A DNA stretch of 63,577 bases. Origin: a virus. Taxonomy: Duplodnaviria > Caudoviricetes. A program made the translations under genes and the position numbers. The DNA lies in the IMG/VR virus record IMGVR_UViG_3300033183_000158, positions 1-63,577 of that record. The stretch is one strand, 5' to 3'. The notes under the pieces are model-generated. The model was not told where the DNA came from. It saw only the letters and a list, made by a program, of their open reading frames with translations, and did not search any database. Below, piece after piece: positions 1 through 63,577 of the stretch (positions within the stretch are counted from its first letter, which is position 1; the number at the start of each line of letters is the position of its first letter).

Positions 1-3000
1 GAGAGTGTACCAGGCACTCCATTTGCAGTAAAGCGTCCTGTTACAGAAACAGTAGAAGCTGCAAGTACTGCAAATCTTTCTGAAGAAGATCTTCTAGCTT
101 ATGAAGAACAGGTTAAACATATTAAGAAAGAGATAGGTCGTAAGCGTGGAGCGCTAAAACGTGCTAAGCGTCCTGAGACTATTGAAAGGCTTAATAATGA
201 AATTGCTGCTTTAGAGTCTAAACTAGAAACAGTTCTTACACAAGGCAAAGCTCAGCCTACTATTGCTGATCCTGAGCTAAATGTTGATGCTACTCCAGAA
301 GAACAGGTAGAGCAGGAGGCTGAAAACAATGCAAATGATACTGTTGAACCTATAGAGCTAGCTCAAAAGGTAGAAAACCTAGAGCTAGATATGTATTCGT
401 TTGGGGTTACTCTAAATAGCAAACTTGTACTAGAAGACGGTAAAGTTGTAGGAGTTAAAGAACCTTTAACGGCAGAGGAAACTAAAGTCCTCGAAGCTAT
501 GTATGGTTTAGAAGTAGGTGATGACTTATTTATCCGTCCTACCTCTGAAGCATATAACGGCTATGGTGTCTTTACAAAAGACGGTGTAATGATTGGGGAA
601 ATGTATACTCCTGCAATTGCACGTAGAAGATACAATGCCGCGCTTAAAAAATTAAATGAGGCTACTAATCCTGAGCAACGTGCAAAGCTAGAACTAGATC
701 TTCTTAAAGAAGATGCAAGAGTTGAACGTGCAGAAGCTATGCAGTCTTTATTTGATCAAGGAATCACTGAGATTACTACAGTTGTAAAAGCTTCTACTGC
801 AGGAGCAGTATTGTTTGGTAATAAAGAAAGACCTTTATCTGAAGCGCTCTCTAAAGAATCTTTTGCTAAACATGGTATTGCTTATGGAGAAACTACATCA
901 GGAGCTGCTAAGAGTGCTGTAAGTGGTGTATCTGTAGAGCAGTCTGATATAGTTAAGGGTCAGCTTTATGTTTTTGTAGAAGGTGTTACGGGGCTAATTG
1001 CTGTTCCAGTAGATTCCCCTACTGTAAAAGAAGCAGGTCTTCTTGATCAGTTAGAAGCAGATTTAATTGCATTAGCTGCACATGTAACAAGTACTGACGG
1101 TGCTCAGTTATCTGGTACTCCTGAATATGATGCAATCATTGCACGCATTGCTGACTACTTGCCTGTTACAGGTAGTAAAGGTATTCGTGTCGTTCGCCAA
1201 ACAAATAGAGGCAAAACGTTTGTAAACCTAAAGCTTCCTATCCAGGGAGCTGAAATGGAGATTGTTCTTATAGATGCAAATGGTAATTCTAACTTTACTC
1301 CAGGAGAAGAAAACCATTTTAAAGAACAAGCGATTAAAATTCAGGAAGAGGGTCGTACGTTTACAATTCCTTTTACGCAAGTAATGAACTTGTTGGGAGA
1401 TAAGCTTACTGATGTTAATACACAAAAATTAAAAAACTCTGATCCTGAAACACGTGCTAAATACTTAGCTCAGATTGGTCAAAGGATGACTACAAACCTA
1501 GAGTCTTTTACAGATGCTAATGGTAAAAAATACCATGTATCTCCTAAGACAGTCGGTAATCAATACGGGGCTTCTATTCAACATGATGCTGTATCGCATA
1601 ACCTAAAACCTACACTTCAACAAAAAGCAGAGCGTGTAAACGCGGTTGCTCCTGATGAAGTAAGAGAAAAGGTAAAACGTAATAAGCCTAAAGAGCGTAG
1701 AGTTAAGAGAGGTAAAAAGACTTCTAAAAATAAAACAGGTCGCGATGCTATGGACGATGCTTTAGGGCTTAGTCTAAAAGTAGATGGCGACAATATTAAT
1801 GATGGTAAGACTGAGGATCTTGATGCTGCTGAAGCTTGGTGGCGTAAGGCTTTCCCTAATGTGCCGTTTATTCGTGTAGAAGGTCTTATCAATAACGGTG
1901 GTGAGCTCGCATACGGTTTGTTTGCAAACGCTTCTGTAACACTTTCTAATCTTGCGTTGCCTGGTACTGTGTACCACGAAGGTTTCCACACTGCAATGCA
2001 CCTGTACTTGACAGAAGAAGAGCGCTCTAAGATTTATTCTGAAGCACGTGCAGAACTTTCTAAGCTTTCTCCGGAAGAGTTTAAAGAAGCAATGCGTGTT
2101 GCTCGAGTGTCTGGCGTATCTAATGTGTCGGAGCTTACAGATCTGCAAGTAGAAGAGTACGTAGCTGAAAAGTTCCGTGCCTTTATGATCGTAGGCGAGA
2201 GCGAATACACACCTAAAACTCGTATTGGTCGTTGGTTTAAAAAGCTTAAGGACTTAATCAAGATGTTCTTGAGCAACCGTAAGCACACTGATCGACTATT
2301 CCAAAATATTAAAGCAGGTAAGTTTAACTACAAGCCTACGCCGCAGATGATTGCTCATGCAAATACAATGTCTGCTAATCTTAAGGCGTTACCTGAGATG
2401 ACTACTCGTGAGATCAACGAGAGTGTAAACATTATTACTCGTCTTGTTCCTGGCGCTATTCAGGATATTCAAGACAACGCTGAAGAATATGGTATTAAAC
2501 CAGGCGACAATATTTCTGAGTGGGTTGGTGCTGTATTGTATGACTACCTACAAGAGAATCTTGTTGATCGTGGTATTGGAAACATTGAAAACATTGTAAA
2601 GGTTCTCAATAACTTTGACGATACAGATCTATCTCCAGGTATTCTAAGCCGCGTAATGCATGCATTCAAATTGCGTTACGGTGTAGACTTAGCAAACGCT
2701 ACACTAAATGACTTGAACCGTAAGAATGTAGAACAGATTGACGCTCTTGAGTCAGATCAAGAGATTGATAATGCTGATGCAATGGACGGTAGAATTGAAC
2801 GTAACTGGGATGACTCTTTCTTATTCCATAATCCTAAAGACTCTGTGTCACAGGATGTACGTAATACTATTCAGAGTCTTCCAAAGATTGATAGATTTGA
2901 AGGAGATAAGTTGTATGCATCTAAAGATAACTTCTTTGGCATTCGTCAGTTTGTAGAGTTTGATGCTGTCTATCCATACTTAGAGGCAAACCTAGCAGGT

Positions 3001-6000
3001 ATTGCATCTGTACAAGAAATGATGGACCGTATTTACGAATTTGCAAACAGTGCAGATCCAACATTCATGGCTTTATACAAGAAGCTAACAATTGGAGATG
3101 GTGCTGCAAACCTTCGTAGTGCATTCTACACACACTTTGCAAAACAACGCCCTACAGTTTTGATGGCTGTGTTTGAAGACGGTGTTATTAAAATGATTCC
3201 TGTTAACAGAAACAACAGCGAGTTTTTGATTAGAGATAAGTTTATTAGTCAAGCTTCTGCACACAGATCTGAGAACAACCTTAACCCTGGTCAGCAAAAA
3301 GCTAAGATTGTAGAGCTACGTAAGCCTTTGCGTAAAGCAGAAAACTTAACTAATGAGGAGTTTGCTAAGCGTTACTCTCAAGTATTAGGTTCTATGGGCA
3401 TGTCGTTAGTAGAAGGCGGCGTAGACGTTGTAGAAAAAGCAATTGCTCGCGAGCTAAATAAAGGCACCCTTGACAAACAAGAGTTAAAGACTAAGCTTGG
3501 ATACATTATAGAAGCATATGTAGCAGATAACATTGAGAATGAGCGTAAGAACTTAACAGACTTTGGTCGTTCTATTCGTTACTACAAGTCAGAAGCCATT
3601 CAAAATGTAATGCAAAACGTAGAAGGTAAGAACCTCTACGGGGTTACACAGTCTAATCACATTGCTCGTGTGTTAGACATGCTTAAAGATCCTGCAAAAG
3701 AAGCACAGGCAAGACAAATTCTTGCAGAGATGCTTAAAGATCCTCGAGTACGTCACAGTAACTACATGAGACTTATTGTTAAGTACGGTGTAGTTAATGA
3801 TAAAAACGAATTAGTTGAAGCTCAGGCGTCTGTAGAACCTTTAATGGAAAATGGGTTACCTATTATTAATAGAGAAGGTTTAGAAAAAATAAACTATTCT
3901 CTTCTTGATGGTCTTAAGACAGATAAAGATGGGGTTCGCTACGGCGACATGAATGAGGTAGAGTTTGTTGCTCTTAGTGTAGCAGGATACTTACGTGGTG
4001 GTCAAGATCTTAAAGATGCAGGAGAGCGCAGCGATGTGATTACTACACCAGCTCTTACACCATCAGATAAAGGAACTCTTTATCTAATGAATACACCTAG
4101 ATGGGATCGCCAAGATGTTCGTAGAAATTTCCACGACGGTTCTGGTGCAGAGCTATCTACGGTATTAATATCTAGAGCCCTGCACGGTGAGCTTCAGGCA
4201 ATGCGTCAGGAAGGTCGTCGTCTATTTGGGGATAACATTGATGGTCCTCTTACTGAAGACATGCTAATTCCTGGACAGGCGCTGCAAACTTACTATGATA
4301 CAGACGGTAATGGTAATGTAGTTGTAGACGGTAAAGTTGTTGGTAATGGCTTTAAGTCTTCTTTGCTATCAGGCATTGACATGGCTGCTCTTACTGAAGA
4401 AGAGCGCAAAACTATTCAGACTTTGATCCAGCCTAATGGCATTCCTATGGGAGGCTTTGGATCTTTAGTTCCTGCCGTAGCGCGTATTATTAAAAAATAC
4501 ACTGTACAACAAGAAGCTGATCGCATTGAAAAGCTTATTCTACAAGCGGCAGAAAAGTCTCCAGAGTTTAAAATGCAAGTCAATGCGCAGCCAGGTAAAA
4601 GCTTGGAAGATCGTGCACGTCGTATTGCTTTAGGAGATAAGAACAATATTGGAATGGCTTTGCACAACATGTTGCATAACTATGAAATGCAAACCCTGTT
4701 CTACGGTACAGAAGGAGAATACAAAAATGATGTAGACCACGGTAAACGTGCTGCGTCTCCGTGGACTCCAGGTATTGCATTAGATACTACTCAGTTCTCA
4801 AGCCCTACATATAGAGTGGCAACAATGTCTGACATCAAAGTAACTTCTGCGTCGTACCAAGCAATGGAAGATCAGCTTACTGCAGACATTCTAGATGCTA
4901 AGCACAAAGGTAAAGCTGAGAAAACTGCTAAAGGAGCTGCTACAAAAGCGGGTAAAGAAGCACGTAAAGAAGCACGTGAATTGCTAAAAGGGTACAGAAA
5001 CATTGAAAGTACTGATGCCCAAGGGTACATGACCATTGATAGATTCCAAGAGATTATGAGAGCTCGTGGATTAGGATCTAAGTATGACCCGTTAATAGAG
5101 AAAGTTAAAGCAGGTAAAAAACTTACGCCGCGTGAGCTTAAGTATTTCTTAGACCCTGTAAAACCTTTCTACTATAGCCGTTCTTATGATCCTCGTTTAG
5201 GGCGTATGAGCTCTAATCTTATCAAGCTTTCTTCTTTGCCTTTAATTCCTCAACTAACAAGAGGTACAGAGCTAGATAAGCTGCGTCTCTGGATGGAGAA
5301 TAAAGATTCTGGTGTAAAAGCAGGACCTAACAGAGTTGATGAAGTTGTATACCAAACTGCTCACAAGGTAGGTAGTTACGAAGTGTCTACTCCTCACTCT
5401 GTAGACGCTGATGGTAATGTTACATTTGATCCTAAGTCAATGCTTGAGGCAGGTATTAGAGAGTTGCCTCACGAAGGATATACTATCCAGCTTGACAATC
5501 CTGAGCACTTAGTAGATGCTAAAGCTAAGGTAGGTTCACAGTTAGCAAAACTTATTATTGAAGGGCTAGATCCTTCAGCAACATACGGTACGTTTGGTAG
5601 CGCTGATTCATTAATCAATAACTACCAGTCTACTATTGCAGAGCTTGTTCAAATTGCACATGATAAACTTATTGAAGATATAGGTGCAGTTGTAAATGAA
5701 GACGGCTCGATGGAGTTTACTGAGAAGAGTCTTGAAAAACTTGGAAGCATTATTCAGGATGAGCTTGGTCGTAGAAACGCCACAGAAGTTCTTAAGCAAG
5801 GATTGCAGGTTACTCCTGATGGTAAGAGATTTGTTGTACCAGCATTCTTCTCGGGTGCTGCTAGTAAGGTAGAATCTCTAATGCTTTCTCTCTACACTCA
5901 GCGTGTAGTAAACATTAAAGTTCCTGGTGGTACAGCAGTACAGGCATCTAGTTCTTTGATGGTAGGTAAAGATCGCCCAAGACTATCTGCGAAGCTTAAA

Positions 6001-9000
6001 CCTGATGGTGGTATCGACTACTACGAGGTAATGCTTCCTGCATATATGAAAGAGCAGATGACGGACAGTAAAGGTAGAGTGCTACCGATTGACCAGATTC
6101 CAGAAGAAGCTCTTGAGATTATTGGTTACCGTATTCCTACAGAGGGTAAAAACTCTATGGCTCCTATGAAAGTTGTAGGATTCCTTCCTCCAGAGTACGG
6201 AGGGACTATTGCTGTGCCTGATGAGTTTATTGTGCAAATGGGATCTGACTTTGATATTGATAAGTTATTCTTGCAGATGCGCAACATTCCAAAGAAAGAT
6301 GCAGGCAACCAGCCTATGGAATTAACTCGTGAGCAAGAGTTGCAAAACAATCTCTTTGACATGATTCATACAGTCTTAAGACATCCTTCTCACTTTAGAG
6401 ATGTGATAAGCCCTCAAGGGTTTGAAGGTCTTAAAGAGACTGCTAGCAAAATTGCTCAGCTACGCGGTAAGAGTGAAAACGCTAGACTTAATACTCTATT
6501 GTTCTCTACTCAAAATGAATTCCGCAACCGTAACGCCATTGGTAGTAGCATGATTGGTATTGCTGCTAACTTTAATGTCTTTATGGCTGTTGCTCAGAAC
6601 ACTGATATGGTGTTAGCAGATGGTATTATGATTGAGCATGTTGTTACTCCAGAGCTAAAAGCTGCTTATCCAAACCAGGTAAGTGCTAATGCTAAGGTTG
6701 GTAGCACTGTAAGAATTCGCCATACTAATATTGGTAAGAATGACGCAGGGACTTATGTCAATGCAGAAGGCAAGCTAATCTCTGCAGAGATGAAGCAGTT
6801 CATTGCGGCTACCGTAGATAATGCTAAAGATCCAATCTTTGATAAGTTTAACGGAAAGGCATACACCTTACCTACAATTCTTACTATGGTTTCTGTGGGT
6901 GTACCTACAGAGACTGCGCTTATGTTCGCAGCACAGCCTATTATTATAGAAGCTGCTACTGCATACGATAATAATCGTTCTGTATTTGGTACAGGATCTA
7001 CTACAGAATTTAATGAGGTTAAAGGAAACTACATCAGAGAAATTCTGAAACTAATTCCAAGCCAGCGCAATCTAAAACCTGAAGAAAAAATTGCAGATTG
7101 GAACACAATCCCAGATGTAATTGCTAAGCTACAGCAGCAAGGAGAAATTACTTCTGAGCCTAATACAAGTAACAAGTTGTTGCGTAGAGGGATTGAAGTA
7201 GATCCTGCAAGCTTAGAAGGAGAGCAAAAGCTTAACTACTTGGTGCAACAGTTACATGTATTGCAAGAGTTCTCAGAAACTCGTAAGAGTGCTATGGCAG
7301 CACAAGATAGTGTTAAGTTGTACAAAACTGATGTTACAAGTGCTGGACCTTCTACAAGTAGATCTCATGAGTTAGATTACATTATGAGGTCTATGGATGC
7401 AGATCCTAAGATTTACATTGATAATGTTCCTGCGCATGTTGCTATCTACCCTGAACGAGCTCGTCGTCTTGAAAGTGAAGGTACGCTGCAAGGACAGTAC
7501 ACTGCTACGGGAGAAAAAATATTTGATGTACCAGAGCAAAGTGCTTACCCGATCCTAGAGTCTTACTATGAAAATGTATCAGTACGCTCTAGAGAAATGC
7601 TTAAGCACTTCTTTATCTCTGAAACTACAGGTGTACTTGCATTTACAGACAAGGCAATGCAGGTATTTAATAACGGACGCTGGGATGAGAAGGTTGCAAA
7701 CAAAGTAAAACGTTTGGTAAACCAACAAGCTCTTTCTAAAGTTCCTGCACTACAAGATCTAGATGCTTCTATTATGTTGGGTATAAACCGTATCCCAGCA
7801 AATGGTCAGGCATGGACTGAAAAAGAGATAATGAATGGTGAAGCTCCTGTTGCTGTTGTTTTACGATACGCACAACAGAAATACCCAGACCTGGCAAATA
7901 ATCCTTACCACATTTTAAATAAGCTAAAGCCTGAGTTTAACAAGAAGACTGTAGAGTCTAACTTAGGTATGCGTCTTATCAGTTTTGAAAACATCTCAGA
8001 TTCTGTAATTGATGAAGCACTTACGGAATCGTTAGAAGAAATGTTGTTTGGTAATGATCCTTTGTTGAAGCTACTTGCTGAGCAGTTAGTTAAGTATAAC
8101 TTCTTGACCAAGGGTATGGCATTCCAAAGAGATTCTTTCGCTAAGTTGTTAAGCCCTGATATCCTGGAAAGCATGAACATTCCAGATCAGTTGTACATTG
8201 AAATGAACAATTTACAGGGGTCTATGCCGCAACTAACGTTAGATCAATATGCTAGTGTTAACTACCGAGACTTTGCTAAACCTTTTGCACTTAATAAAGA
8301 TGAGTGGCAAGATGGTAAAGACGCGGGTGCTGATGGTGGGTTTGTTGTAAGTGCTTCAAAATCTCGTAGGTTAGGACCTTATGTACTAAGAACGGGTAAT
8401 GGTAGTCTTATGAACCCTGAGTACTACGATGCAGACTCTAGCGCTATTTTATACAAGCGTGTTACTGATGGTAGTGTAGAAGTTGATGAAGGATCAGTTG
8501 CTTATGTTCCAATTCAAAAACGTGGTATTCGTGGTAAGCTTGTAGAGCTTGATGGTTCTTCTGCAATACATCCTACTGTAGGTAAAAGCTTATCTAAGAT
8601 CTCGTTTGGTGAGACTGAGGCTACTGCTACTACAGAAGAAAAAGTAGACATGTTGCAGGCAAACTTTGCTGCAGCTGGTATCCAGGTAGTTGTTCGCACC
8701 GATGAAACAATGTCTGAAAACGCAAGTGTTAAAACTGAAGGAGGAAAATCTCTGATAACCCTTAATCCAAATCAAGTATTTGGTGATACCGTTATTCACG
8801 AGTTTGGTCACATCTATGTAGATCTTCTTGGTGTAGATAATCCATTGGTTGCTCAAGGTATCGCACAGTTAAAAGGCACACAACTTTGGAAAGATGTTGC
8901 AGCTCGTTATCCAGAACTGTCTGGAGACGCACTTGCAAAAGAAGTTCTTGTTACTGCTATAGGTAGAGAGGGATCTAAACTGTTTAACGAACAGCGTAGT

Positions 9001-11997
9001 CAGAACAAATGGAAAGTTTGGTTGAATAAATTCTTCCGTGCTATTGGTAAGTTGTTTGGTGTAGAGCCTAACGCTGCTCGAATTCTAGCTGCTGAGATGC
9101 TTAGTGGTCAGATGCAGAGAGACTTTAGAGGCACACTTTCTTCTGAAACGCAGTATCAAAAAGGCGAGGATGCTACGCTTCCTGAAATGTTGGCACAAAA
9201 ACGCCTGCAATTAGAGCGTTTGATTAAACAATACGGTTCTGAAAACCTTCCAGAACTTGCAAAGCTTGCAACTAAATGGAATGAGCAGAGCACAATTGAA
9301 AATCTTACGCTCATGGATGCCCAGGTAAAACGTTACTTAGATAGTCTAGACAAATACTTGGCTAAGATGGATGCGTTTATGGCAGATCCTGAAAACAGGA
9401 CTGACGAAAACCTAAATGCAATGTTCCAAACGTTGTATAACTATAGCACGGCATTGGCAGCGTTTACAGACTTTACTGATATTCCTGCTAAAGGGTTAAA
9501 AGGTGAGCTGAAAAGCACAGTCAAAAAACTTAATAAGCGTGGAGCCCGCGTACGCCAGGCAATTAATCGTATTAGTGAGTTCTCTCAAGAGCAATTTGCA
9601 GAAAACTTAGGAGAGTTGTCTACTAACCCTGAGATCCAGGCAGACTTTATGAAGATGTTTAACCCTACGGGTATGCATCTATTCGATGAGTCTGGTACAC
9701 AGTTGCTTCTTGATTCTTTGGCAGATACCAATGTGTCGTTCATTTCTCTATTGATGAAAGACTTTAAGATCAACAGAGCTCAAGGAGAAGAAGAAGCCCA
9801 GGAAGAGTTGATTAAGTGGCAAGAGCTCATGGAAGAAATGGATGCTGCAGGTGTTACTATAGAATCTCTATACAGAGGTAATACACCTAGCCCACAGTTT
9901 ATCTTGCCTACAATTAAAAAGAGAATTAAAAATGCTGCAGGGATAACTCAGATTGTTGAGGTTCCTAATCCCCAGTGGCAAGCTCTTAGTGATAAACAAA
10001 AAGACTTTAGTAAACGCATTCGTCAGACGCTTTCTAGAATGACCGCTCATACTAATTCTAAAATGTTTGAGTATGGTTATATTCCTGCAGTTCCTCTTAA
10101 TGAGAAAGACTACTGGGAAGAAATCAAGAAGACGCGTCAAAAGATGATTGATCGCTACGAGAAGTTTAAAAACAAGAAAGTAGGAGAAGAAGGCGTAGAA
10201 GATGAATACTCTAGTGTTATTGTAGACTCTGCAGGTAACGTAGTTGAAATGTTACACATGCCATATATGAGCATGCTAAATCAACTAGAGTTGCCGGCAT
10301 TGAAACAAGTTCCTGAAGGTGCTACTCCTGAAGAGATCAAAGCTATCGGTGAAGAAAACAAAGCAATCTATGCTGAGAGAGCTAAGATTGAAGCTGAGAA
10401 TAAAAAACGCCACGGCGAAGCTCTTGATACTGACTTGCGCAACACGATGGAGCGATTCATCTACCAGGCAGTACGTCACAAGTACAAGAAAAAGATCGAG
10501 GGTAAGATGCTTCTAGCTCGTGAGCAGCTACGCCAAATGGATATTGTTGAAGCTCCTAACAAAGTTGATAGACTGAAACAAACGTTTGCGTCTGAGGACA
10601 AAAAAGGAGAAGAACAAAACCGCCCTACTATTAAAGGTGAGAACTCTAATATCTTTAAACACTACGATAAGTGGTTGACAATGGTATTCTATGATCACTT
10701 TGAGGCAGATGAAAGTGAAACCTGGAAAAAGATTTCTGATGGTCTTAGAGATTACTCTTCTGTAGTAGGTATTGGTTTAAACGTGTTCTCGGCTATTAAC
10801 AACAAGACTTACGGAGAAATGCAAACTGCTATTGAAGCAGCAGCAGGTGAGTTCTTTACAGTTAAAAACTGGTTGAATGCTAAAAAAGAATACAACGCTA
10901 ACATACTAAACATCTACGCAGATCGTGATAGTGGTAAATCTGACAACAAAATTGTAGCACTTATTAAGCGCTTCGATATTTTGCAGACACAAGACGAGCT
11001 TTCTGGTAGAGAGTACAGCAATCCTGTAATGAAGAAGTTGATGTGGGCTAAGAACGCAATGTATGCAATGCAGCATGCGGGTGAACACAGCATGCAAAAC
11101 CAAGTTCTTCTTGCAATGTTGGATAAAGAGAAGGTAATGCTCAACGGTGAAGAGATATCATTAAAAGATGCTCTTGAAGTAGAGAACGGACGTATTGTAA
11201 TTAAGAAAGGTGCGACTACTAAAGATGGTAAACCTGTAGATTCTAAATACCTGGCAAGCTTTAAGAACAAAGTAATCTCTGTTAATCAATACTTACATGG
11301 TATTTATAACAAAGAAGATGCTGGTACGCTACAACACTACGCCCTGGGTAGATTGATTATCCAGTTCCGTAAGTGGGCTCGTCCAGGATGGAATAAACGC
11401 TTTGGGGCTAAGTTTGGTCAATCTAGTTGGAATGAAACACGCGAACGCCTAGATGAGGGTAGTTATATTACCGGTGCTAAGTTTGCTAAAGAACTATTCC
11501 GAGGTGCTCTTAACATGGACTTCAATGCTAAACTTCACTACCAGTCTTTGACTGAAGGTGAGAAAGCAAACCTCAGAAGATTTGGTATGGAGATCGCAAT
11601 GATGGCGTTAGTTGGAGTACTTGCTATGGCTGCTGCGGGGGCTGCAGAAGACGATGACGATAGCAAAGCACTAGCACTCTCTGCTTACATGCTTGACCGT
11701 AGTAGAACAGAATTGATGACTTATATTCCAATCTATGGTTGGTTCAATGAAGGTAAGAAATTGATGAACTCTCCAGTAGCATCGTTCAGACAAGTAGAAT
11801 CTCTAAGTAAGATCTTGTTACATACAATGACATATCCATTCTTGTCTAAAGAAGACCGCTTCTACCAAGGTGGTATGTACAGAGGAGAAAATAAACTAGG
11901 TGTTTGGTTCAAACAGATGTTGCCGGGGGTTGCTATTGCACAACGCTGGAAGTTCATCGAAAGACAAACAGCTTACTACAAACTCTACGGATTCTAA
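1..11997 (+). CDS. Giant virion RNA polymerase polyprotein (crAss/phi14:2 gp66-like), 5'-truncated by the window
   Basis: The frame is open from base 1, 130 codons before the ORF-track ATG at 391. GSDFDIDK catalytic motif at 6241-6264, preceded by YRIPTEG; STDAQGY near 5010; zincin motifs YHEGFH (~1972) and IHEFGH (~8794); hydrophobic helix near the C-terminus. Confidence 0.92.
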   Translation, partial: ESVPGTPFAVKRPVTETVEAASTANLSEEDLLAYEEQVKHIKKEIGRKRGALKRAKRPETIERLNNEIAALESKLETVLTQGKAQPTIADPELNVDATPEEQVEQEAENNANDTVEPIELAQKVENLELDMYSFGVTLNSKLVLEDGKVVGVKEPLTAEETKVLEAMYGLEVGDDLFIRPTSEAYNGYGVFTKDGVMIGEMYTPAIARRRYNAALKKLNEATNPEQRAKLELDLLKEDARVERAEAMQSLFDQGITEITTVVKASTAGAVLFGNKERPLSEALSKESFAKHGIAYGETTSGAAKSAVSGVSVEQSDIVKGQLYVFVEGVTGLIAVPVDSPTVKEAGLLDQLEADLIALAAHVTSTDGAQLSGTPEYDAIIARIADYLPVTGSKGIRVVRQTNRGKTFVNLKLPIQGAEMEIVLIDANGNSNFTPGEENHFKEQAIKIQEEGRTFTIPFTQVMNLLGDKLTDVNTQKLKNSDPETRAKYLAQIGQRMTTNLESFTDANGKKYHVSPKTVGNQYGASIQHDAVSHNLKPTLQQKAERVNAVAPDEVREKVKRNKPKERRVKRGKKTSKNKTGRDAMDDALGLSLKVDGDNINDGKTEDLDAAEAWWRKAFPNVPFIRVEGLINNGGELAYGLFANASVTLSNLALPGTVYHEGFHTAMHLYLTEEERSKIYSEARAELSKLSPEEFKEAMRVARVSGVSNVSELTDLQVEEYVAEKFRAFMIVGESEYTPKTRIGRWFKKLKDLIKMFLSNRKHTDRLFQNIKAGKFNYKPTPQMIAHANTMSANLKALPEMTTREINESVNIITRLVPGAIQDIQDNAEEYGIKPGDNISEWVGAVLYDYLQENLVDRGIGNIENIVKVLNNFDDTDLSPGILSRVMHAFKLRYGVDLANATLNDLNRKNVEQIDALESDQEIDNADAMDGRIERNWDDSFLFHNPKDSVSQDVRNTIQSLPKIDRFEGDKLYASKDNFFGIRQFVEFDAVYPYLEANLAGIASVQEMMDRIYEFANSADPTFMALYKKLTIGDGAANLRSAFYTHFAKQRPTVLMAVFEDGVIKMIPVNRNNSEFLIRDKFISQASAHRSENNLNPGQQKAKIVELRKPLRKAENLTNEEFAKRYSQVLGSMGMSLVEGGVDVVEKAIARELNKGTLDKQELKTKLGYIIEAYVADNIENERKNLTDFGRSIRYYKSEAIQNVMQNVEGKNLYGVTQSNHIARVLDMLKDPAKEAQARQILAEMLKDPRVRHSNYMRLIVKYGVVNDKNELVEAQASVEPLMENGLPIINREGLEKINYSLLDGLKTDKDGVRYGDMNEVEFVALSVAGYLRGGQDLKDAGERSDVITTPALTPSDKGTLYLMNTPRWDRQDVRRNFHDGSGAELSTVLISRALHGELQAMRQEGRRLFGDNIDGPLTEDMLIPGQALQTYYDTDGNGNVVVDGKVVGNGFKSSLLSGIDMAALTEEERKTIQTLIQPNGIPMGGFGSLVPAVARIIKKYTVQQEADRIEKLILQAAEKSPEFKMQVNAQPGKSLEDRARRIALGDKNNIGMALHNMLHNYEMQTLFYGTEGEYKNDVDHGKRAASPWTPGIALDTTQFSSPTYRVATMSDIKVTSASYQAMEDQLTADILDAKHKGKAEKTAKGAATKAGKEARKEARELLKGYRNIESTDAQGYMTIDRFQEIMRARGLGSKYDPLIEKVKAGKKLTPRELKYFLDPVKPFYYSRSYDPRLGRMSSNLIKLSSLPLIPQLTRGTELDKLRLWMENKDSGVKAGPNRVDEVVYQTAHKVGSYEVSTPHSVDADGNVTFDPKSMLEAGIRELPHEGYTIQLDNPEHLVDAKAKVGSQLAKLIIEGLDPSATYGTFGSADSLINNYQSTIAELVQIAHDKLIEDIGAVVNEDGSMEFTEKSLEKLGSIIQDELGRRNATEVLKQGLQVTPDGKRFVVPAFFSGAASKVESLMLSLYTQRVVNIKVPGGTAVQASSSLMVGKDRPRLSAKLKPDGGIDYYEVMLPAYMKEQMTDSKGRVLPIDQIPEEALEIIGYRIPTEGKNSMAPMKVVGFLPPEYGGTIAVPDEFIVQMGSDFDIDKLFLQMRNIPKKDAGNQPMELTREQELQNNLFDMIHTVLRHPSHFRDVISPQGFEGLKETASKIAQLRGKSENARLNTLLFSTQNEFRNRNAIGSSMIGIAANFNVFMAVAQNTDMVLADGIMIEHVVTPELKAAYPNQVSANAKVGSTVRIRHTNIGKNDAGTYVNAEGKLISAEMKQFIAATVDNAKDPIFDKFNGKAYTLPTILTMVSVGVPTETALMFAAQPIIIEAATAYDNNRSVFGTGSTTEFNEVKGNYIREILKLIPSQRNLKPEEKIADWNTIPDVIAKLQQQGEITSEPNTSNKLLRRGIEVDPASLEGEQKLNYLVQQLHVLQEFSETRKSAMAAQDSVKLYKTDVTSAGPSTSRSHELDYIMRSMDADPKIYIDNVPAHVAIYPERARRLESEGTLQGQYTATGEKIFDVPEQSAYPILESYYENVSVRSREMLKHFFISETTGVLAFTDKAMQVFNNGRWDEKVANKVKRLVNQQALSKVPALQDLDASIMLGINRIPANGQAWTEKEIMNGEAPVAVVLRYAQQKYPDLANNPYHILNKLKPEFNKKTVESNLGMRLISFENISDSVIDEALTESLEEMLFGNDPLLKLLAEQLVKYNFLTKGMAFQRDSFAKLLSPDILESMNIPDQLYIEMNNLQGSMPQLTLDQYASVNYRDFAKPFALNKDEWQDGKDAGADGGFVVSASKSRRLGPYVLRTGNGSLMNPEYYDADSSAILYKRVTDGSVEVDEGSVAYVPIQKRGIRGKLVELDGSSAIHPTVGKSLSKISFGETEATATTEEKVDMLQANFAAAGIQVVVRTDETMSENASVKTEGGKSLITLNPNQVFGDTVIHEFGHIYVDLLGVDNPLVAQGIAQLKGTQLWKDVAARYPELSGDALAKEVLVTAIGREGSKLFNEQRSQNKWKVWLNKFFRAIGKLFGVEPNAARILAAEMLSGQMQRDFRGTLSSETQYQKGEDATLPEMLAQKRLQLERLIKQYGSENLPELAKLATKWNEQSTIENLTLMDAQVKRYLDSLDKYLAKMDAFMADPENRTDENLNAMFQTLYNYSTALAAFTDFTDIPAKGLKGELKSTVKKLNKRGARVRQAINRISEFSQEQFAENLGELSTNPEIQADFMKMFNPTGMHLFDESGTQLLLDSLADTNVSFISLLMKDFKINRAQGEEEAQEELIKWQELMEEMDAAGVTIESLYRGNTPSPQFILPTIKKRIKNAAGITQIVEVPNPQWQALSDKQKDFSKRIRQTLSRMTAHTNSKMFEYGYIPAVPLNEKDYWEEIKKTRQKMIDRYEKFKNKKVGEEGVEDEYSSVIVDSAGNVVEMLHMPYMSMLNQLELPALKQVPEGATPEEIKAIGEENKAIYAERAKIEAENKKRHGEALDTDLRNTMERFIYQAVRHKYKKKIEGKMLLAREQLRQMDIVEAPNKVDRLKQTFASEDKKGEEQNRPTIKGENSNIFKHYDKWLTMVFYDHFEADESETWKKISDGLRDYSSVVGIGLNVFSAINNKTYGEMQTAIEAAAGEFFTVKNWLNAKKEYNANILNIYADRDSGKSDNKIVALIKRFDILQTQDELSGREYSNPVMKKLMWAKNAMYAMQHAGEHSMQNQVLLAMLDKEKVMLNGEEISLKDALEVENGRIVIKKGATTKDGKPVDSKYLASFKNKVISVNQYLHGIYNKEDAGTLQHYALGRLIIQFRKWARPGWNKRFGAKFGQSSWNETRERLDEGSYITGAKFAKELFRGALNMDFNAKLHYQSLTEGEKANLRRFGMEIAMMALVGVLAMAAAGAAEDDDDSKALALSAYMLDRSRTELMTYIPIYGWFNEGKKLMNSPVASFRQVESLSKILLHTMTYPFLSKEDRFYQGGMYRGENKLGVWFKQMLPGVAIAQRWKFIERQTAYYKLYGF

Positions 11998-12010
11998 TCC
12001 AAAGTGGTAC

Positions 12011-12049
12011 AAAAAAAAGGGGAGCTACTTGCTCCCCTTCTTCTTTTTT
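12011..12049. terminator. Bidirectional intrinsic terminator between convergent modules
   Basis: A8, then stem AAGGGGAGC-TACTT-GCTCCCCTT, then CTTCTTTTTT; lies at the +/- convergence point. Confidence 0.88.
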
Positions 12050-12135
12050 GCTGGTGTAGAACTTTCTTTGCAGAATCCCTTCTTGCAATTACATTCTTTT
12101 GGCGCCACCTCGCAATACCTTTTAGGTTGTTGCAT
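12025..12135 (-). CDS. Small Cys/Lys-rich peptide (36 aa)
   Basis: Manual translation MQQPKRYCEVAPKECNCKKGFCKESSTPAKKKKGSK. It follows the SPL-like gene and runs into the terminator, so it may be spurious. Confidence 0.35.
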   Translation of the reverse strand: MQQPKRYCEVAPKECNCKKGFCKESSTPAKKKKGSK

Positions 12136-12146
12136 GTGGTAAGATT

Positions 12147-13001
12147 TTAAAATATGTATCTGATAGTGTCTAGGTTAAAGTAACTACTATACAACTCTTT
12201 AAATTCTTCTATCCATCGTCCTTTGTAGCTCAAAGGATAACGCATTACACCTTGTTTGTTCTTGATTTCTGAGCTCCATTTCATCATCTCTTGAGCTTCA
12301 AGGCTAGATCTAACCATCTGACTCTTGTGATTTGTAAGAGCAATCACCTCACACTTGTTTTCTCCTGCGATGTTCTTCACATCAGAGAACAAGCCATCGT
12401 ACTGTTTAACCCAGTCTTTAACAAATATAACAGGACTGTAGTTAATATGCACCTCCCAACCTAACTCTTTGAGCCGATTAATATCCTCTAATCGGCTCAC
12501 AATCTTAGACATCTTAGGTTCTAAGACATCGGAATACTTCTGTGGCATTACACTCACGCGTACTCTAGGCTTCTTATTAAAGCTACTAACGTCTAGCGTC
12601 AGTAGTTCTGGATACTTAGTAGCCATTGTACTGTTAAGGTTTTCGTGTTTATCATACATACGTAGATAGTCATATAAAGGAATTGGCATATGCTTTTGCA
12701 TAAGGACCAAGTCAGAGTTACATGCTATATCTACCATTGTGTATCTCGGATCCTGCTGGTCAGGAACTTTGATATAGGTCTTCTCCCACTCAACAACAGA
12801 GTTAAATATCTCGTCGACATTCTCATTTACAAAGACTCTCGTGCCATTGTAGCGAGACATATAGCAATACGTATTAACGCACCCTCCGAAACATCCGTAG
12901 ATGACGTTAGGTGCGATACAATTTGCGCTGTTGTTATTGGGTTTTGTTACGAGAGTCCGGGTCTTCTGGCGTTTAATCACGCTCGATACCGTTTTCTTCA
13001 A
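12147..13001 (-). CDS. splB: Spore photoproduct lyase-like radical SAM protein
   Basis: GCFGGCVNTYCYM cluster motif, IACNSD (like SplB SCTSD), ATK, RVSVMP, SRLEDINRLKELGWEVHINYSPV, C-terminal IRYIF. The start may be GTG at 12980. Confidence 0.82.
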   Translation of the reverse strand: MKKTVSSVIKRQKTRTLVTKPNNNSANCIAPNVIYGCFGGCVNTYCYMSRYNGTRVFVNENVDEIFNSVVEWEKTYIKVPDQQDPRYTMVDIACNSDLVLMQKHMPIPLYDYLRMYDKHENLNSTMATKYPELLTLDVSSFNKKPRVRVSVMPQKYSDVLEPKMSKIVSRLEDINRLKELGWEVHINYSPVIFVKDWVKQYDGLFSDVKNIAGENKCEVIALTNHKSQMVRSSLEAQEMMKWSSEIKNKQGVMRYPLSYKGRWIEEFKELYSSYFNLDTIRYIF

Positions 13002-13095
13002 GGTCTTTCTGGCAGATATCTACCATAGTCAACGCTTCTTCGTATGTGTCGTAGTAATTATTTCTTACTTTCCACAGGAGCTTTGGTCTTGACAT
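12973..13095 (-). CDS. Hypothetical protein (40 aa)
   Basis: MSRPKLLWKVRNNYYDTYEEALTMVDICQKDLEENGIERD; its stop overlaps the GTG start of the SPL-like gene. Confidence 0.5.
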   Translation of the reverse strand: MSRPKLLWKVRNNYYDTYEEALTMVDICQKDLEENGIERD

Positions 13096-13234
13096 TGTAT
13101 TCTTTCTTTAATCTGATAAGCGTCCTGGTACTTACACCTAGAGCAGACGCTGCTTCTTTCTGAGTTTTAAAATTCTTTAAGGCAAACACAATCATTCTTT
13201 TGTGCCACCATGCGATGTTAAGATTTTCTGGCAT
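13058..13234 (-). CDS. Fis-type helix-turn-helix protein (58 aa)
   Basis: Manual translation MPENLNIAWWHKRMIVFALKNFKTQKEAASALGVSTRTLIRLKKEYNV...; the QKEAASALGVSTRTL pattern is typical of the Fis HTH. Confidence 0.7.
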   Translation of the reverse strand: MPENLNIAWWHKRMIVFALKNFKTQKEAASALGVSTRTLIRLKKEYNVKTKAPVESKK

Positions 13235-13360
13235 TTGGATTTGTTTCAGCTACAGAAATATGGAGATCTAGTTTCTTGGAGATGTCCTTTAACTGTCGCG
13301 TTCTGGTTAATAATTCTTTTAAGCTGTATAGCTGTTCTGTCGTTAGGTCTACCCAGTGTG

Positions 13361-13588
13361 TCATTTCTCTTTGGTGTTAAAGGTTTCGCTCAAGTACAAT
13401 TCATTGTCCAAGAACTCTACTACATTTCTTGCTAACCTTTCCTTCCTTCCTTTTGGACTAATGCTAATAGCCCAACTTAATAAGGTGTCGCTGATAATCG
13501 TTTTAATGTCTTGTATCATTTCTATTCTGTTTTTATATGTTGTTGCGTATGATTTGATTTCTTTTCCCATCATTATATGTCTTAACAT
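13361..13588 (-). CDS. Hypothetical protein
   Basis: ORF in the - strand operon. Confidence 0.5.
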   Translation of the reverse strand: MLRHIMMGKEIKSYATTYKNRIEMIQDIKTIISDTLLSWAISISPKGRKERLARNVVEFLDNELYLSETFNTKEK

Positions 13589-13594
13589 CCTTTA

Positions 13595-13817
13595 ATGGTG
13601 GGACTTCCCATCATCTCATTTGATTTATTGCATATCGCAATATGCAATATTTCACTTTTAAGTGAAATACACACTCCATTGTCAAGTTATACCCTTACTT
13701 TGTCACAAATTGTGGCTCTTTTTGTGAAGATTTGTGGCTCATCATTGGGAGGATTTGTGATTCGCGAATCACGAAGCGTGTACTATAATGGTACATAAAG
13801 AGGAGGTTGCAAATAAC
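13595..13817 (+). repeat. Array of back-to-back inverted repeats (about 7 hairpins)
   Basis: 13595-13614, 13626-13649 (10-bp stem), 13648-13669 (10-bp stem), 13702-13716, perfect 16-nt palindrome GTGATTCGCGAATCAC at 13757-13772, 13778-13796, 13804-13817. Confidence 0.7.
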
Positions 13818-13829
13818 CACTTCATTTGT

Positions 13830-13997
13830 CTATTTTAAGTTAGTAATAACCCTCCCCTTTATTCTTTTAATCTTACGCTTGTATCGCTGCTTATGGGTTA
13901 TACCTGCCATCCCTTTTGAACTATTTGCAAGGTAGTTCTTTTTAGTTAAAGGCTTAGTAGCCGCTGCTATTTGTCGTAGTAACTCTTGGTCAGTCAT
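13830..13997 (-). CDS. Small basic hypothetical protein
   Basis: MTDQELLRQIAAATKP...; the internal ATG is preferred over the ORF-track start at 14036. Confidence 0.45.
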   Translation of the reverse strand: MTDQELLRQIAAATKPLTKKNYLANSSKGMAGITHKQRYKRKIKRIKGRVITNLK

Positions 13998-14037
13998 AAA
14001 ATTTGTGTATCTTAACGTTAAATTAACATTGCACATT

Positions 14038-14172
14038 ATGAAAAAGATAGTAGTTCTTCTAGCATTCTTGCTAGGCTCATGTGCAACTGCAGACTATACA
14101 GTTGTACACCAGGATGTACAAAAATGCTGTGACATTACAGCGATACATCATCACATATCGTTCTCAGAGTAA
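14038..14172 (+). CDS. Small lipoprotein (44 aa) on the strand opposite its neighbours
   Basis: MKKIVVLLAFLLGSC-ATADYTVVHQDVQKCCDITAIHHHISFSE: basic n-region, hydrophobic h-region and LGSC lipobox. Confidence 0.65.
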   Translation: MKKIVVLLAFLLGSCATADYTVVHQDVQKCCDITAIHHHISFSE

Positions 14173-14384
14173 TACTCTTCGAGATCCAGAAAGTGTTTAG
14201 TAGCTTGTTCTTCGATGCTTGACATAACAAATGTGTCAAGGCAATCTATTATTGGTAGAATATCGACACCTTCATACTGAACTTGATCTATAAATATAGT
14301 TACGTCATTGTCATCGAGGAATCCTCGGTAACCGACATCTATAGATACAGTATCACATAGTTCGTATGTTAGCATGTGCCGCAT
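14151..14384 (-). CDS. Acidic hypothetical protein
   Basis: MRHMLTYEL...; the upstream ORF-track start lies inside a terminator. Confidence 0.55.
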   Translation of the reverse strand: MRHMLTYELCDTVSIDVGYRGFLDDNDVTIFIDQVQYEGVDILPIIDCLDTFVMSSIEEQATKHFLDLEEYYSENDM

Positions 14385-14397
14385 ACTCAAATGTAAT

Positions 14398-14428
14398 AAA
14401 AAGAAAAGAGGAAGCAAAACGCTTCCTC
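14398..14428 (-). terminator. Intrinsic terminator after ung
   Basis: GAGGAAGC-GTTTT-GCTTCCTC-TTTTCTTTTT on the - strand. Confidence 0.75.
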
Positions 14429-14431
14429 ATT

Positions 14432-15550
14432 CTACCAAACTATCGGATTTTGATTTGTAGACTCTAAGAACTCATTACATCTAGTAAAATGCTTACACCC
14501 AAAGAAACCTTTATGTGCCGAGAATGGCGACGGGTGTGATGCTTTTAATACTAGGTGCTTGTCATGATCTATCATGCCTTCAAACTCTTGAGCATGTTTA
14601 CCCCATAGCATAAATACCATAGGTCTATGGGTATTATTAGGACGGGCTAATAAATGTTTTAGGGTTGCCTTAGTAAATTGTTGCCACCCTAGCTTAGAGT
14701 GCGAAGCAGCATGTCCTTTCTCTACAGTTAATACAGTATTGATTAGGAATACTCCTTGCTTTGCCCAGTGCTCTAGGTTAGTTTGAATGTTGAGGTAGAA
14801 CCCCTCAGCATAATCTTCTTCAACCTCTTTTAGTATGTTCTTAAGAGATGGTGGTACTTTCAACTGTCCTTTTTTTATAGAAAAAGCCAGTCCGTGAGCA
14901 CTACCATCGTGGTATGGATCTTGACCAATGACAACAACGCGTACATCATTATAAGGCGTAAGCTTATACGCATTAAAGATGTCGTTGTTCTCAGGGTATA
15001 CTATAGTACGCTTACGAAGGTTTGCCACCCTCTTACCAAGTTCCTGCATGTAAGCATTCTTAAACTCGGAATACAATACTGTGTACCATTCGTACCCTAG
15101 TAAGTTCATACGCTTCTGGTCCATACTATCTTTACACACTATATCCCAGTGCTTACAACGCAGAAAGATCTTCTCCATGTATCCTTTGTTGTTGCTCTTA
15201 TAGTTCATGTAAAAAGAGTTCCGTTCGATATTGTAGGCTTCTGCAGTGTATGTTGCAAAGTCTGTTTCATACACTACCTTTTCTACATAAGGAACCAACG
15301 ACTTTAGAATAGTCCAACTAAACGTGTTGCGGTGCTTGTTTTGTTCTTTCTCTTTCTTGTAGAGAATCATTTCGTTATCCACCGTACGTATAGTACCTAC
15401 TAATCTAGAGCGGTCGTCGTCCCCAGGTTCAATGAGAAAGACATTGAGTCCTTCATCTGTTTGTTTGCCATATATTTTAGCGCCGTAAGGATCAGCACTA
15501 ATAGGCATCAAGTCTTGAGCTAAGCTCTCCAGTTTCTCTTCAACCGTCAT
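14432..15550 (-). CDS. ung: Uracil-DNA glycosylase family 1 with ~150-aa N-terminal extension
   Basis: VVVIGQDPYH, AHGLAFS, PPSLKNI, WAKQGVFLINTVLTV, LWGKHAQ, HPSPFS motifs. Confidence 0.93.
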   Translation of the reverse strand: MTVEEKLESLAQDLMPISADPYGAKIYGKQTDEGLNVFLIEPGDDDRSRLVGTIRTVDNEMILYKKEKEQNKHRNTFSWTILKSLVPYVEKVVYETDFATYTAEAYNIERNSFYMNYKSNNKGYMEKIFLRCKHWDIVCKDSMDQKRMNLLGYEWYTVLYSEFKNAYMQELGKRVANLRKRTIVYPENNDIFNAYKLTPYNDVRVVVIGQDPYHDGSAHGLAFSIKKGQLKVPPSLKNILKEVEEDYAEGFYLNIQTNLEHWAKQGVFLINTVLTVEKGHAASHSKLGWQQFTKATLKHLLARPNNTHRPMVFMLWGKHAQEFEGMIDHDKHLVLKASHPSPFSAHKGFFGCKHFTRCNEFLESTNQNPIVW

Positions 15551-15743
15551 AATACTTTTCTAAAATGTACTGCCGAAATTCTTCTTGAGTACCCTCCCAA
15601 TAGGGTCGGGAGTAGAGTGTGCCCTTGATTTTACAGGACACACCCTTTCCCTGGGCTAGAATTTCATCATGCTTTTTCTTGGCTTGTTCAGCAAGCTTCT
15701 TGGTCTTTTCGATCGACTCTAGTCGTTCTAGTCTACTGATCAT
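15540..15743 (-). CDS. Hypothetical protein
   Basis: Overlaps both neighbours in the operon. Confidence 0.55.
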   Translation of the reverse strand: MISRLERLESIEKTKKLAEQAKKKHDEILAQGKGVSCKIKGTLYSRPYWEGTQEEFRQYILEKYYDG

Positions 15744-16713
15744 CAGTTAAGGTTAAGATAAATTGTGTTGGATCTTGAATGTCTTCCATGTCATCTACCC
15801 AGTTACCACTGGTAGTATGAAAATCAATACGACTTATAAGACTGTCAATCTCTTCCTCGCCCTTAGCAATGTAATTGTCTGAGGGGTCTATCTTAAATAC
15901 TCTACACAAATGCGGTTCTGTAGTCATCACCGCTACAATGTAACAAGCTTCACATGTATACTCAGGACCTAGTAACGACTGCAGCGCTCTAATATAGAAT
16001 GCTAACTGTCTGTAGGTTCTGTAGTATTCAAATGCAGAATTGTACTTTGAAATGTGTTTGGAAGTAGTCTTAAGATCTACAAGAGTAAACGTCTTCGCCT
16101 CACGGTTAACGCCAAATCTATCAATCTTACTGCGACACTTAACGGTACGATCAGTACCTGGTACAGGCATCTCAAAGTATACTTCCTTCTCTGCTACCCA
16201 CTCGTAGTGCTCATTGCTTTTAGAGTCAAGCAAATCACGAGCTATACGATTACGGTTAAGAGAGGTTGTACATTGATACAAAGTGTTGAGTGTACTATGA
16301 TCTACAAGTTGCTTACCATCGTTAGATAGTATAGCATGATAGTACTCTTCACCACTTGCAATAACCTTTGATACGACTGTATCATCCTTCCACTTTCCGC
16401 CATACTCTGCATTACCTGCTGCAGTTAGTATCTCTTCTCTGAGGTAGGATAGATCTTCTCCGTTACTATTAGCGATTACTTCATCGATTATAGTACGGAT
16501 TGTGTCGGACGGCATATCAATAGACAAAGCATTGAACTGTTCTGGTTCAAGTTTGTATTGATGAATCAGAGTACCGAGCTCGAGTGCTCTACTCTGAATG
16601 TCTTCTAGTTCACCATTAAGGTACTTGTAGTACTTCTGTGCCGATCCTTCTTGCTCTGGATTAATTAAAGACAATGAGCTGTTGCTGATGTCTTTGCTCT
16701 TGTAATACTCCAT
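15733..16713 (-). CDS. PD-(D/E)XK exonuclease (RecE/ExoVIII, DUF3799-like)
   Basis: ISNSSL, LGTLIH, EKEVY, CRSKID, VDLKTT, YRQLAFY motifs. Confidence 0.85.
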   Translation of the reverse strand: MEYYKSKDISNSSLSLINPEQEGSAQKYYKYLNGELEDIQSRALELGTLIHQYKLEPEQFNALSIDMPSDTIRTIIDEVIANSNGEDLSYLREEILTAAGNAEYGGKWKDDTVVSKVIASGEEYYHAILSNDGKQLVDHSTLNTLYQCTTSLNRNRIARDLLDSKSNEHYEWVAEKEVYFEMPVPGTDRTVKCRSKIDRFGVNREAKTFTLVDLKTTSKHISKYNSAFEYYRTYRQLAFYIRALQSLLGPEYTCEACYIVAVMTTEPHLCRVFKIDPSDNYIAKGEEEIDSLISRIDFHTTSGNWVDDMEDIQDPTQFILTLTDDQ

Positions 16714-16997
16714 TAAAATTCTAATAATTTTCTACGTCGCTCGTACTTACGAATAAGTTGAGCGCAACATTGCACTTTAAGATCCCACTTAGGTGTGTCA
16801 CCTTTGGTAGATTCTATGCTAGTGTTTACAATATCCCATCTAAGGGTATTGATATAACTATCAACGAATCTTTTGTGGGCTCTCTTCCTTCTTGCTGTTC
16901 GAATTAAATCTGAGATTGTCATCTGGGATTTCTTTTTTGAGGATTTCTTCACGCCAATCGTCCCAGTAGATAAAGGTTTGTTTTTCCATCTATGCAA
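16713..16997 (-). CDS. Basic hypothetical protein
   Basis: ORF in the operon; the true start may be the internal MTISD. Confidence 0.5.
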   Translation of the reverse strand: MHRWKNKPLSTGTIGVKKSSKKKSQMTISDLIRTARRKRAHKRFVDSYINTLRWDIVNTSIESTKGDTPKWDLKVQCCAQLIRKYERRRKLLEF

Positions 16998-17001
16998 TAT
17001 A

Positions 17002-17235
17002 CTATATAGTATAGCATATATCCAATGTTAACTCTAAGGTATGTCCGTCTTCAAACTCTACATTACGACCTGTTAAAGTCGAATGTGCTTGAGTACGAGC
17101 TCTTACCAATGCTCTTTCTACTGTGTCTTCTTTGTGTGTAGTTACCGTTACATCGCCCTGATGATATCCGATATACTCAGGATGCTTAAGCTTGTAGTTA
17201 AACACCCAAATCTTAGTAATCTTCTCCATCACCAC
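17002..17235 (-). CDS. Hypothetical protein
   Basis: ORF in the operon. Confidence 0.55.
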   Translation of the reverse strand: MVMEKITKIWVFNYKLKHPEYIGYHQGDVTVTTHKEDTVERALVRARTQAHSTLTGRNVEFEDGHTLELTLDICYTI

Positions 17236-17339
17236 GTCGATATGTAGGCAATCAATGTAAGCCTCAGTCTAAGTCTTAGTCTCCTTAGTAAAGGAAGCTT
17301 CTTAAACTCTGCTGTTTGATAGAAATCTTCTAATTCCAT
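17229..17339 (-). CDS. Small hypothetical protein (36 aa)
   Basis: MELEDFYQTAEFKKLPLLRRLRLRLRLTLIAYISTW; fills the gap and its stop overlaps the next start. Confidence 0.45.
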   Translation of the reverse strand: MELEDFYQTAEFKKLPLLRRLRLRLRLTLIAYISTW

Positions 17340-17354
17340 AATTCACTTTTGTTA

Positions 17355-17382
17355 TATAGGGGATCCCGAAGGACCCCCTATA
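17355..17382 (-). terminator. 12-bp UUCG hairpin after rIIB (terminator or stabiliser)
   Basis: TATAGGGGGTCC-TTCG-GGATCCCCTATA on the - strand; no clear U-tract. Confidence 0.55.
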
Positions 17383-17395
17383 ACCACCAACCAAA

Positions 17396-18715
17396 TTAAC
17401 CAACTAACACTAGTCGATCCTTAATTAAACTCTTACGCTCGATAAGTTCTTCGTGCGTAATATCCATGCTTGTGATGTTGTCTAAGCCTTCATACTCTTC
17501 CAAGAGTTTGTTAAGCTTAGCCTCCTCAATAGCTGTATAGTCTTCTTCGAAGTAACGAGTATCAACCTCACGGATGCTACCGTCATCGTTCAACTTACAA
17601 ATAGCATAAGGCAAGTACTCACAAGTACGCATCTTCTCGAAATCATAGTCGTAAGGTACGGCTACAACATTCATGGGAGACACTAGACAAGCTAAGATAT
17701 AATTTGTTTTGGAATTACCACCAAAGCCTGCAACATATCCTGGAGCACCCACATGCAAACCTGAAGAACAAGTATTGTTTGGGTCGTTATCACACTCTTC
17801 ACGAGGCATAGTAACGGCTTCACCCAACATAATAGTAGACTTGCGAGTATGCCAGTCTGTAAATGTAGGAGTATCGAAGTCCATGCCTTTAATGATGGAT
17901 GTATACAAATCAGACAACAATCCTTCGTACACAATATCAACATCTAATGTAGATGTGTAGTATGTATCAAGAGTTTCGTTGTACTCCCACTCTTCTGGAA
18001 TACCACCATTATTTATAGCAGCAATTACATCTTTCATGCGTACTTCTTCAAGATCTCTCTCAGATCCCTCTTCAACTGCAGTAATAAAATCATCTGCAGT
18101 TTCATAGGTACAACCTTCGCCGATCTCAGTAAATACAATCTCATCATCAATGCTGTATACATGGATGTTATCTGTATTCTGACCAGAAGCTTTCTTGTAG
18201 ATGTACTCACTAGCAATAGCAAGAGCTAGATCTTTCTTGCTCTCGCCTTTCCAAGCCACAGACTTGTAGGCAATAAAGTAACCTTTGTCTGTAATAGGGA
18301 ATGAGAAACGCTCAGCAAACTGGAACAAGCTTTGACGTACATGCTTGTCTGGGTTTAGCATAAGCAACTTCCAGAAGTTCACTAAAGGTTCAGTAGATAG
18401 ACCAAGGTCTACATACTCTTTAATCTTTAGCATCAACCCTGTAGGGATTGGTTCAGAGTAATTTCCGAGATAGAAATTACCGTCGTTATCACGTGTAAGA
18501 CCTGCAATGTCTTTCATGCGATAGTTAGGATCTGTCATATCCAAAAGCTCATCATAAGCTTCTGCATCGTTTGCTAATGCTTGGCTGCGCAACTGCGCAA
18601 CCTTAGCAAATAGATCTTTTGATTCGTCTTCGTCGGCACAAACGAATTGTTTAGTAGCACCGTCGATGTTAAGCGTAACGTTTAGTCCGCTACGCAAGGC
18701 AAAAATTCTAGCCAT
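17396..18715 (-). CDS. rIIB: rIIB-like protein
   Basis: LVNFWKLLMLNP, ITDKGYFIAYK, MPREECDNDPNNTCSSGLH, VVAVPYDY-KMRTCEY; adjacent to rIIA. Confidence 0.85.
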   Translation of the reverse strand: MARIFALRSGLNVTLNIDGATKQFVCADEDESKDLFAKVAQLRSQALANDAEAYDELLDMTDPNYRMKDIAGLTRDNDGNFYLGNYSEPIPTGLMLKIKEYVDLGLSTEPLVNFWKLLMLNPDKHVRQSLFQFAERFSFPITDKGYFIAYKSVAWKGESKKDLALAIASEYIYKKASGQNTDNIHVYSIDDEIVFTEIGEGCTYETADDFITAVEEGSERDLEEVRMKDVIAAINNGGIPEEWEYNETLDTYYTSTLDVDIVYEGLLSDLYTSIIKGMDFDTPTFTDWHTRKSTIMLGEAVTMPREECDNDPNNTCSSGLHVGAPGYVAGFGGNSKTNYILACLVSPMNVVAVPYDYDFEKMRTCEYLPYAICKLNDDGSIREVDTRYFEEDYTAIEEAKLNKLLEEYEGLDNITSMDITHEELIERKSLIKDRLVLVG

Positions 18716-20909
18716 AACACTTGAGTTTAGAATTAAAGTTAATTAAGTTAATGTAATGTTCGATCGCTTTGAATGCATCAGAATCTTCTTCCCATGTTCT
18801 GCTTACAAATTCATGCATAGGATGGGCATTCTTCCATTCAGTTAGATACTCGTTAAGGTTTGATATGCTTACTTGTCCCTCATTTGGTATTGTAATATAC
18901 TCATTATCAGGATTATATGCAAATTTAAATACCTTTTCAAAGCGTTTGGTTACAAACTCTGGTATTGCTCTACGCTTATTAGCTATAGTATCAAAGACAG
19001 GGTTGTTTGTAGCCAGCATCCAAGGCATATCCATAATCATATTGTAATTATAGATGCGCGATATCTGACTGTAGAATCTCGGAACAAACTGCTCTACATC
19101 TACAGCATTATGATGTCCTTTAAAGTATTTCTTACGCTGTTCGGATATCATAATAAACTTGACATTGCGAAACACTCTAGAGTAATAAGTCTCACGGTCA
19201 AGCTGTCTTGGATGAGCTCCGTAATACATCAGTTCAAATGCATGCATAAGCTTCTCACGTTGCTTGCTATTACCGTATACAATCATCTTATTATACTTCA
19301 GGATGTCTGATACTTTATTTTGTTTTTGTTCAAACAAAGTATCATCATCAAGATTTATATAAATACGCTTGTATGGAATCACTTCTACGCTACGCACAAC
19401 AGATCCACGCTTACGAGATTGCTTGTAAGACTCTATCCAATCTTCAGGAATAACTAGATCGTCGTAGCTTTCTGTCTCCTTAACTACTTCTTTGATCATA
19501 TGCTTAAAGTAGATATCTGCTTGACCATAGTTAGGAGTACCCAAGCCTTTGACTTTGTAAAAGTTTGCAATAGAAGCCCTGTAATCAGGATCTAGTTTTA
19601 CTGCTACAAACTTTCCGTAGGTTTCTTGGATGTAGGCGTCCTTCATAGCGCTCATACGATCTCTAACGCGGAATATCTTAGCGCCTTTTAGATGTCTCTC
19701 GGGGCTATGATATCTGTCTGTAGTGTCGTACAAAAGTCTACACAAGGGCAAACCTTTAAGAATTCTAGGAGACGCTTTGTCTGTAAATCCTAAAGACTTG
19801 TGCACTGTAATAAAGAACAAAGGGTTGCTTGGCATACTATCTAGATTTTCTAGAGGTTCATACACTGCTTCAGCACGCTCAAAGAAGTAACTAGAAATTA
19901 GTATACATTCATCGTTTACACGAAGCTTACTACTGTTCTCACGAGTGATGTCGTAGTAAGTCTTCAAATCTGAAGTCCTGTTGTTCTTTTCAGCCAATGC
20001 TTTCGCTTCTTGCTTAAAGTCTTCAACCTTTTGTTTGATAGCCTTACGAGTCTTAGTGTTGTACTCTACAGACTCACGGTTCATAGTCACACTAATCTCA
20101 CCTACATCAAAGTACAAAGCAAAGTTACCAGACTGCTGATGGTAGTACACATCTTCAAGTCCAGCGGCTCTCCAGTCTAACGGATAACCTACCTTGCCAA
20201 CACACAATTGAATTCTGTCATTGGCTGTACCGTTTGTAGTATGAATCCAGTGCTTGCCTTTAAAGATCTTGTAGTCGTTATTGATATCTTCACCTGGTAT
20301 CTTGTAGGTGATGTTATCAAAGTAACGCAACTGATCTTTGACAGCGTTCAGGAAGTAACGATAGTCGTTGTCGTTAGCAATAGGAATAATTACCTGCGTA
20401 CCGTTAATCTTATCAGTCGTTGATGTAGACATCAAACTAATAATAGGTACCTGCTCGCCTTTATGAATAACGTAGTTGTATTCTGTAGAATCTACACGAG
20501 TTACAACATTAAAGCTATCTGCGTAGGCAAGAGGAGACTTAGCACCGATGCCAAAACCGCCGATCTGATCGTTGGTATCACGCTTTGTAGATGCAAAGTA
20601 TTTAGAGTAAATATTCTTAATGCGTTCTGGAGACAAGCCAGGACCAAAGTCTTCGAAGATAATTTTACCTTCATCAAACCCAGGCTGGACCATTCTTACT
20701 TGCACATCAAGCTGTTGATCTACTTCTTCATGCGCGTCAAAGCAATTAGAAGTAATTTCTCGCACAATACTACCAAACTTATCGGAGTACAATGCGTCTG
20801 AGAATCCCTTGAACAGGACTCCCAATGATTCTGTGTCTATGGAGAATTCGGTATCTTGCACATCTCCAAGCACTTCCACTTCGTTCTGAGAAAACTGATT
20901 TAGTTTCAT
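18708..20909 (-). CDS. rIIA: rIIA-like protein (N-terminal GHKL ATPase)
   Basis: LYSDK-IVREITSNCFDAH, DFGPGLS, STKR-TNDQIGGFGIGAKSP, NRESVEY. Confidence 0.88.
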   Translation of the reverse strand: MKLNQFSQNEVEVLGDVQDTEFSIDTESLGVLFKGFSDALYSDKFGSIVREITSNCFDAHEEVDQQLDVQVRMVQPGFDEGKIIFEDFGPGLSPERIKNIYSKYFASTKRDTNDQIGGFGIGAKSPLAYADSFNVVTRVDSTEYNYVIHKGEQVPIISLMSTSTTDKINGTQVIIPIANDNDYRYFLNAVKDQLRYFDNITYKIPGEDINNDYKIFKGKHWIHTTNGTANDRIQLCVGKVGYPLDWRAAGLEDVYYHQQSGNFALYFDVGEISVTMNRESVEYNTKTRKAIKQKVEDFKQEAKALAEKNNRTSDLKTYYDITRENSSKLRVNDECILISSYFFERAEAVYEPLENLDSMPSNPLFFITVHKSLGFTDKASPRILKGLPLCRLLYDTTDRYHSPERHLKGAKIFRVRDRMSAMKDAYIQETYGKFVAVKLDPDYRASIANFYKVKGLGTPNYGQADIYFKHMIKEVVKETESYDDLVIPEDWIESYKQSRKRGSVVRSVEVIPYKRIYINLDDDTLFEQKQNKVSDILKYNKMIVYGNSKQREKLMHAFELMYYGAHPRQLDRETYYSRVFRNVKFIMISEQRKKYFKGHHNAVDVEQFVPRFYSQISRIYNYNMIMDMPWMLATNNPVFDTIANKRRAIPEFVTKRFEKVFKFAYNPDNEYITIPNEGQVSISNLNEYLTEWKNAHPMHEFVSRTWEEDSDAFKAIEHYINLINFNSKLKCYG

Positions 20910-21385
20910 TGATTATAACTTAATTGAGGTTCTGCACTAGGTATTTCGAGATCTAAATGGGTTGAACACCACGTTATTATAGTCTCGACATATCTAGCAA
21001 ATTCATCTGTAGATAACTCGGCAGTAGATACTGAGGTTGAACCTAGTACTTCTCCCGTATCAGGGTTGACAATGTCCTTACGACTGAAGTTTTCCTTCAG
21101 GTATAGATGGACATCTTCACGAGTAAGTGTAGCAGGAAGCTCACCTTCTCGTAGATCTTCTCGTACATAGCCGAGTTCATTTAAACGTTCGCGAATAAGA
21201 TAGACAATCACGCCCCAGTAATACCTGTTTTGTGGGTTGCTTCTTTTATTCAGCTTAGTAAGAGTGACTTGTACGTCTTTGCCTTCGTATTTAGGCAGCT
21301 CGTCTTGGAAATAGACGGCATCTATTGGAATGATCTTACCATTCCGAACTGTTGCTGTGAAGTTCATTATACAATGGATTATCAA
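20906..21385 (-). CDS. NinB/Orf-like recombination mediator
   Basis: KRSNPQNRYYW and STAELSTDEFARYVETI motifs. Confidence 0.7.
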   Translation of the reverse strand: MIIHCIMNFTATVRNGKIIPIDAVYFQDELPKYEGKDVQVTLTKLNKRSNPQNRYYWGVIVYLIRERLNELGYVREDLREGELPATLTREDVHLYLKENFSRKDIVNPDTGEVLGSTSVSTAELSTDEFARYVETIITWCSTHLDLEIPSAEPQLSYNQ

Positions 21386-21953
21386 CGATCACATCACGCT
21401 CATCCTTGTATATTTGAAACACTAGTTTACGATCTTCCTCATCTTCAACAGGATAGAATTCAGGTGCAGCTGCTGCCGTGACATACATCACGTTATCTTC
21501 TGCAAGCACGCCTTCATCTACAAGCACATCTTGCATGCACTTATTGTATATCCAGAGGTTATCGAGGTCCCAGTTACCAGCGCCAACTACATCATGTAGT
21601 TGTAGTTTGATCTGTACTGGGTACTCTTCAATCGATTCGATGCCTTTTACAAACGGTTTTAGAAAAGATTTGATCTCGTTCACAACCTTACTACGGATGT
21701 GAGGTGAGTCTGTTCCTTTATAGAAATCCTGACCGTTAATCTTCTTTAAGCGGGGTGTACCGACGACACGGGGATTTGCAATAACAGGATTGCCAAGTTT
21801 GTCTACAAGAATGCCTTTGTTGTTAAAAGGCAGTCCTTGATACTTCTTGGGTATCTTACTCTTTTTCGTATAGTATTTAGCTCGTCTCTTCTTTGAGAGC
21901 ACTACGTGTTTAATATACTTTGGAACTGTAATGGATCTAATTAAATGGTTCAT
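21336..21953 (-). CDS. RusA-like Holliday junction resolvase
   Basis: WDLDNL-KCMQDVL-GVLAEDN pattern. Confidence 0.72.
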   Translation of the reverse strand: MNHLIRSITVPKYIKHVVLSKKRRAKYYTKKSKIPKKYQGLPFNNKGILVDKLGNPVIANPRVVGTPRLKKINGQDFYKGTDSPHIRSKVVNEIKSFLKPFVKGIESIEEYPVQIKLQLHDVVGAGNWDLDNLWIYNKCMQDVLVDEGVLAEDNVMYVTAAAAPEFYPVEDEEDRKLVFQIYKDERDVIVDNPLYNELHSNSSEW

Positions 21954-22095
21954 ACTTAAACTCTTTGCTGCAAGTAGCGCACAAATTGTCTCATCTTCAT
22001 TTGTTTCGCTGCTCTAATAGCACGAAACTTATCTCGAGAGAAGATCTTTAGGATCTTCTTCTGTATTGATTGCACTGTTGCAAGTTTTAAATCTT

Positions 22096-23085
22096 TCATT
22101 TGGAAGCTTTTTTAAATGATTCTACTAACATAATTGCATAGTCCTTTCCATGCTTACGCACGAAGTCAGACCAATCTTTTGCACCATAGTCTATAGTACC
22201 AAACCTACCATTGGTTAGGAAGATTGGTTCTATATTATAGCGTCGGCTTATCTCTGATGCCATCTTTATACCTGCATAGTCAAAGTCATAGAAGGTATAC
22301 ACCTTCTTAAACTTATCTTTTAGCATGTCAATGATGTCTTCATCTGGATACGCCGATTCACTCTGTGGTGCAACAGCAGGAATGCCAAATTCATATAGAC
22401 ACATAACGTCCTTCATGCTCTTGGTTAGAACTACGAAGTCACCAGTATCATTTAACTGTTGCTGACCTTGCATTACATTGGTGTTACACATAAACCGCAT
22501 CTTATTACGGGTAGGATAGTATATCTTATACACGCCTTCATCAAACCTATATGCATAGGCAGGATCATCTTTTGTGTACCTGTATACCATCTTGCCGTTA
22601 AGCCATACGGCTTCACATGCATAGACACCAAAGTGTTGTAATGTTGTTTTCGAAATACCGAAGGACGACCAATAGTCTTTGTCTAAACCATTGAACGGTC
22701 GTATTCTAATATGTATTTCTGTGTTACGCTTCTGCGATTCACGTATCATATCGTAGTTGTATTCTACTCTTTCGACACGAGACTCGCCATCGCGTAACTT
22801 AAAGTCCTTTGCAATAATTTCTAAGGCTTCATTGAAGTTACATCCATAGATGTACTCAACAACATTGAAAGCGTTACCTGCAAAATGCCCAGAGAAATCT
22901 CTGAAGTACAGATCGCCACTTGGAGCATACCGGAACCCACATGTTGGGTTGTTATCTCGACGTAAGGGGCTGCAAATCTTTCTGTTAAATGTGATAGGAA
23001 CTCCGAGGTAGTGTTCCATGATTTGCTCTTGAGTCAAATGATTCAAGATATACTCCTTAGTCAAGGGTTCTTGTAGCTCGTACAT
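22096..23085 (-). CDS. DNA primase (DnaG-like, crAss type)
   Basis: CSPLRRDNNPTC, FRDF, TKSMKDVM, TOPRIM YDFDYAG, AKDWSD. Confidence 0.9.
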   Translation of the reverse strand: MYELQEPLTKEYILNHLTQEQIMEHYLGVPITFNRKICSPLRRDNNPTCGFRYAPSGDLYFRDFSGHFAGNAFNVVEYIYGCNFNEALEIIAKDFKLRDGESRVERVEYNYDMIRESQKRNTEIHIRIRPFNGLDKDYWSSFGISKTTLQHFGVYACEAVWLNGKMVYRYTKDDPAYAYRFDEGVYKIYYPTRNKMRFMCNTNVMQGQQQLNDTGDFVVLTKSMKDVMCLYEFGIPAVAPQSESAYPDEDIIDMLKDKFKKVYTFYDFDYAGIKMASEISRRYNIEPIFLTNGRFGTIDYGAKDWSDFVRKHGKDYAIMLVESFKKASK

Positions 23086-23089
23086 AACA

Positions 23090-23123
23090 ATAAAATTAGA
23101 GGGGGAGAGCCGTAACTCTCCCC
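23090..23123 (-). terminator. Hairpin after the SSB-like gene
   Basis: GGGGAGAGT-TACG-GCTCTCCCC followed by a T-rich tail on the - strand. Confidence 0.6.
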
Positions 23124-23130
23124 ACTCAGG

Positions 23131-23760
23131 TTACCAATCTGGTTCCTCGTTGGTGCTCACCGAAGATGTTTCGGTAGCTTCCCAATCGGTAGAACTTTCG
23201 TCCGTAGGGGTCATGCGTTCTACACGCTCCCACTTAGGATCGATAGCGAGTTTGTTAGGCTCATTCATGGGCTGAATGAATGGCTTAATAGCACGCATCG
23301 GGAACGTCAAGTAGTCCTTCTTATTCAGAATGACCTTGATACGGATTAGTTTATCGATGTGGTTATTACCAAGGGCTGATATCAATGCCTGGCTAAACGC
23401 AGCAAAGCTATCCGTCTTACCAACGGATTTGATAAGCACCTCACGAGGAACAAATGTTGTTAGAATGTGGAAGATGCGCTCTGATTGCGCAACGTAGCGT
23501 CCTTTAAGATGTTCTTCTACATCTTTGCCCCATTGACGGGCATTACTGCGCTCACGTTCTTCATCGATTGCCCACTCAACATGACTAAATTTTGCACCTC
23601 CTGCGTCTTCAAAGTTGAAGCGCAATACAAGGTCACCTGTACCGTCAGATTTTGCAGGTTCGTAAACCACATTCACTAGTTTAACATTCTCATTAATACC
23701 AGGAGCCATGATGTTTGCCCCTGAACTTTGGCTAGTACTTTCGTCGAAACCGTAACTCAT
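23131..23760 (-). CDS. Putative single-stranded DNA-binding protein
   Basis: Lies between the Sak4-like ATPase and primase; acidic tail ending EEPDW. Confidence 0.55.
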   Translation of the reverse strand: MSYGFDESTSQSSGANIMAPGINENVKLVNVVYEPAKSDGTGDLVLRFNFEDAGGAKFSHVEWAIDEERERSNARQWGKDVEEHLKGRYVAQSERIFHILTTFVPREVLIKSVGKTDSFAAFSQALISALGNNHIDKLIRIKVILNKKDYLTFPMRAIKPFIQPMNEPNKLAIDPKWERVERMTPTDESSTDWEATETSSVSTNEEPDW

Positions 23761-23790
23761 ATTCTTTTTTGCTTAGAATCGTAAAGATAG

Positions 23791-24453
23791 TTAATCAATA
23801 TAAATTTTATCCCATGTGAAATCGATAACATTACCACGTAAATGTTCACAACGTGATCCTGCCTCGATTTCTGATGAAGCTTCAAAGGTAACCTTTAAGT
23901 TGCCTTCTTCATCACGGTAAACAAAACCAATCGCATCACTGTCTGCCATAACTAAGTTCTTTAGTTTACCAGAAAGATCTAACGATGAGGTGTTTACCTC
24001 GACACTGTCAGAACCAATCAAGGTTTTCTTACGGTGTCCTATCAAAATTACCTGCGGCGCAAGTAGTTTTAATCTGTTGATAAGAGTGATAACTCTATCT
24101 CTTACTTGGGCATAACCGCCACCGTAAGGGATATCACCAATCTGTTTTACTTTGTTCTCTGCACAGATGGCATGTTCTATCCAGAACACGACATTGTCTA
24201 GAGTATCCAAAGCAATGTACTCATACTTGTGATCACTGTCACGGACAGCTTTCATCACATTCATGAGTTCGTTTAAACTGTTGACCTGAACCTTCATAGC
24301 ACTAACAAAGTCAGTACCTTTCTCAGTGTCGAGGATCAAGCAGTTGTCTAACTCAGCAAGAGTCGTTGTCTTGCCGACCTTGCTCTGACCAAACAGGGTC
24401 AAGAGTTTAGGACTGCGTCTTGCAGGAGCAGAACGCGAGGTAGGTAGTTCCAT
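23791..24453 (-). CDS. AAA_24/Sak4-like ATPase
   Basis: GQSKVGKTT Walker A, LDTEKG, IALDTLD, GGGY, ILIGH. Confidence 0.85.
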   Translation of the reverse strand: MELPTSRSAPARRSPKLLTLFGQSKVGKTTTLAELDNCLILDTEKGTDFVSAMKVQVNSLNELMNVMKAVRDSDHKYEYIALDTLDNVVFWIEHAICAENKVKQIGDIPYGGGYAQVRDRVITLINRLKLLAPQVILIGHRKKTLIGSDSVEVNTSSLDLSGKLKNLVMADSDAIGFVYRDEEGNLKVTFEASSEIEAGSRCEHLRGNVIDFTWDKIYID

Positions 24454-24473
24454 ACACTATTAATTACTAATTA

Positions 24474-25472
24474 CTATTCGTTTTCGGAATACCCGTAACC
24501 CAGGGCAGGGGGTCTTTCGTAATCCCACTCATCAAACTTACCGTTGACAAGGTTATTCTTCAAGAGTGTTAACCCTTGCTCGCCTTTACGGTTCTTCAAC
24601 ACGTGCAAGGCAACAAGATTGTTTGTAGGAATATCCTTCTTACCGTAGTACTCAAGGTGTAAGAGAGAAGGCTGATGTATTACCATCGCAACATCTACCG
24701 CATGGTATATCTGTTTAGAACCATGGATGTCTGTCTTTGTAGGATAATGCAACGAAGGATTAGTAGGATCTAATCGCTTCTCGCTTTCTATCTTATCGTT
24801 GAGCTGACCTAGTAAGATGTTCATGGTATTGAATTCTTTACGAATCTCAATGAACAGTTTACCAAGACCTGCAAGCGTTTGTATCTCGTTCTCACCTACC
24901 TCTGGTTGTACCAGAAGTGTGTGGTCTAGAGTTACAATAAGCTCATCATCAGGAAACTTTGCTTTGAAGTCTTTGATTGTCTGATAAATCTTATACCTGG
25001 TAGTAGGTTGTTCTACAAAATAAATAGGTTGCTGACGCATACTTTCTATCTTGCTTTGGAAGAACTCATACTGCTGAGGTGTAAGTTTATCATACGCACT
25101 AAGCAAGTTTGCATACGATATGTCGGTCATTGCTGAGGCACGACGAAGGATTTCGTCTGCTGCACTCATCTCAAAACCGAAGTGTAAGATCTTGAATGAC
25201 TTGTTAAAGTTCACATTCAAGTTAGGATCTAAGAAGTCTTGAAGCAACATGTTCAGGAAGTAAGACTTACCATGACCGGATGCACCTGCTAACAAATAGT
25301 TGTTACCAAAGCGCATACCGCCAAGCATTAGTCTGTTGTAGCCTGACCACCGCGTCTTTAAAGCCATGTTTAAATCGCTCATACCATCTTGTACAAGTTG
25401 ATTGGCTTCTTTCAAAACACGATCGAGTGGTTTTATGACTACTCTAGAAAATGGTTTCGCCTGGGAGTTCAC
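24474..25472 (-). CDS. dnaB: DnaB-like replicative helicase
   Basis: AGASGHGKS, FEMS, LDH, GQLN, KNRKG motifs. Confidence 0.9.
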   Translation of the reverse strand: MNSQAKPFSRVVIKPLDRVLKEANQLVQDGMSDLNMALKTRWSGYNRLMLGGMRFGNNYLLAGASGHGKSYFLNMLLQDFLDPNLNVNFNKSFKILHFGFEMSAADEILRRASAMTDISYANLLSAYDKLTPQQYEFFQSKIESMRQQPIYFVEQPTTRYKIYQTIKDFKAKFPDDELIVTLDHTLLVQPEVGENEIQTLAGLGKLFIEIRKEFNTMNILLGQLNDKIESEKRLDPTNPSLHYPTKTDIHGSKQIYHAVDVAMVIHQPSLLHLEYYGKKDIPTNNLVALHVLKNRKGEQGLTLLKNNLVNGKFDEWDYERPPALGYGYSENE

Positions 25473-26013
25473 GGTTTCCTGCTTCTTTACGTTGATTTAT
25501 TTCTTCTTCTATCGCTTCCCACTGTTTAGAGTCAAACCATTTGCGGATGCCCATATTGACTAGTTTGTTTTTTACAGCGTACTGGAGGCAATTCATAATA
25601 AGTTTATGCTTGTCTACACGCATTGCTATCTCTTTGTTGTAGTCTTCAAAGAACTTGTCTTTGTCTGTGTTACGGGCGGCAAATCGTTTGCCATCAATGT
25701 ACAACATTCTAGGATAAGTATCCCAGAATTCTTTCGGTGCTATCTCTTCATCCTCAAAGTACAAGCCTGTAATAAACTTGTCTGTGCTGATGAAGGAGTC
25801 CAGATAGTAGTCGTCATCTCCATTTAAGTTGATGACCAAGCCTTTCTCAACAAGGTCATCGATGTCTTCAGGTGTGAAACCAGCGCCTTCAGTCACAAAC
25901 TTATACAAGGGGGCATAATCTTTCTTATGCACTATTGTAAGGAATAGTAACTGGTTAGCATTGATCTCAAACTTGACGAGCAAGTCGATAAACTTCTTAA
26001 CGTTGTCAATCAT
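25444..26013 (-). CDS. Replication-associated protein (possible initiator or helicase loader)
   Basis: EFWDTYP motif; directly upstream of dnaB. Confidence 0.55.
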   Translation of the reverse strand: MIDNVKKFIDLLVKFEINANQLLFLTIVHKKDYAPLYKFVTEGAGFTPEDIDDLVEKGLVINLNGDDDYYLDSFISTDKFITGLYFEDEEIAPKEFWDTYPRMLYIDGKRFAARNTDKDKFFEDYNKEIAMRVDKHKLIMNCLQYAVKNKLVNMGIRKWFDSKQWEAIEEEINQRKEAGNRELPGETIF

Positions 26014-26296
26014 AAAGCCGATGTAGGTTTAGTTTTAAACTGTGTTCTTCAGCTCTTAAATCTATGTATAGATCGTATAAGCATTTGTCAATTTCACTGT
26101 CACTAAACTTTCCCTTGAGCTTTGATTGAATCGTTTCACTTGTGTCCGAAAAGGTTATAGCGCCCTGTGCTAACAGGATCACTAGTTCCATCTGTAGGTA
26201 TTTCTCTCTGTGAGAGGTGCTTTTTGATTTCTTCGATGCTGTTGACATGAATAATGTTTGTAGATTTTTTCTGTCTCGCACGTAGCCAACGTTCAT
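26006..26296 (-). CDS. Hypothetical protein (true start probably MELVILL)
   Basis: Fills the gap; its 5' part overlaps the helicase gene. Confidence 0.45.
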   Translation of the reverse strand: MNVGYVRDRKNLQTLFMSTASKKSKSTSHREKYLQMELVILLAQGAITFSDTSETIQSKLKGKFSDSEIDKCLYDLYIDLRAEEHSLKLNLHRLYD

Positions 26297-27416
26297 CTTG
26301 AGTATCTTTTATGTACACATTAATAATTACTGCAGTCTTACCCTCTTGGTAACGAATCGCACGACCTGTGCGCTGTAGATCCTGTCGTGTAGATGAATTG
26401 CCTGAGCTAATAATAGCAAGGTCAATACCTTTCACGTCAAAGCCTTCGTCAAGAGCACGTGCTGTGTGTATCACATGCACATCGCTTTTGTCGTCGTTAA
26501 AGAGTTCAAGATTGCGGGTCTTAATACCTTTCGGCATCTTAGAGTGGTAGTCTACAGAATACTGAGGCATTGCTGCGTTCAGTTCTTTTGCAAAGTCCAC
26601 TCCCTCAGAGAATGTGATAGCTTTCTTATCACTAAACTCTTCGAGAATATCCAAGACCACTTGTTTCTTGGATGGTGCAAAGTACAAAAAGTTCTTACGT
26701 TTTTGCATGTTGCGATTGAAATTAATTGCGTACATAAACAGCTCGTCTGGATCTCTACGAACCGAACGAGCATAGCTTTCTCTATAAGATTTGTTGGACA
26801 AACAGGACATCGCAGTGTTAAAGTCATGGTTGAACTGAGCAAAGTTGAAATGGAAGTCTTTGTTTAACTTCTCATATGCTTGTTTATCTTCTTTACTCAT
26901 CTCTATACCAAGATTAAACACCTTGAAGTTAGATACATAGCCGTTCTCTAACGCTTCTACAATATCTACTGTGTCTATGACAGGGCAGTAGGTACGTACC
27001 AGCGCATCACGATCATCACGACGATCAAGAGTTGCAGTCAAGCCAAGAATAAACTTGTACTTGGTGCGCTCAAAGATCTTAATGAATTCGTTTGAGGCGT
27101 AGTTATGTATCTCATCTAGTACAAGCAGATCATAGGAGCGATCCGCTTTGATTGCAGTATTAACAACAAGAACACTAACATTTTGCAAGTCCATACTTTC
27201 TATCTGTCCTTCCCACTGGGACTTCAGATACTGTGTAGGTACCACAACCAAGGTGGTACGCTCTGGACGACGCTCGTTCATCTTCTTGATGCATATTAAT
27301 GCAACGAATGTCTTACCGAAACCAGTCGTAGCCTGTAGTGTGCCTCGACCTTTATTCTTCAACCATTTGTCAATAACCTCGTTCTGCCTTTTAAGTTTTT
27401 TTGGGTCTATCTTCAT
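26136..27416 (-). CDS. Superfamily 2 DNA helicase
   Basis: TTGFGKT, DEIH, LTAT, LDEGFD, QRTGRAIR motifs. Confidence 0.92.
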   Translation of the reverse strand: MKIDPKKLKRQNEVIDKWLKNKGRGTLQATTGFGKTFVALICIKKMNERRPERTTLVVVPTQYLKSQWEGQIESMDLQNVSVLVVNTAIKADRSYDLLVLDEIHNYASNEFIKIFERTKYKFILGLTATLDRRDDRDALVRTYCPVIDTVDIVEALENGYVSNFKVFNLGIEMSKEDKQAYEKLNKDFHFNFAQFNHDFNTAMSCLSNKSYRESYARSVRRDPDELFMYAINFNRNMQKRKNFLYFAPSKKQVVLDILEEFSDKKAITFSEGVDFAKELNAAMPQYSVDYHSKMPKGIKTRNLELFNDDKSDVHVIHTARALDEGFDVKGIDLAIISSGNSSTRQDLQRTGRAIRYQEGKTAVIINVYIKDTQDERWLRARQKKSTNIIHVNSIEEIKKHLSQREIPTDGTSDPVSTGRYNLFGHK

Positions 27417-27759
27417 CCCGTACTAATGTCTTTAAAGCAGCATCGTATCGAAAACGATAGATGGTTCTATAGTCTTCACGAGATTTCCTTGGTAACTTCA
27501 TAGTCGTTTTAGGTATAGTACTTTTAGGCAATGGTTCTGCTTCAGAATTCATACGAGATTCTATAGTAGTTTCATATATGCCTGCCGGTTCTAATACATC
27601 TATAAGCTTACGCACACGCTCAATCTCCAACAAAAGTTCTTCTTTCATTGGTATGTTTTTGTGTGCTAAGTTAAAGTCTATCAAACCTTTAAGGTAATCT
27701 TTCCAATACTGTAGCCTTTCATCAAGGCTAAGGTTACTATACTTTTTTATTTTTCCCAT
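27391..27759 (-). CDS. Hypothetical protein
   Basis: Overlaps the polA and helicase ends. Confidence 0.55.
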   Translation of the reverse strand: MGKIKKYSNLSLDERLQYWKDYLKGLIDFNLAHKNIPMKEELLLEIERVRKLIDVLEPAGIYETTIESRMNSEAEPLPKSTIPKTTMKLPRKSREDYRTIYRFRYDAALKTLVRDEDRPKKT

Positions 27760-29651
27760 GTGAGTGATAAGTTAGTATCAGACTTCAACAGTCCATTAGG
27801 AATGGTAGTCAGTGCGGCTCTCTCCATGATTGCCTTCATGTCTCTCTTCCATTGGTCTGCGTAATCTGCATGAACTATTGTATCGATCTGATCATGCACA
27901 GTCATTACAATCTTAACAGGTAACTTGTTCTTTAGAATAAACTTACGCATGATAACAAGCGCTTCTTTGGTCATGTCTGCACCTGTACCCTGGATGGGTG
28001 TGTTCTTAGATGCACGCTCAATAGAACCAAACTCTACCATATCACGCATGTACGGTTCCCAATTCGGGAACCAACGAATGCGGCGGTATGGCTTGAAGGT
28101 TCTAATGTGACCGTTCGAAGTACCATAGTTACCAAGCTTAGTCAAGAAGTTCTTGATTCTTGGGAACGCTGTAAAGTATTTCTCGATTAGTTCTTCTGCT
28201 TCTGGTAAACTAATCTGCAGAGTATCAGATAGTTTGTGTGCACTCATACCATATGCCAAACCAAAGTTAATGCTCTTGACCTGCGTACGGAGCTTACCGT
28301 GCTTAGGACAACTACACTTTGCTTTGTTCTGACTGTAGAATTTACAGTTACTATCTGCTGCGTCTGACCATCGTACATCAAATACAAGTTCAGCGCATAC
28401 ACTATGCAAATCTTGACCAGTCTCAAGTGCTTGTATCCACACAGGATCTTGCGAACCCGTGGCTATGATACATAACTCCTGAGATGAGAAGTCTGACGAA
28501 GCAAATACATACCCGTCGTCGGCAACAAATGCATTTCTGTATTTATTATCTGCAGGTATCTGTTGCATGTTCGGATCTCTTGATGATACACGACCTGTAT
28601 CCAATATCTGGTTAAAGGATGTGTGTATCTTACCGTCACTCTTTAGATATTTATCCAGGAACGAGGGACCATAAGCATTGTAGAGTTTCTCTTTCTCTTT
28701 GAAAGTAATATACTTACCAATGATCTCGTGCTTACCTTTAATTGTAGCAAGCAGTTTACCATTCACACTATCCAAGTCCTTGTCTATCTTATTGAATAGA
28801 TTAAGTACTTGTTTAGGTGAAGAGAATGAGAAGGTGCTCTTCAATGTGCTGATCCTCGATCCTTCTTCGGTGTCAAACAAAGAGAGTGTGTAGTTCTTGG
28901 GGACAAAGTCTGCAAACATAGGATCTGATAGTATCATATGATACAACTCCTCTTCCAAGACATTCAACTCTTTCAGTACTGACTCCGCAGTATCTAACCA
29001 TGTGTCCTTATCTATACCTATACCATTGTATTCTATATCAGCGAAGGCGAGAGAGGCATAGTTCTCAAGTTTGACCACTCTTTCAAGTCCGTTAACACAA
29101 ACAGATTTTTCTTGAGAACGCTTAATGTCTAACAAAATCTCAATATCTTTTGCTGCATACTCTAATTGTGATAGAGTAAACCGAACAGTCCCAACCAAAC
29201 CAATAAAAGAGTTCTGTTCAGCCTTAGACAATTGAATACCGAGGTGCCTCTCCGCCGTAGCCGATAAAGATTTGCTGAGGTTCTTCTTACCACAATGGAT
29301 AACAGCCTCAGCAAGCATAGTGTCGTAGACATTCTCTATCTGTATATCTAATGCTTTACGAATGAACTTATAGTCAAACTTCACATTATGAAATACTTTC
29401 TGAATGTTTACGTCTAATAGTATAGGAATAATAGGGGTTAAAGAAATAGTAGTACAATCAATTACAAACTGCGCATCACTATCACCTATCTGGAACAAGA
29501 GTATCTTGTCATCGATAAAGTCTAGACCTGTAGTTTCTGTATCTATTGCAAGGACTTTCTTCGAAGAGCAATAGGAAATACAATGATCTAGAGTATCGAC
29601 TATAGATATTCCTGTGAGATCTAGATAGGTGTTCTTAGTAATAAACTGCAT
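27747..29651 (-). CDS. polA: Family A DNA polymerase with 3'-5' exonuclease
   Basis: DTETTGL, HNVKFD, YAAKD exonuclease motifs; TGRVSSRDPNMQQIP, DFSSQEL, KSINFGLAYG, NTPIQG, VHDQ. Confidence 0.95.
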   Translation of the reverse strand: MQFITKNTYLDLTGISIVDTLDHCISYCSSKKVLAIDTETTGLDFIDDKILLFQIGDSDAQFVIDCTTISLTPIIPILLDVNIQKVFHNVKFDYKFIRKALDIQIENVYDTMLAEAVIHCGKKNLSKSLSATAERHLGIQLSKAEQNSFIGLVGTVRFTLSQLEYAAKDIEILLDIKRSQEKSVCVNGLERVVKLENYASLAFADIEYNGIGIDKDTWLDTAESVLKELNVLEEELYHMILSDPMFADFVPKNYTLSLFDTEEGSRISTLKSTFSFSSPKQVLNLFNKIDKDLDSVNGKLLATIKGKHEIIGKYITFKEKEKLYNAYGPSFLDKYLKSDGKIHTSFNQILDTGRVSSRDPNMQQIPADNKYRNAFVADDGYVFASSDFSSQELCIIATGSQDPVWIQALETGQDLHSVCAELVFDVRWSDAADSNCKFYSQNKAKCSCPKHGKLRTQVKSINFGLAYGMSAHKLSDTLQISLPEAEELIEKYFTAFPRIKNFLTKLGNYGTSNGHIRTFKPYRRIRWFPNWEPYMRDMVEFGSIERASKNTPIQGTGADMTKEALVIMRKFILKNKLPVKIVMTVHDQIDTIVHADYADQWKRDMKAIMERAALTTIPNGLLKSDTNLSLTWEK

Positions 29652-29668
29652 AGTAATTGGTACTGTGC

Positions 29669-29944
29669 TTACTCTTGTGCAAGCTTGTTAAGCTTATGAA
29701 CTCGAGCAGTAACTGCTGCTGCACTGCGTTCATAACCTGCTTTTGTTAGTGCTTCGCTAATATACGCAGGCTTTACCCCTAAGTTATAAAAGGATTTCAC
29801 AATGTTATCCTCATCTTCCGTCCAACGTGTACCACCTGTATAAGGTTGACGCATTGTTAACTCAGGCATTCGAACCGGAGTATCTACTACAGCTTTCACT
29901 GTCTTTACTTGCTGTGTTCTGGGTTTCTTAAACCATTTAAACAT
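29669..29944 (-). CDS. Myb/SANT-like HTH protein
   Basis: RWTEDED...ISEAL...RSAAAVTARVHKL pattern. Confidence 0.6.
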   Translation of the reverse strand: MFKWFKKPRTQQVKTVKAVVDTPVRMPELTMRQPYTGGTRWTEDEDNIVKSFYNLGVKPAYISEALTKAGYERSAAAVTARVHKLNKLAQE

Positions 29945-29958
29945 GACTATTAGTATTA

Positions 29959-30040
29959 GATAGTAAGACTACGATGACTTTGATCTTGCATTGCTCATCT
30001 CCTTGCGGACGATATCTCGTTGCTATCGTAGTTTACTATC
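29959..30040 (-). ncRNA. Intergenic long stem with GNRA-capped inner hairpin
   Basis: GATAGTAA and ACTACGAT pair with ATCGTAGT and TTACTATC (16 bp, one bulge); inner TCC-GCAA-GGA on the - strand. Confidence 0.5.
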
Positions 30041-30045
30041 GGTTA

Positions 30046-30537
30046 TTAAAATGCAGCGTCCTCTTCTACTGGGTCGAGGATAGTTTTCTGTACTGCAGTT
30101 ACACGCTCCTCTACGGGAAGCGTTGCTGACTTGTTATCGTCAAGCTTGTGACCTGCAGATTGGAACGCTGCACGAACCTGAGATTCAAAGCTAGGCTCGT
30201 TAGTCATACCCAACACAACAGTTGTGTAAGTTGATACAGGACGGTCATCGATTTCATACTCCTCTACTGAGCGAGTAACGATGGCACCAGGAACTTTCTC
30301 GCCTTCAACTGCATCATACATGTAATGCATCTTGTCGTCGAGGTAAGACTCCTCGTATCGAGTAATGCTTGACGTGCGCGCTGGCATGCGTACTAACATT
30401 ACTTCTCCTGTTGTCACATCAACAACCTCTTTGTGTTGTGGTGATTGAAATGTAACTAGCTTGTAGTTACGTCCGTTTTTATCTTGACGTTGCTCACTTA
30501 CTTTCACTACTGTCAAGAGTTCACTAGAATTTGCCAT
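30046..30537 (-). CDS. Hypothetical protein, possible second SSB-like protein
   Basis: Beta-rich look, DKNGRNYK segment, acidic-aromatic tail EEDAAF. Confidence 0.55.
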   Translation of the reverse strand: MANSSELLTVVKVSEQRQDKNGRNYKLVTFQSPQHKEVVDVTTGEVMLVRMPARTSSITRYEESYLDDKMHYMYDAVEGEKVPGAIVTRSVEEYEIDDRPVSTYTTVVLGMTNEPSFESQVRAAFQSAGHKLDDNKSATLPVEERVTAVQKTILDPVEEDAAF

Positions 30538-30647
30538 GGTTAATTTATTATTTAGGCGTTAATTAAAAGATTGGGTTGTTTTTTACGCGTACAACCCGGT
30601 GCAATACTGCACCAAAAACGCATCACATATCTCATCTTGAGATATAC

Positions 30648-30851
30648 TTACACTCTTATCTCACCCAACGTGAGCTCTGGCATATTCTCCCACAGAGTAT
30701 CGATAGCATCTTCATAACCAAGAGCATACGCTTCTTTGATATGACTGTGCCATGTCTTTGGATACATCTGTAAGAGCAGGGATAATCGGGAATCACGAGT
30801 AGTTACTTGGTATCTACCCTTCTCGATACGTTTATTCTTCTTCTGACTCAT
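30648..30851 (-). CDS. Hypothetical protein
   Basis: MSQKKNK...; the longer ORF-track start would overlap the Cys-rich ORF. Confidence 0.55.
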   Translation of the reverse strand: MSQKKNKRIEKGRYQVTTRDSRLSLLLQMYPKTWHSHIKEAYALGYEDAIDTLWENMPELTLGEIRV

Positions 30852-30987
30852 CACACTTACACGATTCTGATTCACACTCGTAACAACATTCACAAGTCCA
30901 ATCATCATCGTTGTACTCGTGACATACAGGACATCTTGCAGCCTCATCATCCTGATAATCTGCAAGTTCACGGTCGAGATAGTACAT
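30832..30987 (-). CDS. Acidic Cys-rich miniprotein (51 aa)
   Basis: MYYLDRELADYQDDEAARCPVCHEYNDDDWTCECCYECESESCKCDESEEE; TAATG coupling with the upstream gene. Confidence 0.65.
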   Translation of the reverse strand: MYYLDRELADYQDDEAARCPVCHEYNDDDWTCECCYECESESCKCDESEEE

Positions 30988-31247
30988 TAGATATGTCCAT
31001 TAACCTCTGACCAACTCATCGGGTACACTGTGACATCAGCAGCATCAAGCTTGCGTCTGTTCACAAAGTCTTGACCTTTGTCTCGTGCAGTATCATATGA
31101 ATGGAAGGCACCTACCTTTACGATAGTACCATCATCATAGTTCTGCACGATGGTCAAGAATACTACTGCGTCATCTTCATCAGGAATGTCTGCGGCAATA
31201 CTGTTGCGATTCATTTGCTCTATGAAGAGCTCTTTCATCTTTCCCAT
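30987..31247 (-). CDS. Hypothetical early protein
   Basis: MGKMKELFIE start; part of the operon chain. Confidence 0.65.
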   Translation of the reverse strand: MGKMKELFIEQMNRNSIAADIPDEDDAVVFLTIVQNYDDGTIVKVGAFHSYDTARDKGQDFVNRRKLDAADVTVYPMSWSEVNGHI

Positions 31248-31348
31248 CTTCTTCTTAGGTAATCAACTAATACGATAACTAACACAATACCGACACCAAT
31301 CAACTGACCGATGCCGTAGTACACTGAGTGAAGGAACAAACTACTCAT
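31235..31348 (-). CDS. Small single-pass membrane protein (37 aa)
   Basis: MSSLFLHSVYYGIGQLIGVGIVLVIVLVDYLRRRWER; overlaps both neighbours. Confidence 0.55.
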   Translation of the reverse strand: MSSLFLHSVYYGIGQLIGVGIVLVIVLVDYLRRRWER

Positions 31349-31577
31349 CTTTGAATAGCTTGTCCCACATACCAGAAGGTATGCCAGTGATTAATAACTC
31401 CCGCTGATCAGGAGTGAGGTCAGGGAAATTATCTTGGATATACCCTATACCTAGTTCGTGGTTCACTACACCAGCGTATGGTACAGTGAGTCTGTGCTTA
31501 TTGTCAAGCACATCGGTAACTTCGAGGACCACGGTCTGTGGCGCCTCTCCGTTACCAACAATTCTATAGTTGTTCAT
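31341..31577 (-). CDS. Hypothetical early protein
   Basis: IQDNFPDLTPDQRELLITGI-W segment resembles a recurrent small phage protein family. Confidence 0.65.
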   Translation of the reverse strand: MNNYRIVGNGEAPQTVVLEVTDVLDNKHRLTVPYAGVVNHELGIGYIQDNFPDLTPDQRELLITGIPSGMWDKLFKDE

Positions 31578-31581
31578 AGTA

Positions 31582-31980
31582 TTACTTAAATCTACGAGTG
31601 ATTACCCAATCGTCTTGTTCCCAAGAGATGTGGTGCTCATCATAACTGACAACAGTACGACAACCTACCTTGACTAGTTGATCATCGATGTAGGTAAGAG
31701 ACACATCACCTGTGCTTATCCACTCCCCATCGTTGAGGTAGTACCAATACACATCAGTAGAAGTGAAGACTAACTTCTCATTGTTCTGTTCGAACACAAG
31801 AGTCTCGTCTGGCTTCTCAATAATAGTCTCGTATACTTCGTACTCACCTAATAGTACAGTAGGCGAGTGGTCTTCTTTAGTACATGAACAAGTCACGACC
31901 ATGAAGAGGAGTAAGAAAGGGATTACTGCAGTACGCAGTATCCCCTTTGCAAATTCGTATGGTGTTGGATGCTGATTCAT
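31582..31980 (-). CDS. Bacteroidota-type lipoprotein (possibly lipocalin-like)
   Basis: Hydrophobic stretch followed by TCSC-TKED; beta-rich mature region. Confidence 0.6.
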   Translation of the reverse strand: MNQHPTPYEFAKGILRTAVIPFLLLFMVVTCSCTKEDHSPTVLLGEYEVYETIIEKPDETLVFEQNNEKLVFTSTDVYWYYLNDGEWISTGDVSLTYIDDQLVKVGCRTVVSYDEHHISWEQDDWVITRRFK

Positions 31981-31981
31981 A

Positions 31982-32263
31982 TTACAACAGATTTTTATTG
32001 TAATACTCACGCATCTTATCCTTACGGTCAGTGTATTCTAATGCAACGCCGATGAATGTACCGACAGTAGCAATGAATGACAACATAATTAAACCACTAT
32101 GATATAAGTGGCTGAACTCAGAGACAAACGTAGTCTCTCCTTCAAATCCAAACAGTAACGATAACACTAAGGCTAACATTGTGTGGATGCTCATCAATGT
32201 GACGAGGAACAATGCGATGAATGACAAGTAAGTCATCACGCGTGAGAAAATAAACTTCTTCAT
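31982..32263 (-). CDS. Two-helix membrane protein
   Basis: Two long hydrophobic segments. Confidence 0.65.
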   Translation of the reverse strand: MKKFIFSRVMTYLSFIALFLVTLMSIHTMLALVLSLLFGFEGETTFVSEFSHLYHSGLIMLSFIATVGTFIGVALEYTDRKDKMREYYNKNLL

Positions 32264-32318
32264 TGTTGGTGGTGTGCAGTGTTATTCTCTTGCACTCTTG
32301 AGTTTAGTTGGTAGTTAA

Positions 32319-32524
32319 TAGGAGGACTGGTTACCCTCTCTGTACCGTTTACCCGGTTGACGATGCATGTGGCTACATGCGATCTAGCTTCTCACATGCA
32401 CTAGCTAGAACGTAAGCGAAGGAAGGAGATGATCAGTCCCCTCCCTCCTAACACAACATAGTTCCAAGCAGAGCAGCGCTTGGTAATGAACCATCGTCCG
32501 ATACTAGAACTATGTTATGTGTTA
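32319..32524 (-). ncRNA. Structured intergenic RNA candidate
   Basis: 17-bp bulged stem at 32449-32524, then a multibranch element closed by TAGGAGG/CCTCCTA containing three hairpins. Confidence 0.45.
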
Positions 32525-32710
32525 AAGTTTAGTTGTAGTTTGCTCAAATCTAGAAAGACCTTCACGCTGTACAACTTCATATACTTTATCAATGGCGTCT
32601 ACAACACCAAGTATGTCTACTAACTCCACATTCTCTGGACTTAGTTTGCGTAACAACGCATTGCTCTCGGCAACGAAGTTGTATAATTCGAGATATAATT
32701 TGTCTGTCAT
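32522..32710 (-). CDS. Hypothetical early protein
   Basis: 62-aa ORF on the early strand. Confidence 0.5.
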   Translation of the reverse strand: MTDKLYLELYNFVAESNALLRKLSPENVELVDILGVVDAIDKVYEVVQREGLSRFEQTTTKL

Positions 32711-32937
32711 TGTAAATAATGATTGGTTTATACGATGTAATTACATGCACACTTTACACACATGTGCACTGGGTTAGTCTATATAAATAGTATGTTCTGT
32801 AAGTTATAGGCTAACGAAAAGAGGCAATTCACTGGGCATATAGCCTGGTCAACGCTCATGCGTTCTTCTGTACCTCCACTATTAGACGGGGTATGGTGTA
32901 AGGTTTAGACGCAGTATGATGTAAGGTTGAGTGTGGT

Positions 32938-32969
32938 ACAAAGCAAAGGGAACGCCCGAAGACGCTCCC
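32938..32969 (-). terminator. Terminator after the first early gene
   Basis: GGGAGCGTC-TTCG-GGCGTTCCC-TTTGCTT on the - strand. Confidence 0.75.
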
Positions 32970-32977
32970 GATTACCC

Positions 32978-33229
32978 CTAACTACGAGCAAACGTAAACC
33001 ACACGAAGGACTTACCATCCTCAGTGATACGCTCCTCAGCCTCGATGTGGAAACCATCAGGCACTGGGAACTGAGTACCCACCTCCGGTACTGGTTGACC
33101 AGCGTCGAGCAATAGGTTGCCCGAACCATCGGCTGAAACAAACGGCGTGCCCTCAATCGGAGTTGACAATGAGCACAACGCAGACTTTTCGCTTTTAGAC
33201 AGAGCGACTACTGTAAGAACCTGAGCCAT
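32978..33229 (-). CDS. First gene of the leftward (early) block, hypothetical
   Basis: 83-aa ORF with a UUCG leader hairpin (33245-33260) and its own terminator. Confidence 0.7.
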   Translation of the reverse strand: MAQVLTVVALSKSEKSALCSLSTPIEGTPFVSADGSGNLLLDAGQPVPEVGTQFPVPDGFHIEAEERITEDGKSFVWFTFARS

Positions 33230-33460
33230 AAGACAAAGATTTGTGAGACTCGAAAGCCTCTGGTTAATGGCACCGGGGTATCCGATGCTCCGTTATCAGT
33301 CGGGGTCGTCGGTGTAAGGTGGTGCCCGAATTCACACCCCTGTCTAATTTTTTTTGGAAAATTTTTTAGCTGTATGTAGGCTTACGCCCTAGCACCAGAG
33401 TGCGTATAGAGGAGAAAAAGGAGATAAGTTGTTGAGTGTGTGGGAGATGACTAAAAAGTT

Positions 33461-33621
33461 AGTGTACGTGGGATACACTTTAAGTGTACGTGGGGTACAC
33501 TAAGTCTGATTTTGAAAGAATGTAAGAAATTAAAACTGTAAAAGCAAAAAGAAAATGAAGTGTTTTATAGTTAGTGTATTTTTTTGTATACTTGTAGTGT
33601 ATGTGGCGTACACTTTAAGTG
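33461..33621. repeat. Three AGTGTA-N7-TACACT palindromes (origin or operator candidate)
   Basis: Copies at 33461-33479, 33483-33501 and 33596-33614; at the strand switch, upstream of the repL-like gene. Confidence 0.8.
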
Positions 33622-33790
33622 CCAAAAAGACGAACTATGTGGACTAGACAACATGTGGCATTGGGGTATAGCGCTGAGACTAAAGAAACTAGAGTGCTTA
33701 CTATCTATGTAGATGTGCAAGCAAATTATATGATTGAGATCCAGCAGGACAGTGAGGGTGAGATCATAAAGTGTGAAGTAGATGCAGTAA

Positions 33791-34228
33791 ATGAAGAAAG
33801 AGGTTAACATTACATACATCAAGGGGTGGGCTCTCTCTGACGGGATCAAGCGACCGATCCATGGGTATACCAAGGTAGGTACGTTATTTACCAAGCACTA
33901 CCACAATGCAATTTATTTATTGGCGGGATTAAACTCTAGTTCTAGGGATCTGTTAGAATTTTTGATTCAGAGGATGGACGGTAACAATGTGGTGTTGTCG
34001 AATGCTAAGATCCGTGAAGATTTTATCTTGCTTATAGAAAGGGCAACTAATGGGGACGTCACCTACACACACAATACAGTGAAGAAGGCGTTCCAGACGT
34101 TGGTCAAGAAGAAGTTGATCATACAGAGAGAGCAGCGCGGTAGTTACACAGTCAATCCGGAGTACTTTTTTAAGAAGGACGAGCGTGAGCGAATACAACA
34201 AATAAAATTAATACTAGAAAACAAGTAA
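33791..34228 (+). CDS. repL: RepL-like winged-helix replication/regulatory protein
   Basis: TVKKAFQTLVKKKLI and RGSYTVNPEYFFK signature. Confidence 0.75.
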   Translation: MKKEVNITYIKGWALSDGIKRPIHGYTKVGTLFTKHYHNAIYLLAGLNSSSRDLLEFLIQRMDGNNVVLSNAKIREDFILLIERATNGDVTYTHNTVKKAFQTLVKKKLIIQREQRGSYTVNPEYFFKKDERERIQQIKLILENK

Positions 34229-34231
34229 GCT

Positions 34232-34510
34232 ATGGGTTACATTCCATTGGGTGCGACATTGGTTATCAAGGCACCAAAGATTAGCGAGAAGACTGAGGCA
34301 GGAATCCTGAAGTCTGAGGCAATGATTAAAGAAGAGAAGATGAGCTGGGACGGCACAGTAGATGTTATTGCTGTGGGTCCTATGTGTAAGCACATCTCTG
34401 CGGGTATGAAGGTGTTGTTGCAGACGAATGCAATCATGCACCCTGTACTTATTGATGGTGACGAGTATTTGCAGGTAGAAGAATACTCAGTGCTAGGGTA
34501 CTACAATTAA
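34232..34510 (+). CDS. groES: Co-chaperonin GroES
   Basis: PLGATLVI, EKTEAGIL mobile loop, VIAVGP, YLQVEEYSVLG. Confidence 0.85.
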   Translation: MGYIPLGATLVIKAPKISEKTEAGILKSEAMIKEEKMSWDGTVDVIAVGPMCKHISAGMKVLLQTNAIMHPVLIDGDEYLQVEEYSVLGYYN

Positions 34511-34568
34511 AAAGTGTATACAAGGGGTGTGACTCGTTTTTGAAGATGTAAAACGTATACATTTTCTA

Positions 34569-34576
34569 TATATTTG
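34569..34576 (+). promoter_or_regulatory. Bacteroidota -7 promoter element TATATTTG
   Basis: Matches TAnnTTTG, 27 nt before the ATG at 34604; -33 box unclear. Confidence 0.5.
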
Positions 34577-34603
34577 GTTGTATATCAATTTAAGTAAAAT
34601 AAT

Positions 34604-34912
34604 ATGCAAGCAGAAAAAGAAGGCTTTGTATACAGACTATACGACTTCAAAAGCGAGGAGCACTACCAGACCGTCAAGTTTACTGAGAAGAATACTGACG
34701 GCACTTTTAATCCTGGAACAACCAATGAAGAAGTGGTACAAATGTTGATTGACCGCTTCTACTACCTACAGAAGAACAACTGGTCGGCAGAAAATGCAAC
34801 GGTCATTATCCTGTTGAAGAATGTACGTCAGTTGTTGGCGAAACGTTTAAGTAGAAAAATCGAGAAGGTTAAGAAGTATAATGAACAGAGTAGTTCAAAT
34901 ACCAACAAATAG
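34604..34912 (+). CDS. Tad1-like anti-defence sponge protein
   Basis: TVKF...GTTNEEVVQMLIDRF-YLQ-WSAENA-LLAKR matches the Tad1 helix-hairpin pattern. Confidence 0.62.
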   Translation: MQAEKEGFVYRLYDFKSEEHYQTVKFTEKNTDGTFNPGTTNEEVVQMLIDRFYYLQKNNWSAENATVIILLKNVRQLLAKRLSRKIEKVKKYNEQSSSNTNK

Positions 34913-35219
34913 TAGAAACCTAGTAAGAGATTATGTACTAGCAGTAAACGGCATCCTGAAACTCACGGATCGTGAGGTTGAGGTGGTTGCTGCTTTTATA
35001 CGTTACGATAAAGAGAATGCAGCTACTCCCGCCGCACGTAAATATGTGGCAGAAGAGCTTGAGATGAAATCTGTTGCGGTGTTGAACAACTTTGTCAAGG
35101 CTTTAAAAGACAAGGGCGTGATACTTCCTGTCCCCGATCAAAGGAACAGGTACACCTATCACCCTATTATTAAGGACATAAACAAAGATGTATCAATACA
35201 AATACGGTTTGCTACCTGA
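34881..35219 (+). CDS. Winged-helix DNA-binding protein
   Basis: LTDREVEV, VAEELEM, NFVKALKDKGVI. Confidence 0.65.
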   Translation: MNRVVQIPTNSRNLVRDYVLAVNGILKLTDREVEVVAAFIRYDKENAATPAARKYVAEELEMKSVAVLNNFVKALKDKGVILPVPDQRNRYTYHPIIKDINKDVSIQIRFAT

Positions 35220-35400
35220 GGAATACATAATTGAATACCTATTTACGGTGGACGAGACTAGAGAGATGTTTCAATTTCTCAAGCATCAGGAGAATGCCTT
35301 TTACGAAGCAAATTTGATCTATAACCACGAAATAGAACACAACGAAGAGTCGGAGTGGACGCTCAGATTCTTTATATCAACAAAAGATGGGGAAACGTAA
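35188..35400 (+). CDS. Hypothetical protein
   Basis: Overlapping operon chain. Confidence 0.45.
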   Translation: MYQYKYGLLPEEYIIEYLFTVDETREMFQFLKHQENAFYEANLIYNHEIEHNEESEWTLRFFISTKDGET

Positions 35401-35638
35401 CGAGGTTAAACAAGAGATCTACAGGGAAATAGCCAAAGAGACTGGAGGTACAATCCAAGAGATAGAGAAATGTGTGGAAGCGCAGTTCAGTTTTATCGAG
35501 AAGATCATACGTAGGGGAGAGTTCGATACTGTACGTATGCCATACCTTGGAAAGTTCACAGTCAAGCCAGGAAGAGTAAAAATGTTAAACAATAAGAATG
35601 CGATTATTCAGAGAAGAAAACTTTCAGGTGATAATTGA
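35387..35638 (+). CDS. HU/IHF-like protein
   Basis: IYREIAKE and VRMPYLGKFTVK; IHF homologues are usual in this crAss module. Confidence 0.75.
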   Translation: MGKRNEVKQEIYREIAKETGGTIQEIEKCVEAQFSFIEKIIRRGEFDTVRMPYLGKFTVKPGRVKMLNNKNAIIQRRKLSGDN

Positions 35639-36179
35639 CCCTGAGTTAAAGACCATTCCACAGTTTAAACGCATCATCACTAGAGATCGCGACAGAAAAA
35701 AGCGCGCAGCTTTTAAAGAGCTGGCGTATATCTACTTTGTCTACGATTATAAAAGCCCTTACTTTATATATCCAGAAGCCGAGCGCCGCACTAGAGTGCG
35801 CAAAGACTTAGATCTAGAGCCAGGCTGGATGGAAGACAGCGAGATGAAGCAAGCCATTGCTAAGTACGTCTCGTTCTTAGATACCCCTACTATTAAATCA
35901 CTGATTGCTATTCGTGAAGGGCTGTTGTCCTCTGCGAAGGTTATTGATGCACTACGAATGCGCATTGATGAGACGCTCGCTGATGCCATGGATGATGAGG
36001 CGGAGGATTCCGTGGACATCGGCAGCGTTGTAAAGAGTGTGACACAGCTTATAGAGCTGAGTGAGAAACTGCCAAAAGCCATAGACACAATATCTGACCT
36101 AGAAGATAAGGTTAAGAAAGAGCAATCTAACGATGCTCGTATAAAAGGTGGTGGAACTAAAGGTATGTTTGAGGACTAA
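35598..36179 (+). CDS. Pre-terminase protein (small terminase subunit candidate)
   Basis: ELAYIYFVYDYKSPY and a C-terminal RIKGG; lies upstream of terL. Confidence 0.55.
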   Translation: MRLFREENFQVIIDPELKTIPQFKRIITRDRDRKKRAAFKELAYIYFVYDYKSPYFIYPEAERRTRVRKDLDLEPGWMEDSEMKQAIAKYVSFLDTPTIKSLIAIREGLLSSAKVIDALRMRIDETLADAMDDEAEDSVDIGSVVKSVTQLIELSEKLPKAIDTISDLEDKVKKEQSNDARIKGGGTKGMFED

Positions 36180-36439
36180 TGAAACAGATTAAAGAAATCA
36201 TAGAGGGCTGGGGTCGACTAGCGCAGGATAAAATCATGGGTGTAGATACTGACATGAGAAAGCTTGCAGATAGCAGACTAAACGTCTGTGAGACGTGCCC
36301 ACTAAGATCTTATAATAGATGTGATCCTAGAAAAGAAGGACCACATGTAAAAACAGGTAAAATAACTAAGGGATGTGGCTGTATTTTAGGCGCCAAAGTT
36401 TTGGCAGCTACAGCAGAATGTCCTTTAGGTAAGTGGTAG
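36179..36439 (+). CDS. Cys-rich putative metal-binding protein
   Basis: RLNVCETCP...GCGC..K....ECPLGKW. Confidence 0.65.
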   Translation: MKQIKEIIEGWGRLAQDKIMGVDTDMRKLADSRLNVCETCPLRSYNRCDPRKEGPHVKTGKITKGCGCILGAKVLAATAECPLGKW

Positions 36440-36440
36440 T

Positions 36441-38417
36441 ATGTTTACAAACACAGAAGAGTTTAGAAGAGAGGCGTTACACTACCTGAAACACGGGTAT
36501 TACTGTGCAGATACACCAGGATCTGTAGCATACTACGAATATTGGCAGGAACAACTGCGTAGATGTCGTGAGGGCTACAGTGTTGGCGGTATGCACATTA
36601 CAGGACACCACTATTTCTATTTAAACTTCTGTCAGATCAAGCTTACAAAGGTTGGTAACGAAAAAGTTACCAAGAACGCTACAAAGATTGTAAGCTTTCC
36701 AGACTTCTGGGACGGCGATTGGGAATTCTTCACTGCACTGCAAAAAGCACGTGAGGAAGGTAAGCATGTTATTGTAGGTAAAGCCCGTCGTAAGGGGTTC
36801 TCGTACAAGAACTCTGCTATTGCTGCTAATACCTACAACACTGTCAAGAATAGTTACACGCTACTGTGTGCTCATGACAAGAAATACCTGTATCCTAAAG
36901 GTATTATGACTATGACGGTAGATCACATGAACTTCTTAAACGAGAATACTGCGTGGTCAAAGCGTCGTCAGGCTGTAGATAAACAGAATCATAAACGTGC
37001 CAGCTTTTATGAGTATATCAACGGACAACCTGTAGAGCGTGGTTACAAGTCTGAGGTAGAGGCGATAACCTTTAAGGATAATCCGGATGCCGCGAGGGGT
37101 AAGGATGCGACTCTTGTAATATTTGAAGAGTGTGGAGCCTTTGACAACCTCAAGGATTCGTTTATGGCAACTAAGCCTACGGTAGAAGATGGTGGTATTA
37201 CGACGGGACAAATAATTCTGTTTGGTACGGGTGGTGATATGGAAGGTGGAACAATTGACTTTGAGAGTATGTTCTATAATCCGGATACATACAATCTTTA
37301 TGCCTTTGACAACATCTGGGATGAAGGAGCCGAAGGGACTTCGTGCGGATTCTTCTTTCCTGATTACAAGAATAAGGTCGGATATATGGACAAAGAGGGT
37401 AACTCTCTTGTTGCAGATGCCCGACTTGCAGAAGAAGCTAAACGTGAGAACATTAAAAGAACCTCAAAAGATGCTGGTGTTATTGATAAGCATGTCACTG
37501 AATATCCTTTTAATCCTAAAGAAGCCTTCCTACAGAAGAGCGGTAATGTATTTCCTACAGCTGCTCTTGTTGAGCATCGCAACAATATTATGCGTACTGG
37601 GGTTTTTAAAAATATTGGGGTAAACGGTTATTTGATCCAATCCCAAAACGGTGTAAAATTCAAACCTAACGAAAATGCTATACCTGTATTAAAGTTTCCA
37701 CACGACAAAGGGTCTAATGTAGAAGGGTGTGTAGTTATGTACCAGACTCCGTATACAGATGATTCGGGGCAAATCCCTGATAACATGTACATTATAGTGC
37801 ATGACCCCTATGCACAGGACGGCGGTAGTGGTAAATCGCTTGGCGCTGCCTATGTAATCAAACGTGTCAACCCTATATCTAAGCCTGACGACATGATCGT
37901 AGCTAGTTATGTAGGTAGACCTCAGACACAGGATGAGTATAACTATAACTTATTCCTACTTGCAGAGTATTACAATGCACGTATCGGGTTTGAGAATGAT
38001 CGTGGTGAAGTAGTACCTTATGCAAAAAGAACAAGAAATTTAAAGTGGCTGTTGCCTGAAGCAGAAATATTTAGTAAGAACGACAATGTCAGTATTCGTA
38101 AGCTTGGACGTACGTATGGAACCTCTATGGGATCTAAAGAACGTAAGGGTCAGGCAGAGATATACTTACGAGATTGGCTTAGAACTCCGCGTGGGGTTTC
38201 AGAGTCTGGTGAAAAAAAGTTAAATTTGCATTATATTTACGACTTAGCATTACTAGACGAGCTTATTAAGTATAGGAAAGGTAACTTCGATAGGGTTTCA
38301 GCACTGCTTGTTGGTATGTTTCATCTTATTGCGCTATTTAACCGAACAGTTGAAGAAGCGGAAGAGCGGAGCTATACCAGCAATGACTCATTTTTTAATC
38401 GTGAATTGTTTACGTAA
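36441..38417 (+). CDS. terL: Terminase large subunit
   Basis: ITGHHYFYLNF, KARRKGFSY Walker A, FEECG Walker B, GTGG, HDPY, GNFDRVSA. Confidence 0.95.
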   Translation: MFTNTEEFRREALHYLKHGYYCADTPGSVAYYEYWQEQLRRCREGYSVGGMHITGHHYFYLNFCQIKLTKVGNEKVTKNATKIVSFPDFWDGDWEFFTALQKAREEGKHVIVGKARRKGFSYKNSAIAANTYNTVKNSYTLLCAHDKKYLYPKGIMTMTVDHMNFLNENTAWSKRRQAVDKQNHKRASFYEYINGQPVERGYKSEVEAITFKDNPDAARGKDATLVIFEECGAFDNLKDSFMATKPTVEDGGITTGQIILFGTGGDMEGGTIDFESMFYNPDTYNLYAFDNIWDEGAEGTSCGFFFPDYKNKVGYMDKEGNSLVADARLAEEAKRENIKRTSKDAGVIDKHVTEYPFNPKEAFLQKSGNVFPTAALVEHRNNIMRTGVFKNIGVNGYLIQSQNGVKFKPNENAIPVLKFPHDKGSNVEGCVVMYQTPYTDDSGQIPDNMYIIVHDPYAQDGGSGKSLGAAYVIKRVNPISKPDDMIVASYVGRPQTQDEYNYNLFLLAEYYNARIGFENDRGEVVPYAKRTRNLKWLLPEAEIFSKNDNVSIRKLGRTYGTSMGSKERKGQAEIYLRDWLRTPRGVSESGEKKLNLHYIYDLALLDELIKYRKGNFDRVSALLVGMFHLIALFNRTVEEAEERSYTSNDSFFNRELFT

Positions 38418-38425
38418 ACCTTAAT

Positions 38426-40678
38426 TTGATGCCGTTAATTCCGAAACAAAAACTACCATCTTCCAAGAAGAACCAGGAATGGGGGGAGAAGTGTATACAA
38501 GCTTACATTGCGGAGTCTTCGTTTTCATCCACAGACAAGGCAGGTCTGGTAGATTTGTATGAAATATACAACGGTGAGTTAGACGAGGGTAGATACAATT
38601 ATGTGACTAATCCGTATAACTCTGAGAAGTGGAAGAAAAGAAACTTCCCTGCTAAGCTTCGTAACTATAACATTATCAAGCCTGTAGTAGATCTACTATT
38701 GGGTGAAAAAGCTAAACGTCCAAACAGCTATCAAGTTGTCGTACGTAATGCAGATCTACATTCTCGCAAAGCAGAAGAGATTCATAAACAAGTTTTAGAC
38801 TCTTTACAGCAAATGTTTATCAATGAGCTTAACGCTCAAGGGGTAGACACTGGTGTAGAATCACAAGAGGTCCCTACTCCGAAAGAAGTAGAGCAGTTTA
38901 TGAATGTAAACTACAAAGACTCACGTGCTATCATTGGGCAACAGTCTTTAGATTATTTGCGTGACTACTTAGATCTAGAAGATAAATTCCAAAAAGCTTT
39001 CTTTGATTGGCTTATTACAGGTCATGTGTATTCTTACAAGGGTACTTGTATGGATGATGTAGAGTTTGAGATCGTATCTCCTCTAGATATTGATTATCAA
39101 AAATCTCCAGACATGGAGTTTATTGAAGATGGTGATTGGGTAGTACGTCGTAAGATTATGACTACTAATGCTGTCGTAGATGCTTTCTACGATGTATTAA
39201 CACCTCAGCAGATAGACGACCTAGAAAGTCCAAGCTCTCGTAGAGAAGGCTCAGGCTATTTAGGTGCAGCTCTTAACCCTACACACGAACAAGATGATAC
39301 TGATCGCTATGTAGAAGTAATGCACGTTACCTGGAAATCATTCCGTAAGGTAGGTATTCTTACATACACAGATGAGTTTGGGTTCTTGCAAGAGATGGAA
39401 GTAGACGAAACATACAAACCTGATAGAGATGCTGGTGAAAGATGTCAGTGGTTCTGGGTTAATGAAGTATGGGAAGGCTACCGCATCGATGGTAACATCT
39501 TTGTTAACATCCAGCCGTTTGAAGTACAGCGTCCGTCTATGTCTAACCTCAGCTTATGTAAACTCCCTTATAATGGTCGCCACTATTCTAACCGTCATGC
39601 GGATAACGTTTCTATTGTATCTATGGGTCTTCCTTATCAGATTCTTTATAACGTGTTCCATTATCGTATGGAGCTTACCATGGCGAAAAATAAAGACAAG
39701 ATTGCGCTTATAGAGATGAACACTATCCCTAAGCGTCATGGGTGGGATGAAGAAAAGTTCATGTACTATGCAGATGCAATGGGTTTTGCCTTTATTGATT
39801 CTACTGCTGAAGGTAAGAACCAAGAACGTGTTACTTTTAACCAGTACCAAGTTCTTGACATGTCTTTGTCGCAGTACATCAGTGCTCAGTTCCAACTACT
39901 ACAAGCTATTAAGCAAGAGTGGGAAGACTTAGTAGGTATTACCCGTCAGCGTAAAGGACAAGTAATGGCGTCAGACGGTTCAGGAGCTACAGAACGTGCT
40001 GTATTCCAGTCGTCTGTAATGACTGAAGAGTTGTTCCGTAAGTTTGAGAAGTACGAAGAGAAAGAAATGCAAGGACTATTAGACTGCTCTAAGTTTGCTT
40101 GGCGTGGTGGTAAGAAGACGGCATACATTACTTCGGATTATCGTAATGAGTTGCTAGATATTGACGGACAAGAGTTCTCAGAAGCTGAGTACGCTGTGTT
40201 TGCTAAAAACTCTAGCAAGGAAAATACTAAACTTGAAACATTTAAATCTCTTGCACTATCGTTTGCACAAAACGGATCTGAGCCTAGCACGGTTGCAGAA
40301 ATCCTTGATTCTGACAATTTCTCTAACATTAAACGACTTGTTAAAGAAGCCGAGGTTAAAAAGCAAGAGCTTGAAGCTCAGCAACAACAAGCTCAGCAAG
40401 AGCAACAAATGCAGCTGCAGCAAATGCAAATGCAAGCTCAAGCCGAAGCAAGAGAGTTTAAAGCAGGTGAAAACCAAGCAGACCGTCAAAACAAACTAGA
40501 CGTAGAGGCAATGAAGATTGCAGGACGTCAGCAAGATCAGGATGCTAATAACAACGGTATTCCAGACTATATGGACATTCAACGAGTAGCTATGGAGGAA
40601 AAACGAATCGAATCAAACGAGCGAATTCAGAACAGAAAGCTTGATATTGAGGAGAAGAAGATTAACAAAAAAGACTAA
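38426..40678 (+). CDS. Portal protein
   Basis: Follows terL; YNIIKPVVDLLLGE, WVNEVWEG, KLPYNG, GITRQRKG; Q-rich coiled tail. Confidence 0.92.
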   Translation: MMPLIPKQKLPSSKKNQEWGEKCIQAYIAESSFSSTDKAGLVDLYEIYNGELDEGRYNYVTNPYNSEKWKKRNFPAKLRNYNIIKPVVDLLLGEKAKRPNSYQVVVRNADLHSRKAEEIHKQVLDSLQQMFINELNAQGVDTGVESQEVPTPKEVEQFMNVNYKDSRAIIGQQSLDYLRDYLDLEDKFQKAFFDWLITGHVYSYKGTCMDDVEFEIVSPLDIDYQKSPDMEFIEDGDWVVRRKIMTTNAVVDAFYDVLTPQQIDDLESPSSRREGSGYLGAALNPTHEQDDTDRYVEVMHVTWKSFRKVGILTYTDEFGFLQEMEVDETYKPDRDAGERCQWFWVNEVWEGYRIDGNIFVNIQPFEVQRPSMSNLSLCKLPYNGRHYSNRHADNVSIVSMGLPYQILYNVFHYRMELTMAKNKDKIALIEMNTIPKRHGWDEEKFMYYADAMGFAFIDSTAEGKNQERVTFNQYQVLDMSLSQYISAQFQLLQAIKQEWEDLVGITRQRKGQVMASDGSGATERAVFQSSVMTEELFRKFEKYEEKEMQGLLDCSKFAWRGGKKTAYITSDYRNELLDIDGQEFSEAEYAVFAKNSSKENTKLETFKSLALSFAQNGSEPSTVAEILDSDNFSNIKRLVKEAEVKKQELEAQQQQAQQEQQMQLQQMQMQAQAEAREFKAGENQADRQNKLDVEAMKIAGRQQDQDANNNGIPDYMDIQRVAMEEKRIESNERIQNRKLDIEEKKINKKD

Positions 40679-40684
40679 AACATA

Positions 40685-40705
40685 TAAAAAGTTTATATTA
40701 AAAGG
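40685..40705 (+). promoter_or_regulatory. Late promoter candidate, copy 1
   Basis: TAAAAAGTTTATATTAAAAGG, identical to 44661-44681. Confidence 0.6.
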
Positions 40706-40754
40706 CTTTTTAACAGACAGTATTAACCCCTTATAATTCTTTAATTTTACAGCA

Positions 40755-41837
40755 ATGAGCGCAGATAAGTTAGATTTAAGCCAGGTCAGTGTTAGTGATA
40801 TCTTTAACGATAACGGACCTACACCAGAACCTGTAGTGGATGAGTCTTCTGAAGCAGTAGACGAGCAACCACAAGACGAACCTCAGCAAGATGAAGAATC
40901 TGTTGACGAGCCGCAGGCAGAAGATATGCAGGCGGAAGAAGAAGATGTTGATGAGCCTATAAGCTCTGACAACGGTGAGCAGCAATCAGAAGAAGAAGAG
41001 TCTATTATTAGCGAGCTTCAAGCCAAACTTGGTTACGAGCTTGATGAAGACTTTGACGAAAGCATTGAAGGTCTTACACAGTTTACTAAAGCTACTGCAG
41101 AGAAGATGGCACAAGAGCAGATGCAGAATGTGTTTAATGCATTCCCAGATGTTCAAGAGTATCTTAACTACAGAGCTAATGGTGGAGATCCTCGTCAGTA
41201 TTTTCAAACAGCAGCACCAGAGCGTGACTTTAGCGCAATGGAAGTAACTTCAGAAGATGTTACTACACAGAAGCAAATAGTAGGAGCATATTTAGAATCA
41301 CAAGGTTTTGATCAATCAGAGATCACAGAGACTTTGGAAGATTACGAAGATGCAGGAATCCTTGAGCGTCATGCTAAAAAAGCGTTAACACGTTTGCAGG
41401 CAAAACAAGCTCAGGATAAACAAATCCTATTACAGCAGCAACAAGCACAAGCACAGCAGCAAGCAAAGGAGAATGAAAGAATGTGGAATGAGATCAACGG
41501 ATTGGTTCAAGAAGGAACCTTGAAGGGTCTTACAATTCCAGAGAGAGATAAGAAGCGTTTCTTTAATTGGATGGCAGCTCCAGTAGATCAGCAGGGAAAT
41601 TCTCAGCGAGCTATTGACCGCTCTAAGCTAGACCAAGAAACACTCTTAGCACTTGAATACATAGTTTATAAAGGCTTTGACTTATCTAAGTTAGTAGCCA
41701 ACAACAATACAACACAGAAGGCACGTTCCTTGCGTAGTAAATTATCTAAAGGAACTAGCAGTACAAGTCGAATGAAGAGCAGCAAGCCGGGTTATACTAA
41801 AGCACAAAAACTACCGGATTTAAAAGATTTGCTTTAA
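40755..41837 (+). CDS. Scaffold-like protein
   Basis: Very acidic N-terminus and coiled coil; between portal and capsid genes. Confidence 0.75.
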   Translation: MSADKLDLSQVSVSDIFNDNGPTPEPVVDESSEAVDEQPQDEPQQDEESVDEPQAEDMQAEEEDVDEPISSDNGEQQSEEEESIISELQAKLGYELDEDFDESIEGLTQFTKATAEKMAQEQMQNVFNAFPDVQEYLNYRANGGDPRQYFQTAAPERDFSAMEVTSEDVTTQKQIVGAYLESQGFDQSEITETLEDYEDAGILERHAKKALTRLQAKQAQDKQILLQQQQAQAQQQAKENERMWNEINGLVQEGTLKGLTIPERDKKRFFNWMAAPVDQQGNSQRAIDRSKLDQETLLALEYIVYKGFDLSKLVANNNTTQKARSLRSKLSKGTSSTSRMKSSKPGYTKAQKLPDLKDLL

Positions 41838-41865
41838 TAACTTTAATTTTTAATATTTCTAAATC

Positions 41866-43296
41866 ATGGCAGCTGATAATTTGAAAAAATTACGTCTGTA
41901 TCAGGATACCTTCAACGCTGAAGGCATGACCGACGAGAACTCGTTGGCAAATGCTTTGTTGACTGAGCCTGATAAGTTGTCTCCAGTCCTGACTCACTTG
42001 GCAGGTCGTGAAGACAAGCGTTTCCCTCTCTCTTTCTTGACTGAGGGTATGAACAATGTCAAGTACATTAATGACATTGAGTACGATTACCCAGTAATGG
42101 GTCGCTTGAACAAGAGCGTTATGGCAACAGCACTTACTGGTACTGGTGCATCTCACTCTCGTTTCAAAGTAACTTTCGCGGAGAAGTGGTTTGTTAAGCA
42201 GTACATTATTGAGAATCCAGCGGGTATCCAAGCTCGTGTAATGGAGGATCCAGTAGAAGCTGCAGGTGGATGGCAGTACACGCTACAGTTGGTAACTTCA
42301 GACAGCTCTGAGTCTGTTTCTAGCTCTGACGTAGTAGGTAAGCAGTGGGTTCAATTGTTTGCCCCAACTGCATTCTCAGGATCTCGTGGTAACGAGAGCA
42401 ACTGGGTTGCACCATCTAAAATGCGTAACCAGATCTCTTTGATTCGTAAGTCTTACCGCTACGAAGGTAACATGCCTGACCGCGTTGTCAACGTTGAGTT
42501 GAACGTAGGTGGTCGCACTACCAAATTGTGGTACGATTTCGAAGAGTACCAGCACATGCTACGCTGGAAAGAAGAGACTGAATACTCTCTATGGTACTCT
42601 AAGTACAACCGCGATTCTGACGGTTTGATCCACTTGAAAGATGACAACGGTAAGCCAATTCCTCTAGGTTCTGGTGTAATCGAGCAGATTCCTAACGTGG
42701 ATACTTACTCTGACTTGACTGCTACTAAGTTGAAGAACGTTGTTCGTGATGCTTTGTACGGTGCTTCTGATGCTCAGCAAATGAACATTGTATTGTTCAC
42801 TGGTTTGGGTGGTCTAGAAGAGTTTGATAAGGCTATGAAAGATGAGATCTCTAGCGGATCTTACATCAAGAACACTGACCCAGCAAGCTTTATTACTGGT
42901 TCTGGTGCTAACTTGCAGTTGGGTGGATTCTTCACTAGCTACAAGCACATTGATGGTCACACTATTACTGTACGTCACTTGCCATTGTTCGACCACGGAG
43001 CCCGTGCATTGAACAGCGACAAGCACCCAGTAACTGGTTTGCCTCTTGAGTCTTACCGTATGATCTTCTTGGATATGAGCTCTTACGATGGTGAGCAAAA
43101 CGTTGCAATGGTTACACGTAAAGGACGTGAGCTTGTACGTTGGGCTGTAGCAGGTGCTTCTGTGCCTCCAGGATTCGCTGGTAACGCATTGCGTGCTAAC
43201 GACGTGGATGGTGCATCTGTACACTTCATGAAAGAATCTGGTATCTCTATTCGTCGTGCAACTAACTGTTTGCACCTCGAATGTGTGAAATCATAA
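41866..43296 (+). CDS. Major capsid protein
   Basis: 476 aa; KMRNQISLIRKS, GSGVIEQI, LGGFFTSY; strong codon bias; followed by a terminator. Confidence 0.92.
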   Translation: MAADNLKKLRLYQDTFNAEGMTDENSLANALLTEPDKLSPVLTHLAGREDKRFPLSFLTEGMNNVKYINDIEYDYPVMGRLNKSVMATALTGTGASHSRFKVTFAEKWFVKQYIIENPAGIQARVMEDPVEAAGGWQYTLQLVTSDSSESVSSSDVVGKQWVQLFAPTAFSGSRGNESNWVAPSKMRNQISLIRKSYRYEGNMPDRVVNVELNVGGRTTKLWYDFEEYQHMLRWKEETEYSLWYSKYNRDSDGLIHLKDDNGKPIPLGSGVIEQIPNVDTYSDLTATKLKNVVRDALYGASDAQQMNIVLFTGLGGLEEFDKAMKDEISSGSYIKNTDPASFITGSGANLQLGGFFTSYKHIDGHTITVRHLPLFDHGARALNSDKHPVTGLPLESYRMIFLDMSSYDGEQNVAMVTRKGRELVRWAVAGASVPPGFAGNALRANDVDGASVHFMKESGISIRRATNCLHLECVKS

Positions 43297-43302
43297 CAAT
43301 TA

Positions 43303-43350
43303 GGGGTTTAGGGGGAGTATGCTTCGGCACTCCCCCGAAATCCCATTTTT
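43303..43350 (+). terminator. Terminator after the capsid gene
   Basis: GGGGGAGT..GC-TTCG-GC-ACTCCCCC, an outer stem, then TTTTT. Confidence 0.82.
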
Positions 43351-43372
43351 AATATAGTAAACCCCATAGAAG

Positions 43373-44185
43373 ATGGCATCTAGAATTATAACAATTAAGC
43401 GTAGAGAGAATACTACAAACCTTCCTGATCACGTATATGCAGAAAGCAAAAGACGCATTGGTAGCGTTTTCACCAAGACAGGTGATATTTATTCAGGTCT
43501 GACCTTTCAAGAGCAAAAGAAGTTTTTACCATACATATTAGGTGTGGATGCATCGGACCCTGCGTTCGGTAAAGCAGTTAAGAATTATTTTCGGAATATG
43601 ACTATTGAGGTGCCTCTCGAAGGTACACAGCTAGAAGCTGGTACAGATGAGAGTGGTGAACCTCTAAACGTGATGGATTACGTAAAGTACAAATTTGCTA
43701 GTACACACCCCCATGTAGCTGGCGACGAGGGCGATTTGAGCTCAAGCCGCGGATACAAGTACTACATTTACGACGAAGCTCTAGAACTAGAAGAAGATTA
43801 CAATGAACTAGAGTACAGAAAGAAAGCTTACAAAGAATTCATCAAGCTTACAGACAACGAGAAGAAGATGGACATGGTTGTTCGTCTACACTTAGAGAAC
43901 CCAGCCAAGATGAGCTCAAAAGAGAAAGAGTTATTCTTAGAGGCAATGGTAGAAGAAGCACCCCTAAACTTCTACAATATTGCAACTAGCAAGACTCTTG
44001 AACTTGAAGCGTTTATTGAGGAATGTCTTACTGCAGAAGTTCTGCGTAAGGTGGGCAACTCGTTGTTGTTAGGTGATGAGAAACTTGGTGATAGTATGGA
44101 GGAGGCAGTACTGTTCTTGAAGGACAAGAAAAATAGTTCCACACTAACAACTCTCAAAGCTAGAGTACAACAATTTGCTGAATAA
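43373..44185 (+). CDS. Conserved crAss capsid-module protein (gene 75-like)
   Basis: Position directly after the capsid gene; PLNVMDYVKY. Confidence 0.65.
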   Translation: MASRIITIKRRENTTNLPDHVYAESKRRIGSVFTKTGDIYSGLTFQEQKKFLPYILGVDASDPAFGKAVKNYFRNMTIEVPLEGTQLEAGTDESGEPLNVMDYVKYKFASTHPHVAGDEGDLSSSRGYKYYIYDEALELEEDYNELEYRKKAYKEFIKLTDNEKKMDMVVRLHLENPAKMSSKEKELFLEAMVEEAPLNFYNIATSKTLELEAFIEECLTAEVLRKVGNSLLLGDEKLGDSMEEAVLFLKDKKNSSTLTTLKARVQQFAE

Positions 44186-44859
44186 TGACCGTACAAGAAA
44201 TGCACTACGCCGTAGACCAGGGACTCCAGAAAGTGGGGTCCTATGTCTATGACACCTTTTTAGAAGAAGAGATTGACTTCTTCCTAAACAAAATGCAAGA
44301 GCGTTTTATTAAGGACAGAGTCTTTCGAACTTCTGACCCTAAAAGGCTGGGCTTTTCTTTAAATCAAAAACGTCTCGATGATATAAGGGTCATCTTAGAG
44401 ATAGACTTTATAGATACAAATACTGGCGATGCTAATGCAGAATATCAGCGCTATGATCTTCCAGTCGACTATTTGTATCTTATTAATCTTAGAGCTCGCC
44501 TGACTCCCTCGCATTGCGATAGTACGGTCTTAAACAAGGTGCCCGCACGCGTTGTGGAGCAGGACAAGCTTTATGAAATGCTTAGAAATCCGTTTGCAAA
44601 GTCACTTCCTACTACACCTGTAGCAGCTTTAAACTCTGAAGAGATCACTATCTATCAGACTAAAAAGTTTATATTAAAAGGTGTAGAGCTTGACTACATT
44701 CGGAAGCCCGAAGAAATTAGCTTATCTTCGAATCAAGATTGCGAATTAGCAGAGCATACCCACCATGAAATAGTGGATATGACAGTCAAGCACATTTTAG
44801 AAGTTATAGAATCTCCGCGTTATCAAACTAACGCAGCCGAGGAATCGCAGTCAGACTAA
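44185..44859 (+). CDS. Ring/adaptor protein (gene 74-like)
   Basis: EEIDFFLN, QKRLDDIR, YIRKP, CELAEHTHHEIVDMTV. Confidence 0.75.
   Translation: MTVQEMHYAVDQGLQKVGSYVYDTFLEEEIDFFLNKMQERFIKDRVFRTSDPKRLGFSLNQKRLDDIRVILEIDFIDTNTGDANAEYQRYDLPVDYLYLINLRARLTPSHCDSTVLNKVPARVVEQDKLYEMLRNPFAKSLPTTPVAALNSEEITIYQTKKFILKGVELDYIRKPEEISLSSNQDCELAEHTHHEIVDMTVKHILEVIESPRYQTNAAEESQSD
44661..44681 (+). promoter_or_regulatory. Late promoter candidate, copy 2 (intragenic)
   Basis: Exact 21-mer shared with 40685-40705. Confidence 0.55.
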
Positions 44860-44894
44860 TTAGATTTTACTAATTCTTATAAATAACTTTTAAA

Positions 44895-45689
44895 ATGGCA
44901 ACACAAGTTTTTGTTATCAACGCCGATGCTGACCTTAAGGTAGCAGTTGACGGCGGAGCGCCAGCAGCATACAGTGCTACAAGTATCACTGAGTCTGTAA
45001 ACGGCACTATTTCATTCTTCGCCAATGGGCGTTCTTCTGTAGATCTAGATCCTACAGAAATCGTACGCGTAACCAAAATGGATTACGCAGCAGGTACTGC
45101 ACAAGTAGCTACTATTGATTTATCAGGTGTAGCATCTGGTACTACTGAGTACGTTAAAATCATTAATACTACTCTAGGTACTATGAATCTTCCAGTTATG
45201 TCTTTCGAAGGCGACAATGCGGCGGCTATCGAAGCATTGATGGACACTGAATTTGCAAAAGCAGATAGCGAATTCGAAGGATTCTCTGCTTCTGTATCTG
45301 GTGAGGTTATTACTGTAACTGCTCCAATCAACAGCTCTTTCCGTTTGGCAGGTGCTGATGGTTCTAGCATTTCTTACACTACAAACATGTCTCCTTCTGT
45401 AGGTGAGGCTGATGATGTGACTGCATTGTACGACCAGTACGCTGGATACGATGGTATCACTAACCGTGTAGGTTACCCAGTAGTACGTCCTACTAGCCCA
45501 GTAGTAGCAGCTAACAACTACGACATCGTAGTATGTGAGGCAGTTACTAAGGCAGCGTCTAAAGACGGAATGTCTGCTCAAAAAGGCGAGTACATCAAAC
45601 TCATCTTTGCTATCAAGGATGATGCAACACTACTATCAAACGGTGGTACTGCAGACTTGTACGATGCTTTGGTAGCATACCAAGACTAA
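44895..45689 (+). CDS. Auxiliary capsid/decoration protein candidate
   Basis: Ala/Thr/Ser-rich, capsid-like codon bias, own terminator. Confidence 0.6.
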   Translation: MATQVFVINADADLKVAVDGGAPAAYSATSITESVNGTISFFANGRSSVDLDPTEIVRVTKMDYAAGTAQVATIDLSGVASGTTEYVKIINTTLGTMNLPVMSFEGDNAAAIEALMDTEFAKADSEFEGFSASVSGEVITVTAPINSSFRLAGADGSSISYTTNMSPSVGEADDVTALYDQYAGYDGITNRVGYPVVRPTSPVVAANNYDIVVCEAVTKAASKDGMSAQKGEYIKLIFAIKDDATLLSNGGTADLYDALVAYQD

Positions 45690-45702
45690 TATTTAGGATA
45701 GT

Positions 45703-45736
45703 GAGGAGAGTGCATTTGTGCTCTCCTCTTATTCTT
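45703..45736 (+). terminator. Intrinsic terminator
   Basis: GAGGAGAGTGCA-TT-TGTGCTCTCCTC-TTATTCTT. Confidence 0.75.
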
Positions 45737-45752
45737 AACTTAAAATCTAACC

Positions 45753-46331
45753 ATGGCTGCATTTTTTACATTTGACATTGTACCTTCTACAACTATCCGC
45801 TTTACTGCGCCGTATCCTGATCCCTCAATCTCTACGGCGTCTTTAGCTATTACAACCCCGGATTCTGTAGTAATTACAATTAGTGATCTTGTAACAGTTG
45901 CAGGCTTTGATGTCGATAGCCCTGGTACTTTAGTAGATGTTACAGTTACAGAGCTTAATGCTGCAGATTCATCAGACGTTTCTATTGTAAAAGGCTCTGA
46001 CACCCTTACAACTTTACCTTGGACTAAGTTTCCTCCAGGACGTTATCAAGTTACATATACAGCGGGCAGCGACTCTTTAAGTAAAGAGTTTTTGTTGTTT
46101 ACAACAATTGAAGACTGCTTATATACAAAAATTGATGGCTACATGTACAAGACATGTTGCGATTCTTGTAACGGTACTGAGGTTAAGCGATTGGTTGAAA
46201 AACTAATTGCTGTAAAAGAGGGTGCTCGATTAGATTTTAAATATGCTGCTTGGGCAGATCTAACTGCAAAGTTGACTGCGCTTGAGCATTTGTGTGAAGA
46301 CGATTTCTGTACTTGTGACTGTGGATGCTAA
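45753..46331 (+). CDS. Structural protein with Cys-rich C-terminus
   Basis: CCDSC and terminal CTCDCGC; lies in the virion module. Confidence 0.6.
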   Translation: MAAFFTFDIVPSTTIRFTAPYPDPSISTASLAITTPDSVVITISDLVTVAGFDVDSPGTLVDVTVTELNAADSSDVSIVKGSDTLTTLPWTKFPPGRYQVTYTAGSDSLSKEFLLFTTIEDCLYTKIDGYMYKTCCDSCNGTEVKRLVEKLIAVKEGARLDFKYAAWADLTAKLTALEHLCEDDFCTCDCGC

Positions 46332-46567
46332 TGGCTACTAAGGAATACAACTATAAAAATTATTTAAACGGCTCTGTTCTAAGCTCTGATGAAAAGGCTG
46401 CTGTAGAAAAGGAAGGGATGGTTCTTGCAAAGAACTTAACCAAGCGTTTAAATTACGATCTTTGCACTCGTACTGTAGAGAACAAATTAGCGTACATGAT
46501 TGCACGCGCAGAATACTGGAGAATCAAAGACAAAGAGGTTGACCGTAATTCGGTGGCATCCAAATAG
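46325..46567 (+). CDS. Hypothetical protein
   Basis: Coupled to the upstream stop codon. Confidence 0.55.
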   Translation: MLMATKEYNYKNYLNGSVLSSDEKAAVEKEGMVLAKNLTKRLNYDLCTRTVENKLAYMIARAEYWRIKDKEVDRNSVASK

Positions 46568-46609
46568 TTACTGATTTTTCTTATATTGGGGTAGTTAAAA
46601 TACCTAAGC

Positions 46610-48034
46610 ATGGACATAAAATCAGTAATTAAGCAGTATTGTTCGGCGAACCCAGATTCGTCAGTTAGAAGTTTAGCGAGTAAAATTTTAGAAGAGACGG
46701 ATATTGCCGTCTCATTTAATACAGTAAGAAGACATATAGATAAGTTTAGAGCTGGAGAATCTATAGAAGAAAAACCTCAGCCTACAGCAGCAGATCTAGA
46801 ATACGACAAGAGTTATGTGTATCAGGCAGACAAAGATTTATACATCTTTTTTATTCCTGGTTACAACAAACCACTGTCATTTGCAGGAGACAAAGTAAGA
46901 GAGTTAAAAAGAAGATATAGTAATTGGGACGGTAGCCCTAATTCTATTAACCAGATATGTAGAGCATTTAAGCTATCACGTTCTTTATTTGATAAAATAC
47001 GACGCATCTTATCGTGGACTCACGATAGCGAGCCTTTTACTGACGAAGAGTTGGTAGAACGCAGCGAAGAAGATTTGTTAACTGAGCTTGTACAGGGCAA
47101 GAAGTTTGCACTAGAGCAGCAGTTTGAAAAACAAAAGCTTCAGAGTTTAGAAAAGGATGCACGTAAATGGCGTGAACTAAAACTAGGAGTACTTAATCCT
47201 TTTACAGATTATTTTGAGCGACACCACGAAGCTCTTAAAGCTGCACCAGGAGTTAACCTATCACAGAAAGACGGAGAGTATGCATGTGTTATCTCACCTT
47301 TTGATCTACACTTTGGAAAGTATGGATGGGAGAAAGAGGTTGGAGAGACATACAACAGAGAGATTGCTGAGAAGCTTTTACTTGAGCATACAGAGGATTT
47401 ATTGAGTGAGGTTAATCATTACCCTATCGAGAAGTTTATTGTGCCTGTAGGCAGCGATTACTTCCATTTTGACACAGTCCGAGGAACCACTACTAATGGA
47501 ACCCCGCAAGATTGTGACGGTACGCTCGTTCAAATTATGTTTGAAGGCAGCTACCTGATGATTAAGTTCATTGACATGTTGAGACAGGTTGCTCCCGTAG
47601 AAGTTCCTATGGCAGCAGGTAACCACGACAGAGTGCTCAGTAACTCTTTATTGTTATTCCTACAAGGATATTATAGAGAAGCTGACGATGTAGAGGTAAC
47701 GTCTAATTTAAAGCTGCGCCAGTACGTACAGTATGGAGATACTGTAATGGGATTTACGCACGGAGACGGACCAAAGATGAGTGCGCTACCAGGTCTTATG
47801 GTAAATGAGTCAGGACTAACGTTCGGACCTAATACTAATAAGGTTTGGTTTACAGGACACTTGCACTTTGAAAAGGTAGTAGAGATGCAAAAGACAAAGA
47901 TCTATCAAATGCCTTCATTAAGTGGTACTGATAGATGGCATCACCTAAAAGGTTACAAGTCTGTACGAGGCATGTGTGCGTACTTAGTTACAAAAGATAA
48001 AGGTGTAAGACATAATATATTTTCAAACGTATGA
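46610..48034 (+). CDS. Calcineurin-like metallophosphoesterase with N-terminal HTH-like region
   Basis: DLHFGK, GSDYFHFD, GNHD, FTHGD, TGHLH motifs. Confidence 0.85.
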   Translation: MDIKSVIKQYCSANPDSSVRSLASKILEETDIAVSFNTVRRHIDKFRAGESIEEKPQPTAADLEYDKSYVYQADKDLYIFFIPGYNKPLSFAGDKVRELKRRYSNWDGSPNSINQICRAFKLSRSLFDKIRRILSWTHDSEPFTDEELVERSEEDLLTELVQGKKFALEQQFEKQKLQSLEKDARKWRELKLGVLNPFTDYFERHHEALKAAPGVNLSQKDGEYACVISPFDLHFGKYGWEKEVGETYNREIAEKLLLEHTEDLLSEVNHYPIEKFIVPVGSDYFHFDTVRGTTTNGTPQDCDGTLVQIMFEGSYLMIKFIDMLRQVAPVEVPMAAGNHDRVLSNSLLLFLQGYYREADDVEVTSNLKLRQYVQYGDTVMGFTHGDGPKMSALPGLMVNESGLTFGPNTNKVWFTGHLHFEKVVEMQKTKIYQMPSLSGTDRWHHLKGYKSVRGMCAYLVTKDKGVRHNIFSNV

Positions 48035-48381
48035 GCGCAGGGCGATACAACTTTGAGATAGAGGAAGGGGCAACCTTTACCCGTACAATTACATATACGG
48101 ACAATGAAGACACTGCTATTGATTTAGACGGGTCTACAGTGCGTATGCAGATTAGAGATAATTATGCAGCAACAGATGCGGTTATTTCTTTAAGCACACC
48201 TAATACCGGTATAACTTTGTCTAACGAAACAGGCAAGTTTACTATTACTATGACTGCTACCCAAACAGAAAGTTTGGGAATTAAGCAGGGTGTATACGAC
48301 ATAGAAGTCGAATACGATAATGGCACAGTAGAAAGAATCTTAGAAGGACGTGTAAAAATCTCTAGACAGGTAACACAATAA
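48031..48381 (+). CDS. Tail-fibre-associated Ig-like protein (LtfC-like)
   Basis: IEEGATF, RMQIR, GVYDIEV, ERILEG. Confidence 0.65.
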   Translation: MSAGRYNFEIEEGATFTRTITYTDNEDTAIDLDGSTVRMQIRDNYAATDAVISLSTPNTGITLSNETGKFTITMTATQTESLGIKQGVYDIEVEYDNGTVERILEGRVKISRQVTQ

Positions 48382-48710
48382 TGGCAAGAAACAGCGTCAA
48401 AATAACCAAGACGGATGCTAACAAGGTTAACATCCAAGAGGTAAATAAAACTGTACAGCTTACTGAAGAAACGGTAAAAGTTGTACATGTGGGTACTTTG
48501 ATTGAAGCGGGTGCTGATGCGTCGTTTACGTTTGCACAAGAGCAGAACTCAGAGCAATGGGAAGTAGAACATAACCTAGGGAAGTTTCCTTCGGTAACTA
48601 TAGTAGATTCAGGAGAAAACATAGTATATGCAGAAGTGCAATACACTGATGAAAACAATTTAACAATTAGCTTTAACGGCGCGACATCTGGAAAAGCTTA
48701 TTTAAACTAA
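48381..48710 (+). CDS. Tail-associated protein
   Basis: WEVEHNLGKFPSVTIVD and SGKAYLN gp53-like C-terminal pattern. Confidence 0.65.
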   Translation: MARNSVKITKTDANKVNIQEVNKTVQLTEETVKVVHVGTLIEAGADASFTFAQEQNSEQWEVEHNLGKFPSVTIVDSGENIVYAEVQYTDENNLTISFNGATSGKAYLN

Positions 48711-48716
48711 TAAAAA

Positions 48717-50060
48717 ATGGCTATAGATTTTAAAAGTAACATTAATCTTGGGAAAAATCAGCTACAGAATGCGCTGTTACACCCAACGAGTACTGCTCCT
48801 TCATCTCCTGCCGAGGGTCAAGTTTATTTTGACACTACTGCTGGTGATAAGAAACTGTACGTATATGACGGTTCTAACTGGATTGACGTAACGGGTGATA
48901 TCCGTACCATCTCTGCAGGAACTGGTATTTCGGTATCAAATGGATCTGGCGGTGATGCTACGGTATCTCTTTCACACTTAGGTCTTGAATCTCTTGCTGC
49001 ACGTAGTAGCGAAGTTGCAGATGCAATCTTCTTCTACGATGTAAGCAGCGCTGCTTCTGGATATCTTACTTGCGATACCACAACAGGTGTTTCAATTAGT
49101 GGAACATCTTTACAGCTTTCTTCTATTCCTAACTCAGCACTTGCTAATTCTACATTCCAAGTAGTAGGCGGAGACGGTCTTACTGGTGGTGCATCTGCAA
49201 CATCTTTAGGTAGTTCTTCAACTCTTGCTGTAGGAGCAGGTACTGGTATTAGCGTTGGTACTGATGCAGTTGCTGTTAAAGGTGCCTCGTCTTTGACTGA
49301 TGATACTATTGTAATGTGGGATGATACAAACGGTCAGTTTGTTGATACTAACATTTCTCAAAACGCAAGTACTGGTGTAGTTACTGTAGATGACGATTTG
49401 GTCGTTACTGGTGACTTGACAGTACAAGGGTCTTTAACAAGCATTGAAACTACTAACACTGCTATTACGGATAACGTAATTGTATTGAACAGTGGTGAGA
49501 CTGGTGCTGGTATTACTTCGGTAACTTCTGGTATTGAGATTGAGCGTGGTACTTTAGGAAACAAAACTTTCGTTTACCACGAGACTAATTCTCAATGGGA
49601 ACTTAGCGGTCAGTTGAAGATTAGCGATATTCCTTCTATCAGCTCTGGTGTAGGCTCGTTTATCATCCAATCAGATGATACTAACGAAACTGGAGAGATT
49701 AAGAAGATGCCTCTTGCAGACGTACGTGATGCACTTGGTGTATCTAGTATGACTTTGACGCTAGAAGCTTCTTCTGGTACACAAGCATCTGGAGCTGTAT
49801 GGGTAACTAAATCTGGAAACACATATACTGTAGAGCATCAGATGGGTACTAAGTTTATTATTGCTCAAGTATATGATTCTACAGATTTCTCTACCGCATT
49901 TGTAGAGATCAAGCGTAATAGTGATAATCAAGTACAAGTTGTATTTGCTCAATCAGTAACTGATGGAGATTACTACTTGTCACTACAAGCAACAAGATTC
50001 CAAACCCACGGTGATGATGGAAACATCCAAGGCGGTGGAGGAGGACAGATTGGAGGATAA
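48717..50060 (+). CDS. Tail fibre/hub protein
   Basis: Gly/Ser/Thr-rich; GDLTVQG, SGIEIERG. Confidence 0.7.
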   Translation: MAIDFKSNINLGKNQLQNALLHPTSTAPSSPAEGQVYFDTTAGDKKLYVYDGSNWIDVTGDIRTISAGTGISVSNGSGGDATVSLSHLGLESLAARSSEVADAIFFYDVSSAASGYLTCDTTTGVSISGTSLQLSSIPNSALANSTFQVVGGDGLTGGASATSLGSSSTLAVGAGTGISVGTDAVAVKGASSLTDDTIVMWDDTNGQFVDTNISQNASTGVVTVDDDLVVTGDLTVQGSLTSIETTNTAITDNVIVLNSGETGAGITSVTSGIEIERGTLGNKTFVYHETNSQWELSGQLKISDIPSISSGVGSFIIQSDDTNETGEIKKMPLADVRDALGVSSMTLTLEASSGTQASGAVWVTKSGNTYTVEHQMGTKFIIAQVYDSTDFSTAFVEIKRNSDNQVQVVFAQSVTDGDYYLSLQATRFQTHGDDGNIQGGGGGQIGG

Positions 50061-50080
50061 TCTGATCTGACTACAATATA

Positions 50081-50107
50081 AAGGGGGGCAAACGCCCTCC
50101 TTTTTTT
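50081..50107 (+). terminator. Terminator whose tail abuts a TATTTTTG promoter-like element (50109-50116)
   Basis: AAGGGGGGC-AAAC-GCCCTCC-T7. Confidence 0.75.
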
Positions 50108-50140
50108 GTATTTTTGTTAATAGTCTAGACAATATTTCAT

Positions 50141-53100
50141 ATGGCAATTAAGTTTCTTAGTGGTGTAAATCTGTCCAATGTAACAGCAGGTTCGATATTA
50201 AAACTCGATGCAAACGGCAATATCGTTGCAGCAACTGCTGGAACTGATTATTTAGCATCTGACTATTGGTCTGAGCCGAATTCTGGTACTGTATACACTA
50301 ATGACAAAGTAGGCATTGGTTACAGCGATGCAGGAGCAAAGCTTCATGTGTATGAATACCAAACGACTACCCCTAAGATCCTTATTGAAGACGGCAATAC
50401 TGGTGATGCCAGTATGCAGTTTAAAATTAGTACCACTCAATACACAATGGGTATTGACAACTCAGACTCTGATAAGTTCATTATTGCTAATTCTTCTGGG
50501 TTTGGTTTAGCTGCAAACACACACGCTCTTGAGATAAGCGGAACTAAGGTAACTATACCAGCACATACTTCTAATGGAACAGTTAGACTTGAAATGGGCG
50601 GATACAACCGTTTGCGTTTTAATGGAGGTGTTGATTTACTCGGTTACGGTTCTGACCATTTGTGGGTTATTGGTAACTCAACAACAAACACTATTAACCT
50701 TGGTGGAGATTGGGATTGGGATAAGCAAGTAGCTATTTCATATACACCCGGAACTGTAGGTAATGCTGGTGGTGTTATGATTCTTGGGCAAACCGAGAAA
50801 AACAACGCTAACTGGACACATGGGATTACTAAGTTGTACACTAATGGTACAGAGAGACTTCGTATAAACTCAAGTGGTAATGTAGGTATTGGGACTACTA
50901 GTCCCAATACATTCCTACACGTAGCTGGTCAAGGAAACAGGTCTGGTGGAAATATTCACCTTGGAAATGAAGATGATGGAGCTGGTAAGTATGGATATAT
51001 TACTAGTGCACACTACAATGCTGCCACAGAGCCAGAAGGATATTCTCTGATAGGTGGATACTCTGATGCTTCAAGTAATCAGGTTCACATTGGTGGTATG
51101 ATTTACGAATCAAACCCTGCTACTCAGATTTCGTTCTGGACACACACAGCCACCACTCATTCAACTGGTGGTAGTGAGCGTATGAGAATTACTTCTAGTG
51201 GTAACGTAGGTATTGGTACTACAAGTCCAAATTACAAGCTTGATGTAAACGGTACTCTTAGAACAACAACATTATATTCACCTATAGTTAGAGTTGCTGG
51301 AACGAATGACCACTTAACCCTCCGTTCTGACATACAAGTAGAACAAGACTCTACAGACCCAATTATTGAGTTTAAGTATGGAACTACTCAAATGGGTAAG
51401 TTTGACCAAGATGGTTACATGTATGCCACTGGTTTCAAAACAACTACCGCTTCTACTGGGTTCTTAAAAGCTGATGGTTCTGTAGATACAACTTCATACC
51501 AAGCTGCTGGAAGCTACCTAACGTCAATAAGTTCTTCTGATGTAACGACAGCATTGGGATACCGCCCAATGTCTGGCGCTTACGGGTCATGGTCAAGCAT
51601 TACGAACGGTAATAGCGGAGACTGGTATCCATTGTTTAGCATGGATGATGGTGGTGACGGTAGTGCGTTAGTAATATTCAAAACATTTGCTCATGACTCT
51701 GTAACATTTGCTGTTTCAAGAGGATATAGCGGAAGCAACAATAACTCAATCAACGTACTTAACTCTGTAAACACTCCTAATAGTGGATACGCTACAGTAC
51801 AAGCGTTGCGTGTAAGAAATAACGGTGTTGTTGAAGCTCAACTTGTTTGGTCTTCTGGGCCATCTGTACAAGCTTCTATTCACGTAATGACTGGTGACGA
51901 CAACGAAGTTTCTATTGAGTCAGACTTAGAAGCTACACAGCAAACAGCCACGGTTAACCACACCGTAAACGTAAACGTAAGAGGGCTGTTGCATGGTTAT
52001 GAAATCAGCAGTACTGGTAACATATTAACGGGCAACAAGCTTTATATAACCACAGCTGACGCTAACACCACTTCAACATCAGCCCTTGTTCTTAACGGAA
52101 CAGAGGTTGAAAAGCGCACTTTAGGTTCAGCAGCATTCTCTACTTCAACAGACTTTGTTTCTGCTTCTGGAGATACAATAAGCGGTAATTTAGATATTGT
52201 TCACGCTTCTAATGCAACTGGTCTTACCGTAAGAGTTAGTGGCGGTGCAGTGCCTACAACACCACAGTTAAAAGTTGGTAGAGATACATCTCAATATTGG
52301 GGTGTTTATACGAATGACGGTGTTGCTAATTTAATTCATAGGCAAGACGAAACTGGAGCGGGAGATAATCATCACACTAAATTTCAGATTTGGTCAAGCG
52401 GTGGGGGGACTCACTCTTGGCAATGGCACGTTGCTGACAATGCTGGTAGCAATGGCGCAGAAAAAATGAAGCTTACAGATGATGGTACGCTTACACTTGG
52501 AGGAGGTTCTAACGGTATTACAAATACTAAAGTAGGTCAATGGAACACCGCTTACGCAGACCGTAACAAGTGGGACGGAGGTTCAACTGGTCTAAATGCT
52601 GCTACTGGTAGAAGTTCATTAGGTCTTGGTTCTGCTGCAACACAGTCTGCTGATAATTTTGTTGCTGTGAGTGGCGATGAAATGACTGGAAATTTAGTTT
52701 TCAGAAACAACGTCACCACTGATAACACGCTAATACGCGACATTACTTGGAACACTTCTGCTGCGGAAGGCACAGACGATAGAATTGGTGTAATTAGAAC
52801 GTACACTTCTGGAGGAACTGCCGATAGACGTGGAGGTCAGATGAACTTCTACACCCGTAATCACAGTGCCTCAAGTTTTAACACAATGATATACGACAAC
52901 GGAGGTAACCTATATGTACCTTCTAACGTATATTCAAATAGCAGTCAACTTGCAACGCAGTCATATGTAGACACTGCTGTATCTAATATTGTAGACTCTG
53001 CTCCGGCAGCATTGGATACCCTTAACGAACTTGCAGCTGCCCTTGGCGATGATGCGAGTTTCAGCACGACTATGTCTACTGCCTTGGGTAACAGACTCCG

Positions 53101-53608
53101 TGTTGATGTCAATAACCAAAGTCTTACCTCAACTGAAAAGGCAAACGGTAGAACTAACCTTGGTCTTGGATCCGCCGCTACCGCAGCTTCTACCGCATTT
53201 GTTGCCACAAGTGGGGATACAATGACCGGTAGACTTACGGTAGACGCTGCAATTACTGCGGGAGGTAAGACAACGTATAAGAAGGTTTATGGCTCTCTTG
53301 ACACTACTGGTCAAGAAGTGGCTGGTTTAACAACTGGGAACAATGGAGGCTCTGCTTTGTTTACATTCACTTGTTATGGGGGCGGCGGAGAATATCAAAG
53401 AATAGTATTTAGTTGCCACAACACAAGTGGAACAACTTGGAACGTCAACAGAGTTATTGACGAGGGAACTAATGCTTTTGATATTGCTGTAAGCGATTCT
53501 GGAAGTACAAGAACATTTACCTTTAAGGCAAGAAGCTCTAATCAAGCATACAGCCCTACTGTAGTGGTAGAGCATGTAGGATACTCACTAAACGGAACAT
53601 ACTTATAA
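50141..53608 (+). CDS. Tail fibre protein 1
   Basis: GNVGIGTTSP repeats, LGSAA-FV-SGD repeats, APAALDTLNELAAALGDDA. Confidence 0.85.
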   Translation: MAIKFLSGVNLSNVTAGSILKLDANGNIVAATAGTDYLASDYWSEPNSGTVYTNDKVGIGYSDAGAKLHVYEYQTTTPKILIEDGNTGDASMQFKISTTQYTMGIDNSDSDKFIIANSSGFGLAANTHALEISGTKVTIPAHTSNGTVRLEMGGYNRLRFNGGVDLLGYGSDHLWVIGNSTTNTINLGGDWDWDKQVAISYTPGTVGNAGGVMILGQTEKNNANWTHGITKLYTNGTERLRINSSGNVGIGTTSPNTFLHVAGQGNRSGGNIHLGNEDDGAGKYGYITSAHYNAATEPEGYSLIGGYSDASSNQVHIGGMIYESNPATQISFWTHTATTHSTGGSERMRITSSGNVGIGTTSPNYKLDVNGTLRTTTLYSPIVRVAGTNDHLTLRSDIQVEQDSTDPIIEFKYGTTQMGKFDQDGYMYATGFKTTTASTGFLKADGSVDTTSYQAAGSYLTSISSSDVTTALGYRPMSGAYGSWSSITNGNSGDWYPLFSMDDGGDGSALVIFKTFAHDSVTFAVSRGYSGSNNNSINVLNSVNTPNSGYATVQALRVRNNGVVEAQLVWSSGPSVQASIHVMTGDDNEVSIESDLEATQQTATVNHTVNVNVRGLLHGYEISSTGNILTGNKLYITTADANTTSTSALVLNGTEVEKRTLGSAAFSTSTDFVSASGDTISGNLDIVHASNATGLTVRVSGGAVPTTPQLKVGRDTSQYWGVYTNDGVANLIHRQDETGAGDNHHTKFQIWSSGGGTHSWQWHVADNAGSNGAEKMKLTDDGTLTLGGGSNGITNTKVGQWNTAYADRNKWDGGSTGLNAATGRSSLGLGSAATQSADNFVAVSGDEMTGNLVFRNNVTTDNTLIRDITWNTSAAEGTDDRIGVIRTYTSGGTADRRGGQMNFYTRNHSASSFNTMIYDNGGNLYVPSNVYSNSSQLATQSYVDTAVSNIVDSAPAALDTLNELAAALGDDASFSTTMSTALGNRLRVDVNNQSLTSTEKANGRTNLGLGSAATAASTAFVATSGDTMTGRLTVDAAITAGGKTTYKKVYGSLDTTGQEVAGLTTGNNGGSALFTFTCYGGGGEYQRIVFSCHNTSGTTWNVNRVIDEGTNAFDIAVSDSGSTRTFTFKARSSNQAYSPTVVVEHVGYSLNGTYL

Positions 53609-53617
53609 TCATAAAGA

Positions 53618-56600
53618 ATGGCTGACGATAAAATTCTAAATAATGACAATGTTGTTGTCTCTGGAAACCTTGAAGTCTCTGGCGATATTACCGCTTCTGG
53701 AGGGATCAATGGTCTTGACCTAAACAACGGAATTAGTGGTAGCAACTTTAACATCACTGGCGTTAATCAATTAACGATTAACGACCCCGGAGAAGGGATT
53801 GTCTTTTCTGGAACTACCAACCTTTCGTTGGCGGTTACAGATGACGCTTCTGACAACATCCTAAACCTAACCGGAACAAATGCTGTTCTTCAAGTTGGAG
53901 GAAATAAGGTGGCGACAGAGTCTTGGGTTTCAAGTCAGAGCTACATAACAGCCGCGTCTTCTTACAGCTTAACTGGAGATGTATTGGTTACTACGGGTTC
54001 ATTGGCGTTTAGAGGAGATGCTAATATGGGATTCGTGCCATATCCGGGCGGTGGTCAATTTAGAAGCGATTTATCAAGTCATACTGGATACATAAAAATT
54101 GCATTGCCAGACGCTGTTGATACTGGGGATGACATGCTTTCTTTCTGGGTTGATATTTACGACTACTCTACTAATGAAATGGTTAGTGTGTTTGTCGGTG
54201 GATACAACTATACAACTACAAGTACTGGTAATTACTGGGTATCTCCTACCGCTATGGTTTTAGCAAAACAGACTGCTAAAGATTATACGGTAAGATTTGG
54301 ATACGATGGAACACGAAAATACGTTACTATCGGAGATAGCACAACAACATGGTCACATCCATCTATTGTTGTAAGGGACTTCCAAGCTTCGTTTAGAGGG
54401 AACATTACTCAATATAGAGAAGACTTTGTAATTAGTATTTCTAGCGATACCCTTACTGGTATAGATGAAACTGTCTCTGACAACTTCCCTCAAGCCCAAA
54501 ACTCTGATAAACTAGACGGGCAAGACGGCAGTTACTACTTGAATTACAACAACTTTACCAATACCCCGACGCTGGGTACAGCTGCCGCAGCAGCAACATC
54601 TGATTTTGCATCTTCTTCTCACAACCACAACTCTGAATACCTTGCATTGTCTGGAGGCATACTTACCGGGTCTTTGGTATTAAGAGGTCAAGACGATAAC
54701 CACGATGGTCAAGACAGAAGTGGATACTGGGGATACGACGGTAAAGTAGCGTTAGCGCTGGAACCAGCTGGAAATGATGGCTCTGTAGCAATACTTTTCC
54801 CATCTCAAGGAAATAAGCCTTCTGACTTTGCTTACATTGTTTATGATGAAGATTATGGTGAAGCGGGAGTTACGGCTGGAGAAAACTCTGTTCTTATTAT
54901 CGGTTCTGAAAATGATGGTCTTAATTCATCTGACCATGTCCGTGTAAAATCCCGTTTTGTTGTTGAGGCTGATATGTCTTCTTCAGATCCTACGTATGCT
55001 ATGCAAGTCAAGTCTGGAAACGTAACAACAGATTTGTTTTCAGTTAAAAGAGATGGAAATGTATATATAGGAACGGCAAACCTAACGGCAACTAAAGTTG
55101 GCAACTGGGACACTGCTTATGGTTGGGGAAACCACGGAAGCGCTGGTTACCTTACTACTGTAGCGTTCTCAGACCTTACATCTAAGCCCACTACACTTTC
55201 TGGATACGGAATTATTGATGGTGTTAGCTTAGGTACTGATAATATATTTACCGGAAACAACGAGTTTGAAGGAGATTTACTTAGAACAAACCAGCGTATA
55301 AACAATAATCAAGAATATCCTTTAGGTCACTATACTCCGGGTGAAACTGTATTTGAGCTTGACCCTACTTGGAGCAACAGAGAGTTGCGTCAATACTTTG
55401 CTAACGATAATGTAAGCTGGGACCAAGTAGCAAACGCTCCGGGCGGATATGCTGTTTATATTGACGGAAGTGTTAGTGTGGGCGGCGCGTATAGTTCTGG
55501 ATTCCCATTCATTCCTATTGACCAAGACGCTACCTATTATATGGAGTGTTGGATTAAGAACGCAGGTACTGCTCAAGGTCACTACATGGGGTCTATAGAC
55601 TACGAAGCAGACTTTACTTATCCTTCAAGCGGTTCTGGTAATCCGGGTAGTTATGGATACTGGGTAATGTCTAATTACACCAGTGCTGCAGAATGGACAA
55701 AAGTTAGTGGGTACATTACTGGACACCACAACAACACTGCCGGTTATTTTGAGACAGATGCAACTTATTGGACACCACAAGCACTGTTTAATTACAGCGC
55801 TGGTACTGGAACTCGTGCTTGTTGGATTTCTGGATGGAAGGTTATTCGTGTAGACCATGTCGGGGATAGAATATTCCAAGACAAGGTTACGTTTAAAGAC
55901 GAGATAAACTTTGATGTTTCAGCTGGTGTAACAAACTCTCACGCTAAAATTGTATACGGACAGTCTCCAAGTCCAGACGGCTCTCTAAATGGCTTAGGGC
56001 AAGTTGCTAACTATGGGGCAGATGGCTACGGTCTATTGTTACACGTTGGTTACGGAGAATCTGATAATGGTGGTATCAAGATTACCGATGACGGTGTAAT
56101 GGTGTGGGGCGCTTCTGATGAAAACGTATTTACAGTTATTGATGAAGACGGAAGAAACGAGAGGTTCAGAATTGACAATAGCGGCAACGCTACTATCAGC
56201 GGGAACCTAACCACAAACGGATATATTACGAACACTGGTGGTGCTAAAATAAACGTACAGAATCAACAAGACGGTGGTACTGGACGTGGTATATATATGT
56301 GGGATGACACAGATACAAACTGGGTTATCTACATGGCTCAAGCGGGAGATGGCAAGGCTGCTGATGGAGGTTCTGCTGTTGGAGGTATTGACGGTACTAC
56401 TCAACACGCTATTCGTTTTAGGGTAAACGATAATGGAAACCAATCTGGGTTTATTTGGGAAAACTCCAATGACGAGGCGTTAATGCAAGTCACTGGTGAT
56501 ACTGGGGATGTATATGCACGAAGTGCTATATATCCTTCTAACCAAACAACAGACTTTGTTAGTTCTACCCGTATCCAAAACTGGCAGACTGCATACGGAT

Positions 56601-58222
56601 GGGGTAATCACGGAAGCGCTGGATATTTAACAGCGTTACCGACACACGACCACGATGATTTATATCATAAGTTAGATTTCGGCACTATCACTGGAGCGCA
56701 CCAAACTGACGCAAAAAGTGGTACTTGGACTGGAGGCGCTGGAACGTCTTGGGGTAACTATAAGCCCGGTGATGATTCAAGTGCTGGTTCATACTACAAT
56801 GACGGTACTGGGTACGCTCAATACAATATTCCAAGTGGATATACTACTGCGTACATTGGTCAGTTGAAATGGTCAAGCGGTGGTTACTTTGATGTGTACG
56901 CTGTTGACTCTAATGGAAACTTAGTGCTAAGAGGTCGTTACATGTCTCTACAGAGTATAGAGAATAGCAACCACAACGGAAACCACGACTACCAGCAAAT
57001 CATTAAGATTTCTGGTCTTGATGGATTTAGCGCTATACGTATTCAAAACCGTACTGGTCGTTTGCACCTACAAGGTATTGGATGGACGAAAGAAGAGGAT
57101 ACTGATAGTACAGCTGATGCTTTGTCACACTGGGACTTGATTTACGGTAAGCCTTCTACATTTGCTCCTTCAAGCCACTCACACTCTGCCGCAACAACAT
57201 CAGCAGCTGGGTTTATGTCTTCTACAGACAAGAGTAAGTTGGATGGTATTGCAAGTGGTGCTGAGGTTAATGTCCAGTCTGATTGGAATGCTACAACCGG
57301 AGATTCGTTTATACAAAATAAGCCTACAACATTCCCTCCATCTTCACACAACCACAATGGTCTTTACTACACAGAGGAAGAAGTTGAACTTGCTCTTGCT
57401 AGAATAAATGGATGGGAAGCTGGATATGGAAGTGGAACTGCTTCTAACATTAGATGGGACTTTGGTGAAGAAGCTTTAAGGCTAAAGAATGATATTGATA
57501 CTTCTATCGGTGCTGTTTATAAAGCGGTATGGATGGAAGCCGGTGAGACTAAGCGTTGGACTGTAATGATTAAAGGTTCACAAGTCACTACCAATGGTAT
57601 GTACATAAGATTGTATCAACATGACGGTAATTTGCCAGACGGAAAAACTCACGTATCAAATGATGCACAAGGCACGTTTGTACAAGAAGATGATAGAAGC
57701 GATACCGGTTGGTACGAAAACGGTGCTATCTCTAATAGCTGGACAGTATTTGAAAGAGAGTACAAAGCTCCTGTAGCCGGTTATGTAAGTTTAGTAGTTC
57801 TTAACTGGACGGGCAATGGAACAGAACCTTTGTTTATTAAGACTCCAGATATACAGACTGTATACGCTAAAGTTGATTCTGGATCTATAGGCATTACAGA
57901 ATTAGCTGTTAGTGATGGAACAAGTGGACAAGTGCTTACTACAAATGGTAGCGGTACACTTTCGTTTAGCACAGTTAGTAGTGGAAGCACTTACACAGCT
58001 GGTAGTGGTCTTGATTTAAGCGGTGGGGCATTTAGCGTTGAAGCAGACTTGCGTGATGGTATTAGTCACATTGGTAGAGACTCTAACAACTACATTACAT
58101 TTGATTCAACCAATGGTCGTATAGACTTCTATGCTGGTGGTAATTTTGTGGCTCGTATGGAGTCTGATGGTGATTTACATATTAAAGGCGATGTTATCGC
58201 ATTCTCAACACTATTTGCATAA
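53618..58222 (+). CDS. Tail fibre protein 2 with carbohydrate-binding-like modules
   Basis: TAYGWGNH repeats, HxH motifs, AGFMS-DKSKLDGI-VQSDW, aromatic-rich beta-sandwich segments. Confidence 0.85.
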   Translation: MADDKILNNDNVVVSGNLEVSGDITASGGINGLDLNNGISGSNFNITGVNQLTINDPGEGIVFSGTTNLSLAVTDDASDNILNLTGTNAVLQVGGNKVATESWVSSQSYITAASSYSLTGDVLVTTGSLAFRGDANMGFVPYPGGGQFRSDLSSHTGYIKIALPDAVDTGDDMLSFWVDIYDYSTNEMVSVFVGGYNYTTTSTGNYWVSPTAMVLAKQTAKDYTVRFGYDGTRKYVTIGDSTTTWSHPSIVVRDFQASFRGNITQYREDFVISISSDTLTGIDETVSDNFPQAQNSDKLDGQDGSYYLNYNNFTNTPTLGTAAAAATSDFASSSHNHNSEYLALSGGILTGSLVLRGQDDNHDGQDRSGYWGYDGKVALALEPAGNDGSVAILFPSQGNKPSDFAYIVYDEDYGEAGVTAGENSVLIIGSENDGLNSSDHVRVKSRFVVEADMSSSDPTYAMQVKSGNVTTDLFSVKRDGNVYIGTANLTATKVGNWDTAYGWGNHGSAGYLTTVAFSDLTSKPTTLSGYGIIDGVSLGTDNIFTGNNEFEGDLLRTNQRINNNQEYPLGHYTPGETVFELDPTWSNRELRQYFANDNVSWDQVANAPGGYAVYIDGSVSVGGAYSSGFPFIPIDQDATYYMECWIKNAGTAQGHYMGSIDYEADFTYPSSGSGNPGSYGYWVMSNYTSAAEWTKVSGYITGHHNNTAGYFETDATYWTPQALFNYSAGTGTRACWISGWKVIRVDHVGDRIFQDKVTFKDEINFDVSAGVTNSHAKIVYGQSPSPDGSLNGLGQVANYGADGYGLLLHVGYGESDNGGIKITDDGVMVWGASDENVFTVIDEDGRNERFRIDNSGNATISGNLTTNGYITNTGGAKINVQNQQDGGTGRGIYMWDDTDTNWVIYMAQAGDGKAADGGSAVGGIDGTTQHAIRFRVNDNGNQSGFIWENSNDEALMQVTGDTGDVYARSAIYPSNQTTDFVSSTRIQNWQTAYGWGNHGSAGYLTALPTHDHDDLYHKLDFGTITGAHQTDAKSGTWTGGAGTSWGNYKPGDDSSAGSYYNDGTGYAQYNIPSGYTTAYIGQLKWSSGGYFDVYAVDSNGNLVLRGRYMSLQSIENSNHNGNHDYQQIIKISGLDGFSAIRIQNRTGRLHLQGIGWTKEEDTDSTADALSHWDLIYGKPSTFAPSSHSHSAATTSAAGFMSSTDKSKLDGIASGAEVNVQSDWNATTGDSFIQNKPTTFPPSSHNHNGLYYTEEEVELALARINGWEAGYGSGTASNIRWDFGEEALRLKNDIDTSIGAVYKAVWMEAGETKRWTVMIKGSQVTTNGMYIRLYQHDGNLPDGKTHVSNDAQGTFVQEDDRSDTGWYENGAISNSWTVFEREYKAPVAGYVSLVVLNWTGNGTEPLFIKTPDIQTVYAKVDSGSIGITELAVSDGTSGQVLTTNGSGTLSFSTVSSGSTYTAGSGLDLSGGAFSVEADLRDGISHIGRDSNNYITFDSTNGRIDFYAGGNFVARMESDGDLHIKGDVIAFSTLFA

Positions 58223-59184
58223 TGGCTATAGGAACGGGACAAGTTAAAATGTCGGAGATACGTTCAGAGTTGCTTCCGGGCAACACTGAACCCGACCTTA
58301 GTTTAAAAAATTGTTCAGACGGGACTCTTGCTACTATTAACCAGAATAGTACGAGTAAACCCGACGGGAGTGAACCTCATGCTATGTCGGAATTTAAAGG
58401 GTATGACCATAGCGCTGCTCCAGCATATTCAAACACTAAGTTTTATAGAAACGATGGTACTGGGGATTATGTAAACGGAACAACATCTACGTCTCCGTTT
58501 AGTATTAGTAGTTCTCAAGACCTTACAGTTTCTATGTGGGTTAGACCTCAGAACACCTCATCACAGAATCACATGATGATAAACTTTGGTAATACCAATG
58601 CAAATGGTAACAACCGTATGTTTATCAGTTACACTGCTAATGTAAACCGTATACTTACACGTTATCGTTCTAACTCTGTGAACTTTGATGTACAGTGGGC
58701 AATACACGATAATAGTACAGCTACGGGTATTTCTAACTCTACTCCAGCGTGGAGCGCCAGCAATAGAGGAAACACTAATGGCGACGGCTGGATAATGATT
58801 ACAATGACATATGATGCGTCTCAAAGCACCGGAAGTGCTGCTTTTGATTTGTATTGGAATGCTACAGCTTTTACTAGTCAAGCTACCTCTGCAAATGGAA
58901 CAAGAACTACTATGAATGCAACAAAGCTGCGTATTGGCGAAAACCTTAATCAAACCAACTCTGGTGGTAACGCATACATGGACTTTGATGAGATTAAGAT
59001 TTATAACCGAGTGCTGTCTGCATCTGAAATAAGTACGCTGTATAATAGCGGAACTATAGCAGACTCTTCTCAAACAGTATCAAGCGGCTTGATTACTGAG
59101 TGGTCGTTTGATGGAGGTAATGCTAACGATTCAAACAGCAAGTACACGGGAAGTATTGTTAACGGAACAACTGTAAATTACTAA
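58222..59184 (+). CDS. LamG/concanavalin A-like domain protein
   Basis: LTVSMWV, WIMITMTYD, FDEIKIYNRVLSASEISTLYN. Confidence 0.85.
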   Translation: MAIGTGQVKMSEIRSELLPGNTEPDLSLKNCSDGTLATINQNSTSKPDGSEPHAMSEFKGYDHSAAPAYSNTKFYRNDGTGDYVNGTTSTSPFSISSSQDLTVSMWVRPQNTSSQNHMMINFGNTNANGNNRMFISYTANVNRILTRYRSNSVNFDVQWAIHDNSTATGISNSTPAWSASNRGNTNGDGWIMITMTYDASQSTGSAAFDLYWNATAFTSQATSANGTRTTMNATKLRIGENLNQTNSGGNAYMDFDEIKIYNRVLSASEISTLYNSGTIADSSQTVSSGLITEWSFDGGNANDSNSKYTGSIVNGTTVNY

Positions 59185-59309
59185 TGGTATACTCTGTAGA
59201 ACCTTATTTGGAAGACGAAAGCGTCTGGGAAGTGCTAGAAGACTACATTCCAGTTTTCTGGGGAACTCAAGAAGAATGTCAAGCATATGTTGACAATTTG
59301 GCACAATAA
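59184..59309 (+). CDS. Small acidic protein (41 aa)
   Basis: TAATG coupling; MVYSVEPYLEDESVWEV... Confidence 0.5.
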   Translation: MVYSVEPYLEDESVWEVLEDYIPVFWGTQEECQAYVDNLAQ

Positions 59310-59329
59310 ACAGAATTGTATTATATTTG
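59297..59329 (+). promoter_or_regulatory. Bacteroidota primary-sigma promoter
   Basis: TTTG (59297-59300), 21-nt spacer, TATATTTG (59322-59329). Confidence 0.65.
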
Positions 59330-59360
59330 AAATACTTAATTAAGTTAAAGAATAATTATT

Positions 59361-59615
59361 ATGGCTAAGGCTAAAAAAATCACACAGGAAGAGCTGCAAG
59401 CAGTTCAAGGAGCAGTAAACAACATTAACAACCTGTATATGGCAGTAGGTCGTGCAATGATTGCTATGATGCAAAACAAGCAGGAGCTAGAGTCTTTAGA
59501 ACTAGCACTACAAGCAGAGCAAAAAACGCTTGAAGACAAGTACGGTTCTATTACTATTAACCTGTCTACAGGGGAGTATGAAGAAGCTGCCCAAGAAGCT
59601 GAAGTTGCAGAGTAA
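59361..59615 (+). CDS. Small coiled-coil protein (fibre chaperone-like)
   Basis: LEDKYG-ITINLSTGEY ending. Confidence 0.6.
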   Translation: MAKAKKITQEELQAVQGAVNNINNLYMAVGRAMIAMMQNKQELESLELALQAEQKTLEDKYGSITINLSTGEYEEAAQEAEVAE

Positions 59616-59654
59616 TGTGGTATACAACGGCAACATTTAAATGGAAGATAAACT

Positions 59655-60110
59655 ATGAACTTACGTGTAGTTAGATACAATTCTTCCGACGATTTTACAC
59701 TTGGAATGCTTCTCGATGAAACAAACGGGAAGCATTTCTTGTGTTATACATTGGAGGATGAACACAGAGAAACTAAAGTAAAGCATGAGACTAGAATCCC
59801 TGCAGGTACATACAAGATCACATTACGTACTGTAGGAGGTTTTCATTCTAGATACTCTGCTAAATATGGAGACATGCATAAGGGTATGCTATGGGTGCGC
59901 GATGTACCTGGCTTTGAGTATATCCTTATTCATACTGGTAATACAGACGAGCACACAAGCGGTTGCTTGCTCGTAGGTAGTACATCAGACGTAAAAGGAT
60001 TTGTAGGAGGATCTGTAACAGCTTACAAAAAGATCTATCCTCCGATAGCAGCAGCTTTAGAAAACGGAGAAGAAGTAACAATAACGTACGAAGACTACGA
60101 TACAGTCTGA
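59655..60110 (+). CDS. DUF5675 family putative endolysin
   Basis: TLG, CYTLED, IPAGTY, VPGFEYILIHTGN-HTSGCLLVG. Confidence 0.85.
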   Translation: MNLRVVRYNSSDDFTLGMLLDETNGKHFLCYTLEDEHRETKVKHETRIPAGTYKITLRTVGGFHSRYSAKYGDMHKGMLWVRDVPGFEYILIHTGNTDEHTSGCLLVGSTSDVKGFVGGSVTAYKKIYPPIAAALENGEEVTITYEDYDTV

Positions 60111-60115
60111 AACAA

Positions 60116-60373
60116 ATGAGAAAATTCTTATATAATATAAAAAGCTTACCTATGAAATTTGCATCTATCTTTAAAGACAACAACGATTGGAATGAGAAAA
60201 CCATTATTGGATTCTTATCGTTTGCTGTTATGGTAATTGTCATGATTGCAGATGTAGTTAGCGGTGCAGTAGGAAAGGATCTAGTTATTAATGAGTTTAC
60301 TTATGACTCGTTTACCCTTATTTGTTTGGGTAGCTTTGGCATAGCAGGACTCGAAAAATTCGCAAAGAAATGA
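60116..60373 (+). CDS. Putative holin
   Basis: Two hydrophobic helices and a basic C-terminus; next to the endolysin. Confidence 0.65.
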   Translation: MRKFLYNIKSLPMKFASIFKDNNDWNEKTIIGFLSFAVMVIVMIADVVSGAVGKDLVINEFTYDSFTLICLGSFGIAGLEKFAKK

Positions 60374-60525
60374 AAATCAAGAACGGTTGGAAAGTAACCA
60401 ACAAGCAAGGAGACAAAGTAATGATCAAGATGCGCTTTGGCATTGTCACAGTGTTTGATCTTAACATGGACTTCGGCGCAAGCCGTTACTCGTTAACATT
60501 GTTTAACTACATTATTAGATTCTAA
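60370..60525 (+). CDS. Hypothetical protein (51 aa)
   Basis: ATGA overlap with the holin; MKIKNGWKVTNKQGDK... Confidence 0.55.
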   Translation: MKIKNGWKVTNKQGDKVMIKMRFGIVTVFDLNMDFGASRYSLTLFNYIIRF

Positions 60526-60527
60526 TA

Positions 60528-60863
60528 ATGAAGGAGCGGATAGGAGATGTTCTTATCGCTCTAGCAGTGGGCGTATTACTGGGATATTTTATGTTCCAGC
60601 GCCCAGCCTCTGAGGAGATAGTATTTCCTGAAAACACTATAGACTCGTTACAGAATGAGATTACAAAGCTTACTTACGAAATAGTTGCTTATAGAGAAAT
60701 AATAGACTCTCTATCGTATCAGATTAGTATTGCAGATTCTTCTGCAGAGCAACTAAAAACTAGATATCATGAGAAGACTTCTGTTATTACTACTCTTTCT
60801 ACTGACAGCCTCGCCTCTATACTGTCAGACAGATACGATATATTTAGCTTTTCCCCGTACTAG
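60528..60863 (+). CDS. Inner-membrane spanin-like protein
   Basis: N-terminal transmembrane helix followed by a coiled coil. Confidence 0.55.
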   Translation: MKERIGDVLIALAVGVLLGYFMFQRPASEEIVFPENTIDSLQNEITKLTYEIVAYREIIDSLSYQISIADSSAEQLKTRYHEKTSVITTLSTDSLASILSDRYDIFSFSPY

Positions 60864-61158
60864 TCTCGAGCAGATTGTGTTAGATCTGCACAGACTGGAT
60901 TATCTTGAAGAAGCGCGCGACATTGATAGCATAAAAATTGCTATCTTTGCTGAGCAGCTATCTTATAAAGATTCTATTATACATAAACAGGAGAGCCAAG
61001 CAGTGCTATGTGATAGTATACAAGCACAATACAAGGCTCGTGAAGAGGTGTTTATAGCAGAGCAGAAGGTGCTACGTCGTGAGACTACGATCGTTAAAGC
61101 ACAAAGAAATATTATTAGCCTTTCGGGGATTGCTGCAATAATACTTTTGCTCTTATGA
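60769..61158 (+). CDS. Spanin-like partner (signal peptide, coiled coil, C-terminal TM)
   Basis: MRRLLLLLLFLLTASPLYC-Q; overlaps the previous gene. Confidence 0.55.
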   Translation: MRRLLLLLLFLLTASPLYCQTDTIYLAFPRTSLEQIVLDLHRLDYLEEARDIDSIKIAIFAEQLSYKDSIIHKQESQAVLCDSIQAQYKAREEVFIAEQKVLRRETTIVKAQRNIISLSGIAAIILLLL

Positions 61159-61787
61159 CTTTAAATGAGATTGTATATAACCTTGCAGACATTGTAGGCA
61201 AACAAGACGTACCACACTTTGTAGAGCGTCTTAAGTTTAATGTTATGTACTACCGTGCTCTTTTGATCCGTAGGGATCAGGAGCGCAATAGCTATTTACC
61301 TGAGCAGTTCATGCAGAGCTTCTGTATGGAGATGGAGAAGGTAGATGCATCACAGTGTTGTGATATTAAAGTTGATTGTATCATCATGAAGAGCAAGAAA
61401 AAGCTTCCGTCTCCTATTAGACTAAAGAACGGTAGCCCTCTTGCATATGTGGGTACAATCGATAACTTAAAATCATATGCGCCTATGAGTGTAGGCGAGT
61501 TGCCTTTTGTAAGTAGCAGCACCTTTACAGGAAAGATTGCTCGCTACTTTGTGCAAGAAGAATACTTGTACATCATTAACGCAAAGCCTTTGAAGGTAAA
61601 TGTTAAAGGCATCTTTGAAGACCCCAGAGATTTATTAGAGTTTGATTGTGATGGAGATTGCTACAGCGATGACAATGCTTTTCCTATCACTGCAGATATG
61701 GTACAAAGAATAACGCAGTCATTATTAGCAGGTGAGTTACGTATGCTTACTCCGGATGATGGCGGAGAAGTAAAAGTGAATGAATAA
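61155..61787 (+). CDS. Ring/tail protein (crAss type)
   Basis: TLNEIVY, GIFEDP, FPI motifs. Confidence 0.7.
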   Translation: MTLNEIVYNLADIVGKQDVPHFVERLKFNVMYYRALLIRRDQERNSYLPEQFMQSFCMEMEKVDASQCCDIKVDCIIMKSKKKLPSPIRLKNGSPLAYVGTIDNLKSYAPMSVGELPFVSSSTFTGKIARYFVQEEYLYIINAKPLKVNVKGIFEDPRDLLEFDCDGDCYSDDNAFPITADMVQRITQSLLAGELRMLTPDDGGEVKVNE

Positions 61788-62214
61788 GTACGCAGTAAAA
61801 GACATGTACAAAGAATACAAGGAGCAGCATCCTGATAGCGATGTTACCTATTCTTTGTTTAGTCACTACATAGAGAGATTTAACAAGAAGATTATTGAGA
61901 AGGTGCTAGAGGGCAAAACGTTTTACTTTGGTCATAACCTAGGGTCGATCAGAATAAAGCGCGTACAACGCAACTTTAGCAAGCCTACAATAGATTGGTT
62001 TGAGACAAACAAACTAAAAGCTCAGGGCATCAATCAGCACGTGTACTACACGGATGAGTATTGGTACCGATGGTACTGGGATAAGTACAGAGCTAAAGTA
62101 AAAAACAAAGCCGCATACAGATTTGAGCCTACTAAAGGACCTAACGGTGCTAAGAAACAATTGATACGATTACTAAAGACGGATGAATTTTCGCATTTAA
62201 ACTTTAAGGAATGA
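61780..62214 (+). CDS. Second IHF-like protein
   Basis: LGSIRIKR, IDWFETNK, YRFEPT. Confidence 0.65.
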   Translation: MNKYAVKDMYKEYKEQHPDSDVTYSLFSHYIERFNKKIIEKVLEGKTFYFGHNLGSIRIKRVQRNFSKPTIDWFETNKLKAQGINQHVYYTDEYWYRWYWDKYRAKVKNKAAYRFEPTKGPNGAKKQLIRLLKTDEFSHLNFKE

Positions 62215-63008
62215 TCTATAAAACGATTTCTTCAAAGGCTGTTATACAAAAGGTGTTTCGTGATTTGAAACCCTCGGACACCTCATGGACTAATGATGCT
62301 GTAGAGTGGATTGGTGAGGCTCTAGATTTTATTGGTTATCATGCAGGCTTTGAGAAGCGTGTAAAAAAGATAGCCGTAGAAAATTACAGAGCTGAGATCC
62401 CTTGTGACTTGTACCAGCTTTTTGCTGTAGAGTACAAAGGTAGCCCACTACGCTATGGCAGTGATCTTACTGCTTATGATCAAGACCGTACTACAAACAT
62501 GTCGCCACTTGGTACTGAAAGTGACAGTACTGTGGCTCGCTTTGAGACTACTCCGGGCACAATACAAAACTCGCCGACGGGTAAAAGCACGTTTGCGCAA
62601 ACAAAAAGCACGGTTAACCGAAAAGAAACCGGGGACTACTACGTAATTAATCCTAACTACGTAGTCACTTCCTTCGAAGAGGGAAGTATCAAACTACACT
62701 ATGACGGCTATCCGTTAGATGATTGTGGGTTTCCTATGATTCCTGACAACATCTATTACAAGCAGGCGTTAGAGTGGTACATCATTCGACAAATGATGAT
62801 GGGCGGCTACAAAAATGAAAACTTCAACTGGGCTGTAGCAGATCAGCAGTGGAAGCGTTATTGTGTCGCCGCGCAAAATGATGCTGCATACCCATCGATT
62901 GACAAAATGGAATCGTTTAAGAACATGTGGGTTCGACTGGTACCGCAGATCAATGCGCATGCAGACTTCTTTATGGGAAATGAAACTCAAGAGAGACTTA
63001 GACGATGA
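62211..63008 (+). CDS. Tail tubular/ring protein
   Basis: EWIGEAL, IPCDL, TSFEEG, GFPMIPDN, ALEWYI. Confidence 0.75.
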   Translation: MIYKTISSKAVIQKVFRDLKPSDTSWTNDAVEWIGEALDFIGYHAGFEKRVKKIAVENYRAEIPCDLYQLFAVEYKGSPLRYGSDLTAYDQDRTTNMSPLGTESDSTVARFETTPGTIQNSPTGKSTFAQTKSTVNRKETGDYYVINPNYVVTSFEEGSIKLHYDGYPLDDCGFPMIPDNIYYKQALEWYIIRQMMMGGYKNENFNWAVADQQWKRYCVAAQNDAAYPSIDKMESFKNMWVRLVPQINAHADFFMGNETQERLRR

Positions 63009-63577
63009 AACCAATTTTAGGATTAAGCCGTGACACAGCGCCAAATGATCAGCGCCCAGGCACCTATAGACATGCGGAAAACATACTACTTACTAAACTC
63101 AATCAAGCAGTGGCTACGGAGCCCGGAAATACTGCTGAGTATAACAAGTCTGGTTACGATCTTGTAGGTGTAATACCTGTACGCGATGATGCTGCTGTAT
63201 TATTTTATGTCGAGGATGACTATATTACTGATAGTAGTTATCTGTCTGAAATTGTATACTTGGATGGAAAAGGCAATGCGACGTTAATACTACAACATGC
63301 GGATCTTAATTTTAATCCTGCGAATACTTTTAAGGGTGTACATTACTATAATCCTAGCGACGAGCTTATTGTTGCTTGGACCGATAATAATAACCCGCCG
63401 AGGATTCTAAACATTGACAACCCCGAGTTTACAGGTACAACACCTGCAGACAAATACATTAAAAGACTTGCTCTGTTTCCAGAGGCAAGTGTTCCTTCTG
63501 TCAAAGGGGTTATAACTGCAGACGAAGCTGGAAGCATTGCTAACGGTGCATACACATTCTTTATTACTTACGAGGCA
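63005..63577 (+). CDS. Tail stabilization (muzzle) protein, 3'-truncated
   Basis: Absent from the ORF track because it has no stop in the window: MKPILGLSRD-YRHAEN...WTDNNNPPRILNID. Confidence 0.8.
   Translation, partial: MKPILGLSRDTAPNDQRPGTYRHAENILLTKLNQAVATEPGNTAEYNKSGYDLVGVIPVRDDAAVLFYVEDDYITDSSYLSEIVYLDGKGNATLILQHADLNFNPANTFKGVHYYNPSDELIVAWTDNNNPPRILNIDNPEFTGTTPADKYIKRLALFPEASVPSVKGVITADEAGSIANGAYTFFITYEA

What the first reader, a model, noticed from the sequence alone, without database searches (positions are those of the whole stretch)
12147..13001. Phage-borne spore photoproduct lyase with a CX3CX4C cluster motif
Seen: CFGGCVNTYC has CX3CX4C spacing instead of the canonical CX3CX2C. 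The YCY tyrosines are kept, as is a Cys in IACNSD that aligns by eye with the H-donor Cys141 region of Bacillus SplB. Known: spore photoproduct forms in UV-exposed dehydrated DNA. Inference: tightly packed capsid DNA may accumulate this lesion in sunlight and the phage repairs it after injection. Alternatively the enzyme performs new base chemistry.
Basis: partly seen in the sequence, partly recalled or inferred. Interest (0 to 1): 0.75.

Follow-up and report, generated by a model that had tools for sequence, protein, structure and literature searches.

The report
Short phage photoproduct-lyase, stretched iron-sulfur motif
A marine crAss-like phage carries a shortened, strongly conserved relative of the bacterial spore enzyme that undoes a UV-made thymine cross-link without light, and its iron-sulfur-binding cysteines have an unusual spacing that has not been described for this enzyme class.

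Summary
Window 12147-13001 (-) is an intact ORF. Its likely start is GTG 12980, giving 277 aa. It reads C37-FGG-C41-VNTY-C46, i.e. CX3CX4C.

- **Family:** it scores above Pfam's SPL cut-off. Its AlphaFold model (pLDDT 96) matches Geobacillus spore photoproduct lyase at Z 26.7, against 13.7 for the next radical SAM enzyme.
- **Residues kept, by alignment:** the H-donor Cys, both Tyr, the SAM ligands and the three side chains that hold the 5'-dihydrothymine.
- **Residues lost:** the first ~50 residues, the phosphate clamp (R273/K309) and the hairpin-tip Tyr.
- **The motif:** the two-residue insertion is present in 81 of 81 intact viral copies (dN/dS ~0.14). It comes with a C-x-G-G-C-x-x-[S/T]-Y-C signature. 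On the family tree it alternates with canonical CX3CX2C (single origin rejected, AU p 4e-8). Published motif variants that I read change only the first spacer.
- **Context:** the replication/repair module of a crAss-like phage. M6-type thymidine-hypermodification genes were not found.
- **Reading:** most likely light-independent reversal of an SP-type thymine dimer in phage DNA (0.55). The idea that capsid DNA accumulates SP is untested.

This scan found the same family earlier on other phage genomes.

The parts
12147..12980 (-). SPL-family radical SAM gene, 277 aa from GTG 12980. The mechanical ORF from TTG 13001 gives 284 aa, and residue numbers in this report count from that TTG.
   Evidence: ORF. 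PF20903 61.1 bits. TIGR03886 137 bits. AF2 pLDDT 96. SPL structures Z 26.7. Homologues of 277 aa start at MIK.
12864..12893 (-). Cluster motif C37-F-G-G-C41-V-N-T-Y45-C46 (CX3CX4C). Y47 follows directly.
   Evidence: Sequence. Aligned to C90/C94/C97 of Geobacillus SPL with a 2-residue insertion. C46 is invariant, and C37, C41 and Y45 are at least 90% conserved in 74 family members.
12711..12722 (-). C94-N-S-D97: the putative H-atom donor Cys, followed by the Ser/Asp that bind the SAM amino group.
   Evidence: Aligned to C140-T-S142-D143 of 4fhc. The roles come from PMC3467042 passages. C94 is invariant in the 12 nearest subfamilies and is Cys in 44 of 74 family-wide.
12240..12269 (-). Predicted beta-hairpin, residues 245-254 with tip K-N-K-Q-G. 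It sits at the place of SPL's lesion-flipping hairpin but is shorter and has no tip Tyr.
   Evidence: DSSP strands 245-246 and 252-254 in the model. Profile alignment to 4fhc. More distant short relatives keep K-x-S-x-Y-G.
12973..13095 (-). 40-aa upstream ORF whose stop overlaps the GTG start of the lyase gene. It is not conserved in relatives.
   Evidence: tblastn found it in 0 of 80 related loci (a short query has low power).
12017..12039 (.). Bidirectional intrinsic terminator between the lyase gene and the convergent giant ORF.
   Evidence: Terminator scan. The minus-strand RNA folds at -22.8 kcal/mol, z -4.2, and the stem is followed by U8.

Best explanation
**What it is.** The gene encodes a working, N-terminally shortened member of the spore photoproduct lyase (SPL) branch of radical SAM enzymes. 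It is expressed from the replication/repair gene block of a marine crAss-like phage.

**Inferred mechanism**
1. C37, C41 and C46 hold a [4Fe-4S] cluster, despite the extra two residues between the second and third Cys.
2. The reduced cluster cleaves SAM, which is held by S96/D97, K129, S150 and the backbone around Y45/Y47.
3. The 5'-deoxyadenosyl radical takes the C6 hydrogen of a 5,6-dihydrothymine that is methylene-bridged to a neighbouring thymine. This base is held by R148, E218 and Y282, and the partner thymine by the N22-S25 loop.
4. The bridge breaks, and C94 returns a hydrogen atom to the thymine methyl radical.
5. Y47/Y45 relay the radical back towards SAM.

**Biological role (inferred).** Light-independent direct reversal of a spore-photoproduct-type thymine dimer in the phage's own DNA after injection, using host SAM and host reductants.

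**Shown versus inferred.** Shown here: family, fold, residue conservation, selection and genomic context. Inferred: cluster binding by the stretched motif, the substrate, and where the lesion arises.
For: **Family and fold**
- PF20903 scores 61.1 bits against a cut-off of 27.
- The family profile hits 4fhc at E 5e-44 over the full length.
- The AF2 model has pLDDT 96.0 and pTM 0.93.
- The six SPL entries are the top Foldseek hits (E 5e-16 to 1e-14). The next hit is at 1e-4.
- VIA-align gives Z 26.5-26.7, rmsd 2.5-2.7, with 271-273 of 284 residues aligned to SPL 50-341. RlmN is next at Z 13.7.

**Residue mapping.** This uses the alignments, with roles taken from PMC3467042 passages.
- Cluster Cys: C90/94/97 = C37/41/46.
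- Tyr relay: Y96 = Y45 and Y98 = Y47.
- H donor: C140 = C94.
- SAM ligands: S142/D143 = S96/D97, K174 = K129 and S195 = S150.
- Thymine binding: R193 = R148, E268 = E218 and Y339 = Y282.
- Loop holding the 3'-thymine: S76-S79 = N22-S25.
- All of these except N23 and N24, the two middle residues of that loop, are invariant in the 12 nearest subfamilies at 34-50% identity.

**Selection**
- 81 of 81 copies are intact and carry the motif.
- Median dN/dS is 0.137 over 568 pairs.
- Synonymous sites are saturated against the window copy.
- The protein is 71-77% identical in 5 of 5 large crAss-like genomes. In the same genomes the capsid protein is at most 25-29% identical, over part of its length, in 3 of 5.

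**Tolerance of the motif.** CX3CX4C and CX3CX2C forms interleave on the tree.

**Context**
- The gene is last in the minus-strand block that holds PolA, helicases, primase, a PD-(D/E)XK nuclease and Ung.
- A terminator follows it.

**Weak hint of expression.** Two metatranscriptome runs from one study hold contigs at least 98% alike over 12801-13162 and 12748-12960. DNA carry-over is not excluded.
Against: - It misses both NCBIfam equivalog cut-offs: TIGR04070 scores 60 against 400, and TIGR03886 scores 137 against 437.55.
- SPL's first ~50 residues are absent.
- At the aligned positions the phosphate clamp is lost: R273 becomes T223 and K309 becomes V252. The hairpin is shorter and has no Tyr305 equivalent. 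DNA or lesion recognition may therefore differ.
- In the motif surveys I read, the second spacer is CX2C in every canonical-fold example (PMC9477430). Cluster binding by CX3CX4C is unproven.
- SP is described as a product of A-form, low-water DNA (PMC3742179). No paper I found reports it in virions.
- A phage SPL-fold enzyme with a non-repair role exists: M6 gp53.
- There is no biochemical evidence of any kind.
Confidence: 0.55

Rival explanations
1. It is a radical SAM enzyme that makes or remodels a thymine-derived DNA modification rather than repairing damage. Phage M6 gp53 is the model: an SPL-fold enzyme that isomerises glycinyl-thymine during thymidine hypermodification.
For: - M6 gp53 is a phage-encoded SPL-fold radical SAM enzyme that acts on DNA thymine derivatives (PMC8989533 passages).
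- The window protein lacks SPL's phosphate clamp and hairpin-tip Tyr.
- dATP/dGTP diphosphohydrolase-N genes lie within 3 kb in 23 of 81 related loci, and MazG genes in 9 of 81.
Against: - There is no sequence similarity to gp53 (BLASTP E 0.28). gp53 falls in another radical SAM subgroup and does not hit PF20903.
- 0 of 5 genomes matched HMUDK_hel, ADDT or HMUDK_HMUD1. The five were the window plus four relatives that are 96-100% complete. M6 was positive as a control.
- No such Pfam family appeared in 41 window ORFs.
- No gene family accompanies the lyase in more than 41 of 81 loci.
- The H-donor Cys and the residues that bind dihydrothymine are kept, which fits SP-type bond cleavage.
Confidence: 0.2
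2. It is a DNA repair lyase, but for a lesion other than the classical intrastrand 5R-SP. Candidates are an interstrand or T-C methylene-bridged dimer, or another dihydropyrimidine adduct formed in hydrated, densely packed B-DNA.
For: - The catalytic core is kept, but the phosphate clamp, the hairpin tip and the N-terminal domain differ.
- Classical SP needs A-form, dry DNA.
- Bacterial TIGR03886-type relatives occur outside spore formers. A paper reports SPL genes mainly in Methylobacteriaceae (PMC10765411 passage).
Against: R148, E218 and Y282, and the N22-S25 loop, match the residues that hold the two thymine rings of SP. Nothing points to a specific alternative lesion.
Confidence: 0.15
3. 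Its substrate is not DNA (RNA, a nucleotide or a small molecule), or it is a decaying, inactive relic whose stretched motif no longer binds a cluster.
For: - The second-spacer change is unprecedented in the surveys I read.
- The equivalog cut-offs are missed.
Against: - Purifying selection is strong: dN/dS is 0.137 and 81 of 81 copies are intact.
- All three Cys and the aromatic residue before the third Cys are kept.
- The full SPL-specific C-terminal region is modelled with high confidence.
- The gene sits among DNA replication and repair genes.
Confidence: 0.07

Closest known systems
Spore photoproduct lyase SplB/SPL (Geobacillus thermodenitrificans, PDB 4FHC-4FHG, 4K9R, 4RH0; B. subtilis SplB; Pfam PF20903, NCBIfam TIGR04070)
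   Same: - Same fold through to the C-terminus: Z 26.7, with 272 residues aligned.
- The three cluster Cys, Tyr96/Tyr98, Cys140, the SAM ligands S142/D143/K174/S195 and the thymine-binding R193/E268/Y339 are all kept by alignment.
   Different: - CX3CX4C instead of CX3CX2C.
[quoted passage not shown]
- R273 and K309 are not kept at the aligned positions.
- The hairpin is shorter and has no tip Tyr.
- About 19% identity, and 60 bits against the 400-bit equivalog cut-off.
- Encoded by a phage of non-sporulating hosts, not in a splAB operon.
NCBIfam TIGR03886 'spore photoproduct lyase family protein'. My recollection is that these are SPL relatives of non-spore-forming bacteria; no call checked this.
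   Same: It is the best-scoring curated model: 137 bits, aligned from model position 61 to the end at 346. True members appear in the same family search, for example P0184 at 567 bits.
   Different: - Far below the 437.55-bit cut-off.
- About 60 residues shorter at the N-terminus.
- The true and near members sampled (P0184, P0193, P0200, P0231) have Thr or Glu, not Cys, at the Cys140 column, and a canonical CX3CX2C.
- They form a separate starred clade.
Pseudomonas phage M6 gp53, a radical SAM glycinyl-thymine isomerase (thymidine hypermodification; PMC8989533)
   Same: It is a phage-encoded radical SAM enzyme with an SPL-like fold that acts on thymine derivatives in DNA.
   Different: - 480 aa, with a canonical CX3CX2C.
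- No detectable sequence similarity (E 0.28).
- Different NCBIfam and Pfam assignment.
- It sits between the ADDT, PLP and 5-hmdU kinase genes, none of which was found here.
Radical SAM enzymes with non-canonical cluster motifs (CX4-11CX2C clusters listed by RadicalSAM.org; HmdB CX5CX2C; QueE CX14CX2C; ThiC CX2CX4C)
   Same: A three-Cys site with non-standard spacing. First-spacer variants also occur inside this family: CX4, CX7, CX8 and CX11, one row each of 74.
   Different: - The variants listed for the canonical fold all change the first spacer and keep CX2C (PMC9477430).
- ThiC's CX2CX4C lies in a C-terminal domain of a non-canonical architecture (PMC4389238).
- Here it is the second spacer that is lengthened, in a canonical fold.

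Membership tests
Spore photoproduct lyase (SplB; PF20903 / TIGR04070) | Scores above the curated family threshold | tested here: inconclusive
   Pfam PF20903 is met: 61.1 bits against 27. The NCBIfam equivalog TIGR04070 is not met: 60.3 bits against 400.
Spore photoproduct lyase (SplB; PF20903 / TIGR04070) | Radical SAM CX3CX2C motif that binds the [4Fe-4S] cluster | tested here: not met
   Three Cys are present and align with C90/C94/C97, but the spacing is CX3CX4C. Cluster binding itself cannot be tested here.
Spore photoproduct lyase (SplB; PF20903 / TIGR04070) | Fourth conserved Cys (Cys140/141) as H-atom donor, plus Tyr96/Tyr98 flanking the third Cys | tested here: met
   C94, Y45 and Y47 fall in the aligned columns. 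They are invariant in the 12 nearest subfamilies.
Spore photoproduct lyase (SplB; PF20903 / TIGR04070) | SAM ligands Ser142/Asp143, Lys174 and Ser195, and SP-base ligands Arg193, Glu268 and Tyr339 | tested here: met
   S96/D97, K129, S150, R148, E218 and Y282, by the alignments. The roles come from PMC3467042.
Spore photoproduct lyase (SplB; PF20903 / TIGR04070) | Intra-lesion phosphate clamp Arg273 / Lys309 | tested here: not met
   The aligned residues are T223 and V252. R254, two residues further along the same strand, might substitute; that is an inference.
Spore photoproduct lyase (SplB; PF20903 / TIGR04070) | Protruding beta-hairpin with a conserved aromatic residue (Tyr305) at its tip | tested here: not met
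   A hairpin is modelled at residues 245-254, but it is shorter, its tip reads K-N-K-Q-G and it has no aromatic residue. More distant short relatives keep a Tyr-Gly tip.
Spore photoproduct lyase (SplB; PF20903 / TIGR04070) | N-terminal alpha/beta domain (four-stranded sheet, three helices) | tested here: not met
   The structural alignment starts at SPL residue 50. Only the last part of the domain remains, including the loop that holds the 3'-thymine.
Spore photoproduct lyase (SplB; PF20903 / TIGR04070) | SAM-dependent splitting of 5-thyminyl-5,6-dihydrothymine | not testable with these tools
   This needs anaerobic biochemistry.
NCBIfam TIGR03886 (SPL family protein) | Score above the equivalog cut-off over the full model | tested here: not met
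   137.1 bits against 437.55, and model positions 1-60 are not covered. The six-frame search gives 135.9 bits.
M6 gp53-type glycinyl-thymine isomerase / thymidine hypermodification system | Sequence relationship to gp53, and co-occurrence with the amino acid:DNA transferase and 5-hmdU DNA kinase | tested here: not met
   BLASTP E 0.28. PF18723, PF18724 and PF18748 matched in 0 of 5 genomes, with M6 positive as a control. The window is only 78% complete.
Radical SAM superfamily (canonical partial TIM-barrel fold) | Partial (beta/alpha)6 barrel with the cluster loop after strand 1 | tested here: met
   After SPL, the next matches are RlmN, PFL-AE, viperin and NifB at Z 13-14.

The most novel reading that the evidence does not exclude
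Densely packed DNA in the virions of sunlit-ocean crAss-like phages behaves photochemically like spore DNA. It accumulates spore-photoproduct-type thymine dimers, and the phages carry their own compact, light-independent radical repair enzyme to remove them after injection. That enzyme also shows that the CxxC half of the radical SAM motif, so far seen as fixed, can be stretched to CX4C and naturally toggles between the two forms.
Probability: 0.3. Interest if true: 0.8.

Novelty: new variant of a known kind. Interest (0 to 1): 0.55.

Why it matters
**If the enzyme splits SP-type dimers.** Spore photoproduct, or a close analogue, would then be a relevant lesion outside endospores, in virus particles or infected marine cells. 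Phages would have a dark UV-repair route alongside photolyase and excision repair. That can be tested directly by LC-MS on irradiated virions.

**For radical SAM enzymology.** The family offers natural pairs about 50% identical that differ in CX3CX2C versus CX3CX4C. The example here is the window protein against P0123. Such pairs are a ready-made system for asking how the cluster loop and the SAM-contacting aromatic residue tolerate a longer second spacer.

**For annotation.** The stretched motif could escape filters that require CX3CX2C. RadicalSAM.org, for example, defines membership by that motif.

**For evolution.** The 277-aa enzyme is one of the most conserved proteins among very divergent marine crAss-like phages, which argues for a strong fitness effect.

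Tried and rejected
- **Cultured phages.** tblastn of the protein against 50,697 GenBank phage records found no match at E 1e-5. PHROGs gives only a weak hit to an unknown-function family (phrog_13321, E 1e-6).
- **Distant viral relatives.** The search for related loci failed with the 74-row alignment because it has no conserved stretch. With the canonical-motif relative P0123 it found none in viral contigs. I therefore could not see the genomic context of canonical-motif forms.
- **A partner gene.**
  - The upstream small ORFs and the HTH gene matched 0 of 80 related loci (short queries have low power).
  - Clustering neighbours within 3 kb over 81 loci gave no family in more than 41 loci.
  - That top family, about 660 aa, got no Pfam hit. 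Earlier scan notes call it PolB; I did not confirm this.
- **Host origin.**
  - Only 2 genome-contig hits turned up: a 100-kb contig in a MAG titled Clostridium sp., and a 920-base contig in a MAG titled Flectobacillus sp..
  - In 301 sampled genomes of the Flectobacillus-titled MAG's phylum, 7 matched at E 1e-5. Six of these were weak (46 bits or less) and lay in longer ORFs.
  - There is no sign of recent capture from that phylum.
- **Recent horizontal spread as the cause of high conservation.** Rejected, because synonymous sites are saturated (median pS 0.85 against the window copy).
- **Co-variation of Gly-Gly with the insertion.** The counts are striking (17 of 21 against 1 of 46), but the independent-pairs test has only 4 supported pairs (median p 0.25).
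- **RNA evidence.** RNA-library contigs cover only the 5' third of the gene. I draw no inference from the uncovered part, and contigs cannot show strand or level.
- **Surface-water enrichment.** Not testable here. Fifteen runs of 6 studies labelled marine, seawater, estuary or aquatic hold at least half of the gene's words, but no depth information was used.
- **Literature.**
  - Five searches for phage-borne SPL found no description: 'spore photoproduct lyase' with phage, with crAss, with virome and marine, 'spore photoproduct' with capsid, and with AMG/Crassvirales terms.
  - Two searches on spellings of CX3CX4C found no radical SAM paper.
  - Supplementary figures were closed and may bear on residue conservation. 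These are Fig. S3 of PMC3467042 (the SPL alignment) and Fig. S15 of PMC8989533.
Full report
**Observation**

The minus strand of window 12147..13001 carries an intact 284-aa ORF counted from a TTG. Its codons at 12893..12864 read C-F-G-G-C-V-N-T-Y-C, which is CX3CX4C.

phmmer against PDB sequences aligns GCFGGCVNTYCYM with GCMGHC--HYCYL of Geobacillus thermodenitrificans spore photoproduct lyase (4fhc, E 1e-7). It also aligns IACNSD with AACTSD. The deposited chain carries 27 extra N-terminal residues. After that correction:
- C37, C41 and C46 correspond to C90, C94 and C97.
- Y45 and Y47 correspond to Tyr96 and Tyr98.
- C94 corresponds to Cys140, the equivalent of B. subtilis Cys141.

A profile of 74 family members reproduces this over the full length of SPL (E 5e-44).

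The likely true start is GTG at 12980 (277 aa). Homologues are mostly 277 aa and start with the equivalent MIK. That GTG also overlaps the stop of a 40-aa upstream ORF.

**What the window is**

The window is a 63,577-base viral record, estimated 78% complete. It encodes:
- a crAss-type major capsid protein (PF23898, 292 bits), a P22-like portal, crAss tail-ring proteins 1, 2 and 3/4, and the start of a muzzle protein;
- a giant ORF of more than 3,868 aa.

The lyase gene is the last gene of the minus-strand block. That block holds family-A DNA polymerase, an SF2 helicase, a DnaB-like helicase, an AAA_24 ATPase, a Toprim primase, NinB- and RusA-like proteins, an rIIA/rIIB-like pair, a PD-(D/E)XK nuclease and a family-1 uracil-DNA glycosylase with a 150-aa N-terminal extension. 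A bidirectional hairpin terminator at 12017-12039 separates the lyase gene from the convergent giant ORF.

Fifteen sequencing runs from six studies hold at least half of the gene's sampled words. They are labelled marine, seawater, estuary or aquatic metagenome.

**Family and fold**

| Test | Result |
|---|---|
| Pfam PF20903 (SPL) | 61.1 bits, cut-off 27 |
| NCBIfam TIGR03886 (SPL family protein) | 137 bits, cut-off 437.55, model 61-346 of 346 |
| NCBIfam TIGR04070 (true SplB) | 60 bits, cut-off 400 |
| AlphaFold2 on the 74-sequence alignment | pLDDT 96.0, pTM 0.93 |
| Foldseek against the PDB | six SPL entries first (E 5e-16 to 1e-14, TM 0.76-0.78); next NifB, MiaB, RlmN from E 1e-4 |
| VIA-align | Z 26.5-26.7, rmsd 2.5-2.7 Å, 271-273 residues; model 1-284 on SPL 50-341; next RlmN at Z 13.7 |

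The protein is therefore an SPL-type enzyme. [quoted passage not shown]

**Functional residues**

I took residue roles from passages of Benjdia et al. 2012 (PMC3467042) and mapped them with the alignments.

| Role in Geobacillus SPL | SPL residue(s) | Window residue(s) | Kept? |
|---|---|---|---|
| SAM amino-group ligands | Ser142/Asp143 | S96/D97 | yes |
| SAM carboxylate ligands | Lys174, Ser195 | K129, S150 | yes |
| Bind O4/N3 of the 5'-dihydrothymine | Arg193, Glu268, Tyr339 | R148, E218, Y282 | yes |
| Loop whose backbone holds the 3'-thymine | Ser76-Ser79 | N22-S25 | yes |
| H-donor Cys and Tyr relay | Cys140, Tyr96, Tyr98 | C94, Y45, Y47 | yes |
| Intra-lesion phosphate clamp | Arg273, Lys309 | T223, V252 | no |
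| Lesion-flipping hairpin tip | Arg304/Tyr305 | shorter hairpin 245-254, tip K-N-K-Q-G | no |

- All the kept residues except N23 and N24, the two middle residues of the thymine-holding loop, are invariant in the 12 nearest subfamilies, which are 34-50% identical.
- R254 lies two residues beyond V252 on the same strand and might substitute for Lys309. That is an inference.
- More distant short relatives still carry a K-x-S-x-Y-G hairpin tip.
- Family-wide, the Cys140 column is Cys in 44 of 74 sequences. The TIGR03886-type members sampled have Thr or Glu there.

The chemistry-determining core is thus SPL-like, while the DNA-handling periphery is modified.

**The motif**

CX3CX4C is a stable feature:
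- 118 of the 120 nearest database proteins carry it.
- 81 of 81 intact copies carry it, counting 80 viral contigs plus the window.

Among the 150 listed cluster representatives from an exhaustive search of 1.84 billion proteins, 163 reached E 1e-3. Of the 150 listed:
- 58 show CX3CX2C;
- 22 show CX3CX4C;
- 3, all fragments, show CX3CX3C;
- 67 show none of these, mostly fragments.

In the 74-row alignment the split is 46 canonical and 21 CX3CX4C. There is one row each of CX4, CX7, CX8 and CX11 in the first spacer, and three rows lack the first two Cys.

I built a maximum-likelihood tree with the motif columns removed.
- CX3CX4C needs 9 changes of state, and at least 4 are forced by well-supported branches.
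- The canonical P0123 (49% identical) sits next to the window's clade, inside a CX3CX4C group.
- The AU test rejects a single clade of the 21 CX3CX4C rows (delta lnL 192, p 3.7e-8). Two caveats apply: I named the group after seeing the tree, and three of its rows have long branches.

The insertion comes as a package.
- Gly-Gly precedes the second Cys in 17 of 21 CX3CX4C rows, against 1 of 46 canonical rows.
- The residue before the Tyr is Thr or Ser in 20 of 21.
- The phylogenetically independent test of this link is underpowered (median p 0.25).

Either the loop toggles repeatedly, or it is exchanged by recombination. In both cases the two forms appear functionally interchangeable.

On precedent:
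- The RadicalSAM.org paper lists motif variants only in the first spacer (CX4 to CX11, then CX2C; PMC9477430).
- ThiC's CX2CX4C belongs to a non-canonical architecture (PMC4389238).
- Two full-text searches for spellings of CX3CX4C returned no radical SAM paper.

**Selection and distribution**

- 112 viral contigs encode relatives. The 80 that were kept are 69-79% identical.
- Against the window copy, synonymous sites are saturated (median pS 0.85). Median dN/dS is 0.137 over 568 pairs with 0.05 < dS < 1.5. The conservation reflects constraint, not recent transfer.
- Five of five large carrier contigs (100-120 kb, four of them 96-100% complete) have crAss-type capsid genes. In those five genomes:

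| Protein | Identity to the window's copy | Genomes |
|---|---|---|
| Lyase | 71-77% | 5 of 5 |
| Capsid protein | 25-29%, over part of its length | 3 of 5 |
| PolA | 33% | 1 of 5 |

- Neighbouring genes vary. Within 3 kb, the commonest family is an unannotated protein of about 660 aa, present in 41 of 81 loci. A PD-(D/E)XK nuclease occurs in 14, Ung in 9, a dGTP_diPhyd_N protein in 23 and MazG in 9. There is no obligate partner.
- Cellular genomes gave only two close hits, both in MAG contigs.
- In 301 sampled genomes of one of those MAGs' phylum, 7 matched at E 1e-5, and six of these were weak.
- No cultured-phage record matched.

**Rival: DNA hypermodification**

Lee et al. (PMC8989533, passages read) showed that phage M6 gp53 is an SPL-fold radical SAM enzyme. 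It isomerises glycinyl-thymine within a cluster that also holds an amino acid:DNA transferase, a PLP enzyme and a 5-hmdU DNA kinase.

- The window protein has no detectable similarity to gp53 (E 0.28).
- gp53 belongs to another subgroup.
- PF18723, PF18724 and PF18748 were found in 0 of 5 genomes, these being the window and four near-complete relatives. M6 was positive as a control.
- Pfam scans of 41 window ORFs showed none of these families.

The M6-type pathway is not supported. An unknown modification pathway cannot be excluded, and 22% of this genome is missing.

**Expression**

Two metatranscriptome runs from one study contain contigs at least 98% alike over 12801-13162 and 12748-12960. 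Together they cover the 5' third of the gene and its upstream ORFs. This is a weak hint only, because DNA carry-over is possible and contigs show neither strand nor level.

**Verdict**

The finding is real. It is a compact SPL-branch radical SAM enzyme that is a highly constrained accessory gene of marine crAss-like phages, and it has a conserved CX3CX4C cluster motif.

- Best reading (0.55): light-independent reversal of an SP-type thymine dimer in phage DNA.
It faces the known requirement of SP formation for A-form, low-water DNA (PMC3742179).
- I found no paper that describes a phage-borne SPL of this kind.
- Earlier notes of this scan report the same family and the same reading on other phage genomes. 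This is therefore a recurring discovery within the scan, not a new one for it.

Noticed in passing
window 14432-15550 (-): A family-1 uracil-DNA glycosylase (TIGR00628, 256 bits, residues 153-372) carries a ~150-aa N-terminal extension with no Pfam or PHROG match. A terminator-like hairpin follows the gene at 14428-14408.
   Followed up: partly
window 1-11997 (+): A giant ORF, open at the window's 5' end (at least 3,998 aa; 3,868 aa from the first ATG). By eye it contains two HExxH motifs (HEGFH, HEFGH) and a DFDID motif. It is probably the crAss-type virion-packaged RNA polymerase/polyprotein; that identification is recalled and not tested.
   Followed up: no
window 13357-13387: A 31-base stretch at the junction of two small ORFs has word depth ~3,566 in one DNA run, against ~10 for its surroundings. 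Contigs in four runs diverge on both sides of it. It may be a short element shared with abundant other genomes, or a chance match. It is unexplained.
   Followed up: no
window 12014-12046: The terminator hairpin also matches high-depth contigs (153x and 89x) in two RNA-library runs. Those contigs continue into unrelated sequence on both sides. The same hairpin sequence apparently occurs in other genomes.
   Followed up: no
L083 (6001-6831) and G007:C21:33787-34521: A MAG titled 'Clostridium sp.' holds a 70%-identical lyase gene on a 100-kb contig, which may be a phage contig binned into the MAG (not tested). Elsewhere it also holds a second, broken relative with 3 in-frame stops.
   Followed up: no
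L071:7071-7523 and L030:2399-2752 (examples): Small dATP/dGTP diphosphohydrolase-N (PF18909) genes lie within 3 kb of the lyase gene in 23 of 81 related loci, and MazG genes in 9 of 81. Neither is in this window's flank. Such genes are sometimes linked to non-canonical nucleotide pools (recalled).
   Followed up: partly
window 17396-20909 (-): An rIIA-like (GHKL ATPase) and rIIB-like gene pair sits inside the replication block. It was matched in only 3 of 80 related loci.
   Followed up: no
P0151, P0242, P0269, P0145 (family members): Within the same short SPL-like family there are also first-spacer expansions (CX11CX2C, CX7CX2C, CX8CX2C, CX4CX2C). Three members lack the first two Cys altogether. 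The cluster loop of this family seems unusually plastic.
   Followed up: partly

Follow-up and report, generated by a model that had tools for sequence, protein, structure and literature searches.

Spaced sequence boxes, not hairpins, are conserved at the head of the early genes of a phage with a crAss-type virion RNA polymerase

Which signals start the first genes of a phage that encodes a crAss-type virion RNA polymerase, and are those signals hairpins? We examined this question in a 63,577-nt stretch of DNA (hereafter the window), a 63.6-kb fragment of an uncultured virus record with a completeness rating of 78%; DNA runs matching parts of it are labelled as aquatic or marine metagenomes. 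Hairpin promoters are described for phage N4. According to the accessible text of PMC4496689, the N4 early promoters P1-P3 are read by an injected virion RNA polymerase of the T7-like single-subunit type, and the three copies share conserved positions -17 to +1, including a GC-rich heptamer between inverted repeats. The N4 hairpin has a 3-nt loop and conserved purines (-10G and -11G) contacted by the enzyme, its extrusion needs supercoiling and SSB, and it is kept by compensatory change, non-conserved stem bases being free if paired (PMC4496689). An initial annotation of the window had proposed that hairpins ahead of its first early genes are structure-based, single-stranded promoters of a similar kind.

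The virion enzyme assumed by that proposal is present. The sole match of the open reading frame at 1-11997 is gp66 of phage phi14:2, a two-barrel virion RNA polymerase (6VR4, E = 3e-33). Minus-strand genes (12147-33229) include DNA polymerase, helicase and rIIA/rIIB, with small genes of unknown function clustered at the 33229 end, and terminase, portal and capsid genes run on the + strand from 33791. The leftward genes from 33229 thus form a small-gene head to the replication module, in agreement with their designation as the first early genes. Because of this layout, the site of interest is the head of the leftward block, which adjoins the divergent intergenic region 33230-33790. No isolate phage matched 30000-36000 by BLAST, a search of 31500-34500 against Rfam on both strands (E up to 10) gave two chance-level matches only, and a tRNA search of the window found none.

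Two small genes head the block (Table 1). Gene 1 is swapped for unrelated genes in close relatives (in L004, homology begins only at 33317), and gene 2 matches its L004 counterpart at 67% of nucleotides. The stem that follows gene 1, previously designated the first terminator, was recovered by a terminator scan; it folds at -13.9 kcal/mol as - strand RNA and has the GC-rich stem-loop and T tract of an intrinsic terminator. UUCG-loop terminators occupy the equivalent place in four relatives (L004, L073, L087 and L097). In one metatranscriptome run, a single 262-nt contig (32977-33238, depth 4) covers gene 1 alone and ends just inside two UUCG hairpins, short of the conserved element described below. 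Such a contig cannot show transcript ends and may reflect DNA carry-over; it hints at most that gene 1 forms a short separate unit and that the transcript may not include the element. A gap in cover at 33360-33490 in four runs, which consist of contigs only, is uninformative.

Table 1. Coordinates of genes, signals and stems at the head of the leftward block
Feature	Position	Strand	Description
Gene 1	32978..33229	-	ORF, 83 aa; ATG at 33229; no PHROG or Pfam match
Gene 2	32522..32710	-	ORF, 62 aa; no family hit; conserved between clades
Intrinsic terminator after gene 1	32940..32969 (scan: 32969-32948)	-	9-bp stem, UUCG loop, T tract TTTGCTTTGT
Second signal site	32882..32939	-	GTACCAC (32939-32933), then tandem boxes R2 and R1; repeat family D5, 87% identity
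Box R2	32927-32905	-	23 nt; tandem with R1
Box R1	32904-32882	-	23 nt; tandem with R2
Box R3	33320-33296	-	inside the element; 2-nt insertion
TATATAGAC box	32785-32777	-	inside the 11-bp stem; about 65 nt before gene 2
Single-copy conserved element	33262..33345	-	head of leftward early genes; 23-homologue alignment and profile search
G box 1	33275-33278	read on + (template)	element part
C-rich box	about 33288-33291	read on + (template)	element part
G box 2	33302-33305	read on + (template)	element part
TAAGGTGGTGCC box	33314-33325	read on + (template)	element part
ATTCACA	33330-33336	read on + (template)	element part
A/T tract (T8 GG A4 T6)	33346..33367		adjoins the element, on its side distal to the early genes
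8-bp hairpin CGGGGTAT-CCG-ATGCTCCG	33274..33292	+	3-nt loop; two G-T pairs forming only on +
Alternative 7-bp hairpin GCACCGG/CCGATGC	33270..33288	-	competes with 33274-33292
UUCG-loop hairpin	33245..33260	-	6 bp; likely 5' leader of gene 1
11-bp stem	32773..32815	+	11 pairs, 21-nt loop; 5' arm overlaps the conserved TATATAGAC box
7-bp stem	32831..32849	+	7 pairs, two G-T; 5-nt loop

All four stems of the initial annotation exist in the sequence. The hairpin at 33274-33292 is nested, as described there, between GGCAC (33269-33273) and GTGCC (33322-33326), and the UUCG hairpin lies 13 nt from it and 16 nt upstream of the ATG of gene 1, folding at -5.2 kcal/mol as - strand RNA versus -0.7 kcal/mol on +. 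The window has 76 hairpins (40 on +, 36 on -) of 8 bp with at most two G-T pairs and a 3-5-nt loop, versus 31.4 ± 5.2 in 30 shuffles; 33274-33292 is one of 12 in this class that have a 3-nt loop on the + strand. Its description as + favoured stands for the G-T pairs but not for its stability as single-stranded DNA, for which DNA parameters give -1.9 kcal/mol on + and -1.8 kcal/mol on -; a + preference (-8.0 versus -1.6) is seen only with RNA parameters.

As + single-stranded DNA, the segment 33262-33330 has a folding energy of -12.1 kcal/mol (z = -2.06; matched by 11 of 200 shuffles), and a genome-wide scan in 60-nt windows places 33261-33340 on + in the top 0.4-2.4%. In the best + fold, however, the annotated hairpin is displaced by a competitor, in which the C-rich run pairs with the following G run (33282-33292 with 33301-33312). 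The - strand RNA of 33330-33230 is as unusual as the + DNA (z = -2.38; 3 of 200 shuffles). Ahead of gene 2, 32765-32855 on + has z = -0.40 (63 of 200 shuffles), and the stems there do not rise above chance; the scan percentiles are 9th (RNA parameters) and 53rd (DNA parameters) for 32761-32820, and 4th-8th for 32821-32880. The annotated stems are thus mostly no more than chance.

Relatives were collected by a terminase search in IMG/VR, which gave 80 loci, and DNA-pattern scans and one further protein search added more. Six close relatives share gene 1 (L087, L094, L097, L103, L011 and L090). They retain the sequence of 33274-33292, yet substitutions break its pairs: T6.G14 becomes G.G in all six and C1-G19 becomes C.A in four, and the two-sided changes all come from one sequence. 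Pairing of the annotated stem across seven close relatives is kept in 80.4% of cells versus 76.8% in shuffles (57 of 500 as high), and in fixed register across 23 homologues it stands at 57.6% versus 58.0% (319 of 500). RNAalifold returned 0 consensus pairs from the 23-homologue + strand alignment. Folding z scores of the segment from the first to the second G run, calculated per sequence, average -0.2 to -0.7 on either strand, and anchoring stems on the first G run gave no excess length over composition-matched shuffles (74 in the data versus 86 ± 7, P = 0.96).

The stems ahead of gene 2 fare no differently. Only 5 of the 11 pairs of 32773-32815 are kept in three relatives (L097, L103 and L094), and at 32831-32849 the same three have one pair changed to a T.G wobble and one to a C.C mismatch; they are near-identical there and were therefore counted as one comparison. 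Variants within the DNA runs (X1 and X10) fall in loops (32790 and 32841) or between stems (32828), and three such variants are too few. The three proposed promoter stems have no sequence, stem length or loop size in common (loops of 3, 21 and 5 nt). Covariation, the check proposed in the initial annotation, therefore gives pairing at shuffle level and substitutions that break rather than compensate, and the claim of structure-based single-stranded promoters was not borne out. The part of that claim that stands is that the stretch overlaps strongly conserved non-coding signals; the hairpins are not what is conserved.

We accordingly regard it as very unlikely that hairpins extruded on the template strand serve here, as in N4, as structure-specific promoters for the crAss-type virion enzyme. 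Some likeness to N4 is real: the polymerase is of a kind injected from the virion, the signals head the first-expressed genes, gp66 prefers single-stranded templates in vitro (accessible text of bioRxiv 10.1101/2020.03.07.982082), and the window and phi14:2 each allow a small hairpin with a loop of 3 nt, a perfect GGGGA-TAC-TCCCC occupying the equivalent place in phi14:2. In many homologues, a C/T-rich run at a distance of 3-12 nt offers a pairing partner for G box 1; in the window, alignment columns 14-17 pair with 27-30, and each of these four pairs holds in 12-20 of the 23 homologues. The differences concern the features that define the N4 system. The N4 enzyme is T7-like and single-subunit, whereas the window enzyme matches two-barrel gp66; in the window, conservation falls on G boxes distributed along about 65 nt and not on the stems; the 33274-33292 hairpin has the loop C-C-G, centred on C, and homologue loops span 3-12 nt. 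Unlike the N4 enzyme, gp66 transcribes promoter-less single-stranded DNA, and does so efficiently on M13 DNA without a promoter hairpin (same source). An N4-like hairpin mechanism thus fails each defining feature tested here. We infer that the annotated hairpins are by-products of the G runs and C/T-rich runs, or part of an RNA leader.

What is conserved here is primary sequence at fixed spacing. The hairpin at 33274-33292 overlaps G box 1 and the C-rich box of an element of about 80 nt (33262-33345), in which GGGG, 28 nt, GGGG, 16 nt, GGTGGTA and ATTCACA follow one another at fixed distances. Its 23 distinct versions align almost without gaps, although they come from phages with terminase identity down to about 66-69%. 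In the alignment, GGGG occupies columns 14-17 and again 42-45, GGTGGT occupies 58-63 within (T/A)AGGTGGTA (55-64), and ATTCACA-like bases at columns ~70-76 are followed by the A/T tract. The G runs are invariant and the intervening bases vary freely; variants of the third and fourth boxes include GGTGGTACCC.AATTCACA, GGTGGTATATGCATTCACA and GGGTGGTACTCGAA.GCATA. The A/T tract is retained in L004, L005, L013, L014, L087 and L073-type relatives. Pairing of G box 2 with CACCCC before a T tract was considered as a + strand terminator and rejected, because L073-type homologues lack the C run and because the T tract begins 17 nt past the stem.

A profile of the element has one match in the window (33264-33343) and a single match in each of 58 related loci out of 102. 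These matches lie just upstream of the first leftward gene and, wherever the terminase gene sets the orientation of a locus, on the + strand. The core pattern is likewise single-copy in three further records of 44-67 kb. From the end of G box 1 to the first ATG, the distance is 23-70 nt in 13 and 106-232 nt in 3 of the 16 de-duplicated early regions for which it was measured (the script gave none for the other 12 of 28). The element also sits at a break in homology. The relative closest by terminase (L004, 98% identical) is homologous to the window only from 33317 rightwards and has different early genes; left of 33317 it has G box 1 at the same spacing in a sequence of its own, and G box 2 is absent. 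DNA contigs also break or switch at 33315-33317.

Having one copy per genome fragment fits a promoter no better than it fits a replication origin, a genome-end signal or a packaging site, and the early genes might merely start beside it. The adjoining A/T tract and three conserved palindromic repeats are consistent with a signal of that sort, as is a neighbouring 145-aa protein with a borderline RepL match (E = 3e-4). On the other hand, contig ends take no fixed position within the element, a relative rated 100% complete (G001) continues through the region, and the core boxes are found again ahead of gene 2, a recurrence not required of an end or origin signal. Eight large relatives that were queried are all classed as 'linear', with no terminal-repeat record. 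We consider the end, packaging or origin reading unlikely, and retain it at that level because the early genes of crAss001 sit at a genome end.

Part of the locus might instead be read as RNA. If the element were transcribed, it could form a leader of the early mRNA, acting in stability, translation control or processing after an upstream tRNA, with 33270-33288 and 33245-33260 as its structures. The hairpin at 33270-33288 is better on the - strand, where one position that is a C.A mismatch on + becomes a G.U pair in RNA, and it is the best - strand fold in the window, L087, L097 and L011. The substitutions that break 33274-33292 fall in its loop or outside it. It is unchanged in five of six relatives and hence shows no covariation either way. 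At the position of the UUCG hairpin, L011 has a different one (GAGGC/GCCTC) just before the ATG, and the folding of the - strand RNA noted above points in the same direction. The half of the element from the first to the second G run travels with the gene cassette, the window and L004 differing left of 33317. In five loci (L064, L073, L050, L071 and L068), a tRNA-Arg gene precedes the element by about 25 nt on the same strand. The element could there belong to a transcribed RNA leader, and because of these loci we keep the leader reading in consideration. Against it stand the lack of a consensus structure in the + strand alignment of 23 homologues, the weak z scores on both strands and the invariant features themselves, which in the RNA sense are C runs with no conserved partner; the RNA contig that stops at 33238, short of the element, counts weakly in the same sense. 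Taken together, a role as RNA leader seems to us quite improbable.

The element is not the only conserved sequence signal at the locus. A 23-nt box occurs in three copies in the window, one inside the element (R3) and two in tandem (R2 and R1) ahead of gene 2, so that it precedes the first two genes. Within the whole window, CCCCG[AT]CT[AG]A is found in R1 and R3 only. The profile search (E up to 10) showed no second full copy of the element at 32882-32945, where the core boxes alone match, and no copies of the core box were found ahead of later leftward genes in the window. The tandem pair is kept in L097, L103 and L094 together with GTACCAC and the preceding UUCG-loop terminator. Tandem pairs 22-23 nt apart recur in early regions of L097/L103, L004 and the L073 group; among these, L004 and the group of L073, L076, L050, L041 and L071 have their own pair 22 nt apart, and in L004 and L073 it follows a UUCG terminator. 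The sequence of the box differs between close relatives such as the window and L004.

An unbiased count of 7-mers over the 28 de-duplicated early regions was headed by CCTTACA (13 versus 2) and CAACCTA (12 versus 2), enriched on the early-sense strand only. The TATATAGAC box, which in the window lies within the 11-bp stem, is present as one copy in 12 of the 28 regions, versus 1 for the opposite strand, and usually precedes an ATG by about 55-80 nt. In phi14:2, it has 5 matches versus 4 for a reversed control; we took these as chance and rejected them as a real signal, because the two examined lie within genes g071 and g076.

Boxes of this kind might also serve as operators for an early regulator of the phage, or as promoters for the host RNA polymerase, rather than as signals for the virion enzyme. 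Tandem boxes two helical turns apart resemble operators, their sequence varies between close relatives as regulator-operator pairs do, and TATATAGAC is AT-rich like a -10 region; differences in the box between close relatives are odd if one conserved polymerase is the reader. However, a sigma-70-type scan gave no - strand site in 33230-33345 or 32711-32977 (its consensus is not of the Bacteroidota type), and early transcription of phi14:2 is only moderately affected by rifampicin according to the accessible text of the phi14:2 report. Neither operators nor host promoters have much chance of being the right description of the boxes.

phi14:2 allows the element to be sought beside a characterised enzyme. 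Its polymerase is homologous to that of the window, and its early replication module likewise diverges from the structural genes; its early region contains long, structured, non-coding stretches. In the accessible text of Drobysheva et al. (bioRxiv 10.1101/2020.03.07.982082), the rightward genes form the early class, and their transcription, on which rifampicin has only a moderate effect, is attributed to gp66. The pattern GGGG-N23-25-GGGG-N6-12-TAGGT, which was written after the alignment had been seen, has one match in the 100,418-bp genome and 0 in a reversed control. The match (97998-98043, - strand) lies in a 358-nt divergent gap just upstream of g111, an early gene and the first rightward gene beyond that gap, and it contains the perfect hairpin mentioned above. 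A search of phi14:2 with the element profile did not detect a copy at E up to 100, no G-box element was seen upstream of gp104 in crAss001, and no relatives of phi14:2 were found among isolates and in IMG/VR. In contrast to our reading of the window, the same text describes 'no detectable common upstream motifs' for early 5' ends, and the promoters it defines are host-type middle promoters only.

A second comparison is offered by the Thermus phage P23-45, whose two-barrel virion RNA polymerase, fused to the tape measure, uses AT-rich sequence promoters (accessible text of bioRxiv 10.1101/2022.12.01.518664). The two systems have in common a virion-carried two-barrel enzyme and a primary-sequence signal upstream of the earliest genes, shared by relatives that have the enzyme. 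They differ in that the P23-45 promoters are AT-rich, short and known from 14 mapped starts, whereas the window element, known from sequence only, is a single copy of about 80 nt whose template strand is rich in G and of which the core box alone is repeated.

DNA signals for early initiation fit the data best, on account of the fixed spacing, the single copy, the constant orientation, the survival of cassette swaps and the reappearance of the core box ahead of the following gene. Given the moderate effect of rifampicin on early transcription in phi14:2, the injected polymerase is the obvious candidate to read them. Our tentative reading, which we hold at somewhat short of an even chance, is that the element and boxes are early promoter signals read as sequence, probably by the virion RNA polymerase encoded at 1-11997. 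The region would then control the first two leftward (early) units of transcription in a marine crAss-like phage, with that injected polymerase as the most likely reader of element and boxes. Transcription might start to the left of G box 1, between a few and a few tens of bases away, and each unit would consist of a short structured leader, a small gene and a UUCG-loop terminator. The conserved sequence with its spacing, orientation and copy number, the terminators and the mosaic boundaries are observations; promoter function, start position and the identity of the reading polymerase are inferred.

A wider proposal, possible but on present evidence doubtful, is that the G-box element is the promoter of the crAss-type two-barrel virion RNA polymerase, common to a large marine clade and phi14:2. 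It would be read as spaced boxes on an opened or single-stranded template, in the first DNA entering the cell, and the 23-nt core box would be a weaker internal start for the next cassette.

The locus also carries a caution, in that N4-style hairpins are easily read into such regions and the G runs here form hairpins through composition alone. The element marks the boundary at which close relatives exchange early-gene cassettes. The initial annotation knew of no defined promoter for a crAss-type virion RNA polymerase, and our search of the literature, including the accessible text of Drobysheva et al., likewise found none; the word promoter is absent from a 2023 review of the Crassvirales. For crAss-like phages, a very abundant group, we thus found no published definition of the promoter of the virion RNA polymerase, and since a look-alike of the element is present in the one phage whose enzyme has been purified and crystallised, this gap can be addressed directly by experiment.

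The first early genes are swapped as cassettes between phages whose terminases are 98% identical (window 32970-33316 versus 5500-6880 in the related locus L004). One breakpoint lies at 33315-33317, where the conserved block has its left boundary, and the other is at a terminator (32948-32969). A single DNA contig fuses 32969 to 33315, its shorter side spanning only 22 letters. The UUCG (TTCG) tetraloop recurs in terminator hairpins of the early-sense strand, in the window phage and in its relatives (see the table of features). In one clade, a tRNA-Arg(tct) gene on the early-sense strand precedes the conserved element (the single-copy G-box sequence before gene 1) by about 25 nt; this tRNA gene is absent from the window.

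Coordinates of features in the window and in related IMG/VR loci (L-numbers)
Feature	Locus	Position	Strand or place
UUCG-loop terminator hairpins	Window	32948-32969; 17359-17378	Early-sense
UUCG-loop terminator hairpins	L004	6143-6165; 6398-6425	Early-sense
UUCG-loop terminator hairpin	L073	about 591-612	Early-sense
UUCG-loop terminator hairpin	L087	about 310-340	Early-sense
tRNA-Arg(tct)	L064	5630-5702	Early-sense
tRNA-Arg(tct)	L073	932-1004	Early-sense
tRNA-Arg(tct)	L050	3686-3758	Early-sense
tRNA-Arg(tct)	L071	4394-4466	Early-sense
tRNA-Arg(tct)	L068	974-1046	Early-sense
TATATAGAC box	Window	32777-32785	-
ORF-free gap, 258 nt	Window	32264-32521	-, 3' of gene 2
Near-palindrome GTGTAYGTGGNRTACAC, three copies	Window	33462-33478; 33484-33500; 33597-33613	Divergent gap

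The TATATAGAC box is found, in one copy each, in 12 of the 28 de-duplicated early regions (the window and 11 others). It is preceded by AT-rich bases and mostly lies about 55-80 nt upstream of a conserved small gene of the gene 2 type, often with a CTTACAAT-like motif ~40 nt beyond it.

The divergent gap, between the leftward early genes and the rightward terminase and structural genes, holds three GTGTAYGTGGNRTACAC copies, where chance would give 0.11. The sequence also occurs in L004, L005, L006 and L011, and L087 shows near-matches. In the L041/L073 group, the equivalent position is taken by tandem AAAGGTGACTGAG.TGTACCT repeats peculiar to that group. These repeats could be iterons or operator sites, possibly serving the adjoining 145-aa protein (33791-34228); this protein matches RepL at a borderline E = 3e-4.

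Beyond gene 2, the - strand of the 258-nt gap contains no ORF. Folded as RNA, this strand reaches -81.1 kcal/mol (z = -3.27; 0 of 200 shuffles), and the fold includes a long hairpin at 32451-32520. The gap is a possible early non-coding RNA, comparable to the early intergenic transcripts of phage phi14:2, which are described as abundant (bioRxiv 10.1101/2020.03.07.982082).
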